DNA from: Oculina patagonica
Lineage: Eukaryota
Assembly: GCF_052425735.1 (NCBI RefSeq)
Contig: NC_135768.1
Span: 13,082,001-13,146,000, forward strand
Length of the DNA stretch: 64,000 bases
Direction of reading: 5' to 3'
In this document: in pieces, positions 1-64,000 of the stretch
Numbering within the stretch: position 1 is the first letter of the stretch
Layout: every line of letters starts with the position of its first letter
The notes under the pieces: generated by a model
Seen by the model: the letters and a program-made list of their open reading frames with translations, nothing else
What the model was told of the DNA's origin: nothing
The model's database searches: none
Program-made: the position numbers and the translations under genes

Positions 1-22
1 AAAAAAACATTTAATTGAAAAT

Positions 23-199
23 TCATTGTTCCCCTTCTTCTTGAGCGCTTTCGCGCACTTTCACGAAAATATCTGGGTTTTTTGCAATCCAAACGATTGT
101 TTTGACGCACTTTTCCGTGAAATTTATCCAAACCAAGCCAACCGTTGAAACTGCAGCAACGGTTAACATAAACTGTTGGATGTCAGGGACTTTCCACAT
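23..199 (-). CDS. Small 58-aa membrane protein (MWKVPDIQQFMLTVAAVSTVGLVWINF...)
   Basis: ATG at 199 in TAAAATG context like neighbouring viral genes; one hydrophobic segment. The longer 142-aa ORF call overlaps the 241-762 gene and is probably not real upstream of 199. Confidence 0.55.
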   Translation of the reverse strand: MWKVPDIQQFMLTVAAVSTVGLVWINFTEKCVKTIVWIAKNPDIFVKVRESAQEEGEQ

Positions 200-240
200 T
201 TTATTATAAAATGATGAAAAAATATTTAATTGAAAGTTTA

Positions 241-762
241 TTAATCCATCGGACGAATTCCTCTTTTTGGTTGCGGAATTTTCGATGATGCGCTGATTCG
301 CTGCCGCTCTGCAGGAGCCTCTTGAGCTGGCTCGGGTTCTGGTGCCGTGCCTTTGGCTGGGTGGGTTTTGCTCTTGATAAAGGCTTTGATGTCTTCGCGT
401 TTGACATAAGTTGTAATAATTGCAACGCCAATGCCCAGCAAAGAGATCCATTGATTTGTGCTTAGACCGCTGGATTCCGGCGGAGACTCGGTCGGAGCTG
501 GTTCCGTTACGGGTGGAGTTACATTTCGCTTAGCAGCCGCAGATTTCTTTTCCTTTTCTTTTGCAATTATGGCAGCGGCCTCGACAGCAGCTTTTTTCTG
601 TGCTTCACGAGCCTGTTTTGTTTTTTCAGCTGCAAGCTTGCCAGCAGCCACTCGCTTTGGATTTTTGGCAGGTTTTGTTGCAGGAGTTGTTGAAGTGACT
701 TGTGGAACGTTTTCTTGAACAACTGCAGGTTCGCTCGGTATTTGTGTTTCAGGGTCCGCCAT
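241..762 (-). CDS. 173-aa basic/low-complexity protein with KNPKRVAAGK motif and one TM helix (candidate core/membrane protein)
   Basis: ATG in TAAATG context; Lys/Ala-rich helix; hydrophobic WISLLGIGVAIITTYV segment. Confidence 0.75.
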   Translation of the reverse strand: MADPETQIPSEPAVVQENVPQVTSTTPATKPAKNPKRVAAGKLAAEKTKQAREAQKKAAVEAAAIIAKEKEKKSAAAKRNVTPPVTEPAPTESPPESSGLSTNQWISLLGIGVAIITTYVKREDIKAFIKSKTHPAKGTAPEPEPAQEAPAERQRISASSKIPQPKRGIRPMD

Positions 763-876
763 TTATTAGAAAAAATAATATATTTAAATGAAAAATGCTT
801 AGCAAAGTTTTTTGGTCAGCATTTAATGAGCATTGTTCAGTAATTACTTAGCATTTTCTTAGCATTGCTTAGTAAT

Positions 877-1437
877 TTACTCAGGAAGATCTTTATGCTC
901 GCTTTCTAGAGTCGCTTGTGGTGCTGTGCTGTAATCAATGTGCTTTGCCGTTATCAAAGCAACAGAAGCTGGAGCAAGAAACTTGCCGTATTTGAAAGAC
1001 AAACCGCCGACAAGATTGGAAAGCTCGTTGTTGATGATGTAGTCATTTTTAAGCTCTTTTTGCAAAGCTTCAATATTTTTTAAGGGCACGAACAGACTTG
1101 CGGCTTTCGTAAAAAGAGTGAGCGCGCTGTCGATAAGATTTTCTGTGGTCTTGGCCCCAACATACGCTTCGTACCTCTTGAAGTACTTTTCGACGTCTTT
1201 CTCGGTCAAGCGCTTTACCTGCTCGTGAGTTAGCTGCACACCGATTGCTTCTTTAGACTTGCCTGTTGAAACAAGTCTTGCAAGCTGTTCACGTAAAGCT
1301 GGAATGTCAGGTCCCGCTGCTTGCATCTCTGACGGCATACTGCCTGGTTCAGGTTCAAGCAATTCCATTACGGACGTTTCCAACATAATTCGTTCACTTG
1401 CAGTGATATCGGTGGAAGTTGCGAACGGGTCAGCCAT
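877..1437 (-). CDS. 186-aa hypothetical viral protein (only full-length copy)
   Basis: ATG in TAAATG context, helical composition; copies 2 and 3 are cut by the tandem junction. Confidence 0.75.
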   Translation of the reverse strand: MADPFATSTDITASERIMLETSVMELLEPEPGSMPSEMQAAGPDIPALREQLARLVSTGKSKEAIGVQLTHEQVKRLTEKDVEKYFKRYEAYVGAKTTENLIDSALTLFTKAASLFVPLKNIEALQKELKNDYIINNELSNLVGGLSFKYGKFLAPASVALITAKHIDYSTAPQATLESEHKDLPE

Positions 1438-1458
1438 TTATTACTCAAAAAAATATGT

Positions 1459-1835
1459 TCAATAAAAAAATTCTGTGCCGTAAGGGTGGCGATGAGAAAT
1501 AACAATAACAAGAACTCCCCCGTTCGCCCTTTCACATCTTTAGAAGCAGCGCAGTCGTCGAGGATGATAAGCGTGTTCGCACCCTCAAAAAGAAATCTTG
1601 AAAGCTTTAACCAAGATTCAACCTCGTGCTGCTCGCAAATGAAAACAAAAAATCGAAGATCTTCCTCAGCAAAGCGATAATAAGTCTTGTTGTGCGCGAA
1701 AGTCGGGCATATGAGCACGATGTAGTCAAACTTGCCTCGGAAAGGGCCACAAAGCTGATTGACCACGTACCTTGTTTTTCCTGAGTTTGTTGGTCCCACA
1801 ATGAGGGCGTTGAAGGGAATATTGGAAGGATCCAT
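1459..1835 (-). pseudogene. A32/FtsK-HerA-type genome packaging ATPase, internally deleted and frameshifted (copy 1)
   Basis: Walker A GPTNSGKT and Walker B LIILDD are present. The frame becomes nonsense after KGRTGE, the Arg-finger (xRH) and sensor (TQ) motifs are missing, and a plausible native C-terminus (..VISHRHPYGTEFFY*) lies in another frame ending at 1459. Confidence 0.8.
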
Positions 1836-1866
1836 GTCAGAACAGAACTTCGTTTGCGTTCGTATA

Positions 1867-3120
1867 TTATAAAAGCACAGATTCTAACTGCCTGTTAATT
1901 ATGTTCATCTGGGCGTCGCTGATTACGTAAATGTGGCAGTTCAAATTACCTGAGCCGCTTGTTTTCCTCTCTAGCTCAAGCTGGACACCGTCCTTTGTGT
2001 TCACAAGGCGCTTGCCGCTTCCGTGCATCGAGTGGTCAGCCATGGAACGCAGATCAATCAGAAGGCCGAACTTGTCTTCTGTGTAAAACTTTTGCAGGGT
2101 CATGTGCTGCGTTTTATTTTTTTCTTTCATGTAGAATCTTTTAACTTCTTCCCATATGTCCATTCCTTCGATGCCGTTGTTGTACAGCATGTTTGGCGAG
2201 CCGTTGACAGTGACGCTTACTTTTGTAAGGTCTGGGTTAATGTACTTTTCCGAGATCCTTGCACCTTTTGCATATTGCTCTATAAAAAGTAGCAAGATAC
2301 CTTTTAGGGACCTCCTCTGAGGGTTGACCTTAAGATTCAGACGTGTGTCGGATCCTTTTGCAAAAGTAACAACTTCGGCACGCTGGATGTGGTCGTAAGC
2401 GAACTCTTTGCCGCCCGAGTAAGCGCTGAATGCCTCATCTGCAATTTCTTTGCTTCTTATCATCTCGTACTCCAGCTGGATGTTTGTCAGCTTGTATTTC
2501 AGTTTTGTTGCATCTGAGCCTCTTACAACATGTTCGGCTGCCGCGAGCTTCAGTTCAAAAACAAGATCGTTGTATAGTGCCTGAGGATAAAATGCCCCGT
2601 GGTCAGTTAAAATCTGGTGATCCAGACGGATCCGGTATTTATTTCCATATAGCTCATTCAGCTTTTTTTCTGCTTCGACTCCTGAAGTTTTCTTATCGCC
2701 AGCATTTGAGCGAATTTTGTTGAGGTCCTCGCTCTGAATGCCCTCTGGCACCCTGTCGTCGCGCTCCTCCTGCGAAAGGAAAAAATCCTCAAATATTTTG
2801 TAGATGTCATAGCCAACCGTGTCCTGCACGACGGTGCCTTCGTACTTTACAACAAACTTGTCGACCAGAGCTCGGCTGACGTTGTCAACCAGAAAGTTGT
2901 TGGCATGGCCTCCGCTCAAGTCGATGTTGAAGCGCAGCGCCAGCGAGCCAGGCACAATGACCTCGTTTTCGTTCAGCTTTGGCACCGAAACATACAGAGT
3001 TTCCTCTGGATTGGCTTCAGTGCGGTCAAAAGTGATTCGTTTTACAGCGCGCTCGGCTTTCAGTGCGCCGAGTATTTTCTCTGTGCGTCCCGGTCGAAGG
3101 TTTTCTTGAACAGCAGCCAT
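1867..3120 (-). CDS. Putative major capsid protein (double jelly-roll, Polinton/PLV type), 417 aa, copy 1
   Basis: Size and beta-strand-rich pattern (LYVSVP..VIVPGSLALRFNIDL; KYKLTNIQLEYEMI; RSLKGILLLF; KFGLLIDLRS); adjacent to the packaging ATPase. Confidence 0.75.
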   Translation of the reverse strand: MAAVQENLRPGRTEKILGALKAERAVKRITFDRTEANPEETLYVSVPKLNENEVIVPGSLALRFNIDLSGGHANNFLVDNVSRALVDKFVVKYEGTVVQDTVGYDIYKIFEDFFLSQEERDDRVPEGIQSEDLNKIRSNAGDKKTSGVEAEKKLNELYGNKYRIRLDHQILTDHGAFYPQALYNDLVFELKLAAAEHVVRGSDATKLKYKLTNIQLEYEMIRSKEIADEAFSAYSGGKEFAYDHIQRAEVVTFAKGSDTRLNLKVNPQRRSLKGILLLFIEQYAKGARISEKYINPDLTKVSVTVNGSPNMLYNNGIEGMDIWEEVKRFYMKEKNKTQHMTLQKFYTEDKFGLLIDLRSMADHSMHGSGKRLVNTKDGVQLELERKTSGSGNLNCHIYVISDAQMNIINRQLESVLL

Positions 3121-3182
3121 CTCTCGATTGGTTTTATTGTTAAATTGAAAAGTTTAATTTGAAAATATATATAAATTACGTG

Positions 3183-4613
3183 ATGGCAACAGGTGGTGGT
3201 GATTTTGGATTCGAGGACCCTGATTTGGACCAAGATCTTGACCACAACAGTGATAACGATGATGAAGAGGAACAAGAGGTCGACACAACCCGACCATTTC
3301 AGCCCGGTTGGGTATCCACACCATACCATCGGGGTGAACAACACGAAATGCAAACGATGCAGCACGAACAGAGCGGGCTGCCAGAAACATCCTACGACGA
3401 AACACCTTTGCTTGAAAGAACCCCTTCAATAAGTGATCTTCAAAATGAAAGTAATTTGCGACAAAAACTAAAAAAAGCAGTAGACATGATAAAAGGCAAA
3501 TTTCCCAAAGCAAACTTTGAAAAAATAAAAATCAGAAGAGGCAAAGGGAAAAATGAGGGTAAAATTGTTGCTGTAGGAACAAAAAAAGGCGAGTACAAGA
3601 TTCTAAAAGAAAATGAGTCAGGCTTCATGAAAAGCTTTTTAGACAGCTTCAAAGATGAACTTGGGCCGTCAGCTGAAGATCTTATTGCTCAAGACAATGA
3701 GAGCATAAGAGATGAACGCCAAAGATTAAGAGAAGCTGAACGCCAAAGATTAAGAGAAGCTGAAAAACAACTTCAAGAGGCCCAAAAACTCGCATCGGAA
3801 AAAGAAAAAGCCGCCCTAGAAGTGCAAGATCTGAGAAACAGAATCGAGCGAACTCAAGCTCAGATTGAAGCACTTACTCAAGAACACGGTTCGAATCTTG
3901 AAAGTGATTCAGAACTACGGAGACTGCAGCAACTGAAAAAAAATTATCAAAAGGATCTTGACAACGCGAAAAAAGAGGTGGTAGCCATTGAAAAACAATC
4001 GAAGCAGAAGACAAAAGAACAAACACGGGTCGACCAACTCAGGGCAAGCCTCGCTGCCAAAGAGAGAGAAAGAAACACTTTGCAAGAAAGGCTCAACGAC
4101 ACAAGAGCGTTGGATGATCTAAAAGAGCAAGAAGCCGAGCTGAAGCGACAAAACGATGAAGATCAAGCAGTAATACAGGATGAAAATACCTCCCCCACTG
4201 ACAAACAAGCTGCTGAAGAAAGAGTTGCTGAAAGAACCGAGGAGCTCGCGCGTTTGCAAACGCAGATTGCGGAAAGAGAAAGGGCGCTTCCACTTCGTGA
4301 GAGAATCAAAGAGATCTTCAAAAAAAATGGCGTGACAGTAACAGCAATCTTTCTTGCTGCTGGTGTCACGATTGGTGCTGTAATTGGTGCCATTACAAAC
4401 TCTTTGAAGGCTACCGGCAAAGCGTTGGGGAAAGGCTTAAGTGATGTTGGCTCAAAGGTGGCATCAGCTCTGCCCGGTCTTATTGGCTCGATTGTAAGTT
4501 TTCTTTTCAAAACAGCTGGTCAAGTAATTGGCTTTCTTGCAGAGCACACCTGGCTGCTTATACTTGCTGCGGTTGCTTTTCTTGTTGAAAGATACATCAA
4601 GAAGAGACGTTAA
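3183..4613 (+). CDS. 476-aa protein: acidic N-terminus, long coiled coil, C-terminal hydrophobic/amphipathic helices (candidate membrane-penetration or tape-measure-like protein), copy 1
   Basis: ATG at 3183 (ORF-track start at 3159 is non-ATG); E/K/Q/R heptads; GVTVTAIFLAAGVTIGAVIGAI and WLLILAAVAFLV segments; ERQRLREA in-frame duplication. Confidence 0.8.
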   Translation: MATGGGDFGFEDPDLDQDLDHNSDNDDEEEQEVDTTRPFQPGWVSTPYHRGEQHEMQTMQHEQSGLPETSYDETPLLERTPSISDLQNESNLRQKLKKAVDMIKGKFPKANFEKIKIRRGKGKNEGKIVAVGTKKGEYKILKENESGFMKSFLDSFKDELGPSAEDLIAQDNESIRDERQRLREAERQRLREAEKQLQEAQKLASEKEKAALEVQDLRNRIERTQAQIEALTQEHGSNLESDSELRRLQQLKKNYQKDLDNAKKEVVAIEKQSKQKTKEQTRVDQLRASLAAKERERNTLQERLNDTRALDDLKEQEAELKRQNDEDQAVIQDENTSPTDKQAAEERVAERTEELARLQTQIAERERALPLRERIKEIFKKNGVTVTAIFLAAGVTIGAVIGAITNSLKATGKALGKGLSDVGSKVASALPGLIGSIVSFLFKTAGQVIGFLAEHTWLLILAAVAFLVERYIKKRR

Positions 4614-5860
4614 CGCATAAGGGCGTAGAGCAAAGCTGCAGCTCCAACCGCACCAACAGCGATAGTTGCTTTGTTTATTTCGTGTGTATCATTGACTTCG
4701 ACCTTTGTAGCTTTAGCGCTTTGCGCGCTTTCAGCTTCAGCACCTTCGGTGCTCGTTGGTGCCGGAGTTTTTTTTGTGTCCCTTTGAGACTCCTTGTGTA
4801 TAGGATTTGAAGGGTGGCTGTTTGGTGGGTTTACCTTTGATGGTCCTCCGGCCATCAGTTTAAGAGCTGCTTTTTTTGTTGATTTATTAACATCATTATT
4901 CAATCCTATTTTCATTCCTGCTACAGCCTGCTTCAGCTGATTGTTGTAGCCGACAACGCTTTCTGTGTTTATCACCATACTACCCGGCATCAGCCAGGCA
5001 CCAGGGCAGACAGCAAGGTTAAGCCGAACCTTCGCTTCATCGATAGAAAGTTGGTATCTTTGAACTGACTTTGCCAGATCTGGTTGCCTTATAGCGTCTT
5101 CAACCAACACGAGGAACTCACTTTGAGCCTCCTTTGCGCGGCCGCCTGTGCCAAGTATGCTACTTCGAACGTTGACCTGCGAACCCAGAATACAGTAGAC
5201 AAAAGCCTCTATCGACTGGTTTACTCTCGACAAACCTGCCTGAGTCAGACCTTCTGCGGCGTTAGGACAAAACCAGTCTGCCTGTGCATATGCAGCGTCG
5301 TCTGGCTCGATATATTGAATTAAGTTACCCTTGCTTGCAGCTCCCCCTTCGTCCGAAAATTTATCGTAATCGGGGTATTTTGCTCCAGAATTTTTTGGTC
5401 CAATGTTAGTAAACCAGATATAAACATCACCAAGCCCATGATTGGCGCCTCTTGTGAAACGAAAATCGCTTGACGGGTCGACACCGAACTCAGCGCATAT
5501 TCTTTTATACGAAGCCACGTCGTACTTGTTGTCGAACTGGCTAAACGTTGGGTCGCCTGGCAAGGCGCTTACGCTCTGAATTCCGCCCATCTGAAACAAT
5601 ATTCGCCTTATTGTAAAATAAACGTGAAAAAGGTAAAAATTACGCACAACAGGTGGCAAACTGAGAGCTGAGTGTTCTTCATCAAAAATTTCACGACTTA
5701 TCCCACTGCCTGTTGTCGCGCACCAGACAGCAAAGTTAAGTTGTTGAGGCCAGTAGCCAATATTTGGACTAGCAAGCCACCTTTTTGACTCTTTTCCTGA
5801 TGTATGCTTCAGTTTTGTTTTTTGAAAAATCTCTCTTAATTTCGTTGTGAAATATTGATC
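4610..5860 (-). pseudogene. 5'-truncated copy of the 571-aa gene
   Basis: Identical to 14180-15430 but lacks the promoter and first ~155 codons because of the tandem junction. Confidence 0.85.
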
Positions 5861-6222
5861 AATATTGAAATATTGAACAGACTTGCGGCTTTCGTAAAAA
5901 GAGTGAGCGCGCTGTCGATAAGATTTTCTGTGGTCTTGGCCCCAACATACGCTTCGTACCTCTTGAAGTACTTTTCGACGTCTTTCTCGGTCAAGCGCTT
6001 TACCTGCTCGTGAGTTAGCTGCACACCGATTGCTTCTTTAGACTTGCCTGTTGAAACAAGTCTTGCAAGCTGTTCACGTAAAGCTGGAATGTCAGGTCCC
6101 GCTGCTTGCATCTCTGACGGCATACTGCCTGGTTCAGGTTCAAGCAATTCCATTACGGACGTTTCCAACATAATTCGTTCACTTGCAGTGATATCGGTGG
6201 AAGTTGCGAACGGGTCAGCCAT
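5836..6222 (-). pseudogene. 3'-truncated copy of the 186-aa gene (reads through filler to NISILINISQRN*)
   Basis: Identical N-terminus to 877-1437 up to the breakpoint at 5875. Confidence 0.85.
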
Positions 6223-6243
6223 TTATTACTCAAAAAAATATGT

Positions 6244-6620
6244 TCAATAAAAAAATTCTGTGCCGTAAGGGTGGCGATGAGAAATAACAATAACAAGAAC
6301 TCCCCCGTTCGCCCTTTCACATCTTTAGAAGCAGCGCAGTCGTCGAGGATGATAAGCGTGTTCGCACCCTCAAAAAGAAATCTTGAAAGCTTTAACCAAG
6401 ATTCAACCTCGTGCTGCTCGCAAATGAAAACAAAAAATCGAAGATCTTCCTCAGCAAAGCGATAATAAGTCTTGTTGTGCGCGAAAGTCGGGCATATGAG
6501 CACGATGTAGTCAAACTTGCCTCGGAAAGGGCCACAAAGCTGATTGACCACGTACCTTGTTTTTCCTGAGTTTGTTGGTCCCACAATGAGGGCGTTGAAG
6601 GGAATATTGGAAGGATCCAT
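6244..6620 (-). pseudogene. Deleted packaging ATPase, copy 2
   Basis: Same translation as copy 1. Confidence 0.8.
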
Positions 6621-6651
6621 GTCAGAACAGAACTTCGTTTGCGTTCGTATA

Positions 6652-7905
6652 TTATAAAAGCACAGATTCTAACTGCCTGTTAATTATGTTCATCTGGGCG
6701 TCGCTGATTACGTAAATGTGGCAGTTCAAATTACCTGAGCCGCTTGTTTTCCTCTCTAGCTCAAGCTGGACACCGTCCTTTGTGTTCACAAGGCGCTTGC
6801 CGCTTCCGTGCATCGAGTGGTCAGCCATGGAACGCAGATCAATCAGAAGGCCGAACTTGTCTTCTGTGTAAAACTTTTGCAGGGTCATGTGCTGCGTTTT
6901 ATTTTTTTCTTTCATGTAGAATCTTTTAACTTCTTCCCATATGTCCATTCCTTCGATGCCGTTGTTGTACAGCATGTTTGGCGAGCCGTTGACAGTGACG
7001 CTTACTTTTGTAAGGTCTGGGTTAATGTACTTTTCCGAGATCCTTGCACCTTTTGCATATTGCTCTATAAAAAGTAGCAAGATACCTTTTAGGGACCTCC
7101 TCTGAGGGTTGACCTTAAGATTCAGACGTGTGTCGGATCCTTTTGCAAAAGTAACAACTTCGGCACGCTGGATGTGGTCGTAAGCGAACTCTTTGCCGCC
7201 CGAGTAAGCGCTGAATGCCTCATCTGCAATTTCTTTGCTTCTTATCATCTCGTACTCCAGCTGGATGTTTGTCAGCTTGTATTTCAGTTTTGTTGCATCT
7301 GAGCCTCTTACAACATGTTCGGCTGCCGCGAGCTTCAGTTCAAAAACAAGATCGTTGTATAGTGCCTGAGGATAAAATGCCCCGTGGTCAGTTAAAATCT
7401 GGTGATCCAGACGGATCCGGTATTTATTTCCATATAGCTCATTCAGCTTTTTTTCTGCTTCGACTCCTGAAGTTTTCTTATCGCCAGCATTTGAGCGAAT
7501 TTTGTTGAGGTCCTCGCTCTGAATGCCCTCTGGCACCCTGTCGTCGCGCTCCTCCTGCGAAAGGAAAAAATCCTCAAATATTTTGTAGATGTCATAGCCA
7601 ACCGTGTCCTGCACGACGGTGCCTTCGTACTTTACAACAAACTTGTCGACCAGAGCTCGGCTGACGTTGTCAACCAGAAAGTTGTTGGCATGGCCTCCGC
7701 TCAAGTCGATGTTGAAGCGCAGCGCCAGCGAGCCAGGCACAATGACCTCGTTTTCGTTCAGCTTTGGCACCGAAACATACAGAGTTTCCTCTGGATTGGC
7801 TTCAGTGCGGTCAAAAGTGATTCGTTTTACAGCGCGCTCGGCTTTCAGTGCGCCGAGTATTTTCTCTGTGCGTCCCGGTCGAAGGTTTTCTTGAACAGCA
7901 GCCAT
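6652..7905 (-). CDS. Putative major capsid protein, copy 2
   Basis: Identical protein to 1867-3120. Confidence 0.75.
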   Translation of the reverse strand: MAAVQENLRPGRTEKILGALKAERAVKRITFDRTEANPEETLYVSVPKLNENEVIVPGSLALRFNIDLSGGHANNFLVDNVSRALVDKFVVKYEGTVVQDTVGYDIYKIFEDFFLSQEERDDRVPEGIQSEDLNKIRSNAGDKKTSGVEAEKKLNELYGNKYRIRLDHQILTDHGAFYPQALYNDLVFELKLAAAEHVVRGSDATKLKYKLTNIQLEYEMIRSKEIADEAFSAYSGGKEFAYDHIQRAEVVTFAKGSDTRLNLKVNPQRRSLKGILLLFIEQYAKGARISEKYINPDLTKVSVTVNGSPNMLYNNGIEGMDIWEEVKRFYMKEKNKTQHMTLQKFYTEDKFGLLIDLRSMADHSMHGSGKRLVNTKDGVQLELERKTSGSGNLNCHIYVISDAQMNIINRQLESVLL

Positions 7906-7967
7906 CTCTCGATTGGTTTTATTGTTAAATTGAAAAGTTTAATTTGAAAATATATATAAATTACGTG

Positions 7968-9398
7968 ATGGCAACAGGTGGTGGTGATTTTGGATTCGAG
8001 GACCCTGATTTGGACCAAGATCTTGACCACAACAGTGATAACGATGATGAAGAGGAACAAGAGGTCGACACAACCCGACCATTTCAGCCCGGTTGGGTAT
8101 CCACACCATACCATCGGGGTGAACAACACGAAATGCAAACGATGCAGCACGAACAGAGCGGGCTGCCAGAAACATCCTACGACGAAACACCTTTGCTTGA
8201 AAGAACCCCTTCAATAAGTGATCTTCAAAATGAAAGTAATTTGCGACAAAAACTAAAAAAAGCAGTAGACATGATAAAAGGCAAATTTCCCAAAGCAAAC
8301 TTTGAAAAAATAAAAATCAGAAGAGGCAAAGGGAAAAATGAGGGTAAAATTGTTGCTGTAGGAACAAAAAAAGGCGAGTACAAGATTCTAAAAGAAAATG
8401 AGTCAGGCTTCATGAAAAGCTTTTTAGACAGCTTCAAAGATGAACTTGGGCCGTCAGCTGAAGATCTTATTGCTCAAGACAATGAGAGCATAAGAGATGA
8501 ACGCCAAAGATTAAGAGAAGCTGAACGCCAAAGATTAAGAGAAGCTGAAAAACAACTTCAAGAGGCCCAAAAACTCGCATCGGAAAAAGAAAAAGCCGCC
8601 CTAGAAGTGCAAGATCTGAGAAACAGAATCGAGCGAACTCAAGCTCAGATTGAAGCACTTACTCAAGAACACGGTTCGAATCTTGAAAGTGATTCAGAAC
8701 TACGGAGACTGCAGCAACTGAAAAAAAATTATCAAAAGGATCTTGACAACGCGAAAAAAGAGGTGGTAGCCATTGAAAAACAATCGAAGCAGAAGACAAA
8801 AGAACAAACACGGGTCGACCAACTCAGGGCAAGCCTCGCTGCCAAAGAGAGAGAAAGAAACACTTTGCAAGAAAGGCTCAACGACACAAGAGCGTTGGAT
8901 GATCTAAAAGAGCAAGAAGCCGAGCTGAAGCGACAAAACGATGAAGATCAAGCAGTAATACAGGATGAAAATACCTCCCCCACTGACAAACAAGCTGCTG
9001 AAGAAAGAGTTGCTGAAAGAACCGAGGAGCTCGCGCGTTTGCAAACGCAGATTGCGGAAAGAGAAAGGGCGCTTCCACTTCGTGAGAGAATCAAAGAGAT
9101 CTTCAAAAAAAATGGCGTGACAGTAACAGCAATCTTTCTTGCTGCTGGTGTCACGATTGGTGCTGTAATTGGTGCCATTACAAACTCTTTGAAGGCTACC
9201 GGCAAAGCGTTGGGGAAAGGCTTAAGTGATGTTGGCTCAAAGGTGGCATCAGCTCTGCCCGGTCTTATTGGCTCGATTGTAAGTTTTCTTTTCAAAACAG
9301 CTGGTCAAGTAATTGGCTTTCTTGCAGAGCACACCTGGCTGCTTATACTTGCTGCGGTTGCTTTTCTTGTTGAAAGATACATCAAGAAGAGACGTTAA
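7968..9398 (+). CDS. Coiled-coil membrane protein, copy 2
   Basis: Identical protein to 3183-4613. Confidence 0.8.
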   Translation: MATGGGDFGFEDPDLDQDLDHNSDNDDEEEQEVDTTRPFQPGWVSTPYHRGEQHEMQTMQHEQSGLPETSYDETPLLERTPSISDLQNESNLRQKLKKAVDMIKGKFPKANFEKIKIRRGKGKNEGKIVAVGTKKGEYKILKENESGFMKSFLDSFKDELGPSAEDLIAQDNESIRDERQRLREAERQRLREAEKQLQEAQKLASEKEKAALEVQDLRNRIERTQAQIEALTQEHGSNLESDSELRRLQQLKKNYQKDLDNAKKEVVAIEKQSKQKTKEQTRVDQLRASLAAKERERNTLQERLNDTRALDDLKEQEAELKRQNDEDQAVIQDENTSPTDKQAAEERVAERTEELARLQTQIAERERALPLRERIKEIFKKNGVTVTAIFLAAGVTIGAVIGAITNSLKATGKALGKGLSDVGSKVASALPGLIGSIVSFLFKTAGQVIGFLAEHTWLLILAAVAFLVERYIKKRR

Positions 9399-10645
9399 CG
9401 CATAAGGGCGTAGAGCAAAGCTGCAGCTCCAACCGCACCAACAGCGATAGTTGCTTTGTTTATTTCGTGTGTATCATTGACTTCGACCTTTGTAGCTTTA
9501 GCGCTTTGCGCGCTTTCAGCTTCAGCACCTTCGGTGCTCGTTGGTGCCGGAGTTTTTTTTGTGTCCCTTTGAGACTCCTTGTGTATAGGATTTGAAGGGT
9601 GGCTGTTTGGTGGGTTTACCTTTGATGGTCCTCCGGCCATCAGTTTAAGAGCTGCTTTTTTTGTTGATTTATTAACATCATTATTCAATCCTATTTTTAT
9701 TCCTGCTACAGCCTGCTTCAGCTGATTGTTGTAGCCGACAACGCTTTCTGTGTTTATCACCATACTACCCGGCATCAGCCAGGCACCAGGGCAGACAGCA
9801 AGGTTAAGCCGAACCTTCGCTTCATCGATAGAAAGTTGGTATCTTTGAACTGACTTTGCCAGATCTGGTTGCCTTATAGCGTCTTCAACCAACACGAGGA
9901 ACTCACTTTGAGCCTCCTTTGCGCGGCCGCCTGTGCCAAGTATGCTACTTCGAACGTTGACCTGCGAACCCAGAATACAGTAGACAAAAGCCTCTATCGA
10001 CTGGTTTACTCTCGACAAACCTGCCTGAGTCAGACCTTCTGCGGCGTTAGGACAAAACCAGTCTGCCTGTGCATATGCAGCGTCGTCTGGCTCGATATAT
10101 TGAATTAAGTTACCCTTGCTTGCAGCTCCCCCTTCGTCCGAAAATTTATCGTAATCGGGGTATTTTGCTCCAGAATTTTTTGGTCCAATGTTAGTAAACC
10201 AGATATAAACATCACCAAGCCCATGATTGGCGCCTCTTGTGAAACGAAAATCGCTTGACGGGTCGACACCGAACTCAGCGCATATTCTTTTATACGAAGC
10301 CACGTCGTACTTGTTGTCGAACTGGCTAAACGTTGGGTCGCCTGGCAAGGCGCTTACGCTCTGAATTCCGCCCATCTGAAACAATATTCGCCTTATTGTA
10401 AAATAAACGTGAAAAAGGTAAAAATTACGCACAACAGGTGGCAAACTGAGAGCTGAGTGTTCTTCATCAAAAATTTCACGACTTATCCCACTGCCTGTTG
10501 TCGCGCACCAGACAGCAAAGTTAAGTTGTTGAGGCCAGTAGCCAATATTTGGACTAGCAAGCCACCTTTTTGACTCTTTTCCTGATGTATGCTTCAGTTT
10601 TGTTTTTTGAAAAATCTCTCTTAATTTCGTTGTGAAATATTGATC
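9395..10645 (-). pseudogene. 5'-truncated copy of the 571-aa gene (carries the C>T variant at 9698, M>I)
   Basis: Repeat unit 2; AGIKIG versus AGMKIG in the other copies. Confidence 0.85.
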
Positions 10646-11007
10646 AATATTGAAATATTGAACAGACTTGCGGCTTTCGTAAAAAGAGTGAGCGCGCTGT
10701 CGATAAGATTTTCTGTGGTCTTGGCCCCAACATACGCTTCGTACCTCTTGAAGTACTTTTCGACGTCTTTCTCGGTCAAGCGCTTTACCTGCTCGTGAGT
10801 TAGCTGCACACCGATTGCTTCTTTAGACTTGCCTGTTGAAACAAGTCTTGCAAGCTGTTCACGTAAAGCTGGAATGTCAGGTCCCGCTGCTTGCATCTCT
10901 GACGGCATACTGCCTGGTTCAGGTTCAAGCAATTCCATTACGGACGTTTCCAACATAATTCGTTCACTTGCAGTGATATCGGTGGAAGTTGCGAACGGGT
11001 CAGCCAT
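10621..11007 (-). pseudogene. 3'-truncated copy of the 186-aa gene
   Basis: As 5836-6222. Confidence 0.85.
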
Positions 11008-11028
11008 TTATTACTCAAAAAAATATGT

Positions 11029-11405
11029 TCAATAAAAAAATTCTGTGCCGTAAGGGTGGCGATGAGAAATAACAATAACAAGAACTCCCCCGTTCGCCCT
11101 TTCACATCTTTAGAAGCAGCGCAGTCGTCGAGGATGATAAGCGTGTTCGCACCCTCAAAAAGAAATCTTGAAAGCTTTAACCAAGATTCAACCTCGTGCT
11201 GCTCGCAAATGAAAACAAAAAATCGAAGATCTTCCTCAGCAAAGCGATAATAAGTCTTGTTGTGCGCGAAAGTCGGGCATATGAGCACGATGTAGTCAAA
11301 CTTGCCTCGGAAAGGGCCACAAAGCTGATTGACCACGTACCTTGTTTTTCCTGAGTTTGTTGGTCCCACAATGAGGGCGTTGAAGGGAATATTGGAAGGA
11401 TCCAT
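11029..11405 (-). pseudogene. Deleted packaging ATPase, copy 3
   Basis: Same translation as copy 1. Confidence 0.8.
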
Positions 11406-11436
11406 GTCAGAACAGAACTTCGTTTGCGTTCGTATA

Positions 11437-12690
11437 TTATAAAAGCACAGATTCTAACTGCCTGTTAATTATGTTCATCTGGGCGTCGCTGATTACGTAA
11501 ATGTGGCAGTTCAAATTACCTGAGCCGCTTGTTTTCCTCTCTAGCTCAAGCTGGACACCGTCCTTTGTGTTCACAAGGCGCTTGCCGCTTCCGTGCATCG
11601 AGTGGTCAGCCATGGAACGCAGATCAATCAGAAGGCCGAACTTGTCTTCTGTGTAAAACTTTTGCAGGGTCATGTGCTGCGTTTTATTTTTTTCTTTCAT
11701 GTAGAATCTTTTAACTTCTTCCCATATGTCCATTCCTTCGATGCCGTTGTTGTACAGCATGTTTGGCGAGCCGTTGACAGTGACGCTTACTTTTGTAAGG
11801 TCTGGGTTAATGTACTTTTCCGAGATCCTTGCACCTTTTGCATATTGCTCTATAAAAAGTAGCAAGATACCTTTTAGGGACCTCCTCTGAGGGTTGACCT
11901 TAAGATTCAGACGTGTGTCGGATCCTTTTGCAAAAGTAACAACTTCGGCACGCTGGATGTGGTCGTAAGCGAACTCTTTGCCGCCCGAGTAAGCGCTGAA
12001 TGCCTCATCTGCAATTTCTTTGCTTCTTATCATCTCGTACTCCAGCTGGATGTTTGTCAGCTTGTATTTCAGTTTTGTTGCATCTGAGCCTCTTACAACA
12101 TGTTCGGCTGCCGCGAGCTTCAGTTCAAAAACAAGATCGTTGTATAGTGCCTGAGGATAAAATGCCCCGTGGTCAGTTAAAATCTGGTGATCCAGACGGA
12201 TCCGGTATTTATTTCCATATAGCTCATTCAGCTTTTTTTCTGCTTCGACTCCTGAAGTTTTCTTATCGCCAGCATTTGAGCGAATTTTGTTGAGGTCCTC
12301 GCTCTGAATGCCCTCTGGCACCCTGTCGTCGCGCTCCTCCTGCGAAAGGAAAAAATCCTCAAATATTTTGTAGATGTCATAGCCAACCGTGTCCTGCACG
12401 ACGGTGCCTTCGTACTTTACAACAAACTTGTCGACCAGAGCTCGGCTGACGTTGTCAACCAGAAAGTTGTTGGCATGGCCTCCGCTCAAGTCGATGTTGA
12501 AGCGCAGCGCCAGCGAGCCAGGCACAATGACCTCGTTTTCGTTCAGCTTTGGCACCGAAACATACAGAGTTTCCTCTGGATTGGCTTCAGTGCGGTCAAA
12601 AGTGATTCGTTTTACAGCGCGCTCGGCTTTCAGTGCGCCGAGTATTTTCTCTGTGCGTCCCGGTCGAAGGTTTTCTTGAACAGCAGCCAT
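11437..12690 (-). CDS. Putative major capsid protein, copy 3
   Basis: Identical protein to 1867-3120. Confidence 0.75.
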   Translation of the reverse strand: MAAVQENLRPGRTEKILGALKAERAVKRITFDRTEANPEETLYVSVPKLNENEVIVPGSLALRFNIDLSGGHANNFLVDNVSRALVDKFVVKYEGTVVQDTVGYDIYKIFEDFFLSQEERDDRVPEGIQSEDLNKIRSNAGDKKTSGVEAEKKLNELYGNKYRIRLDHQILTDHGAFYPQALYNDLVFELKLAAAEHVVRGSDATKLKYKLTNIQLEYEMIRSKEIADEAFSAYSGGKEFAYDHIQRAEVVTFAKGSDTRLNLKVNPQRRSLKGILLLFIEQYAKGARISEKYINPDLTKVSVTVNGSPNMLYNNGIEGMDIWEEVKRFYMKEKNKTQHMTLQKFYTEDKFGLLIDLRSMADHSMHGSGKRLVNTKDGVQLELERKTSGSGNLNCHIYVISDAQMNIINRQLESVLL

Positions 12691-12752
12691 CTCTCGATTG
12701 GTTTTATTGTTAAATTGAAAAGTTTAATTTGAAAATATATATAAATTACGTG

Positions 12753-14183
12753 ATGGCAACAGGTGGTGGTGATTTTGGATTCGAGGACCCTGATTTGGAC
12801 CAAGATCTTGACCACAACAGTGATAACGATGATGAAGAGGAACAAGAGGTCGACACAACCCGACCATTTCAGCCCGGTTGGGTATCCACACCATACCATC
12901 GGGGTGAACAACACGAAATGCAAACGATGCAGCACGAACAGAGCGGGCTGCCAGAAACATCCTACGACGAAACACCTTTGCTTGAAAGAACCCCTTCAAT
13001 AAGTGATCTTCAAAATGAAAGTAATTTGCGACAAAAACTAAAAAAAGCAGTAGACATGATAAAAGGCAAATTTCCCAAAGCAAACTTTGAAAAAATAAAA
13101 ATCAGAAGAGGCAAAGGGAAAAATGAGGGTAAAATTGTTGCTGTAGGAACAAAAAAAGGCGAGTACAAGATTCTAAAAGAAAATGAGTCAGGCTTCATGA
13201 AAAGCTTTTTAGACAGCTTCAAAGATGAACTTGGGCCGTCAGCTGAAGATCTTATTGCTCAAGACAATGAGAGCATAAGAGATGAACGCCAAAGATTAAG
13301 AGAAGCTGAACGCCAAAGATTAAGAGAAGCTGAAAAACAACTTCAAGAGGCCCAAAAACTCGCATCGGAAAAAGAAAAAGCCGCCCTAGAAGTGCAAGAT
13401 CTGAGAAACAGAATCGAGCGAACTCAAGCTCAGATTGAAGCACTTACTCAAGAACACGGTTCGAATCTTGAAAGTGATTCAGAACTACGGAGACTGCAGC
13501 AACTGAAAAAAAATTATCAAAAGGATCTTGACAACGCGAAAAAAGAGGTGGTAGCCATTGAAAAACAATCGAAGCAGAAGACAAAAGAACAAACACGGGT
13601 CGACCAACTCAGGGCAAGCCTCGCTGCCAAAGAGAGAGAAAGAAACACTTTGCAAGAAAGGCTCAACGACACAAGAGCGTTGGATGATCTAAAAGAGCAA
13701 GAAGCCGAGCTGAAGCGACAAAACGATGAAGATCAAGCAGTAATACAGGATGAAAATACCTCCCCCACTGACAAACAAGCTGCTGAAGAAAGAGTTGCTG
13801 AAAGAACCGAGGAGCTCGCGCGTTTGCAAACGCAGATTGCGGAAAGAGAAAGGGCGCTTCCACTTCGTGAGAGAATCAAAGAGATCTTCAAAAAAAATGG
13901 CGTGACAGTAACAGCAATCTTTCTTGCTGCTGGTGTCACGATTGGTGCTGTAATTGGTGCCATTACAAACTCTTTGAAGGCTACCGGCAAAGCGTTGGGG
14001 AAAGGCTTAAGTGATGTTGGCTCAAAGGTGGCATCAGCTCTGCCCGGTCTTATTGGCTCGATTGTAAGTTTTCTTTTCAAAACAGCTGGTCAAGTAATTG
14101 GCTTTCTTGCAGAGCACACCTGGCTGCTTATACTTGCTGCGGTTGCTTTTCTTGTTGAAAGATACATCAAGAAGAGACGTTAA
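12753..14183 (+). CDS. Coiled-coil membrane protein, copy 3
   Basis: Identical protein to 3183-4613. Confidence 0.8.
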   Translation: MATGGGDFGFEDPDLDQDLDHNSDNDDEEEQEVDTTRPFQPGWVSTPYHRGEQHEMQTMQHEQSGLPETSYDETPLLERTPSISDLQNESNLRQKLKKAVDMIKGKFPKANFEKIKIRRGKGKNEGKIVAVGTKKGEYKILKENESGFMKSFLDSFKDELGPSAEDLIAQDNESIRDERQRLREAERQRLREAEKQLQEAQKLASEKEKAALEVQDLRNRIERTQAQIEALTQEHGSNLESDSELRRLQQLKKNYQKDLDNAKKEVVAIEKQSKQKTKEQTRVDQLRASLAAKERERNTLQERLNDTRALDDLKEQEAELKRQNDEDQAVIQDENTSPTDKQAAEERVAERTEELARLQTQIAERERALPLRERIKEIFKKNGVTVTAIFLAAGVTIGAVIGAITNSLKATGKALGKGLSDVGSKVASALPGLIGSIVSFLFKTAGQVIGFLAEHTWLLILAAVAFLVERYIKKRR

Positions 14184-15895
14184 CGCATAAGGGCGTAGAG
14201 CAAAGCTGCAGCTCCAACCGCACCAACAGCGATAGTTGCTTTGTTTATTTCGTGTGTATCATTGACTTCGACCTTTGTAGCTTTAGCGCTTTGCGCGCTT
14301 TCAGCTTCAGCACCTTCGGTGCTCGTTGGTGCCGGAGTTTTTTTTGTGTCCCTTTGAGACTCCTTGTGTATAGGATTTGAAGGGTGGCTGTTTGGTGGGT
14401 TTACCTTTGATGGTCCTCCGGCCATCAGTTTAAGAGCTGCTTTTTTTGTTGATTTATTAACATCATTATTCAATCCTATTTTCATTCCTGCTACAGCCTG
14501 CTTCAGCTGATTGTTGTAGCCGACAACGCTTTCTGTGTTTATCACCATACTACCCGGCATCAGCCAGGCACCAGGGCAGACAGCAAGGTTAAGCCGAACC
14601 TTCGCTTCATCGATAGAAAGTTGGTATCTTTGAACTGACTTTGCCAGATCTGGTTGCCTTATAGCGTCTTCAACCAACACGAGGAACTCACTTTGAGCCT
14701 CCTTTGCGCGGCCGCCTGTGCCAAGTATGCTACTTCGAACGTTGACCTGCGAACCCAGAATACAGTAGACAAAAGCCTCTATCGACTGGTTTACTCTCGA
14801 CAAACCTGCCTGAGTCAGACCTTCTGCGGCGTTAGGACAAAACCAGTCTGCCTGTGCATATGCAGCGTCGTCTGGCTCGATATATTGAATTAAGTTACCC
14901 TTGCTTGCAGCTCCCCCTTCGTCCGAAAATTTATCGTAATCGGGGTATTTTGCTCCAGAATTTTTTGGTCCAATGTTAGTAAACCAGATATAAACATCAC
15001 CAAGCCCATGATTGGCGCCTCTTGTGAAACGAAAATCGCTTGACGGGTCGACACCGAACTCAGCGCATATTCTTTTATACGAAGCCACGTCGTACTTGTT
15101 GTCGAACTGGCTAAACGTTGGGTCGCCTGGCAAGGCGCTTACGCTCTGAATTCCGCCCATCTGAAACAATATTCGCCTTATTGTAAAATAAACGTGAAAA
15201 AGGTAAAAATTACGCACAACAGGTGGCAAACTGAGAGCTGAGTGTTCTTCATCAAAAATTTCACGACTTATCCCACTGCCTGTTGTCGCGCACCAGACAG
15301 CAAAGTTAAGTTGTTGAGGCCAGTAGCCAATATTTGGACTAGCAAGCCACCTTTTTGACTCTTTTCCTGATGTATGCTTCAGTTTTGTTTTTTGAAAAAT
15401 CTCTCTTAATTTCGTTGTGAAATATTGATCTGGTGTTACGTAGATGTTGATTTTGCTGTTAAATATTTTTTTCAAACTCGGTGCGGCTTCGTGAAATCCA
15501 ACCGCGGGAATTGGTAAAGATGCGCCTTTTGCGCCGCTTGGTGACAGCTGTTGTGGAAAACCGCCTGAAATTTGATTCACCCCCAGTGCTTTTTTCATCT
15601 CTGGGCTCCAATATTTGCTGTCAGAGCCAAAAACATTTATCAAATGGCCTTGCTCTGCCTTGTAATAAATGTCTGCCGTTGCTGTGTGGTTGTACGCGAA
15701 CTCAACCTGTGCAACAAATTTTGTTCGGTCAGCGTTTGGATATTTTGCAAGAAAAGGTTTCCATGCCTTGTCTTTTGCCGCTTCAGAAATTGTAGTTGCT
15801 TCTGGGGTTTTCATCCACTTCATAAAATCTCTTTCTTTGGAATCAAGAAAAATTGATTGAGAAATGTCATCAGCTCTCGGAATAGGCGGAGCCAT
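14180..15895 (-). CDS. 571-aa uncharacterised viral protein with C-terminal TM anchor (only full-length copy)
   Basis: Long ORF with ATG in TAAAATG context; conserved-looking core WPQQLNFAVWCATTG..FHVYFTIRRIL; Pro/Ser/Ala linker then IAVGAVGAAALLYALMR tail anchor. Confidence 0.8.
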   Translation of the reverse strand: MAPPIPRADDISQSIFLDSKERDFMKWMKTPEATTISEAAKDKAWKPFLAKYPNADRTKFVAQVEFAYNHTATADIYYKAEQGHLINVFGSDSKYWSPEMKKALGVNQISGGFPQQLSPSGAKGASLPIPAVGFHEAAPSLKKIFNSKINIYVTPDQYFTTKLREIFQKTKLKHTSGKESKRWLASPNIGYWPQQLNFAVWCATTGSGISREIFDEEHSALSLPPVVRNFYLFHVYFTIRRILFQMGGIQSVSALPGDPTFSQFDNKYDVASYKRICAEFGVDPSSDFRFTRGANHGLGDVYIWFTNIGPKNSGAKYPDYDKFSDEGGAASKGNLIQYIEPDDAAYAQADWFCPNAAEGLTQAGLSRVNQSIEAFVYCILGSQVNVRSSILGTGGRAKEAQSEFLVLVEDAIRQPDLAKSVQRYQLSIDEAKVRLNLAVCPGAWLMPGSMVINTESVVGYNNQLKQAVAGMKIGLNNDVNKSTKKAALKLMAGGPSKVNPPNSHPSNPIHKESQRDTKKTPAPTSTEGAEAESAQSAKATKVEVNDTHEINKATIAVGAVGAAALLYALMR

Positions 15896-15935
15896 TTTAT
15901 ATTAAAGATTTATTTTTCAAAAGATAATTATAAAG

Positions 15936-16619
15936 ATGGTTGTGCTCACTGTCACCACAACAAAAAATCCGAAAACTGTTTATTTTGACCAGCCTATTCC
16001 TAAACCGAGCTATATCCGGCTGCTAAGTTGTTCTCTTTACAACAGCTGGAATAGTTTGGAAGAGGATGGAATAGTTTCTTACAAAAAAGGGAACGAGGAA
16101 AAGGAGGAAATGCGTTTTATACGGCAAGGAAACTACTCACTCGACGACATTGGGGATATTTTTGAAAAAGGATTTCCAGAGAAAAATATGTTTTCTGTAA
16201 AAAAAGGCATTACGGGTCGTTCCTTAATAATAAAAGCAAACGAGGCCAAAATTAAAACTTTTAGACTGAATGAAAGTCTTATTAAGTTCTTAAATCTGTG
16301 GGTTCTTAGTGATACTGATTTTCTTAATCAAATTGTGGTAAATAATGTTTCAAATCCTAAAAATTACTTCATCAACTGTGACCTTATTGACAAGCAACAA
16401 AGCTTGCTAAATGGTAAGCCTTCAAGCCTTTTAGCTTGTTTTGACATACGAGGGAAACCGTATGAAAAAATTCATTACCAAAATAAGCATCTTAACGTCT
16501 TGCGCGACGTTGCGGCTGAAGAAAATGTATCATCTCTGACTCTTTCGATAAGAGATGAAAATGAAAATCTATTCGAATTTAACGGCTTAAATCTTGCATA
16601 TGAGATAGAATTAAATTAA
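15936..16619 (+). CDS. Putative minor capsid protein / penton (single jelly-roll), 227 aa
   Basis: Motifs typical of Polinton/PLV pentons: IRLLSCSLYNSW, YFINCDLID..NGKPSSLLACF, SSLTLSIRDEN..FNG. Confidence 0.75.
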   Translation: MVVLTVTTTKNPKTVYFDQPIPKPSYIRLLSCSLYNSWNSLEEDGIVSYKKGNEEKEEMRFIRQGNYSLDDIGDIFEKGFPEKNMFSVKKGITGRSLIIKANEAKIKTFRLNESLIKFLNLWVLSDTDFLNQIVVNNVSNPKNYFINCDLIDKQQSLLNGKPSSLLACFDIRGKPYEKIHYQNKHLNVLRDVAAEENVSSLTLSIRDENENLFEFNGLNLAYEIELN

Positions 16620-16654
16620 ATTAAATACAAAAATAAAATTAAAAGTATACGACC

Positions 16655-17353
16655 ATGTCTTCAGCTAACGTGCTCCCAAGTGCACCTGCGTTTGGTGTTT
16701 GTGCAGAAGACAGCGTAAAACACGCGGAAATACAAACACTGTATCCCGCTTTGCCAAATCAACCAGAAAACTTTAGGTTAACAAAAATCAATCAAATTTG
16801 TTCAGAGTTTGACAAAGAAGTTGTAAAATACCGAGCTGTTTTGAAAAAGTATAAAAAGGTGAAGTCTGTTTTCCATTATTCCGCAATTTCAATGGGTGGT
16901 TTGTCCAGTGTTCTCTCTGCTTCCAGTCTTGGCACCGCGGTAACGGTCGTTGGTTTGCCGGTAAGCGTTCCTCTCGCTGCATGTGCTGCCATTACAGGCG
17001 TCTTGTCTGCCGCTTTCACTGGAGCGAGCAAAAAACTTGAACCAAAAATTATGAAAAATAATGAAATTACTTCGCTTGCTGTTGCCAAACGTGAAACTGT
17101 CAATAGACTTGTTTCTGCCGCTCTCATTGACAATAAAGTTGATGACAAAGAGTTTAAAATTATTTTGGATGAATATTCTCGTTACATGGCCCTCAAAGAG
17201 ACTGTTCGCAGGCACCTTACAAAAAATTTAAGCCAAAAAAAGTCATCCCCACAGCCTGACATTGAGAAACTGAGACAGGAAATTCGACAAGAAGAATTGG
17301 CTTGGTTAAAAAAAAGAATATCAGCAGAGTCGAAATCAGATTTGAGAAAATAA
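16655..17353 (+). CDS. 232-aa protein with central hydrophobic hairpin flanked by helices (membrane-active family seen in Polinton-like elements)
   Basis: LYP.LP..FRL.KI..KKYKK motif, Gly/Ala/Ser-rich hydrophobic stretch, VSAALIDNKVDDKEFKIILDEY; AATAAA at 17349 and 17382. Confidence 0.7.
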   Translation: MSSANVLPSAPAFGVCAEDSVKHAEIQTLYPALPNQPENFRLTKINQICSEFDKEVVKYRAVLKKYKKVKSVFHYSAISMGGLSSVLSASSLGTAVTVVGLPVSVPLAACAAITGVLSAAFTGASKKLEPKIMKNNEITSLAVAKRETVNRLVSAALIDNKVDDKEFKIILDEYSRYMALKETVRRHLTKNLSQKKSSPQPDIEKLRQEIRQEELAWLKKRISAESKSDLRK

Positions 17354-17395
17354 ACACTGGATTTAATCTGAGTGTTCAGAAAAATAAAATTAACG

Positions 17396-17482
17396 CATGA
17401 CACAAATCGTGACATTGTGTTACACACAGCGTGACATTGTGTGACACAGAGCGTTACAGTCACGCGTGACGTTGCGTGACAG
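17396..17482. repeat. Phased GT(G/T)AC repeat array, spacing 10-13 bp
   Basis: T(G/T)AC cores at 17398, 17410, 17420, 17432, 17442, 17454, 17467, 17477; palindrome GTCACGCGTGAC at 17459-17470. Confidence 0.8.
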
Positions 17483-17497
17483 GTCAAACGAAAGGGC

Positions 17498-17799
17498 AAA
17501 ACCCTGGTCGGGGGGTGCTCGTTGGCTGTTTCTTGCCTAGCCCCGGCTAGGACTTTTCCCCGCCGCTGACAAGGCGGCTGTCCCGCATTTTTACCTCTGC
17601 CGAGGTTTGAAATCCCGAGGGATTTCTGAGCACCCCCACGTTATCAGTAGGGCCGAGGCGGGTTCACCCAGGGGTATCTCCCACTGAAAGGAGTCCCCCT
17701 ATACCCCGTAATTCACCATCCGCACAAGCCATTATAACAGGATTCAAGTGGTTGGCCATCCACTACCTCCCTTGACTTCACCAGAATTTGTGAACTAAC
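17498..17799 (-). ncRNA. Candidate ~300-nt structured non-coding RNA encoded by the element
   Basis: GC-rich and lacking any long ORF. A 10-bp closing helix (17511-17520/17628-17637) encloses four perfect hairpins; further stem 17671-17677/17701-17707. Upstream PSE-like + TATA; the first T4 on the minus strand falls right after the closing helix. Confidence 0.55.
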
Positions 17800-17821
17800 A
17801 AAAAGTTACGGCCGCGTTAAC

Positions 17822-17920
17822 TTATATATAGTTCACTTTGTCACATTTTTCACTTGTGGTACCCTTTCACCTATTTTGAGCAAGTACGCATGCGCTTTTG
17901 GGCATCAGGATGATGTCATC
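17822..17920 (-). promoter_or_regulatory. TATA box (TATATATAA 17830-17822), PSE-like GGTACCACAAGTGAAAAATGTG (17863-17842), NRF1-like ACGCATGCGC (17886-17895), CRE-like TGATGTCA (17911-17918)
   Basis: Motifs read directly; PSE-TATA spacing is close to that of U6-type promoters; Inr-like TTAGTT at 17798-17793. Confidence 0.5.
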
Positions 17921-18388
17921 ATTAATTAGACACTTGGTAAAGTTTGGTAAATAGGCTAAAATGTTGGTTCTTTTCCAAGCGATTTGCTTTATTTTAACCG
18001 AACTTTCTACTCCCGTTTGGCAAAATGAGGTCAGACAGATAACATATCAAGTCGTGGAAGCAATGCTTGAAGCAGAAAAAAAATAAACAGGCCCGATTGA
18101 GTCCGATGTTTCGGGAAAGTTCTTTCGATCGATCGATAAACTTCTGTGATCAAATCCTGTTATTTCTCGATTTCTTCTCTTCGCTTCACTTCGCCAGCTT
18201 CTGTGGGGGCACAAAAAATTACAGCGCGTTAACTGAGCGTATTTTTTTTTGTAATATCTGTTCTGTTTCGTTTTTTATCGGCCCAAACACTAAATCCTGA
18301 TTAGGCCGCCATGTTTTCTTCCTGCTCGTCCAAGGGCCTGAGAACTAAAAATATGGTTTCCAGACTCTCTCTGAAAATGTCACGCAAC

Positions 18389-32036: not shown

Positions 32037-35000
32037 CTTTGAACAACCGGGGCCAGACTAGTGTTACTTAAACTACCTCATTACAACAATTAGAAAAGGC
32101 TTCACCCTTTTAAACTGTTAAGATCTGCACCTGGAATGATACTCTGCTATTTTACAACAACAATTGGATGCTCAGGGTCTAGACCTGCTGTTGACTGTAT
32201 TCCTGACACTTTATTCAATCAGTTTTCCAAAGGGCTTCAATGTTAATGTCCAAAGGGCTTTTTTCTTATCATTTATGGTGGTACTTGCACTTATAGGGAT
32301 TACCGTTCTAATAATTCCTAACTCATTACTTTTATGGACCATCATCAATTTCTCCTCAGAAGGTAATATTTAAAACATCATAAAAATTATGAAAAAAGAA
32401 GTATCATTAATAACAAAAAAAAGAATAAAAATGTGTTCACCTTGTCAACTGTTGACGGAGCACAAACAAGCAAAATCTCTTCTGGTGTTGTGATTTTAAT
32501 GCCATTACTAGAGGAATGTGAGTAAGTTATTAGTGCAGTGTTATTTTCAGTGATAAGGCCACGCAGGGCCTCCTTTTACTAATTCCGTTTATCAGCTATA
32601 AGCATGCACTGCTAAACAAAGATCAGAGGGCACAATAAATTAAAAGATGACAAAAACCAGACAGTGCATGAAGGAAAGCTCTCATTGACTCTAACTAATG
32701 AAATTTCAAGCAGGTTCAAATTCAATAACAGTGCTTAAATTGAGAGTTGAGGATCTCAGCTTCTCTTATATTTCTTTCACCATTAAGCGGCCTTCACACG
32801 ACAAACTGTTGGCCAACTCGTGTTGGCAAACTCAAGTTGGTGTGTGTGAACGACGTAACAACGGCAAACAAGTTGGCCAACTGTTGGCGACAAAATAGAA
32901 CTTGTCTCTATTCTCACCAACAGTTTGCCAACTTGTTTGCCAACTGTTGTTGTTTCGTACACACACCAACTTGAGTTTGCCAACATGAGTTTGTCGTGTG
33001 AAGGCCGCTTTAGAGATAGTGTTAGGGATAAGACATAAAAGGACTCCAAGTCAGAGAGAGTAAAACCAACAGCACGATCAAATTGATGATTAAATCAAAA
33101 CCTTTGTAATACATATTTTTTTAAAACTAATGATTGGGCATGGATACAATGAGGGATTTCCAGTTGTATCAGCTGATTTCTAGCACATTAATATCAGATA
33201 GGAAAGTTAAGTGACTGTCTTCCTCTCTTTCTCCCTAACATAATTTCTTCCATTTTTACCGAATGGTAACAAGGTTATGTTGTGGATCTCGAATTTCCTC
33301 ACTCACTTCATTCTGATATCAAACAGCAATAAATTTATCTTGTGTCACGTCATCCGTTTTTCGTCTTTTTGAGTCCAGCAGATACACAAAGTGCTTGGGT
33401 ATATCTTTCACTCATAAATTCATCCGCTGCTCAAAATAACACTATACGTGCTTTACTTAATGCTAAAGAGAATTAAAGGTTCAAGACTTTATTTTGGTGG
33501 TGAAAAAATAGGATTCATGCCATGAAGCCTGAGATGACACAACTCCCATGGAAAAATCAAACATTCAAAGGTAAATGAAGTGAGATTGTTACATTATTGA
33601 ACGCTTATTTGAAAAAAAAAATGCAAAGGTCGGCACTTCATCTAATTACTATGAGGTTGCTTGAAGAGCCTTTGATTCCTTGTTGTATTTTATTAGTACT
33701 ATTTCTCCACTACTGACAATGTAATAAAAGTATGACATTTCTAGTAATCTGCTATATGGCTAATGATTCCCTTTTAACTCACATGAGTCCTTCTGTGTTA
33801 TCAATGCCTTCAGCCCATACAGTAGCCAGTGGAAAGGCTTGAAAGTTCTTGGCAGACTAAAGTAAAAAGTAAACAAAAAAGTTTTTTGTGTAAAAATTAT
33901 TCATTATATAAAAGAAATACAGGAAAACACATCAATTTGTTAACTCCCCAAAGCGCATGTACACTGTATGATAAATGCATTGAATGCAATGTTAATCAAC
34001 CACAAATCCAGCCTACAGCTAGCAGTCGTCAAAGCAAAGATATCAAGACTCAATTGGAGAAAAACTGTGACATTATCACTGGGTAAGCATGAAATAGACT
34101 TCATTGATCTGACTATGCATGTGGCTTGCATGAAAGATTTGATAAAGAATTTACATCCATGAATCAAACTGCCGCATTAATCTATGCTATGATGTAAGGT
34201 GCCTGCATTAATCACCCTTATCTTTGGAATGCAGTGCTACCCAAAAAAGGAAGAGGTTTGGTACAGACAAATTATATTAAAGGTTTTAGAACAATAATAT
34301 TTCTTTCACTGACAAAATAAAAAATGCTTTCAATGTACTTCTAAGCCCGGCAATGACATCATCGTCATCCAAAGACAAAAACACCATATAAAAACATTTT
34401 ATCTTGCAGAACTTGTTCACTGCAAAATTGTACATGACAAGTGTACATGTTTATATTGAGCCCCAAATTTGTTTCGAACCATTTTTCCTTCTTGGTGTAA
34501 AATAATTTTATGTGTTCATGCACAATGAAGATTATTAACATACCTGGTAGAAGACAAAGAAGTCATCAAATAACACAAACAGGGGTGTTGAAAACCTTGT
34601 CCCTTTTGCAGGAAAAAGGCTGTGTACATGGCTGCTTCTTAACAGTCTTCTGTGAGGGTGCTTAAAGATTTCCTTTAATGAAAAATAACCATTGTCACTG
34701 TGTTATATAATAAATAGCAGCTACAACGCAGTTCAAAGTTCAATCTAAATACTACTAGAGCTGGTGAGCTAGGCTTGTACTATGTGATAACATTGTGTAT
34801 TACATATATTTAACAAATCAACCACATTGTTCTCAGCAAACACCATTGATTCACAGGAGATCATGGTTTTTTTTTTTTTGATGTTGTGTCACTTTTTACA
34901 TCTATCCCCACAGCTCTGGCACTCCAGGTAACTAAGAACAGGGTTAAATGTGACCCACCCATCTCTGAGAGAACCAATTTGTCTGTTGACAACATCATGA

Positions 35001-38000
35001 AATTGCTTGAAATGGTGTTAAACAACAACTATTTTGTCTTTATTGGCGCATTCTACAAACAAACAAAATTTGGCTGCCCCAACGGCTCACCTGCAGTTAG
35101 CACCATCTTAGCAAACTTGGTGATGGAATCAATGAAGAAAGAGTGTTAGTTACCACACCCCACCCCCTGAAGTGGTGGTATAGATATGTTGACGGCGGTC
35201 ATGTCTGCCTCTCACAAGAACACCTTACAGAATTCCACACACATCTCAACTTCATCAACCAACACATCAAATTTACTGCAGAAGAGACGGATCTATTGCA
35301 TTTCTCGACAGGAAGACAACCAGGAATCCTGAGCCACACATACTGACAAGTACCTTCACTTCAACTCTCACTACCCTTCACAACACAAATGCTCAGTTGC
35401 TAGAACCCTTCTCAGCAGGGCATGCAAGCAAGATGCCTTCAACTGTGGATGACAAACTATCTGAAGTACAACATGTACTGGTAGTTGATGCACTAAAGAA
35501 CAATGGTTACACTCACTCCTTCATAAGAAGCTGCCAAAAGACAACTACAACACCAACACCTGAACTTCAACCACAGTCTGAAACACACAAAGGTTTTGTC
35601 ACTTTGTCGTACATCAAAGGAATTTCGGAACAATTTGCAAGAACTTTGATCAGTTCAACGTAAATGCCGCCCACAAACCCATAAAGACTGTTGGCTCAAT
35701 CCTAAAAAAAACCTAGACAAGCTTGATCAAGATCTATCAACGGGAGTTGCTTATAAAATTACTTGCAAAGACTGTGAGAAAGTCTACATCGGCCAAACAT
35801 CAGGTGCACTAAGGTCCAGAACAAGAGAACACAAAAGAGCTGTTTTCACAGGTGACAAGAACTCCCTGTTGGCACAACATTGCACACAAACTAATCACGA
35901 ATTTAATTTTGACGACATCGAAATTGTGGACTGCTGTTCTCAGTGGTCATGCAGACTGTTTTAAGAGGCATGGCATTCCATCCGTGAACCGTACTCGATC
36001 AAGGAACACGTGTACATTCCTGAGATGTACAAAATCCTGGCCAATCCCTAGCAATTTCTCACCTTTCTAAAGAAATTTAAATTAACATCTGGATGCCATT
36101 TGAAATTACGCAGATGAAGGTTACAGTATTTTAACTGAAATGTCCGCTTTTAAATTCTTAGTCAGAGACAACAATTATTTTATTGCTATTTTTAATCATG
36201 CCTGACTAAAATTACAGTATTTTCAAATATGCTCTTTGTTCTTCATTTTATGACAGCACATTCTCAGTAATCACTAACAAACATACAATATGAAATTAGA
36301 GAATGCACTAAACAAGTGATAACTTACAGAGACTTTGGAAGGGCAATCACACCAAAACATCTGAGTACGCTCAGCTTCTGCTTGTTTATTTTCATCCTCG
36401 GTGATTAGTTGTTCCCATCTTTCAGCCTCTTCTTTTAGTCTTGCACAGTCCACTATGTTTGCCTGTGTCAGCAGAAAAATAGAAAGGAGAGACTGAAGAA
36501 AAACTGTTTTGAGATGGTTATTGTGCAACCAAAAGAGAAAACATGCACAAGTATAAAATAAAAAGAGAATAATACAGTCATGGTTGCGCGAAGATATGAA
36601 ATTTATCTTCAAGTGTTCAACTCGACATCTCACGAGTGAGCGCAGCAAAGAGGTGATATATCGATTTGAACACGCGAAGATAAATTTCATATCTCCAAGC
36701 AACCATATATTATTTTGTTTATTTTATAAACCTACTAATAACAAGGTTTTAGACGATTTTCCGAAGATTTCTGACCATTTTCCGACGATTTCTGAAGATT
36801 TTCAAAATGTTGTCCGAAGGTCATATGAATGTTTCCAAACATTTTCCGAAAATTTCCGAGGATTACCGAAGGTTGCCGAGGAAGATCCGAAGATGTTTTG
36901 ACTTAATATCGATAAGCTTTGGCTCATTCACCATTGAAACATTACAAACTTGTCAGCACGTGATTGGTGAAATCAACACACATAAAAAATTATCGTAATT
37001 TTACACACGTTGAGATACTGTTTTTCATGGTGGTCAATGAATGAATGAATGAAAATCCCAATAAACAACTGCAGTTTATAAATTATTATAATAAACAAAA
37101 ATACATGATCTATTATAAAGTGCTGGAAAGAGAAAAAACCTTTAAAACCAAACATTTTGACAGGGATTTTGTTTTGGTATCTTAATGCCTTTGATGATCT
37201 TCTAATTATTAGAATGGCAAAAAGTGCTCTAACTTTCAACTAAGTATTAGTGATACATGTAGATTGCAGACCTGCACAGTGTAGATTAATAGTGATTACT
37301 AATTAAAGGATTGAGTGCTCAAAAGTGTACATCTTAAAACATTAATATGATCTAGCCAATAATAATGAAACGATCATTGCTGGATTAAGCAAAGTGGTTA
37401 AGGATTTAACCATGAATATTCTGCAGTTACTAATGAAAACCTATGAGATCTCCCAGGCATAGAAATAGGAGAACCATGCAATTCATTCATTGCCATTGAC
37501 AAAGGCAATATCATTCAAAATGAACTGAACATATATAACACAAAGATAATAAGTAATGTTATTAGGGTGATCAGTGTTTGACATAATAAAAATTTGGTTT
37601 GTATCTGATCTTAAAATCGGTTGGTAAAAAACGTATAAAGCTGAATTTTCGGTAACTCTCTGTTACCTTCATCAGAGTTAAAATTGGTTCAGTTCTTTTT
37701 TTGCATAATAAGTTTTTATACACCGCCGGTCTCTAGGGATGTTCCCAATGTTAAATAAACTTGTGGGAAATGCACATGCTCATTCACACAGTTAATGTCC
37801 TGGATAGAATGTAGCGCTTCTAGGAATAGGCGTTGTTGCCTATTGTTGACATTTCTTTCTAAGATTTCTACATAATCCGGATGAATGTCATGGTCTGTTG
37901 TTTCCGCGTGAAATCTTATTGCGCTTTCGTTATTAGATCTTGTGCCAGGCTTGTGCTCTACGCTGCGCGAATTCCACGATCTTTTGCTCTCTCCCACATA

Positions 38001-41000
38001 GGCAAAATCACATGTTTTGTGTACAAAGTAAATGAAATATTATGCAAAAAAACTGAACCAATTTTAACTCTGATGAACGTAACAGAGAGTTACCGAAAAT
38101 TCAGCTTTATACGTTTTTTACCAACCGATTTAAGATCAGATACAAACCAAATTTTTATGATAATAAGTAACATACTAAACATAGTCTTGGATAGTTCCCT
38201 TAAGACACTTACCTCAGAAATTTGTAATGTGCTGTGTAATTTTCCCACAATAAGTTGGTAATGCTGCATCTTTAACAGTGGGAACTGCATCATATACTGG
38301 AATGCATTGTCATCACTCACAAATTCCTGCAGTAAAGGAGCATTAAGGAGAATAACTGACGAGTATTACCTTATTATAGGAAATTAATGATACGTTATTA
38401 ACGCGAATTTCAAAAATTTAATGCGTTAATTTTATGTATGTTAACTTTTTTACTATAAGCATTTGACCAGAACTTTTCCTAAATTTGCATTAATTTTATT
38501 ATGCGTAAATTTTGTTCGCGTTGTTAAAATGCCTCGTTATATTCCTATAATAAGGTAAGTAGAAACTCAGCCATGTTAAATGGAAATCTACCAATCTGAT
38601 CGGTTCTCCCATTGTTTTACTATTAGCTGACAGAACACAATCGCCAGTAAGTTGCTTTTTAAAGGGGCTATTTTCTTGATTTTTTGCTTAAAAGTACATA
38701 AAACTGTAGGTTTTGGACTGCAATCCTTTAGAGCTTCTACCGAAACAATTCAAATACTCACCCTTATTTTCTATGAGTGATACAGTAAAAACCCGTGAGT
38801 AAGAACCTACATGTAACATTTAAGAACCTGTTAGGCTAAAATTTGCAAATTAGATACCATTTTCATTAGAACCTAGCTATTTAGCCTAAAATTTGAAAGT
38901 AGGTTCTTATTTTCTAAAATTGATTAAATATTTTTACTTTTGGGAAAATATGATAAGTCAACATAGCATTCTAGATCCTCTTTGGAGATTATTTCCCTAG
39001 ATGCAATGTAATGCAAATTTTATACATGATAAAGGCCAAAACCCACTAAAATCTCTATTTACAACACTGAAATTTTTTCCTCAGAAATTAAGAACCTATT
39101 AAAAACCTGAGTAGCCTAAATTTGTGTTAATAACCCTTTATGTAAGAACCTGTTTAGGCGAATCTGAAAAACAATAGGTTCTCACTCGCGGGTTTTTACT
39201 GTAGTCAACTTGGCTGTGCCTTGTTGATTATTCGCTCAAAGAAAACTTGGTCTTGTAGCTAAGTAAAATCACAGCACGAAACAACACTTGCAAAAATGGA
39301 CTGAGATGTGCTCCAAAGGGGGGCTGGGGGATGGAGCCAGAGGAGGGCAGAGTTCCTTCCCTACATAACTTTGCCACAGTGATACATAATTCCGAACAGA
39401 GAATGGAGATTTCTCTTTGTTTTCCAGTGTAAAAGTCATCTTTAATAATTAATACAAGTTGATGTAGCTATAGGTAGGTGCCTGTTTCCTCACACTTAAA
39501 GTGAACATTATTCTTTTAATTCAGGCTACAATAAGTTATCATATGGTTGAGTAGTAAGCAAAGTCAGATCAACCTGGGTTGGACACTGGGCATAGCAAAA
39601 TTTATAACTGGCTGATTACCTGTGTTGTATCATCCAAGATATCACTCAAGACAGCTCTACTCTGAGATGTTATATCACTATAGAGATAGATCAACATTAT
39701 AAGATCAACTACATACACCTTACAGATCTCACAACAAGCTATTTTAACCTCTTGATGGTTTTGCACAGAATGTGGCAGGTTTTTCTGTGGACCTGTACAT
39801 GATATCTCACTTTCTGCATTAAGCTCTACCTTGACTTCCTGTTGCAATGGAGCAGCTCTTGGAGAAAAATTTATAATTAATTGTAAAAGTTGACATATGC
39901 ATGTGGCAATTTGAAACATTCTTAATGAAATGTTTGTTGTTCTCTATTGTCGTTTTGGCTTTGTTCTTTGCAATCATCCCTTGTAGTCTATTGTAATCAT
40001 TGAATTTCTTATTCTGGTGTTTAAAATTCATATACAGTACCCAGTGGTACTGATAATTGGTACATACAAATTGGATACAACAGAGTCCAGACAGTCAGCA
40101 GTCTGACCACTTAAGTACTGACTAAATTGCTGTTTTTTAGTCTGTTTTTTAGTTTGATTTATTTAGTCTGACCAGTCCATGGGGTAGTCTGGTGGGATGC
40201 ACCCCCAATATTCAGTCATGTGCCCCATGTATATGGTACACATTATCCAAAAACTAAATGAATTCATTTTCCACCTCACTGAGCAATTCAAAAACAATCT
40301 TATTACTGTATATTATTTTAAAATTTTACTGTTTGCAACATTGTACCTTGATACATTTGAAAATGCTGTAAAAACACCAAATGCCACTCCATTACTGAAG
40401 CATTCAGAGTACCTATCATCAAAGATAAAGTTCAAAGCGTCATAACAAAATAATTACATTAACATATATCCAATACCATTACTTGACTAGTACATTACAA
40501 ATCAAAAATGGGTTAACTGACTAATTTCTTTTGATCTCTATTCTCATTTTGGGGCTCAGCTATTTGTAAATGGTTACGGCCGGAAATGCGTCTTCTTACC
40601 TACACCAACTCGTTTTTATTTTCTTTACTGCAATATTATTGATTAAATAAATATAGATTTAGGCAAGCCTTGGAGCTCCCCAGTTGTTAATTTTTGCGGG
40701 CCTTAGCAATAAAGTTCCCATTCTGGTAAAAATTTATGGAAAATTTTAGTTTATGTGACTTTTCAAGCGAAAACGTTCCTTACGGCTTCCAGTTTTGACA
40801 CAGATAGCTGCGCCTTCACCGAACAGGAAGGGATGCCATTTGAGCCATGCAAGCTATCCATGCAAAAAAAATTGTGAGCTGTTCGAGCCATGCATGCTAT
40901 CCTTAAAAAAATTGTGAGCCATTCAAGCTATCCGTGTAAAAAAAATTGTGAGCCGTAAGAGCCATACAAGCTATCCATTCAAAAAAACTTGTGAGCCCTT

Positions 41001-44000
41001 CGTGCTGTATAAGCATCTGTGCAAATATAATGGTCTGCCATTTGAGGTAGAGCCGTACAAGCCATCTGTGCCAAAAAAATTGGCAGCTGTTCAATCGAGC
41101 GGCAAGAGATGTCTGTTCAAAAATTTTGGTAGCCCTTCCAGCGGCTCAAGCTACCCATTCAATAAAGTTGTAAGCCTTTCGAAAGGATAGGCCTAGTATT
41201 CGCAGGCGGTCACGCTACTTAGTAAATATGTGTTGTTTACAAACACCTCATGAATAGTCACAGTTCTTTTCCTGCTCCTGAGCTATCTTCACTTTCCAAA
41301 CATTTGAACATTGATAAAGATTTTATTCAAGACTTCAAGTTACCAGAAAATGTCTCAATGCTTGACAGTTATATGAAAATAAACAGCACAACAAAATACC
41401 GGTATGCACACAGTACAATATTACTTTAAGTAAAGCAGAACAAAATAAACTCACAGCCAAAGAAAAACAGTTCACTGTAAAAGAAACTCATGACAATGCA
41501 GCAAACTTGATGGATTTTGAAATTAGCTTCCATTCGACTCAATCATTTTATATAGTATTTTCTGTTACGCGGGTGTCGGTTTTTTTTTTTTTTTTTTAAA
41601 AAACCCCTTTAACGGGGGGGGATATTATCTTTTGATACATTTTTATCTTATTTGATGTATTCGTCTCTTATGTAGTAGCATACCTCTCAAAAGCTTGTAA
41701 AAACTCATCAGACCAGCACAGTTTAAATAATTCATGGAAGCTCTTCATTGATACCATGAGTTGGTTGACAGCTGTCAGACTTGTGGAGACACACTTCATG
41801 ATGCCATAAAAAGACTGGACTACAGGAGCTAACACTTGCCCCACCTCCTGTAGGGCCAGGCATGACCATACTTCTATAACAATCAACCATAATAACAAAG
41901 GTCACATCAATTATTTATCAATAATTTTTTTGTTACACAATTCTTGGCTGCATTTGCTCTACACAGTAAAGAACTGGAATTTTTTTACAACTATTGCCAT
42001 GGTAAAGTCTGCGTAGAGCCAAGTGGCTCATACAGCCAGAGCTTATCCCCGTTTCTGTAGCATGAATTGAACAGGAGTATTTCTACTCCCCCTAGATTGC
42101 AGGGTTACCCCTAGCAGTAAATTCGCTGAAATCATTGCCATTTCTTTGGTACCTGGGTGAAGAGCTCTAGGCGCTATGAGAGTAAAGTGTCTTGCCCAAG
42201 AACATAAACTAAGTACACAATGACCCTGGCCAGGGGACCGCTCAATCCAGAGTCCAGTGTGCTACCCATCACGGCACCACATCTCCCAACTATTGCCATA
42301 AAAGGGGAAGCCTCGAGCCAAGTGGCCCATACTTGCTGGAGCTTATCCCGGTTTCATTAAGCGGCTAGGAATATTTCTACTCCCCCTGAATGGGATGCTA
42401 GTCCATCGCAGGGTACTACCCCAGCATTATGTCGCCAATACCCATTTATACACCTAGGTGAAGAGAGGCACTATGAGAGTAAAGTGTCTTGCCCAAGAAC
42501 ACAACACAGTGGCTCCGGCCAGGGCTTGAACCCGGACCGTTCGATCCGGAGTACGGCGCACAAACCATTAGGCCACCGGGCCTCCCATAACTATTGCCAT
42601 GCATTGGCATAAATAATAGTAATTATTACCTGATTGTAGCAATGGTGTCAGAACAGCCTGCCAAATAAGAGCTAGCTGATAGTAAAATAATCTCTCTTTA
42701 CTAGCAAGTTCACTCATAATTTCAAACTTCCCACTCTTATCACTGCAAAGAGATGTTAACAAAAATATTATTGGTATTTACTATAATTTTCAAAAGGGAA
42801 TATAAGAATCAGACATTCTGATTGGTTGATTCGTCATCTTAGCACGATCACATTATCACTAAACTTAGTGATGATCTCATGATTTCCTGGCAATAAAGTG
42901 GTTTTTTTTGCTGTTATTGTTTTTTGTTTTGTTTTTCTACTATGCCTCATGCTAATTTCTGACAAAGCCCTTTTAAGTAGCCATTCTCTATAAGTAGCCA
43001 TGCAGTTACCATTACCCCAAGGTGGCCACTTACATATACATGCAATAGGGATATGGCTGGAAATAAATTAATAATGTAACCTTGTTTAATGAGGGTTGCA
43101 CATAACAGTCTTGAAAAGACTAGTGTTGTGGTGTTTGTTTTAATGGAGAGAGGAAAACTAAAGAACCAGGAGAAACCCCCTGGAGCAAGGACAAGAAACA
43201 ACTACAATAATCTCAAGTCAACCCACAGATGATGCAGGGTCAAGGTTTCTAACCCATTTTACACTGGTGGGAAGCAAGCACCTATCACCACTGTGCCACT
43301 CCCACTTCCCAATTGAAAAGATGCATAGATTTTCTTAGTTGAAGTAGAAGTTTGATTCTTACCTGGCTGCTAGACAAGCACAGTGTTCTGTGTTTGCAGT
43401 TACATTCCGCAGCTGTCCAACCTATCACAAAATAACAAAAGTAGAAACCTGTTAATAAGGACACCAAGGGGACATGCCAGAGTGTCCGTATTATCGGGAT
43501 GTCTGTATTAAGCTGGCTGTCAGACAAAAAGTGGCAGACAAATGTTTCATCGACGCAAAGCCAATTCAAGGACAGACATTTTACAGCAGCAAAACGTTGT
43601 ATAAATTTACTGTAACTATGGAAAGCTTATGGTCATTCATCACGCTCTCCGACTAAAACTTATTTTATAATACTCTTCCTAAAATCACTTAAAAATAAAA
43701 ATAAATAAACAAGTTTGTAACAAGTTTGAACTACAGTGTAGGGAAAAGTTACGCTCATCTACTCATACTCTCAGGCTGAAATTACATATTTACTGTTTTT
43801 GAAACTCAACAACAGACTCATTTGAAAAAGTCTGTAACTTTACTTTGACAGTGAAAATTGACAATGCATAGATAAACAGTGTCCGTAAAGTGGGGTTTAC
43901 GATGTATAAGAGTTCGTCACTCTCGACACGAAAAGTGTCCGTTGTCTGACTATATTAACGGGTGTCTGTAATATGAGCTTTTCATCTGGACAAACAAACT

Positions 44001-47000
44001 GTCCGTATTAAGCAGGTGTTCGTAGAGCGGGATTCCACTGTAATATGTTGTAAATTATTCACTGAATAATAATGCAAACATGCAAACACCTGCACACACC
44101 TGCCAACTTTACAAAATTGAAACAGGGGACTCCGTTCCACCATTTTCTACATATTATTCTTTAGAATTTTGAATTACAACAATACAAGTAATGTCACCAA
44201 ATAAGTCAAATCTGACAACTCTTAGACTGATGATGTTTTCTTGTTACAGTTTAATACAAACCGTTCTAAACATGGTGAGTCTGACAATTTCCACCCTGCT
44301 GTGCTGTAGGGATCGTTCTTTTGTGTCGTCAAAAGAGTGTGATGAAGATAACACCCTTTTATCCGTTGCCTTGATTGGTGTTGCTGTAGTGTCATCATCA
44401 CTGGCTAAAGATGGCAGAGATGTACTCTCTCTGATGCTGTTCATAGTCGCAGCCACACTTGGCATTGCACTGAAACAAGGAAACAACACCATTTTATAAA
44501 ACTTAAGGAGACGACCATCCAGATGGGGCACGGAGCAAAGAAATAAGGAAATGGATGGCCATTGCATACTTTTTCTGTAAAAATTTTAATTTGTATATTC
44601 TACCCTATCAAGGTGCAGTCTCACTGCCCATTATTCTCACTGGATTGTAGGGCAGCAAATGTCTTCCACTGCTGTCTATCTTTGGCTAGCTCTTTCCCAT
44701 GAAGGAATAGATCTATTCCTTCATGAGAAAAATAGAATGGTCCAAATGACCTGGCTCCCAATGTGTTGTTTTATACAGTAGCTCAGTTGCTAGAGCATTT
44801 AGGGCCATACCTAGGATTTTTGGTCTGCGGGGGTAAACTCCGCTAAACTCCACTGTGGGGGCAAACTCCAATATAGCTACAAGAAATAGCCCAACAAAAT
44901 CAAACAATATGTTAAGAAATTTTGTTTTCCTGGCGGGCCCTGGCATCACACTGGTAATGCGGGGTCACAGATGAATCCTGTTTTCAAAGCCATGAATTAT
45001 TTTGTTAATAGATGGGGTGTCCAATGGTAAATGCAAGACTTACTGAGAGTGATATCTTTTCTGCGAGCCCGAGACCTTTTTAGTCTTGCAAAGGAAATCA
45101 AGACTTCGAAAAGGCGTCAATACCCCTGAGATTGGGCTAAAATTTTGTGAGACATTTTTTGAAGGACCATTCACCACCCCTAATAGAAGGACTCATGAAA
45201 ACGGAAGAGGATCATGCTACTTGTCTGCTAACATTTCCACACTAAAATTAATCACCTTTTGAAGAAATGACTTTTCACATGAGCGATTATGAAGTTAACT
45301 GGCCATCAATAAGATTTATGCTGACAGAAGACTACAGAAACTTAGTGAAATTCAACTTTATTACACAGCAAAGGCATTTTTAAGTTTTTTTTCCAGACTT
45401 TACCTTCAATTTGGGGGGGGGGGGGTGGTGGCATAATGGTTAGAGCACTCGACAACAAGTCCAATGGCCTGGCCTGGCCGGGGTGCTGCGTTGTGTTCTT
45501 GGGCAAAACACTTTACTCTCACCCAGTTGTATAAATGGGTACCGGCAAATTTACTGCTGGGGGGAGTAGCAATACTCCTAGTTGCTTAATGCTATGGAAA
45601 CCGGGATAAGCTCCAGCTGTATGGGCCACTTGGCTCGGACACAGACTTTACCTTACTACCTTACCTTACCTTCAATGTGTTGGAAACTGAATGAAACTAA
45701 ACAGTCTTAAGATCTTTACAAAAAATCAATTTTATACGAGTCAACAGTGGCAGACGGAATGTTGCGATACGAACATAAAAGCCCTTTTTATCAATTTAGC
45801 TACAAAATGGTTTAATCTGCACGTGTTAAAAACATGTTAAGGAATTTTGGCTGTGGAATAAAATTTATTTATTGCCAGTTCACTTTCATGATCTCTAACA
45901 AGAAACATTGTCAGAAACCCCTTCAAACTTTGATTGACAGAAATCTAAGAAATGTTTCCATGGGTGTTTTGATTTGTGAAGTCGCATATTAATGCAAACG
46001 GTGGTAATAAGTTCTCTATATTAGCAAAATATTTAACGCAATTTCTATGCAGAAACATCAATTTAAAACAATGTTGTATGTACCTTGGTTGACGTCCACA
46101 GACATAAACATCAGGCTTACTGATAGCCATGTCGCCAATAAATAAGGAGTAATGACTTCCAGCTGCAATGTCCCAGACCAAGACATCTGAAAAACACTAA
46201 ATTAAACAAGTATTAATATGTACATATATATTATACAATGAACATAGTACATACACTTGAAGGAAAGCTGCCCTCCATCTACCTAAACCTCAACTTATAG
46301 TCATGTACTCTTGATATACAGTGTGTAGTACATTGTGAATTTTTTGGCTCAGCCTTTTTTAGCAGGGCTGGCATGTTTTTATTAATTTTGTCTTCCCACT
46401 TCTATTTTGGCACCATTATTGCATTAACAATTCCAGGCCACATATGCACCGATATTTGGTGTGAAAAGTAAACAAAGTGGCCGGCAAACTCAGAAGGTTT
46501 TCTGGCTCGAGAATTTATGAAAAAATTATTTGGCTTCATATGGATGATCTGAACTGAAGGCAGGTAAAATGCAGGTCTGGAAAAAGGCTTGACAAAAAAC
46601 TTAGCCAGAGTCAAGTTTAGTCTAGGTAATTTGAGTATGTGCTGCTTCTCTTTCAAGAATGTACCGTGACAATCTGAATAAAAATGTTGAACATATTGTT
46701 AATACATAATAATAAAATTTTTTCTCCTTGTTGTTATCACCTTATTAAATAAAAACGTGTCTGACCTTTCAGCAAAAAATAAATATTTGCAGCCTTGATA
46801 CAGTCAACATACTTAAAAAAATCTATTAATAGTCATCAATGAATATGGCCTTGACTAGTTTCTACTGAGTTACTTATTTACTTACTCTGATTTTTTTAGG
46901 TTGTAAAGCCATGCTTTTCTTACGTCCTAACTGACCACAAGAGTTGTCTCCCCAGGAGAAGACCTGTAAGTGTACAAACACTTATATATATGATTCATGA

Positions 47001-48792
47001 TTGGTACCTATAGTCATAACAAAAACACTTCAATGAAACAAGCCAGCCATTTTCAAAAAAACATGACCTCTAGTGTATACATAAAAAATTGTTCCTCTTG
47101 ATGTAGCAATGACCCTTTACATGATTGGGTGGTGGGACACAAGCTACACAGTGGAACATTCAAAATCAAGCAAGCTGAAGCTTGACTGGTATGAGTCACT
47201 TTGTCCCACTGCGTATCTTGAGTCTCAGCATGGCTGATTTGGAACTGACTGAATCATGCAGAGGGGCAATTACGTTGCACTTAACCCACTGAATAGCACT
47301 TTGAATTAATTCTCCTACATATCTATGGCGGCCTTTTACGGACAAAATAACGAATGACCATACAATGTCAATGTTATGTTGCATGCATCGATGTTGTGTG
47401 AACTAAAAGTTCTCCACCAGAAGCCATTTTGTATGTGCGTTGGATCGCAGGGAACCTGGGTAAAATGTCACTTCCTGTTTTCAAAATTCATTTCTGCTTC
47501 CTCATCTTTTATTTGAAACAAACAGCTTTTAGTGGATTGAATATCTTTTAGTTGTAACAAACATCTTTTAGTTGTATCAAATACCTTGTATCTTTTAGTT
47601 GTAGCGAACATCTTTTAGTTGTATCAAACATCTTTTAGTGTGTATCAAACATCTTTTAGTTCACACAACATCGATGTATGCAACATAACATTGATGTATG
47701 GTCATTCGTTATTTTGTCCGTAAAAGGCCGCCATACATATCAGAGAGACCAATATGAGTTAGGAACAAAAACATGCCATGTATCTTCAGTCTCACATGTT
47801 TGCTTCACTATTCTAATTTAAAACGGCATGTACTTAAACCCGAAACAACGAAACGAAACCACCGAAACGAAACGACCGAAACGAGCGAAACCACCGAAAC
47901 GAAACCGCCGAAACAGCCGAAACGAGCGAAACGAAACGAAATCACCGAAACAAGCAAAACCCATTACAATTACTGAGAGCTAACCGTAAACAGGCTAACC
48001 GGAGTGCAATGTAGGCTAACCTAAGTGAAAAGTAGGCTAACCGGAGTGTGTAGTAGGCTAACAGGAGTGTATAGTAGGCTAACCGGGGTGTATAGTAGGC
48101 TAACCGGAGTGTATAGTAGGCTAAACAGAGTGTATAGTACGGTAGTGGCGAAAATCTTGAAGTTTTGCTTGTTTCGGTGATTTTGTTTCGTTTCGCTCAT
48201 TTCGGCCGTTTCAGCGGTTTCGTTTTGGTCGTTTCGGCGGTTTCGGTGGTTTCGTTTCGTTGTTTCAGGTTTTAGTACATGCCATTTAAAACAGATTGAA
48301 GTTTTACAAGTTCACCAGACTTAAAAATAATACCCGTATTTTTTTTTTAATGTTTAGCTAAAAGTTCAATTTCCAAACTCAGTTGAAGTATTAAAACTGG
48401 GCGATGACAGTCAGTTTCATTCAATTTTGTTTGAAACAGAACACAAAAAAGTCATGTATCTAAAATTATTACATGACCAAACAAAATCAAAACATATCAA
48501 AATCAAATTCAATTCTTCAACTGCAATAAGAATTTCATTTGATTTTGTAAGATGTGTTATGCCAGAAGAAAAGTAAAATTAATTTTACAGTTATTCTAAC
48601 CTGAGAACAAACTGTTTGAGCCAATGAGTGGAAGGTTCCAGCTGCTAACTTGATCACTCCAACATCACTGAGCTCTTTCACACAGCATGGGTAAAATCTG
48701 TATAAAGAGGCATTATCCTCTGTCATGCTAAATGCACTTTCTAAAAAGTTAAGTGGGTCTAGTGCAATTCATAATAATAATAATAATAATAA

Positions 48793-48823
<31 letters not shown>

Positions 48824-51800
48824 AAGAAGAAGAAGAAGAAGAAGAAGAAAACAAACAAACAAGTTATTTAAGAAGAATATTTAACGAGGGAATCAAACTT
48901 GCAAAAGTGGTTTCAGTGGAGTCCTCGTAAATTGAAAATTCCATTAAATTCAAATAATTGTATTAAATCAATTAAATTGTTCTATTAAATATTATTTCAT
49001 TTTATCTTACATGTATTTAATTGTTCAGCAAAAGTTGAGTTACCCTAAATGCTCCAATTAGTGCCTGGAGAGCTTATTTACGGGTAATTTTTTAAGAGCG
49101 CAAATTCCAAGGGGGCACTTAGTTGAAGGGGGTGTTCATTTCCTTTATGAGCCTCAAAATGACATTGTTTTTATTTCTAGTGAAGCCACACTGTAACATA
49201 ATAATTAGAAAAAAACTGTAATAGCAAATCTCTTTTTTTGCATGAAACTTGAGCCTGAAACGTTTATCAGGTGGTGGTTTAAGTCACTGGAGACAAGAAA
49301 CTCAAAAATGGCCTTATAATTACAGGAACTTTCAAGGCAATAACAAGAAGCTGGTGATGTCACATGTCACATTCATTAAAAGTACCGTAACGTCTCGTAT
49401 ATCATACCTTCCGTAACTTATTCTTTTTTGTGGGAGTGCTAATGAGAAGGGGGATACTTATTCAATATTTTAAGTCTTAAGAGGGGCATCAATTTGAAAT
49501 GGGGGGGAGCGTGGGGCTTATTTGAAGCTGGACACTAATTCAAGCATTATTTTATGGTATAACAATGTGTGGTTTTCCACTGGCTGAGGAACGAAAGAGG
49601 CGGAAAATGTTTTTCTCCCACACGGCTGGGAGCCTGGGTTCGAGTGTATGGGGGGTTTCAGGTCACGAGAGACGCTCACGGTTCACTTTGCGTTTCACTT
49701 TGAGTAATTCTAGGGGCAATTGAGTTGGTGTTTTCATTAAGGGACCATGCAGTTTCATTCGCTTGATTCATGTCTTATTCCCATGTATATTCTTTTGCGA
49801 GTCTTTTTTGATTCAGTTTCTTTTTCTTGATGTATTGGAGTTATTGTTTTAATAAAGGTCAGGCTGCGTGGTTCGGCTTGGCATGGCTCCCAGTTGTGTG
49901 TGAGAATTACTATTGCAGATGTAGGATATTATTATATGATTATAAACTGGTTACCAAGGTCCAACCCAATCCTGTTTACTTTTATTAATAACTAGTACAC
50001 GTATTGATTAAAATCTAATAGCATTTACCCATTGTCATCCCAAGAGCCATGCATCCCTCTTAGCCAGCTGAGCCTATGCACGAGAAACAAGTGGCTCTAG
50101 GGACAAATGATTTCATTGGCTAGATTTTAACAAAGGGAGTTTCAAAACAAGCAAACTCAAATCAAATGTTTTAACATTGGAATTTTAAAACAGTTGATTT
50201 GATAACCTGTTTTTTTTTCTTTCTTTTTTTTTTTTTTTGTCAACATTCAACCAATCAAATCATGTATCCCCAGAGCTACTTGTTACTTGTGCACAGGCTC
50301 AGTTGGCTAAGAGCGACATGCAGCTCTGGCGACGATAACGAGCATTTTACCTATCTTCTGTATCTCCCAGGCCAAGCTGTCCACAGCCTCCCCTCCCCCA
50401 TGACCAAACCTGAGTGTTTGCACCAGCCATTTTGAATTTGCTTCCATCAGCATCACACAGACAAAGACCAAGCAATCCACACTGTTTACAAGGCACCTTT
50501 ACTATCACCGCTCCAGGAGGATCATTATGAGAGAACTGTCCTGGTACAGATCCTGATGTTGTAAACATCCCAGTAACTGATCCCACTACTGCACTTGTCA
50601 GTTTGCTGAGGTTCACATCAGGTCTGATCAGTCTGCTACCAATGGCACTGTAAAAACCAGATGAATACTTTCTAGTTACTGCAGTTTGTGATGGTTTCTT
50701 TTCCTGACTTACTTTAGTAAGAGAATCCTCAGAGTCTGAATCAGTGCTTGCAAAATATGTAATGCTCATATCACTTGAAGGACTTGATAAAGTTACTAGA
50801 GAGGGGCTTTCATCTGGTGTATATAAATTAGAAATATTTTCATTTGACTTTGAAGTTTCGACAGAGGCAACAGTCTGTGTTTCTTTCAAAGACTTGGTAT
50901 GTTCACAGTTGATGTTGACGTATTTGTCAGTAGTTTCCTCTAGTGATGCAAAATTAATATCACTGGGAGTACTTTTACCAAGAGATGAGTGACATGCCAT
51001 TTCAGCCGCCTCATCTTGGCTGTTAACAACAGTGTATAAGTCAGCATTATCTAATGAATCCAAGTTCTGTTTTTCTTTGTTTGAGGCATTTTCTTTATCC
51101 TGATCTTGCTCCAAAATAGGTGGTTTATTGGCCACAATCTCAAATACGCCTTCAGCACTCTTCTCTGTTACAACAGGCTCGTAGCTGAGATAAGTTCGAG
51201 CGATACTTGGCTTCTCAATGTTCAATAAACCAGAACCAGTGTCGACTGTTAAAGTTCTATGATATTCATGTTGTCCTGTGACTTGGCTTTTTTGTGGTGA
51301 TCCCTTGGATGGTTTCCTCTGCTTCTTTTTGGACTTCTTCCCCCGCTTTGGTGTTTTTGCTGGCTGTGATGTTACGTCTCTATCACTACATGAATTCGTG
51401 AAAGTAGGGCATGATTGATCCTCTTGAATAACAGCTAAACTATGGTATGCTCCACAGCAAACTGACGTAACATGCTTTCCAATTAAAAGCTCTATTTGCT
51501 TAGGAATTGTTACTTTGTCTATCTCCGTACCATGTCCCAGCTGACAGCCAGTACCCCATGACCAAATTTCACCTTCAATGGAAAGCGCCAGTGAGTGGGA
51601 ATCACCACATGCAATTTGTGTAATCACAGGCTCTTTCTTTTTACTGTCTTTATCTTGTTGTGTAAGAAGATGTGTTTGTCTGGTGTCAGGGATGTTATAT
51701 CGTTCAAACTGGACTCGTGAAGGCTGGTTAGCCAATTTTATATCGCCGATACCGCACTGTCCACTAGACGAATCTCCCCAAAAGTACACTTCATTGTTTG

Positions 51801-52119
51801 CACAAATAACACCACTGTGATGACCACCACAACAAATGTCCAGCACACGTTTGTCGCGAAAATAATCAACTTGCGTCGGTTCTCGACGCGGTTTACCATC
51901 GCCAAGACCAAGCTGGCCAAAAGAATTATCTCCGACAGAAAGTAACTCCGAGTTAAACGTAAGGAGCAAAGTATGACTGTTTCCTAAGGCTACCTTCGAT
52001 ATCCCAGCACATAATGCTACGCTTCTAATGTGAGGTTCTAAGTTCGTTGACCGCCAAAAATACGCAATTCCCTTAGCAAAGTCATCTTTGGCTTCTTCTT
52101 GTTCCTTTATTGGATTCAT
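20909..52119 (-). CDS. ALS2: Alsin (RCC1-like, DH/PH, MORN, start of VPS9 region); 27 exons, 3' end not in window
   Basis: Phase-consistent GT-AG exons: 50351-52119, 48601-48697, 46886-46963, 46084-46196, 44262-44469, 43363-43421, 42630-42742, 41684-41873, 40347-40412, 39620-39677, 38213-38326, 36328-36462, 34544-34672, 33783-33856, 32441-32507, 31679-31743, 30884-31027, 29412-29477, 28957-29058, 27807-27971, 27431-27542, 26544-26621, 26311-26438, 25332-25611, 23456-23613, 22951-23211, 20909-20957. Alsin signatures: FPLATVWAE, NGIKITTPEE, MORN YxGxW repeats, HPLGQLV, PRLYPPLFTLYAL. Confidence 0.92.
21115..21611. mobile_element. Foldback/MITE-type repeat with a perfect 64-bp palindrome (21115-21178) and a ~150-bp imperfect palindrome (21464-21611)
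   Basis: Palindromes read directly. Confidence 0.7.
21985..22788. mobile_element. Non-autonomous TTAA-target DNA transposon (Kolobok-like termini GG..CC)
   Basis: TTAA-GGTCGCGCAGGACCCTTGC ... GCAAGGGTTCTGCGCGACC-TTAA. Confidence 0.8.
24099..24575. mobile_element. MITE with imperfect TIRs
   Basis: AGGGCCTGTTTACGTGATTCCGGAATG ... CATTCCGGATTCATGTAAACAGCAAGCCCT. Confidence 0.6.
24938..25232. mobile_element. MITE with ~35-bp TIRs (second copy at 63694-63973)
   Basis: TTATTGCGGTTTTCAGTGAAATGCGAACTCTGAAA ... TTTCAGAGTTCGCATTTCACTGAAAACCGCAATAA. Confidence 0.85.
31915..32056. mobile_element. Short palindromic MITE (related copy ~19751-19882)
   Basis: GGTTGTTTGAAGGGTGGATAACGCTATCCACCGGATAAAT ... 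ATTTATCCGGTGGATAGCGTTATCCACCCTTTGAACAACC. Confidence 0.8.
32787..33008. mobile_element. MITE, PIF/Harbinger-like
   Basis: GCGGCCTTCACACGACAAACT ... AGTTTGTCGTGTGAAGGCCGC; TAA/TTTA flanks. Confidence 0.75.
34815..36200 (+). mobile_element. Degenerate Penelope-like retroelement (RT C-terminal half + GIY-YIG endonuclease)
   Basis: Frameshifted fragments FDVVSLFTSIP, GCPNGSP..LANLVME, WWYRYVD, GVAYKITCKDCEKVYIGQT..RTREHKR. Confidence 0.9.
36107..36148 (+). ncRNA. Degenerate minimal hammerhead ribozyme in Penelope 3' repeat
   Basis: CAGAUGA (for CUGAUGA) - GUUA/UAAC stem II - GAAA-UGUC. Confidence 0.5.
37638..37681 (-). ncRNA. Minimal hammerhead ribozyme (Penelope type)
   Basis: CUGAUGA-A-GGUAAC(AGAGA)GUUACC-GAAA-AUUC; palindromic AAUU in place of stem III. 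Confidence 0.75.
38066..38107 (+). ncRNA. Minimal hammerhead ribozyme, inverted copy
   Basis: CUGAUGA-AC-GUAAC(AGAGA)GUUAC-C-GAAA-AUUC. Confidence 0.7.
38781..39203. mobile_element. Tc1/mariner-type MITE (TA target) nested inside another MITE (~38540-39262, related to 29580-29872)
   Basis: TA-CAGTAAAAACCCGTGAGTAAGAACCTA ... TAGGTTCTCACTCGCGGGTTTTTACTG-TA; the flanks rejoin into a repeat resembling 29580-29872. Confidence 0.75.
40838..41165. repeat. Degenerate tandem subrepeats (GAGCCATxCAAGCTATCC..AAAAAATTGT) within a repeat element
   Basis: Direct reading. Confidence 0.65.
42000..42588 (-). mobile_element. Two adjacent tRNA-derived SINE copies (~42000-42288 and ~42313-42588)
   Basis: A box TGGCCTAATGG and B box GGTTCAAGCCC on the minus strand of the second copy; shared core TTCTTGGGCAAGACACTTTACTCTCA. 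Confidence 0.85.
43075..43305 (-). mobile_element. tRNA-derived SINE, second family
   Basis: GGGAGTGGCACAGTGGTGATAG tRNA-like head on the minus strand. Confidence 0.55.
45424..45672 (+). mobile_element. tRNA-derived SINE (same family as 42000-42588) with (TTACC)n tail
   Basis: GGTGGCATAATGGTTAGAGCACTCGAC head, shared core, CTTTACCTT tail. Confidence 0.85.
47324..47735. mobile_element. MITE with long TIRs and internal ~20-bp tandem (CATCTTTTAGTTGTATCAAA)
   Basis: TATGGCGGCCTTTTACGGACAAAATAACGAATGACCATA ... TATGGTCATTCGTTATTTTGTCCGTAAAAGGCCGCCATA. Confidence 0.85.
47825..48283. mobile_element. Foldback MITE with CGAAA-modular TIRs and internal 21-bp tandem (GTAGGCTAACCGGAGTGTATA)
   Basis: GGCATGTAC ... 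GTACATGCC termini. Confidence 0.85.
48772..48849. repeat. Compound (AAT)n(GAA)n microsatellite
   Basis: Direct reading. Confidence 0.97.
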
Positions 52120-52522
52120 TTATCCTTTACCCACCAGTTGTCTTCCCTTTTAGTATATACTTCATGGTAATATGTCATGTAGTCTCCCACCAATTTACTC
52201 TCCCCGTCATGTAACATGTCATACAGTTTCCACACTGTTTCCTTGCGCTCCCATGATCCCAAACCGTCATAGCGCGAATCCTTTACTATTCGTACAATCG
52301 CTTCGTTTAGGTCGAAATGAAATGTGTGGGACTCTAAACTGTGTAGGACTTTCGCCCTTCTGCTATTGTTCTGTCGGACATATTTTTGGTCGTACTAGTG
52401 GCCTTTAATTTATCTGAAAACTTTTATTAGGCCGCCTAATAAAATTAAATAGCTTGAATAGTTTTAAGCACTCAAAATATTTACTCCACTGACGAATAAC
52501 AGTGGTATTTCTCTAATTATAA

Positions 52523-52746
52523 GGCTCCGTCCACACTGACCCGGGTAAAATTGAAAACGGAGAAATTTGAAAACGCCGGGTAACATTAACCCGGGTAAAT
52601 TTGAAAACGATACCCACTTTAGAGAGCGTTTTTTAAAAGTTCCGTTTTCGGTGACCCTAAACGCCGTTTCAGTGTGGACGGTTGGCCTATCCGTTTTAAA
52701 AAAAAGATGCGTTTTCGAATTTACCCGGGTCAGTGTGGACGGAGCC
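52523..52746. mobile_element. PIF/Harbinger-type MITE with TAA TSD
   Basis: TAA-GGCTCCGTCCACACTGACCCGGGTAAA ... TTTACCCGGGTCAGTGTGGACGGAGCC-TAA. Confidence 0.9.
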
Positions 52747-53368
52747 TAAGAGAAACATCACACCAATTTTGTTATACATTGTTAAACTAGACAGCGAAGG
52801 GGGATCAGCTCCCAACACACGGTATACTTGTTGATACTGCTTTTAATAAGGTCACAACTGTACTCGTCTCTGGCTTTACAATTCACTGTCGTTTACAGTT
52901 TTTTAGCTCTAGTAGTTTACAGGAAATTATCTAAGAACTTGCATCAGTGCTAAATTAAGCTGGGCTTGCTACTTCTAGGAACGAATTTCTAGGATCAGAA
53001 CTAATAGAAGGTAGCGGTGGTTACCTCAGAAAAAACTTAGTAATAATTGAACAAGTTTTGACTAGACGGATTGGTTATGAGGTGAATATTTAATGAGCTT
53101 GAAGGAAAAGGCCATTTTGGGCTAGGTCGGAACCTAATGAAGCGTGCAAGGGCCTGAGCAATAACATTGATATCATAGCTCTGTTTACTGAAGCGAAAGG
53201 CGTAAGCAACTAAAACAACAGATGAGCTAAAACTGACAGTTGCCCAAAGGCAATTGATATCCTGCATTGACTCTGGCTATCAGATAATCAACCATTAATT
53301 GTACCGAAAAATCGTATCATAATTTAACATTTAAAATTTCCAACACCAAAAATAAGTTACCGCTTTCA

Positions 53369-53600
53369 TTAAAGGAGCTATGTCGCGGACAACGCAACTT
53401 GAAAAATTTGCCAATTTTTTCAAGATTGTCATTCGTAATCTTCGTCAGTCGAAACCATCCTTGGTTAACTTATTTTCGGGGTCTTATTACTCCTTTGCTG
53501 TTTTTCTACGTTAGAAAACTATTTTTTTGAGGTTTTCTTCAATTTGAAGGTAATCAGACGGAAAAATGACTTTAAATACCGTGACATATAGCTTCTTTAA
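53369..53600. mobile_element. TTAA-target MITE (Kolobok-like)
   Basis: TTAAAGGAGCTATGTCGCGG ... CCGTGACATATAGCTTCTTTAA. Confidence 0.6.
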
Positions 53601-53868
53601 ATAAGAGAATACCAAAATATGTGTAACAGTAACATATGGTTTATTCAGTATGAAAGAAAAAATATATACAATATTAAAAATACATCTTGAAAGGGAAACA
53701 CGAGGTTGGCCCTATAACGTTTTGCTCCCAACACCGAGCATTTTTTCAATCTTTTTTTGTTTGGTTGAATGTTTTGACTTATAACAAACGACATGCACTT
53801 CGACTTGTTAATTGGATGTGCCACGGCCGAAGCGCCGAAAACAATAATAAGGTACGTATCATGTATAT

Positions 53869-54576
53869 ATATGTCTGAATTTATCAAAACCGGGTCAAAG
53901 AAAAGTGACGTCAGTATTCTTGAACAAGTACGTTACTGGGCGAATTGACTTAGAACGCCACAAGAAAGGGAAAAAAAAAAAAACAGAAATACAGCGCTGA
54001 AAGGTAGAGAAGAGAGAGGAGAAGAGAAAAAAAGACTGACATTCCCTTTAGTTTTTATATCATCGAGTTTGGAGATAGTTTCTGGCGAGAAAAAAACGCG
54101 TTTACAGCGATTTGCGCTTTAAAAGGTGAAAACTTCCTTGACCTGGTTTTGATAAATTCAGACATATGATTCAATAGTATAACCGGAAAGGCCAAGAATG
54201 AGCTTCTCGAGTTACAATCAATCATTTTCTATGCATCTAGAGAGATATCCAGGCTTTCCCTGCTCATACTATTGAATCATATGTCTGAATTTATCAAAAC
54301 CGGGTCAAAGAAAAGTGACGTCAGTATTCTTGAACAAGTACGTTACTGCGCGAATTGACTTAGAACGCCACAAGAAAGGGAAAAAAAAAAAACAGAAATA
54401 CAGCGCTGAAAGGTAGAGAAGAGAGAGGAGAAGAGAAAAAAAGACTGACATTCCCTTTAGTTTTTATATCATCGAGTTTGGAGATAGTTTCTGGCGAGAA
54501 AAAAACGCGTTTACAGCGATTTGCGCTTTAAAAGGTGAAAACTTCCTTGACCTGGTTTTGATAAATTCAGACATAT
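53869..54576. mobile_element. Tandem dimer of a ~298-bp TIR element separated by a 111-bp spacer with its own inverted ends
   Basis: Copies 53869-54167 and 54279-54576 are nearly identical; spacer GATTCAATAGTAT...ATACTATTGAATC. Confidence 0.85.
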
Positions 54577-55429
54577 ATATTCCCTGTGTTTCTTTTTAAG
54601 CGATGACGTCAGGAAATCGCTTATTGTCATCGCAAGACCGACCCGATCTTTTTGTCTGTTTCGGTCGAACAGAAATCAAGTTTAACTTGATAACAAGAAA
54701 TCGCCGCGTAGAACACAAAAGCAAAATACTCCCGTGCAGTTAAAATGGAACACTACAATGTATAAACGAAAGAGACTAATTACATATGATGGGATCTATT
54801 AGAATTAGTAGACAGAAATTTCTAACTCTTATAATAATAAGGGCCGCGGTGGGCAAGAGACCATTTGACCTTTCTCGCAGCTTAAAAGCTGACTCCCGCG
54901 TATCGTATGTCGTTTATCGGAAGTCACACACTACAATATAACGCAATCTACTGTTGTTCAATTGAGCAAATCTACGAAGAAAATGTATTATTAACTTTGC
55001 ATCCTTGGCCTGTGAATTTATAACTACTGTTAATTCTGTATTTATTTGAATTCCATCATATCCTAACTATACTATTTAGACAATCACCAACATTGCTTCT
55101 TAGGTTTAAAAAATGTACACTGCAATTGGATAACAGTCTTTATCACGCCCTCAATTATGTTAGACCCTTTGTGAAACGTCATCGCTTCTGCATGCACTGC
55201 ATGCCGTTTATTTACGAAGTAGTAGGAATAAAAGATAACTGTATTTAATAATGAAGAATAGTATTTTTTGACTATTTTATACGTATATAGGCATCCTGTC
55301 GGTTTACTAAGTTTGCTTTATTGTAACCACGAGTAGTACGGTGACAGAGTCTCAGTTCACTAGCTTCCATATGCTATATGTACATCATTGTAATACAGTT
55401 GGTTTGAACACATGAAGAGACAGGGCTGT

Positions 55430-58400
55430 CTACTCAGGCTGTTTTAAATTCTTCTTTTTCTTTTTCGCTGATGGCTTGTAACTGCTTGTTGACAAGGTCT
55501 TGGATTTTATAGGTCTCTAGAACAAATAAACCGGATACACATTACTACAATAACTGACCAAACTCTTGTGCCTGAACAGAGCATAACAACTTTCAATAAT
55601 ACACTATATTACCAGACTCTTACCAGCCAACAAATGTAAAAAAAAAATAAAAAAACAACAACAACTCCAAAACATATCCTGATGCAGAGGTTATCTCATC
55701 ATATAGGTTTAATGAGTAAAAAAAATTGAACATGCATTGTCAGGGATCATCATCTGTGCTTTCATTAGTTATAGCTATACAGCAGGCTTGATGTTAACCT
55801 GAGATCATGCCCTTCCCCCCCACACCTACTTATCACTCCCTTTCGAACAAAGAACGTCTGTGTTAGCTTGATGTAAAATTCAGTGCTGAAAATGGTCCTA
55901 AAGAAAATACTTAAGAGGCGGTCTTTCTTAAAAACACCCACTCAAAACTCGTGTCAAAAAAATAATTTTGCCTGAAACTCTGCCAACTGAAAGACTTTAC
56001 CGAGGCTAAAACTAAAATAGATTTGGTTTGATTCAAAATGATTTTCAGGCCGCGTTAGGAGCCATTAAATATTTGGCCTCTTCGGGCCTGCCACAACGTC
56101 TGAAAAATTAGAAACATAGGCATTTTTTGAGCCACTGTCAAATATTTCATTTGCATCGAACACCAACAATTTTATATCAATTTGTTCATAAACATTTCTA
56201 ATTTTCTAAGAAAGAAGCAAGTTTTCCCTTGATTTATTTGGAAATGGGAAATCAAGGATATAATGACCACTACTGATTAGCATCAAACGAAGGTTGAAAA
56301 AAGGCCTTGATTTAGAAGCGAATATCTCAATTTCGGGACCTAGCTAATAACTCTACTCTGCACAGCCAAAAAGTGTAGTCCGGCTTTATTGGCTAAAATA
56401 TGCAAAATCACATGTACGTTTTCAGTATTTGAAGAGTTATGACCATTTGTATCAGCACATGTGTGAGCCGTGAGTAATAACACATTTCAGCTTATCGTCG
56501 TCGTAAAGTGTCATGCTGCTACTGGAAAACTTGTCCAAAGATGGTGTATCAGTCAAACAGTTACAACTATCCTGTCAACTGTACTTTACCTTCAATCGCT
56601 GGAGCAAGCCATTGTCTTTCTAGAAGTCTTCATTTATCTTATATATATGTTTAGTTCTAAAGGCATACTTACCTTACCAGATGACTTTAGGCTTGCATGA
56701 CTTATACTTTGAGGGTCTTGAAATCTCTTTAAATCGGCAGCAAAAAGAACCTGCATATACACCAAAATGGAAACAACTATTACCATAAGCCTATTTAGTA
56801 TTTAGTTAGTTACATTAACCACTTAATGAAGGGTAACTGCATTATGTGCACTTTTAAAATATATTTCTACCCAAGAGATTTTTCCCTTTGGTAATTAAAA
56901 TTCCACAAAAAACTGCCCAGCCCTGGTGACTTAAGTAAAGAGGCGTGTGCACATGTTTTATGTTTTATATGCATTGAAAAGATTTCACTTGGATGAGAAT
57001 CTGAGAATTTTTCAGTTGCACTTCCTTAACTGACTTGAACTGTCATTTATGCTATATAGTAAATATCTCCCTGCAAGACAAATTTACCTAAACGTTTGTG
57101 TTTATAATGTTGAAAATTATGTACTCAAACGAAAAATGGAGAAACATCAATCTTTTATCTAGGCTTCAAATACACTCATGGTACTTAGCCCTTGATAATG
57201 ACAAACAAACTATTACCGATTGTGCCCATCCTGCATATTCCCCAAACAGGTGCCTGTAATGATCACCTGAAGATAAAAATTGAAACATAGCTTGATTATG
57301 GATGCTGCAACAAAAATGCTTACTACTTCAATTCAATAACATATATTTTGCTTTTTACAACTGTTTTCTTCTCAGTCATCATTGTTCTTGCACAATATAC
57401 CAGTATTTTCTTTTTACTTAGCCAGTAGTCTCTCTCTTATTGTTAAAAACTTGCCATATTGCCATTCTTTGGGGTATTTTAATAAAACATTATTCCACTT
57501 AGCTTGATTGCCCCCGTTTGTTGTCTATATATATATATGTATGAAGCCCTATGATCTAAGTCTTGCAAAAGGCTGCACAACCACATATATTTTTATCTGT
57601 AACATGCCCTCAGCCGACAATCTGTTGAATAATAAAGCAGTTATCCTCCGTAATCTAGCAAAATATCATCTGATTTAACCTCACTTGCATCATCGGCTAG
57701 AGCCTTGTTGGTTGAGTTTCTGGCAATACTTCTTAGGATAACTGTTAATATTTATTACAGATATTATCTGCTCAAGTGCATTGCAGATCCTTAATTGCCC
57801 ACCTATTTGCCTATAAACTTTAGCAGTAAGAGACTTGGTCTTCACAAGCTGTGGCATGTAGTGTTTTGCAGTTATCTGCCAGAGATGTGTGTCCACAGGA
57901 ACTGCTTCATGCTTGTCAAGTGACATAAGACATACACAGTCAGCCACCTTAGCTCCAACACCGGGCAGCTGACAAAGAGCTATAACATTAAAATTCAAAA
58001 ATCATTAGTTAATTGTAGTTGGCTTGCCTTTCTGTTAGACTGATAATAAAATCAGAAGCCCATTAAATTCTTGGTTCTTGAGTGATTGCGTCATGAGACT
58101 TACAACCCCTGAAAAATTCAGCAGATCACAACGATCCTACGTTCTAAAAGAATGTGGCCCCAAACATTCTTATGATTACTAATGGATGCTTAACAACATT
58201 GTGAATGAACCAAGCGAATATACTGGTACTATTTGTATACCTTCTTTTAAAAGAGACTGGTTGCAAACATTTGTATAAGTGTGTAGTAGTCACGAGAGAC
58301 TTGTTTAAATACAGTGAGGATATAAGAAAGGGAAGAAAAAGTCTGACTCGACTTGATCAAGTTGTGACAACTTGTCTCACAAACAGCCAGCCCGACTTTA

Positions 58401-60939
58401 CTAGAATACAATTTGCGAGAAAAATTATACTAAATTACAAGTAAGGTAATGAGAAGCCAAACAAGTAAATTAGACCTAGACATAGCTAGGCATGATACAA
58501 GCCCAACATAGGCACGTAGGAGTTATTTTTTCAATTTTTGGGGTGGCTTGAGGTGAAACTGGGTGCACGTGATTGTCCTGTTGGGATGGTTTAAGTCATG
58601 GGTTGAGCTGTTTGTGTTTGCCGGCCCACAGAGCCACTTTTTGCACAAAATTTGCTTGCAAACAAAGTAATTTTTCCATGCACTTTGATACATCAGAACT
58701 GTTTTATTCAATATGTAAATTTTCATCATTTAATTGAAAAACAAGAACTAATTTAATCAACAAAATGTCACGAAATGGCACGTTCTTATTCGGTTTAAGG
58801 TGCTTATTTTGTTACTAACAAGAACTAATTTAATTAACAAAATGTCACGAAATGGCACGTTCTTATTCTGTTTAAGGTGCTTATTTTGTTACTAGCTTTT
58901 TAAAAACGGAAACATGATACTTTAGTTTGTTACAGTATACTTTTAGCTTTTTGCCACACACTGTAACATAATACTACCGGTATTCTTTTTCTCACTTTTG
59001 TAACATGATGCTTTTGTTTTTCTTGAAAACGAACATAACACGATACTTTTGTTTTTCTCGAAAAAACCATGTCTCCATTAAACACGCTCAATAGTCATTA
59101 AACGAAAAGTAATAAACGAAGAATTAAATCAAGATCTTCTGAAAAAGTTCTTTAAAGTGCAGTTCACCTGGAGTATTTGTTTCCTGTCAGAAATATTTCA
59201 ACAAAAGATTTTGTCTCTTTCAAAAGATCTCAAAACGTAAATTTTCATTCAACAAACAAGAACTAATTTAGTTATCAAATTGTCATGAAACAACACGCTC
59301 TTATTCTGTTGCCACTCAACCGTAGTTGACTTTAACGGCAAAGCCATTCAAAGGTAATACTGATACCGGTTAATTATGTCTTGATGAGATGTATTAAAGG
59401 TATAAACATTAACGCTACTTGCTCGAGAGTTGATTATGAATCAGTGAATTGAGGAAGACGCTTGAGAGATTTCAATTTTCAGTTGGCACCACATTTTTTG
59501 TGACAGTTTTAAGAGCGCAGTATAGTACATCTGGAGTTAATTGTTTCCTGTCAGAAGTGTTCAGAAGTGCTTTATTCAACAAACAAGAACTAATAATTAT
59601 TGAGTTTTCAAATTGTCACGGAATAGCACGCTCTTATTCTGCAACCATCAGTTTTACTGTTGTGGTACTGCTGACAGAAGCGATCGTAGTATTTGATGTC
59701 TAGATTGTTTTGCCTTTGATCTTAGTGGACAATCTTGGCAACCATGTTCAATGTGCTTTCAGTCCTAATCCAAAACCAAATGCAGCGAATGTTTCTTTAA
59801 AGTGCTACTATGATCAAATTTTTTATTTTCATTTTTTTACATTATCGTGAACAATTAGACTTTCTTACTCACCTTGCCAAATTTCAATCTATTACGAACA
59901 TCAGAAGTCGTTTTATTATAACATTTATTTCAGAGAATTTACGGCCGCCATTAATCAACCTTGTTCCAAGGCTTGCTTGGGAATAGGGAGAAAATGACGT
60001 CAAAGGCTCAAAAATACCTCACGGGAGCTCATTCGGGATTTTGAAAGTGACGTACCGCTTACCAATGTTAAACAAATTGTTCCAAAAACATAACAACGTC
60101 CCTTCCCCCGGGGGACAATATTTGTGTCAAAACTGCCCCATTCCCCGCATGTTCCCGGCGGATGCCCGGGGCTGTTCCCGGGGTCAACCCCAGGGAAAGC
60201 CAATGATAAGTGCATTAGGACACATTACAAGTCATTTACCTGCATGAGCCTCATCATAACATACACTTCTTAAGTTTTCCAGCCACTTGCTGCCATGGTG
60301 TTGAAGAATGTAGCTGGCGCACTGACTCACAAACTTTGCTCGGTATCCAAAGCCAACACTTCGTAAATGCTCTTCGATTTTTGAACCTTTCAAATCTCTT
60401 ATGTCAGGAAAGGCAAAGTATGTGACGCCATTTATTTCCCCAAGCTTCTCTCCGTACTCCTGACAAAGTTTTTCAACCATCCCGCTAATTCGCGGAATGT
60501 TATTGTTTGACGAACATATAAAAGCAAACAAAGTTTCCACCGGATCTTGTCGAAGAACTCGAACTCCAAGCATGTTCTCTGAAACTTTAAAAAAATGAGC
60601 ATCACGACTTCTCCATTGTTTGAATAGACAGTCTGTGTCCACGTGCAGCTGAAAGTAATCACGCAAAATTGACTCGTAGATGTCACACTCTTTTTCTTTT
60701 GGCGAGCTGCAAATTTCTTTCAAAACCCGTTTGTTTTGTACAGTTACTGACTCATAAACACGGTACAAAAAATCAGTTTTGTTTTGTTTCAGCGTCCAGA
60801 CGTAGCCGAACAACACATTAGTCCACTCCCCTGGTGCTGTCTCCTTCCATCTGAAAGACTGTCCACTCGCCAAAGTCAGGTCTAATCGAATCCTCACTTT
60901 AGATTTATCGATAGAAAGCAATCTCCATGCGGAGGACAT
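55430..60939 (-). CDS. OGG1: 8-oxoguanine DNA glycosylase / AP lyase
   Basis: Exons 60240-60939, 57803-57979, 57217-57266, 56673-56750, 55430-55516. Motifs LTLASGQSFRW, RQDPVETLFAFICSSNNNIPRI, GFGYRAKFV, HhH LPGVGAKVADC, VPVDTH, GEYAGWAQSVLFAADL; basic C-terminal NLS-like run. Confidence 0.95.
58741..58894. repeat. 77-bp direct duplication with diverged copies near 59256 and 59583
   Basis: ACAAGAACTAATTTAAT..GTCACGAAATGGCACGTTCTTATTC repeated. Confidence 0.85.
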
Positions 60940-61400
60940 CTTCCTTTATGACAATCCCGAGCCCAGAGTCCGTCGGTCAGCAGTATGGGACGGACTCTGG
61001 GAAACTGGAATTGAATTTAAATACAGTACCAAACCGTTAAATCAACCTTGCAATTTGTATTCATTCGTTATTTTGTTATAGCTGATTAGATCCTCTGCAG
61101 TGAGAGGATCCGGAACTTCTATTTTGTCACGGTGGTCCTTGCAAATTCACGTTAGTAACGCAACAGCACCGTCAAGCCCATCACGCAAGAAGCCCAGGAC
61201 CTACTCGGCCAAGTTGAGGCTAGGTTACCTAGTGAAATGAACGGGAGAATGGTTCAACGCCGTTCAACGCACGTTTATCTTCATATGAATCTTTAGCCAC
61301 CAAGAATAGTGATCAGCTTGAAAAGAGTGGTTTGTCTTGGTACTTAATGTTCCATCTTTTAGGAACTGTTTGAAGAGCGTTGGTAACGAATAAATCCATC
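60940..61400. promoter_or_regulatory. Probable bidirectional promoter between OGG1 and CWC22
   Basis: Divergent ATGs at 60939 (-) and 61401 (+), 461 bp apart. Confidence 0.65.
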
Positions 61401-63447
61401 ATGGCGGAGGTTGAACGTTCGAGAATACGCAGTGTGGTGCAGGTGAGAGAGAACGTTCAAAATATAAGCTTAAGCTAACATGTCCCATTCTAATCTGATA
61501 GCTTAGTTTATAAACATTTCTTTGAAGTGCTCTGTTTGATATTTATCATCCTTCTTTTTTTTGGCAAGCCTGTAACACATTCGAATTCTCCAAGCACTGA
61601 AATGGCAAGATCAAGGTCTCGATCGAGATCACCTTACGAGAGGAAGTAAGTCCGACGTACAAACTAAGAAACTTACACTGACTTTTAACCGTTTTCTTTC
61701 AGTGATAATATGCAGTAGAAGTACTGATCAAAATCTTGTTATGTGGTGTATGTTTGTTTTGGTTTATGTCAACCACTCTTGGTTTGACATTTTCAAACCA
61801 GTTTGTTTTGTAGTTACAGGCTAGATTCACTATTGCATTAATGATAATGATAGTAAAAACAAACTGGTTTAAGCTTATAGAATTTCAAACCAAAAAGGAA
61901 ATTTGAACTGCACATGTATACCTGCCAACTCTCACGCCTTGGGTGTGAGTCTCACGCCTGTGAGCTAAAAACTTCGATCTCACACCAACTCACGCTTACA
62001 AACCAATTTCTCATGCCTTGTCGAAAAATGTGAGTTATAAAAATTATAAACATAACCGACACACTTTCCAAAAAAAATGTAAACTCCAACCAATGCGAGA
62101 AACGAAAACTCCATGTTAAGTGAGCAAATGACCATACTTTCCCTAAAATCTTATCGAGTTTTGACAAGAAAAGCATTGGGAACAAGGTCGTGTTTAGCAA
62201 AACACATCTATGCACTGGGATATGTTCGGAACATCTTCGGAATACTTCGGACGTCTTCAGAAAACTTCGGACATTGTTGTATCGTCTTCGGAAATTCTTG
62301 CACTCTCAGCTAAAAAATCTCACGCCTTTGACCCATAAAAAGTTGGCAGGTATACACATGTTGTGTAGGTTGTTATTGAGACATAACTGTTTGTGTGGTC
62401 AATTTCCAATCGATGTTTGCCACTTATTCCTGGCTTTATTCATGTCATAATACCCACAATGGTGCAAAACAGTCAAGTTACATGTACCCCTGTTAGATAC
62501 AGGTGGAAAGGGGGGACTGTTTTGGAAATCTGTGCCAGCATTAGGTAGTGGTTAGTTATAACTTAACTTTTATTGGGCATTTGTTGGGAGCTTAGTCCAG
62601 TTGTTTTAAGACTAGTGAAAGGTAAGGTTTGGGGCATGTAGTCTTTACACCAGCCTGCTGGGGTTGTAAGTAACCACTGCATAAAAAATAAAATTGCCAG
62701 ATTTTGGCCATCCCGTGGGTGCCTTTTTTGATCTGATCAGATTTTGAGGTTTGAGTTGGTAAAATAAGTAGCAGTGGAATTGCTGTTTTAGGTTTTGTTT
62801 TTTTGGCAGGGGAGGGGGGATTTCTATACAGTTTACCTTAAATGTTCCAAGTTCATCTGCTCTCTTAGCTCACTGTTTTGAATAGCTTGAGGGACCTTGC
62901 TCTTTTTCAGAATAATAATAATTCAGAACATAGGTTTGTAAGGTGAACTTCTTTAGTTAGTAACTTACTTGTAGTTGTTGTTGCATTTGTAGAAAGAGAA
63001 GTAAAGAAAATAAAGAAAACAGACGAAAGAGTGATGACGATGAGGGTGACAAAGTCAAGGAATATCACAGAAGAACACAGCAAAGTGACAGTGATGATGA
63101 AACAAGGTCTTATAGGAGAAAAGACAAAAGTAAATATGATTCCGAAAGGCGTAGGGACCGAGAAAGACATGAAAGGAGAAGACGTGGAAGTGAGGATGAG
63201 GATGATGATGATTATGATGACAGAAGGAGAAGAAAAAGAGAACATAGATCTAATAGAAGAAGACGAGATACACCTTCAGATGATGAGAGACGCAACAAAC
63301 GCAGCCCTGTAGTGAGACCAGAAAAAGATGACACACATGACAGCAAGGAAAAAGAGGAAGCAGTGGATGCAGAAGAGAATAGTGAAAAGACAGATGCGCC
63401 TGCAAAGAAGAAGGCAAACCCAAATAATCCACTGCTAACAAGAACAG
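61401..63447 (+). CDS. CWC22: Pre-mRNA splicing factor CWC22, N-terminal exons (continues beyond window)
   Basis: Exons 61401-61442, 61569-61645, 62993-63447 are phase-consistent. The RS/RD-rich N-terminus ends in ..NPLLTRT(G), the start of the conserved PLLTRTGGAYIPP motif of CWC22. Confidence 0.75.
61917..62354. mobile_element. MITE with 6-bp TSD CACATG
   Basis: CACATG-TATACCTGCCAACT ... AGTTGGCAGGTATA-CACATG. Confidence 0.8.
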
Positions 63448-63693
63448 GTACAGAAAAGTAACCATAGATTACACTTTGTTATACAATAAGTAAAAACTTT
63501 GCACCAGTTTCTGCAAAGATGTTGAGTTTCAACCTCACTGATGTTATCAGGGCTTACTTTTCAACTGCTTACAATGTCCATGTGTTACAATACCTGTACA
63601 GGGTTGATTCCTAACATAAAAAGATCTTTTATTGCATGTACAGTATTATGGAAGTATTACTTTATTGCCAGAAAATTGGCTAAAGGTTATTCA

Positions 63694-63973
63694 TTATTGC
63701 TGTTCTCAGTGAAATGCGAACTCTGAAATTCAATCCTCAACCAACGGTTTACGCTTTTGCTACCCTCAATCATCTTAGTGGACCTCAGTCTCAGGTAACA
63801 GGAGCTCACTTCAACCAGGTCAAAACTCAAAAGGTCATGTCTGTCAGTTGTGATTGGTAGATTTCAATCCATTTTGTTTGTTGCCATTTTTCATGATTAT
63901 GATTGACGGCAGTGGAAATTGCAATCATTAATAGTTGGATTTTGAGTTCGCATTTCACTGAAAACCGCAATAA
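63694..63973. mobile_element. MITE, same family as 24938-25232
   Basis: Same TIRs and internal sequence. Confidence 0.85.
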
Positions 63974-64000
63974 TTAGCTTCAGTTAGTGACCTTAGAATC

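Follow-up and report, generated by a model that had tools for sequence, protein, structure and literature searches.

Nearly all genes of a Polinton/Maverick family in the coral Oculina patagonica are preceded by a conserved, position-fixed signal in two parts, a core (WTTRRA) 21-36 nt before the start codon and a TATA downstream of it, and from its sequence and placement this signal is likely to be a promoter. The explanation tentatively preferred here is a viral-type early promoter, placed before nearly every gene and read by the machinery of a helper virus. This bears on two questions: how transcription of animal Polintons comes about without an RNA polymerase of their own, and whether such elements are autonomous. 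To our knowledge, animal Polintons do not encode an RNA polymerase, and we know of no virion having been seen.

The window is a 64,000-nt stretch of contig NC_135768.1 (positions 13,082,001 to 13,146,000, forward strand) and contains most of a young group-2-type Polinton/Maverick. The features of this copy are as follows.

1-19123, unstranded: Polinton/Maverick element, left end 5,907 nt left of the window
9-20, minus: promoter of a 72-aa ORF lying left of the window, core ATTAAAT at 10-15, TATA 19 nt downstream
23-199, minus: 58-aa small ORF, no Pfam match
200-235, minus: promoter of the 58-aa ORF, core 225-230, TA block 19-24 nt downstream
241-762, minus: 173-aa ORF with a single hydrophobic stretch
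763-793, minus: promoter of the 173-aa ORF, core 783-788, TA block 17-20 nt downstream
877-1437, minus: 186-aa helical ORF, conserved in relatives, without fold match
1438-1470, minus: promoter of the 186-aa ORF, core ATTGAAC at 1458-1463
1368-1835, minus: A32 packaging ATPase, broken by a deletion of ~230 nt near 1505-1512 (199 aa in siblings)
1090-15430, unstranded: internal 4,785-bp block present three times in tandem, the copies 99.98-100% identical
1867-3120, minus: putative major capsid protein, 417 aa, assigned by size, position and copy pattern
3121-3182, unstranded: divergent promoter, capsid core 3153-3158 (minus), cores of the 476-aa gene 3144-3149 and 3158-3163 (plus)
3183-4613, plus: 476-aa coiled-coil ORF with a hydrophobic C-terminus
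14180-15895, minus: 571-aa ORF, residues 372-442 weakly similar to adenovirus capsid chains
15896-15935, unstranded: 40-nt divergent promoter, cores 15916-15921 (minus) and 15901-15906 (plus)
15936-16619, plus: 227-aa ORF, likely a minor capsid protein from its size and position
16610-16654, plus: promoter of the 232-aa ORF, with ATTAAAT as core three times in overlap and a TATA ahead of the ATG
16655-17353, plus: 232-aa ORF with a hydrophobic hairpin
18389-18934, minus: 181-aa ORF that begins within the right TIR, the N-terminus of pPolB joined to a C2H2-like finger
18747-19123, unstranded: right TIR, 377 bp, ending ACTACT, in which the pPolB promoter is present once more (core 18955-18960, minus)
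19124-19128, plus: target-site duplication AAAAC, the identical 5 nt preceding the left TIR

Of the features that define a Maverick/Polinton, pPolB with an rve integrase, TIRs with a TSD, and an A32 ATPase were found. The pPolB matched PF03175 (E 4e-12), the integrase matched PF00665 (E 4e-6, under the PF00665 cut-off), and the ATPase, the gene of which is truncated in the window copy, matched PF04665. The left part of the element, outside the window, holds pPolB (plus), the integrase (minus) and ORFs of 141 and 72 aa. The TIR of the element (377 bp) starts AGTAGT, and siblings end ACACAC. These genes and ends, a capsid-sized ORF, swappable modules, a protease search without a match and the mass expansion in a stony coral are shared with group 2 Maverick-Polintons and coral polintoviruses (PMC11131425, PMC8502044, bioRxiv 10.64898/2026.06.19.733378); the word 'promoter' is absent from the main text of these three reports and the motif is not described there. 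The capsid gene has at least 100 near-identical copies across the coral genome. The 417-aa ORF has 1,841 relatives, yet Pfam and PDB sequence searches, as a basis for a double jelly-roll, gave no match. For the 186-aa and 571-aa ORFs the predicted folds had low confidence and no Foldseek match at E<=0.001, none of four sequences tried was present in the ESM Atlas, and relatives of either capsid protein were not found in IMG/VR. The triple block is either a recent duplication or an assembly artefact and, because it is present three times, repeats within the 16-kb span are not independent.

The signal was defined in 116 de-duplicated upstream regions from relatives of the element. The core was present 21-36 nt before the ATG in 105 of them (~29 expected), or in 105/127 in the worst case, 13 rows (11 non-ATPase) having been dropped by eye before counting; neighbouring intervals held it in only 17, 13 and 4 of the 116. 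An EM motif search recovered T-N-W-W-T-T-R-A-A with a log-likelihood of 118.7, against 10-15 in three shuffled sets. Divergent or first genes (60/65; 18.7 shuffled) and tandem genes (45/51; 10.3 shuffled) both carry the core, which in tandem genes is free of a stop codon in 35/44 cases and so is not a stop-codon by-product. At the same distance it occurs before 6.8% of 2,424 host ATGs and 11.9% of 405 that were AT-matched. In leave-one-family-out tests the core held in 9/9 families, the real value being reached by 0/60 shuffles in eight families and 1/60 in one, and it was found at 21/27 hand-picked sibling starts outside the training set, including those of swapped cassettes for pPolB (25% identical) and capsid (57%). 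The TATA sits 18-20 nt (distance peak) past the central purine of the core and 2-20 nt before the ATG (3-20 nt in 77/114 element starts). Within the element 12/13 genes have the core upstream; the ATPase gene is the sole one without it, and the ATPase genes of relatives have it in 4/22.

By its geometry the signal resembles the early class of viral promoters (UCE/EPM/UCS). The G of the vaccinia UCE is the 7th of 15 nt and the start lies a median of 12 nt after the UCE, at +20 from the G, and the start in yeast linear plasmids lies 11 nt after the UCS (PMC6211774); ASFV has TA/TATA initiators (PMC7458399). As in the vaccinia UCE, ASFV EPM and yeast UCS, the core stands 20-40 nt before the ATG (PMC6211774, PMC7458399, PMC7163114), and a start about 20 nt after the G would be reproduced if transcription began at the TATA, since the core-to-TATA peak puts the leading A of the TATA roughly 19-21 nt past the purine. 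A TATA-like initiator and very short leaders would also be common to these systems, the start in the element being predicted. The cores themselves differ, in that vaccinia, ASFV and yeast have an invariant TGA, preceded in the UCE by an A-run, whereas the element has T-T-A/G-A-A after a T-rich flank, partly palindromic. Its central base is A in 52% and G in 43%, so that an invariant TGA with consensus flank was not what was found; AAAATTGA and AAAANTGAAAA each occurred in 0/116 upstream regions and the UCE consensus in none, with ATNTGA in 12/116 (7.1 expected) and WWWWWTGW in 42/116 (24.2 expected). Vaccinia, ASFV and the yeast linear plasmids encode their own RNA polymerase and the element does not: no RNA polymerase, TBP, TFIIB or VLTF3 was recognisable among its ORFs, where a very divergent mimic could escape, and the TBP/TFIIB copies in the genome are spliced host loci only. 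A sigma-70 look-alike was rejected (6 sites versus 6.3 in shuffles).

Among smaller elements, Gezel-14T (PgVV) has an early AAAATTGA motif in common with its helper, Phaeocystis globosa virus (bioRxiv 10.1101/2022.07.28.501842). The likeness lies in the Polinton-like nature, an early-type (A/T-TGA) motif upstream of genes of which the polymerase is one, and monocistronic units within AT-rich spacers; the difference is that Gezel-14T has AAAATTGA before 5 genes and a known helper, whereas the present element has its core before 12/13, never AAAATTGA, and an animal host. Promoter motifs of EMALE clades vary according to the helper. Mavirus/EMALEs and Sputnik are likewise integrated with clade-specific motifs, but use helper late motifs. 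The present motif is not confined to late genes, and its element belongs to the Mavericks, not to the lavidaviruses.

Under the helper explanation, WTTRRA, a TATA 18-20 nt on and an ATG after a further 2-20 nt would form a large-DNA-virus early-type promoter. Initiation factors and polymerase would come from a co-infecting helper virus, for which a nuclear phase is most plausible, and transcription would start inside the TATA, giving very short leaders and a separate transcript for each gene. With the start in the TATA, the spacing would equal that of vaccinia early and yeast-plasmid promoters; it differs from that of this coral's histone promoters, and such a shared signal tentatively suggests machinery borrowed from another virus; the virus-like geometry leaves room for helper dependence. 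Counting against it are the mismatched consensus words (TGA defines UCE and UCS, and the core often has A), the ATPase gene without a core, and the lack of any helper trace in this genome. The hundreds of young nuclear insertions of the family fit an autonomous cycle and also count against a helper. Mriyaviruses carry VLTF3 on small genomes, as does a co-resident Polinton family in this coral, and for that reason a promoter of viral type does not by itself point to a helper. It is a more doubtful proposition that this family of animal Mavericks, abundant as it is, acts as a hyperparasite that can be induced, with every gene wired to the early system of a large DNA virus of corals, its hundreds of copies being a virophage-like antiviral reserve and co-resident families with other promoter codes answering other readers. 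Corals would have a virophage-like defence if the signal is helper-read, and the motif would define a private promoter code if it is self-read. Being defined, and having its start base predicted, the motif is directly testable, and it can serve as a query for a helper virus in coral metagenomes.

The preliminary description had read the signal as TTTCAWTTAAA plus TAAA(A)TG, a poxvirus-type late promoter of the structural genes. Its words are present (TAATAAATG at 762 and 1437, TAAAATG at 199 and 15895, TTTCAWTTAAA at 9-20, 224-235 and 782-793, TTTCAATTTAA at 3140-3150), as are the short intergenic gaps (31-114 nt measured) and the gene predicted left of the window (the 72-aa ORF, ATG 31 nt left of base 1). 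It was right about a conserved bipartite signal but mis-parsed it, the general form being WTTRRA plus TATA. Both quoted parts co-occur before only 2/13 gene starts (199, 762); TTTCAWTT is missing at 1437 and 15895, and TAAATG is missing at 3120 and from the gene at 9-20. In relatives TTTCAWTT, a palindromic subset of the core, was enriched (19/116, 0.9 expected), but exact TAAATG was at chance (8/138 starts, 8.1 expected). A late promoter is very improbable given this chance frequency, even with TAA+ATG at twice chance (32/138 versus 14.7) and at 11/14 starts of the 227-aa gene, since capsid starts have it in 0/20 and the core precedes pPolB and integrase as much as structural genes. A role of the motifs as Pol II poly(A) signals, or no role beyond that of AT-rich spacer, is scarcely credible either. 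ATTAAA and AATAAA are present in several window spacers, but AATAAA, which the preliminary description had allowed might end the preceding gene, follows only 13/125 stops within 90 nt, and the motifs greatly exceed what dinucleotide shuffles and AT-matched host DNA give, are equally frequent at divergent and terminal promoters (60/65), and are absent at convergent ends (0/14, 0/5, 0/2). The 476-aa ORF overlaps the stop of the opposite gene and has no AATAAA after it.

Another reader could be the element itself, an element-encoded DNA-binding protein on the partly palindromic core recruiting (or repressing) host Pol II without need of a helper. This is possible but doubtful. The dyad TTYAWTTRAA occurs in 20/116 regions (0.6 expected), the core lies inside the TIR ahead of ORFs, small and basic, that occupy the far end of siblings (64 aa in five, 72 aa in three and 170 aa in two of 10 siblings inspected, bar one with its end not captured), and the co-resident family that encodes a VLTF3 has motifs of another kind, the present core not being enriched there (8/65 versus 12.4). 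The 64-aa ORF weakly resembles Arc-like repressors (E 0.033, 0.057), but such matches are below significance, TBP, TFIIB and VLTF3 were not found in the family of the window element, and the TIR ORF varies among siblings while the core is constant; with its own gene and pPolB behind the same core, the cascade could not begin unless the reader were packaged. A non-canonical Pol II promoter read by the host alone, in which the core would act as an initiator or as a weak TATA-like box and the TA block would be no more than A/T-rich leader and start context, is unlikely. A at -3 in 94/138 element starts, TCAGTTA ~28 nt before the ATG of coral H4 genes (resembling TCAWTTR), published expression with no known helper, and element-ORF contigs in one spliced-RNA run (weak) favour it. 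As a TATA box, however, the core would put the start at or behind the ATG (core-ATG mostly 22-35 nt), and its central base is G in 43%; as an initiator its CA is poorly kept (15/71), TCAKTY occurs in 4/116 versus 5.8, and no TATA lies upstream. Coral histone genes, a single special promoter class used as the host control, have TATA 52-74 nt before the ATG in 37/46 and the core in 1/46, and TATA(WA) at that distance precedes 5/114 element starts, which is not a canonical Pol II TATA arrangement. The fixed core-TATA distance would also go unexplained, and co-resident families differ.

As to the helper of the preferred explanation, searches of the coral genome found no NCLDV capsid, early transcription factor or D5, with controls silent in two of three, and an IMG/VR pattern scan gave scattered single matches in unrelated contigs; these were weak searches. 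In Stylophora, heated colonies and controls alike express polintovirus genes, a helper not being reported (PMC11131425 section 9), which counts against a helper. The RNA evidence consists of assembled contigs of 7 runs, from which starts, ends and strand are not readable. In run X8 a host transcript occurred in spliced form, together with contigs of element ORFs at ~93% identity (weak); contigs of a second run span the divergent promoter and may derive from DNA or read-through. AATAAA and TTTTTNT inside element ORFs were not depleted versus codon shuffles, which gives no discrimination because 8 LINE ORFs behave alike. The adenovirus-type cysteine protease, a group 1 Maverick trait, had no match among ORFs of the family of the window element. 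A weak PF00770 (cysteine protease) match was seen in the co-resident Polinton family and nowhere else.

The Polinton/Maverick element was read together with neighbouring DNA, and the following features were used (window coordinates unless a sibling copy is named):

Left end 5,907 nt before the window, right end at 19123: Polinton/Maverick element, encoding pPolB (PF03175, the element's polymerase), an rve integrase, an A32 packaging ATPase and a putative capsid, a 417-aa capsid-sized ORF
Element ends: TIRs of 377 bp beginning AGTAGT, with a 5-bp TSD
18747-19123: right TIR, containing the pPolB promoter
1090-15430: 4,785-bp block, triplicated
1505-1512: deletion truncating the A32 ATPase gene in this copy
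Sibling copies L121:2937-3131, L141:3235-3453 and L133:3409-3921: ORFs at the far TIR

Because of the triplication and the ATPase deletion, the first 16 kb hold 11 distinct gene starts rather than three times that number, and the window copy is probably defective. The 529-Mb genome contains 402 candidate loci, and all 100 that were scored are 96-100 % identical. Among named sequences, the capsid's nearest relatives (93-99 %) carry the label Oculina patagonica, a stony coral. No protease was found in the element; group 2 Mavericks are likewise described as lacking one (10.64898/2026.06.19.733378). For its ORFs, the names capsid, minor capsid and Arc-like fold rest on inference. Genes are swapped one by one within the family (L119-L146 compared with the window), with identities between copies of 25 % for pPolB, 57 % for the capsid, 30 % for a 476-aa gene and 38 % for a 227-aa gene, the remaining genes of those copies being 90-99 % identical.

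Relatives were sampled as the best 80 of 340 metagenome loci (capsid identity 65-73 %). Orthologous starts were chosen, near-duplicates were removed, 13 rows were discarded by eye as internal starts and two window starts were added, giving 138 rows, or 116 without the ATPase. Expectation maximization returned the motif T-N-W-W-T-T-R-A-A, far exceeding shuffled sets, and its core, WTTRRA, lies 21-36 nt upstream of the ATG in 105 of the 116 non-ATPase rows. It was present at 60/65 divergent or first genes (18.7 expected) and 45/51 tandem genes (10.3 expected), at 4/22 ATPase starts (2.8 expected), and at the same distance from 6.8 % of host ATGs. Since the pattern was derived from these same rows, leave-one-family-out runs and separate sibling starts were examined; the core was retained in 9/9 families and found at 21 of 27 hand-picked sibling starts from this genome. 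The six misses were two ATPase starts, one core at 37 nt, one start without a core, and two 72-aa ORFs in which the first ATG lies too near; judged from the motif, the 72-aa ORF would start at its second ATG. The core is independent of stop codons (35/44 free of one), persists where the coding cassette has been exchanged between copies, and is followed by a TATA at fixed spacing (peak 18-20 nt), which is tighter relative to the core than to the ATG.

The upstream motif is real and stronger than the preliminary description had recognized. The motif words quoted there are all present in the window, and the gene predicted just left of it exists. Both parts of the proposed bipartite signal, TTTCAWTTAAA and TAAA(A)TG, occur, but together at just 2/13 starts; TTTCAWTT is a palindromic version of the core (19/116 rows), and exact TAAATG is at chance level in the relatives' upstream regions. 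Its reading as a late promoter of structural genes was wrong, the core standing equally ahead of pPolB, integrase and structural genes.

Histone genes of this coral have the ordinary geometry of host Pol II, with a TATA 52-74 nt upstream of the ATG in 37/46 and the core in 1/46. Element starts have a TATA at that distance in 5/114 and at 3-20 nt in 77/114; as a TATA box lies roughly 24-30 nt from the transcription start (PMC7163114), the element TATA is too near the ATG to act as one. AATAAA follows 13/125 stops and is absent at convergent gene ends.

A second Polinton family in this genome (30 % GC, L109-L118 and L125-L128, at least 67 loci) carries PLA2-like, protease-like and VLTF3-like genes, VLTF3 being already known for coral polintoviruses. 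Its structural genes have WAT[C/G/A]TAAY upstream and TATATA adjoining the ATG (ATSTAA in 19/65 rows, 2.4 expected), all six pPolB starts lie behind ACTTAAAG with a TATA 16-19 nt further, and several starts end in TAAATG. This two-class code fits an early/late switch better than that of the family studied. Because the co-resident VLTF3 family uses these two other motifs without enrichment of WTTRRA, promoter codes are family-specific, an observation that speaks against an ordinary host core promoter and fits different helpers and private readers alike.

Dependence on a helper, a co-infecting large DNA virus, is the leading mechanism, although we put it at somewhat under an even chance. With transcription predicted to start in the TATA, the spacing is that of vaccinia early promoters, where a G is the 7th of 15 nt and the start lies a median 12 nt later, and of yeast linear plasmids, where the start is 11 nt on and the UCS 20-40 nt upstream of the ATG (both as outlined in PMC6211774). 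The element TATA resembles the ASFV TATA initiator as described in PMC7458399 and PMC7163114, the AAAATTGA word recurs in the IIV-6 polymerase promoter, there nearer the start (as given in PMC5294985), and Gezel-14T, a virophage-like PLV, is described as sharing an early motif with its helper. An iridovirus reported from a deep-sea coral (PMC13547152) indicates that candidate helpers exist, without a link to the element. Counting against a helper, the viral and plasmid consensus words are absent or rare in the element family, half of the cores have A instead of G, no helper marker (NCLDV capsid, early factor, D5) was found in the genome, in searches of which two of three had silent controls, and coral polintovirus genes are reported as expressed in ordinary colonies (PMC11131425). 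Genome matches to TBP and TFIIB were limited to spliced host loci. The sole candidate for a reader encoded by the element is a small basic ORF; as the pPolB promoter lies inside the TIR, the far TIR would drive this ORF, which varies between copies (64, 72 or 170 aa, or a zinc-finger fusion) and in its 64-aa form has weak matches to Arc-like repressors. Within the searched literature, as far as the available text extends, promoter sharing was confined to protist virophages and PLVs (also 10.64898/2026.07.28.741278, 10.1101/2025.10.09.676808); the coral, adintovirus and entomopoxvirus-PLV papers and two PLV papers of 2026 do not use the word "promoter" in their main text, and supplements or subscription papers could describe the motif.

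The best structural matches of the modelled 571-aa product (window 14180-15895), at residues 372-442, were adenovirus capsid chains (6qi5_N, Z 6.9, rmsd 3.0, 65 aligned; 8roq_N, Z 6.2; 9lr9_K, Z 5.5), all below the reliable range, and the product is possibly a cement protein. In sibling L120:2982-8270, a LINE (endonuclease, RT) lies in frame within this gene, giving a 1,762-aa ORF. Adjoining the element, window 22950-25609 (minus strand) holds exons of a spliced host gene, joined by one contig of the assembled RNA run X8.

Follow-up and report, generated by a model that had tools for sequence, protein, structure and literature searches.

Adenovirus VA RNA I and II are small structured viral non-coding RNAs of ~160 nt. 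They are made from discrete genes with internal A/B-box (type 2) promoters and an oligo-T end, and they form a long imperfect duplex. PKR, the classic target of VA RNAs, is a vertebrate protein. The EBERs of Epstein-Barr virus and the HSURs of Herpesvirus saimiri, both from vertebrate herpesviruses, borrowed the promoter architecture of host small-RNA genes with upstream TATA-like or factor sites, and act as protein-binding RNPs. EBERs also depend on internal boxes, and HSURs carry Sm sites as well as 3′ boxes of the snRNA kind. In type-3 Pol III genes (U6, 7SK, RNase P/MRP), a TATA box lies near −30, a further element lies near −45 to −66, and oligo-T follows right behind the terminal helix. 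The bacterial virus phi29 has a structured pRNA of 120–174 nt near the end of its linear, protein-primed genome. Several groups of eukaryotic DNA viruses are believed to descend from Polintons/Mavericks and their kin, and Polintons are relatives of the adenoviruses. As far as searches show, no non-coding RNA (ncRNA) gene of Polintons/Mavericks has been described. The original prediction had claimed a Polinton ncRNA as novel, and none was found in Rfam or in a literature search.

The window analysed here is a 64-kb stretch of the genome of the coral Oculina patagonica. The preferred reading, with a probability of roughly 0.6, is that positions 17498–17863 form an autonomous minus-strand cassette for a predicted ~300-nt structured ncRNA, which is accessory in one stony-coral Polinton-type sub-clade. 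Judged from its sequence, the cassette likely encodes a new virus-encoded ncRNA family. The features of the locus are collected in Table 1.

Table 1. Coordinates of the predicted RNA gene, its parts and its neighbours in the window
Feature	Position	Strand	Evidence or remark
232-aa gene, membrane-type	16655–17353	+	153 homologues, best 93% identical, Oculina patagonica
GTGAC/GTTAC-type repeat cluster	17380–17481		adjoins 3′ end of the RNA gene
Predicted ncRNA, ~300 nt	17498–17799	−	fold z, TATA spacing, conserved T run, ~50 homologous loci
3′ domain	17510–17638	−	closing helix, four hairpins and candidate H-type pseudoknot; model R1
Central domain	17639–17716	−	three-way junction, stems in 17655–17707; linker hairpin 17639–17656
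5′ domain	17709–17797	−	P0 (17790–17797 with 17709–17716) around stem-loop 17747–17764 and an outer helix
TATA box	17822–17830	−	same alignment position in nearly all lineages
Putative upstream promoter element	17842–17863 (core CCACAAGTG, 17851–17859)	−	position kept across lineages
Palindrome ACGCATGCGC (GCGCATGCG)	17886–17895		between RNA promoter and small-ORF promoter; most lineages
Small ORF, 41 aa, own TATA-like box	17961–18086	+	tblastn 51–100% identity, ~40 loci
Terminal region, conserved and non-coding, up to the element's right end	18087–18392		homology endpoints of copies

The host element is supported as Polinton-type, with the RNA module a discrete, conserved and structured part of it. 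The window begins inside the element, whose left end and own copy of the family-B DNA polymerase (PolB) gene are out of view. At the right end, many independent copies lose homology at 18388–18392, and an 11-mer at 17471–17481 has an inverted copy at 18378–18388. Upstream of the shared gene block, a relative (L046) has PF03175 matches (protein-primed PolB, the gene being split into several ORFs) together with an endonuclease VII domain. The window itself contains an A32-like ATPase ORF, matched over part of the profile (Pox_A32, E = 3.3e-5). A 417-aa protein, a candidate double-jelly-roll capsid protein, had no sequence match in PDB or PHROGs. With its low-confidence structural model (pLDDT 51), most of the structures retrieved were capsid proteins of that type, at TM 0.2–0.36. 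The 232-aa protein of the window had no record when looked up by identity. The small ORF, which shows synonymous differences in L002, lies outside the RNA gene. The repeat cluster is conserved in homologues, including relatives that have no RNA module; GCGTGAC occurs 10 times in the window versus 3.2 expected, with four occurrences within 17429–17480.

The module had been proposed as a GC-rich island folded into a multiloop of hairpins. The island was borne out, with a GC content of 0.551 at 17498–17800 versus 0.375–0.43 in the flanks. The minus strand (302 nt) folds with an MFE of −126.1 kcal/mol (z = −3.41), and none of 100 shuffles equalled it; the MFE of the plus strand of the same island is −104.1 kcal/mol (z = −2.14). 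All of the proposed helices are present at their coordinates, including the further stems at 17671–17707, 17747–17764 and 17777–17794, but the innermost pair of the hairpin at 17536–17551 cannot form because only 2 nt lie between its arms. Neither the MFE fold nor the conserved one has a helix longer than ~10–11 bp.

Related loci were found through the 232-aa gene and aligned by G-INS-i. A covariance model of the 3′ domain (R1) detected one copy per locus at 50 loci, scoring 135 bits in the window and 116–160 bits in the 49 others. For this domain, 97.9% of the cells were paired, versus 27–50% with slid partners. Changes on both sides of a pair occurred in 20 cells, versus 3.7 in shuffles, and the covariation score was higher than in all 500 shuffles. 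The apparent invariance of the closing helix across loci is an ascertainment artefact, because the search pattern demanded that helix. Helices outside the model were counted by scripts. In total, compensatory variants in named loci were found for at least 10 helices, the long-range helix P0 and the candidate pseudoknot among them. Many of the copies are genomic insertions in decay, marked by CpG transitions. A loop-to-linker kissing contact (GUUGGC/GCCAAC) was considered and rejected; its core is invariant, hence uninformative, and its sole variable pair is mostly unpaired. The fold is more than chance, and it recurs with compensatory substitutions at ~50 homologous coral loci.

In the 3′ domain, the closing helix of ~10 bp (17511–17520 with 17628–17637) encloses hairpins at 17536–17551, 17560–17578, 17593–17606 and 17609–17626. 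The candidate H-type pseudoknot lies near 17580–17606. Its stem 2 is paired in 86%, with the pair variants AU 23/GC 10 and CG 35/UA 3. In the central domain, the sequence of the tip hairpin is wholly replaced between lineages and its pairing is kept, one pair being GC in 12, AU in 10 and UA in 6. The linker hairpin bears GNRA loops (GUGA, GCAA) in L012/L026/L047 and in L015. An extra hairpin of the RNA, inserted in one lineage, is capped by C(UUCG)G. The 5′ domain is closed by P0, which begins 0–3 nt past the predicted 5′ end and spans ~75–90 nt. The cognate P0 duplex has a mean energy of −8.56 kcal/mol. Permuting the partners gives −5.03 kcal/mol on average, with as good a value in just 2 of 20000 trials. 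Within the domain, the stem-loop at 17747–17764 covaries at three of four pairs, the 5′ hairpin loop carries an invariant GGCC, and the local hairpin at 17777–17794 competes with P0 for the same 5′ strand.

The predicted RNA is bounded by promoter-like and terminator-like elements. Reverse complementing confirmed the upstream element (17863–17842) and the TATA box (17830–17822) on the minus strand where they had been placed. The canonical TATAAATA reads solely on the minus strand in L008, L015, L034 and L073. The putative upstream element lies ~20 nt 5′ of the TATA box, near −55 from the predicted start. Its core CCACAAGTG has a single exact occurrence in the 64-kb window; in the element, copies with one mismatch were seen at just two places (697–705 and 913–921). 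The palindrome ACGCATGCGC may be an upstream element common to both promoters. An initiator-like TTAG/TCAG motif lies 31–35 nt downstream of the TATA box, so that the start is predicted at ~17799–17797, and the 3′ end is predicted at the oligo-U 17501–17498. In 28 of the 29 lineage clusters, T4–T5 occurs 7–10 nt beyond the closing helix, and a second run of T4–T7 often comes next. Transcription of the module, its strand and its end positions are predicted from the sequence.

The best-surviving alternative is the one first put forward, namely a U6/7SK-type (PSE + TATA) Pol III gene whose product would be an abundant VA/EBER-like decoy against dsRNA sensing or RNAi. The conserved spacing of TATA box and upstream element, the constant distance of the oligo-T from the terminal helix and the adenovirus kinship of Polintons argue for it. 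The window copy agrees as well, since its minus strand has T4 or longer runs only at 17501–17498 and 17804–17800, while the plus strand has internal runs at 17554–17557 (T4) and 17588–17592 (T5). However, the absence of internal T4 that had been claimed holds for the window and a few lineages only. In 22 of the 29 clusters, T4 (T5 in L005) is found at a fixed site ~20 nt past the predicted start, inside a segment taking part in the conserved fold, and 25 of the 29 have some internal T4. The initiator-like start motif also speaks against this alternative, and the identity of the upstream element as a PSE is putative; no cnidarian PSE was found in the literature search, and host snRNA genes were found neither in the window nor in 147 kb of coral loci.

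The known RNA families do not help it either. At gathering thresholds, no family of Rfam 15, which includes 7SK, RNase P/MRP, SRP, snRNAs, vault, Y, ribozymes and pRNA, matched the window. Permissive searches of 17300–18100 (E up to 10) and of 11 homologous loci (E up to 5) gave nothing beyond matches at chance level (SCARNA7, antisense to the RNA, with 17.7 bits for a threshold of 65, and HOTTIP_3 with E = 3). The Rfam comparison that had been proposed as a check thus gave no family for window or homologues, VA, EBER and U6 included. A tRNA scan and an IMG/VR exact-pattern scan returned nothing. By sequence reading, the RNA strand has no internal A/B boxes; the only B-box-like string, GGGTTCACCC (17661–17670), belongs to the plus strand, the one with internal T4/T5 runs. 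With a longest helix of ~10 bp, too short for a duplex-type decoy, a VA/EBER-like role has no support, and PKR's restriction to vertebrates also counts against it. The suggested VA/EBER analogy is speculative as to function, and this alternative as a whole is unlikely.

The position of the cassette varies among the copies. In most loci it is flanked by the 232-aa gene on one side and the small ORF on the other. In L015/L016/L055/L073 it is inverted, and the RNA strand there faces away from the structural genes into an ORF-free region. In L047 it lies between a small-ORF homologue and another gene. In all three contexts the palindrome, upstream element, TATA box, fold, T run and repeats keep together, and the palindrome remains on the promoter side in the inverted lineage and in L047. 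The cassette therefore behaves as one unit, and compensatory changes maintain its fold. L003, L004, L081 and L082 share the gene order but have no cassette, and because some close relatives are without it, the cassette is regarded as an accessory, autonomous unit. A GTGAC-type repeat flank is kept in almost every copy with a readable flank; the repeats are reduced in L040, L041 and L044, and only a short remnant is left in L010, L034 and L065. No second copy was found in the 64-kb window, and elsewhere there is one per locus. A host SINE or dispersed repeat was rejected as an origin, no copies independent of the element being found in the window or at the related loci; the match to an unrelated host repeat that had been named as a possible refutation did not appear there. 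As for the predicted discrete viral ncRNA gene, the conserved structured module moving with its promoter-like and terminator-like elements agrees with it. The internal T4 of most lineages conflicts with transcription by Pol III.

These rearrangements bear on a second alternative, that the structured part belongs to a Pol II TATA/initiator transcript as a leader or regulatory lncRNA. It could, for example, be spliced as a leader to the structural mRNAs of the minus strand, or regulate the 227-aa and 232-aa genes in antisense. The distance from TATA box to TTAG/TCAG suits Pol II, which also tolerates internal T4, and the window transcript would run antisense into 16655–17353. In contrast, the orientation of the RNA strand in the inverted lineage and the different neighbours in L047 do not fit a leader or an antisense regulator, and the fold stops exactly at the conserved T run. 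By sequence reading, the DNA downstream of the cassette shows neither a conserved splice donor nor a conserved poly(A) signal, and no Pol II 3′-end signal was identified for the cassette. This alternative is improbable.

On the preferred reading, a host RNA polymerase would be recruited by the TATA box together with the fixed upstream element CCACAAGTG and the GCGCATGCG palindrome. It would initiate on TTAG/TCAG 31–35 nt downstream of the TATA box, and the transcript would end at, or be trimmed to, the oligo-U 7–10 nt past the last helix. About equal probability is given to a type-3-like promoter of Pol III and to a TATA/initiator or snRNA-like promoter of Pol II. An initiator-like start at this distance is compatible with either polymerase. 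The RNA would then adopt a P0-closed 5′ domain, a three-way junction and a 3′ domain with a probable H-type pseudoknot. Short helices are numerous in this architecture, loops are invariant, a pseudoknot is probable and a long duplex is absent. The RNA therefore most likely acts in trans, as a stable RNA serving the element that binds proteins as a scaffold or a decoy. A mimic of double-stranded RNA would look different. The RNA could also be an RNP scaffold with a life-cycle job of its own, either as a mimic, of 7SK size, of a host regulatory small RNA, which would retune host transcription, or as a part of packaging or end recognition analogous to phi29 pRNA. The choice between P0 and the local hairpin for the 5′ strand would then serve as a conformational switch. 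For such a specialised job the chance appears slim.

The same region could act without being transcribed, as a DNA cis element, i.e. an enhancer or binding platform, a displaced-strand fold in protein-primed replication or a packaging signal. It lies less than 900 bp from the element terminus and adjoins iteron-like repeats, and its hairpins are mostly Watson-Crick on either strand. The wobble statistics, which show no strand bias, count for it too; the raw counts of G·U versus A·C pairs are 65 versus 62, and 49 versus 41 for independent origins on the tree, with no significant bias. The decay of genomic copies dominates these counts. The ~75–90-nt span of P0 and the multi-branched, pseudoknotted fold fit duplex DNA poorly, the UUCG and GNRA loops are RNA motifs, and promoter-like and terminator-like elements bound the fold. 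The occurrence of the cassette in either orientation and at other positions, and its dispensability in close relatives, are further arguments against a cis element, to which only a small probability is given.

Features specific to a single strand favour a minus-strand RNA. The MFE of the minus strand was lower in 11 of 12 lineages. The pseudoknot has loops of 1–2 nt and of 4–5 nt, A-rich, a geometry feasible in the minus sense only, and the P0 extension relies on G·U pairs that become A·C mismatches in the plus sense. The minus strand is favoured because of the UUCG loop, the GNRA loops, the pseudoknot loop geometry, the G·U pairs of P0 and the TATA orientation. A plus-strand structure, whether as the 3′ UTR of the mRNA from the 232-aa gene or as an extended 5′ UTR ahead of the small ORF, would agree with the module's place between two plus-strand genes and with the folding of that strand, but is very improbable, since AATAAA/ATTAAA signals come before the module, the small ORF has its own TATA-like box, the orientation to both genes flips in L015/L055, the order is altered in L047, the third pseudoknot loop would have 1 nt, and the P0 extension would contain A·C mismatches.

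If the minus-strand ncRNA is real, a conserved, autonomous and pseudoknotted RNA of ~300 nt would be added to Polinton biology. Small-RNA genes would then be old in this virus realm and not peculiar to adenoviruses and herpesviruses. The cassette would also offer a compact, testable model in an early-branching animal, with its presence or absence and its flipped orientation in close relatives as a natural comparison set.

Compared with the described systems, the predicted coral RNA resembles phi29 pRNA in being a structured RNA near the end of a linear protein-primed genome, with a three-way junction and with loops that have the potential for RNA-RNA contact, the invariant GGCC of its 5′ hairpin loop among them. 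pRNA comes from a bacterial virus, is 120–174 nt long and has no sequence match to the coral RNA, so the likeness is a resemblance only. With type-3 Pol III genes it shares the placement of TATA box, upstream element and oligo-T, and its size is like that of 7SK or RNase P/MRP. In contrast to these genes, it shows no sequence or structure match, most coral lineages have internal T4, and the upstream element is only a putative PSE. EBERs and HSURs are similar in their borrowed promoter architecture and differ in their hosts and in the internal boxes of EBERs; neither the Sm sites nor the snRNA 3′ boxes of HSURs are recognised in the coral cassette. Against the VA RNAs, the coral RNA differs in having ~300 nt, three domains, upstream promoter elements and helices of at most 10 bp. 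What the two have in common is a small structured viral ncRNA from a discrete gene, predicted in the coral case, with an oligo-T end and in a Polinton-related virus lineage.

The features listed in the original prediction, a U6-type Pol III RNA gene in a Polinton, are all present in the window sequence (Table). The GC content is 0.551 in 17498–17800 versus 0.375–0.43 in the surroundings. The minus strand (302 nt) folds at −126.1 kcal/mol (z = −3.41, equalled by no shuffle), and the plus strand of the structured region at −104.1 kcal/mol (z = −2.14). On the minus strand of this copy, runs of T4 or longer occur only at 17501–17498 and 17804–17800, the latter immediately upstream of the predicted RNA start. 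No second copy of the structured region was found within the 64-kb window, and Rfam and ARAGORN gave no matches to it.

Related loci (L-numbered coral or metagenome contigs) were obtained from neighbour-gene look-ups (L001–L006) and from one pattern scan of metagenome contigs. The scan returned 74 loci, including about 45 true homologues from coral samples; the others were GC-rich bacterial chance matches. Fifty loci each contain exactly one copy by a covariance model for the 3' domain (116–160 bits). The scan pattern required the exact closing helix, so the invariance of this helix is an ascertainment effect and no evidence of conservation. Of the cells in the 3' domain, 97.9% are paired versus 27–50% with slid partners, and two-sided changes affect 4 pairs and 20 cells versus 1.4 and 3.7 in shuffles. 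The domain's covariation score is higher than in any of the 500 shuffles. The loop of the 17593–17606 hairpin also pairs with a stretch downstream, and this stem is 86% paired versus 12–67% when slid (AU:23/GC:10, CG:35/UA:3). The hairpin stem and the loop stem would together form a probable H-type pseudoknot with a first loop of 1–2 nt and an A-rich third loop of 4–5 nt.

At the 5' end, the first nucleotides past the predicted start pair with a segment just 5' of the junction, forming the long-range helix P0. Cognate P0 strands have a mean energy of −8.56 kcal/mol versus −5.03 kcal/mol for permuted partners, which was equalled in 2 of 20000 permutations. Because the 5' strand of P0 has the option of a local hairpin, two conformations may compete. 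Its two partners are alike within a lineage and co-change between lineages; the sequences hint at a conformational switch. The comparison of loci gave no support to a suggested contact of the 5' hairpin loop with the linker that precedes the closing helix, and this contact was dropped.

Features at the right end of the element and in its surroundings, with helix variants in window and related loci (right-end order numbered 1–6)
Feature	Window position (strand)	Details
Tandem array	1090–15430	4785-bp unit, 2.997 copies
A32-like ATPase ORF	10938–11405 (−)	155 aa; copies in array
1. 232-aa gene	16655–17353 (+)	
2. GTGAC-type repeats	17380–17481	
GTTGCGTGACA inverted pair	17471–17481 (+), 18378–18388 (−)	
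3. Structured region	after the repeats	
3' domain	17510–17638	
Closing helix	17511–17520/17628–17637	
Hairpin	17536–17551	CCUAGC/GCUAGG window; CCUAAC/GUUAGG L040, L041, L044; CCUACC/GGUAGG L005
Hairpin	17593–17606	ACCUC/GAGGU window; ACCCC/GGGGU L002
Candidate pseudoknot stem		UCCCA/UGGGA L018; UCCCG/CGGGA L040; CCG/CGG L013; CUG/CAG L036
Hairpin	17609–17626	GAAAUCC/GGAUUUC window; GAGAUCC/GGAUCUC L008; GAGGUCC/GGACCUC L043
Three-way-junction tip hairpin		CUCC/GGAG window; GCCG/CGGC L008; ACCG/CGGU L013; UGUCU/AGACA L015
5' stem-loop		AGUGG/CCACU window; GAGG/CCUC L018; CAGG/CCUG L005, L015; GAUGG/CCAUC L012; GGGG/CCCC L040
Outer helix of 5' stem-loop		GGA/UCC most loci; GGG/CCC L002, L005, L012
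P0	17790–17797/17709–17716	GUUCAC/GUGAAU window, L047; UUAGCAAGC/GCUUGUUAG L019; GAGAGC/GCUCUU L034; GCAAUC/GAUUGU L005; GCGAAGC/GCUUUGU L015
Local hairpin of P0 5' strand	17777–17794	
4. AT-rich promoter region	between 3 and 5	
5. Conserved 41-aa ORF	17961–18086 (+)	
6. Conserved non-coding terminus		~300 bp
Right end of element	18388–18392	
186-aa ORF, just outside	18389–18949 (−)	weak C2H2 zinc-finger match
Host palindromes/inverted repeats	21464–21612, 24932–25238, 29576–29686	near-perfect; arms 73, 46, 54 nt

The covariance model gave no match in two more distant relatives (L003, L004), and L081 and L082 are without the RNA body, L081 retaining the repeats and a short 3'-side flank. This makes the module an accessory trait of a single sub-clade. 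Gene order is kept around the missing body (L081 660–934, L082 750–1170, L003 5630–6100, L004 6340–6520). In L081 the repeats are followed by a short CAAAACC-TTGTC flank and then directly by the small-ORF promoter, which suggests either RNA loss by deletion or the mark of an insertion point.

For the RNA strand, the wobble count (G·U versus A·C pairs) shows no significant bias, at 49 versus 41 independent origins, and a large share of the copies are insertions in decay that carry CpG transitions. The minus strand is favoured by other features. The TATA box is a canonical TATAAATA on the minus strand alone in L008, L015, L034 and L073, and T4–T5 lies 7–10 nt past the closing helix in 28 of the 29 lineage clusters, often followed by a second T4–T7. 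A C(UUCG)G cap is found on a hairpin inserted in L012, L026, L047 and L066 only, and one helix carries a GUGA loop in L012, L026 and L047 and a GCAA loop in L015. When read on the plus strand, the pseudoknot requires a one-nucleotide third loop, and G·U pairs extending P0 become A·C. Of 12 lineages, 11 have the lower minimum free energy on the minus strand (mean −122.6 versus −115.2 kcal/mol; z = −2.38 versus −1.86).

Along the RNA strand, a GCGCATGCG palindrome comes first, then a purine-rich stretch and the CCACAAGTG element. About 20 nt further on is the TATA box, and 31–35 nt past it TTAG/TCAG, followed by the first strand of P0. An exact CCACAAGTG is present only once in the window, with only two one-mismatch copies seen within the element; the promoters of the element's protein genes are instead short, intergenic and AT-rich. 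The cassette behaves as a unit carrying its own putative control elements and moving as a whole set. It is inverted in L015, L016, L055 and L073 (repeats, RNA, TATA, upstream element and palindrome), where its promoter side meets the stop of the 232-aa gene and no small-ORF homologue was detected. In L047 the small-ORF homologue lies upstream, on the opposite side of the cassette, and a different gene downstream. The 41-aa ORF with a second TATA-like box is a separate plus-strand gene. It is hydrophobic, ends at an AATAAA, shows 51–100% tblastn identity in about 40 loci and has synonymous differences in L002. The 64 kb contain two exact copies of the 11-mer GTTGCGTGACA, which flank the final ~900 bp of the element, the second copy ending up 4 nt short of the terminus. 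L013, L029 and L053 have a third copy, in the divergent promoter region ahead of a 227-aa gene. The 11-mer may serve factor binding or recombination, and it could account for the inversion in one lineage.

The virus-like element is already under way at the window start, and its right end was placed where the homology of many independent copies stops. It is of Polinton/Maverick type, as evidenced by protein-primed PolB domains in relatives, upstream of the shared gene block (broken into several ORFs in L046), by an ORF with a partial match to the A32 packaging-ATPase profile, and by a low-confidence model of the 417-aa protein that retrieves mainly double-jelly-roll capsid proteins. The Oculina locus L001 has 92–96% DNA identity over 14440–18392, and protein identity in Oculina patagonica is 99% for the probable capsid protein and 93% for the 232-aa protein. 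Successive array copies differ in 2 columns, and each unit contains the A32-like ORF, the capsid-like 417-aa gene, a coiled-coil gene of 484 aa and the C-terminal portion of a 571-aa gene, which array junctions cut to 349-aa versions in two units. The A32-like ORF covers only profile positions 12–107 of 242; the gene is therefore apparently interrupted at least once per unit. The array could be a true segmental triplication within the element or an assembly artefact. Inverted repeats of 181–212 nt in L021 (32–212 and 14121–14301) and L046 (28–239), beginning on the right side ~370 bp outside the homology-defined end, are either the real terminal repeat of this lineage or another repeat hosting the insertion. 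Beyond the 186-aa ORF lies host DNA of lower GC without similarity to related loci; its palindromes are possibly miniature transposons. L002 is a long-read metagenome contig of 2x coverage; in 1–4300 its piece of the element adjoins fragmented genes of bacterial type (ABC transporter pieces, DUF6198, a nucleoside deoxyribosyltransferase-like protein), and the contig is probably chimeric.

For the polymerase, a Pol III promoter and a Pol II promoter are about equally likely. With the upstream element as a putative PSE, the cassette is a candidate type 3 gene: the element/TATA geometry fits, and oligo-T is fixed after the last helix. However, the lack of internal T4 holds for the window copy but not for 22 of the 29 clusters, in which T4 (T5 in L005) occurs ~20 nt past the predicted start, in the stretch that separates P0 from the 5' stem-loop and within the conserved fold. 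Moreover, the motif at the start is similar to a Pol II initiator, and the RNA strand has no internal A/B boxes.

No Rfam family matches the predicted cassette RNA, and our literature search turned up no publication describing an ncRNA of Polintons; it is classed among the virus-encoded small structured RNAs. The analogy with VA RNA was not borne out. VA RNA is a duplex decoy, whereas the predicted cassette RNA consists of many short helices with invariant loops, joined by a junction and probably a pseudoknot; its duplexes do not exceed ~10 bp. In this architecture it is closer to scaffold RNAs that bind proteins than to decoys of the duplex type. Judged from architecture and with low confidence, its most likely role would be that of a trans-acting RNP scaffold or decoy.
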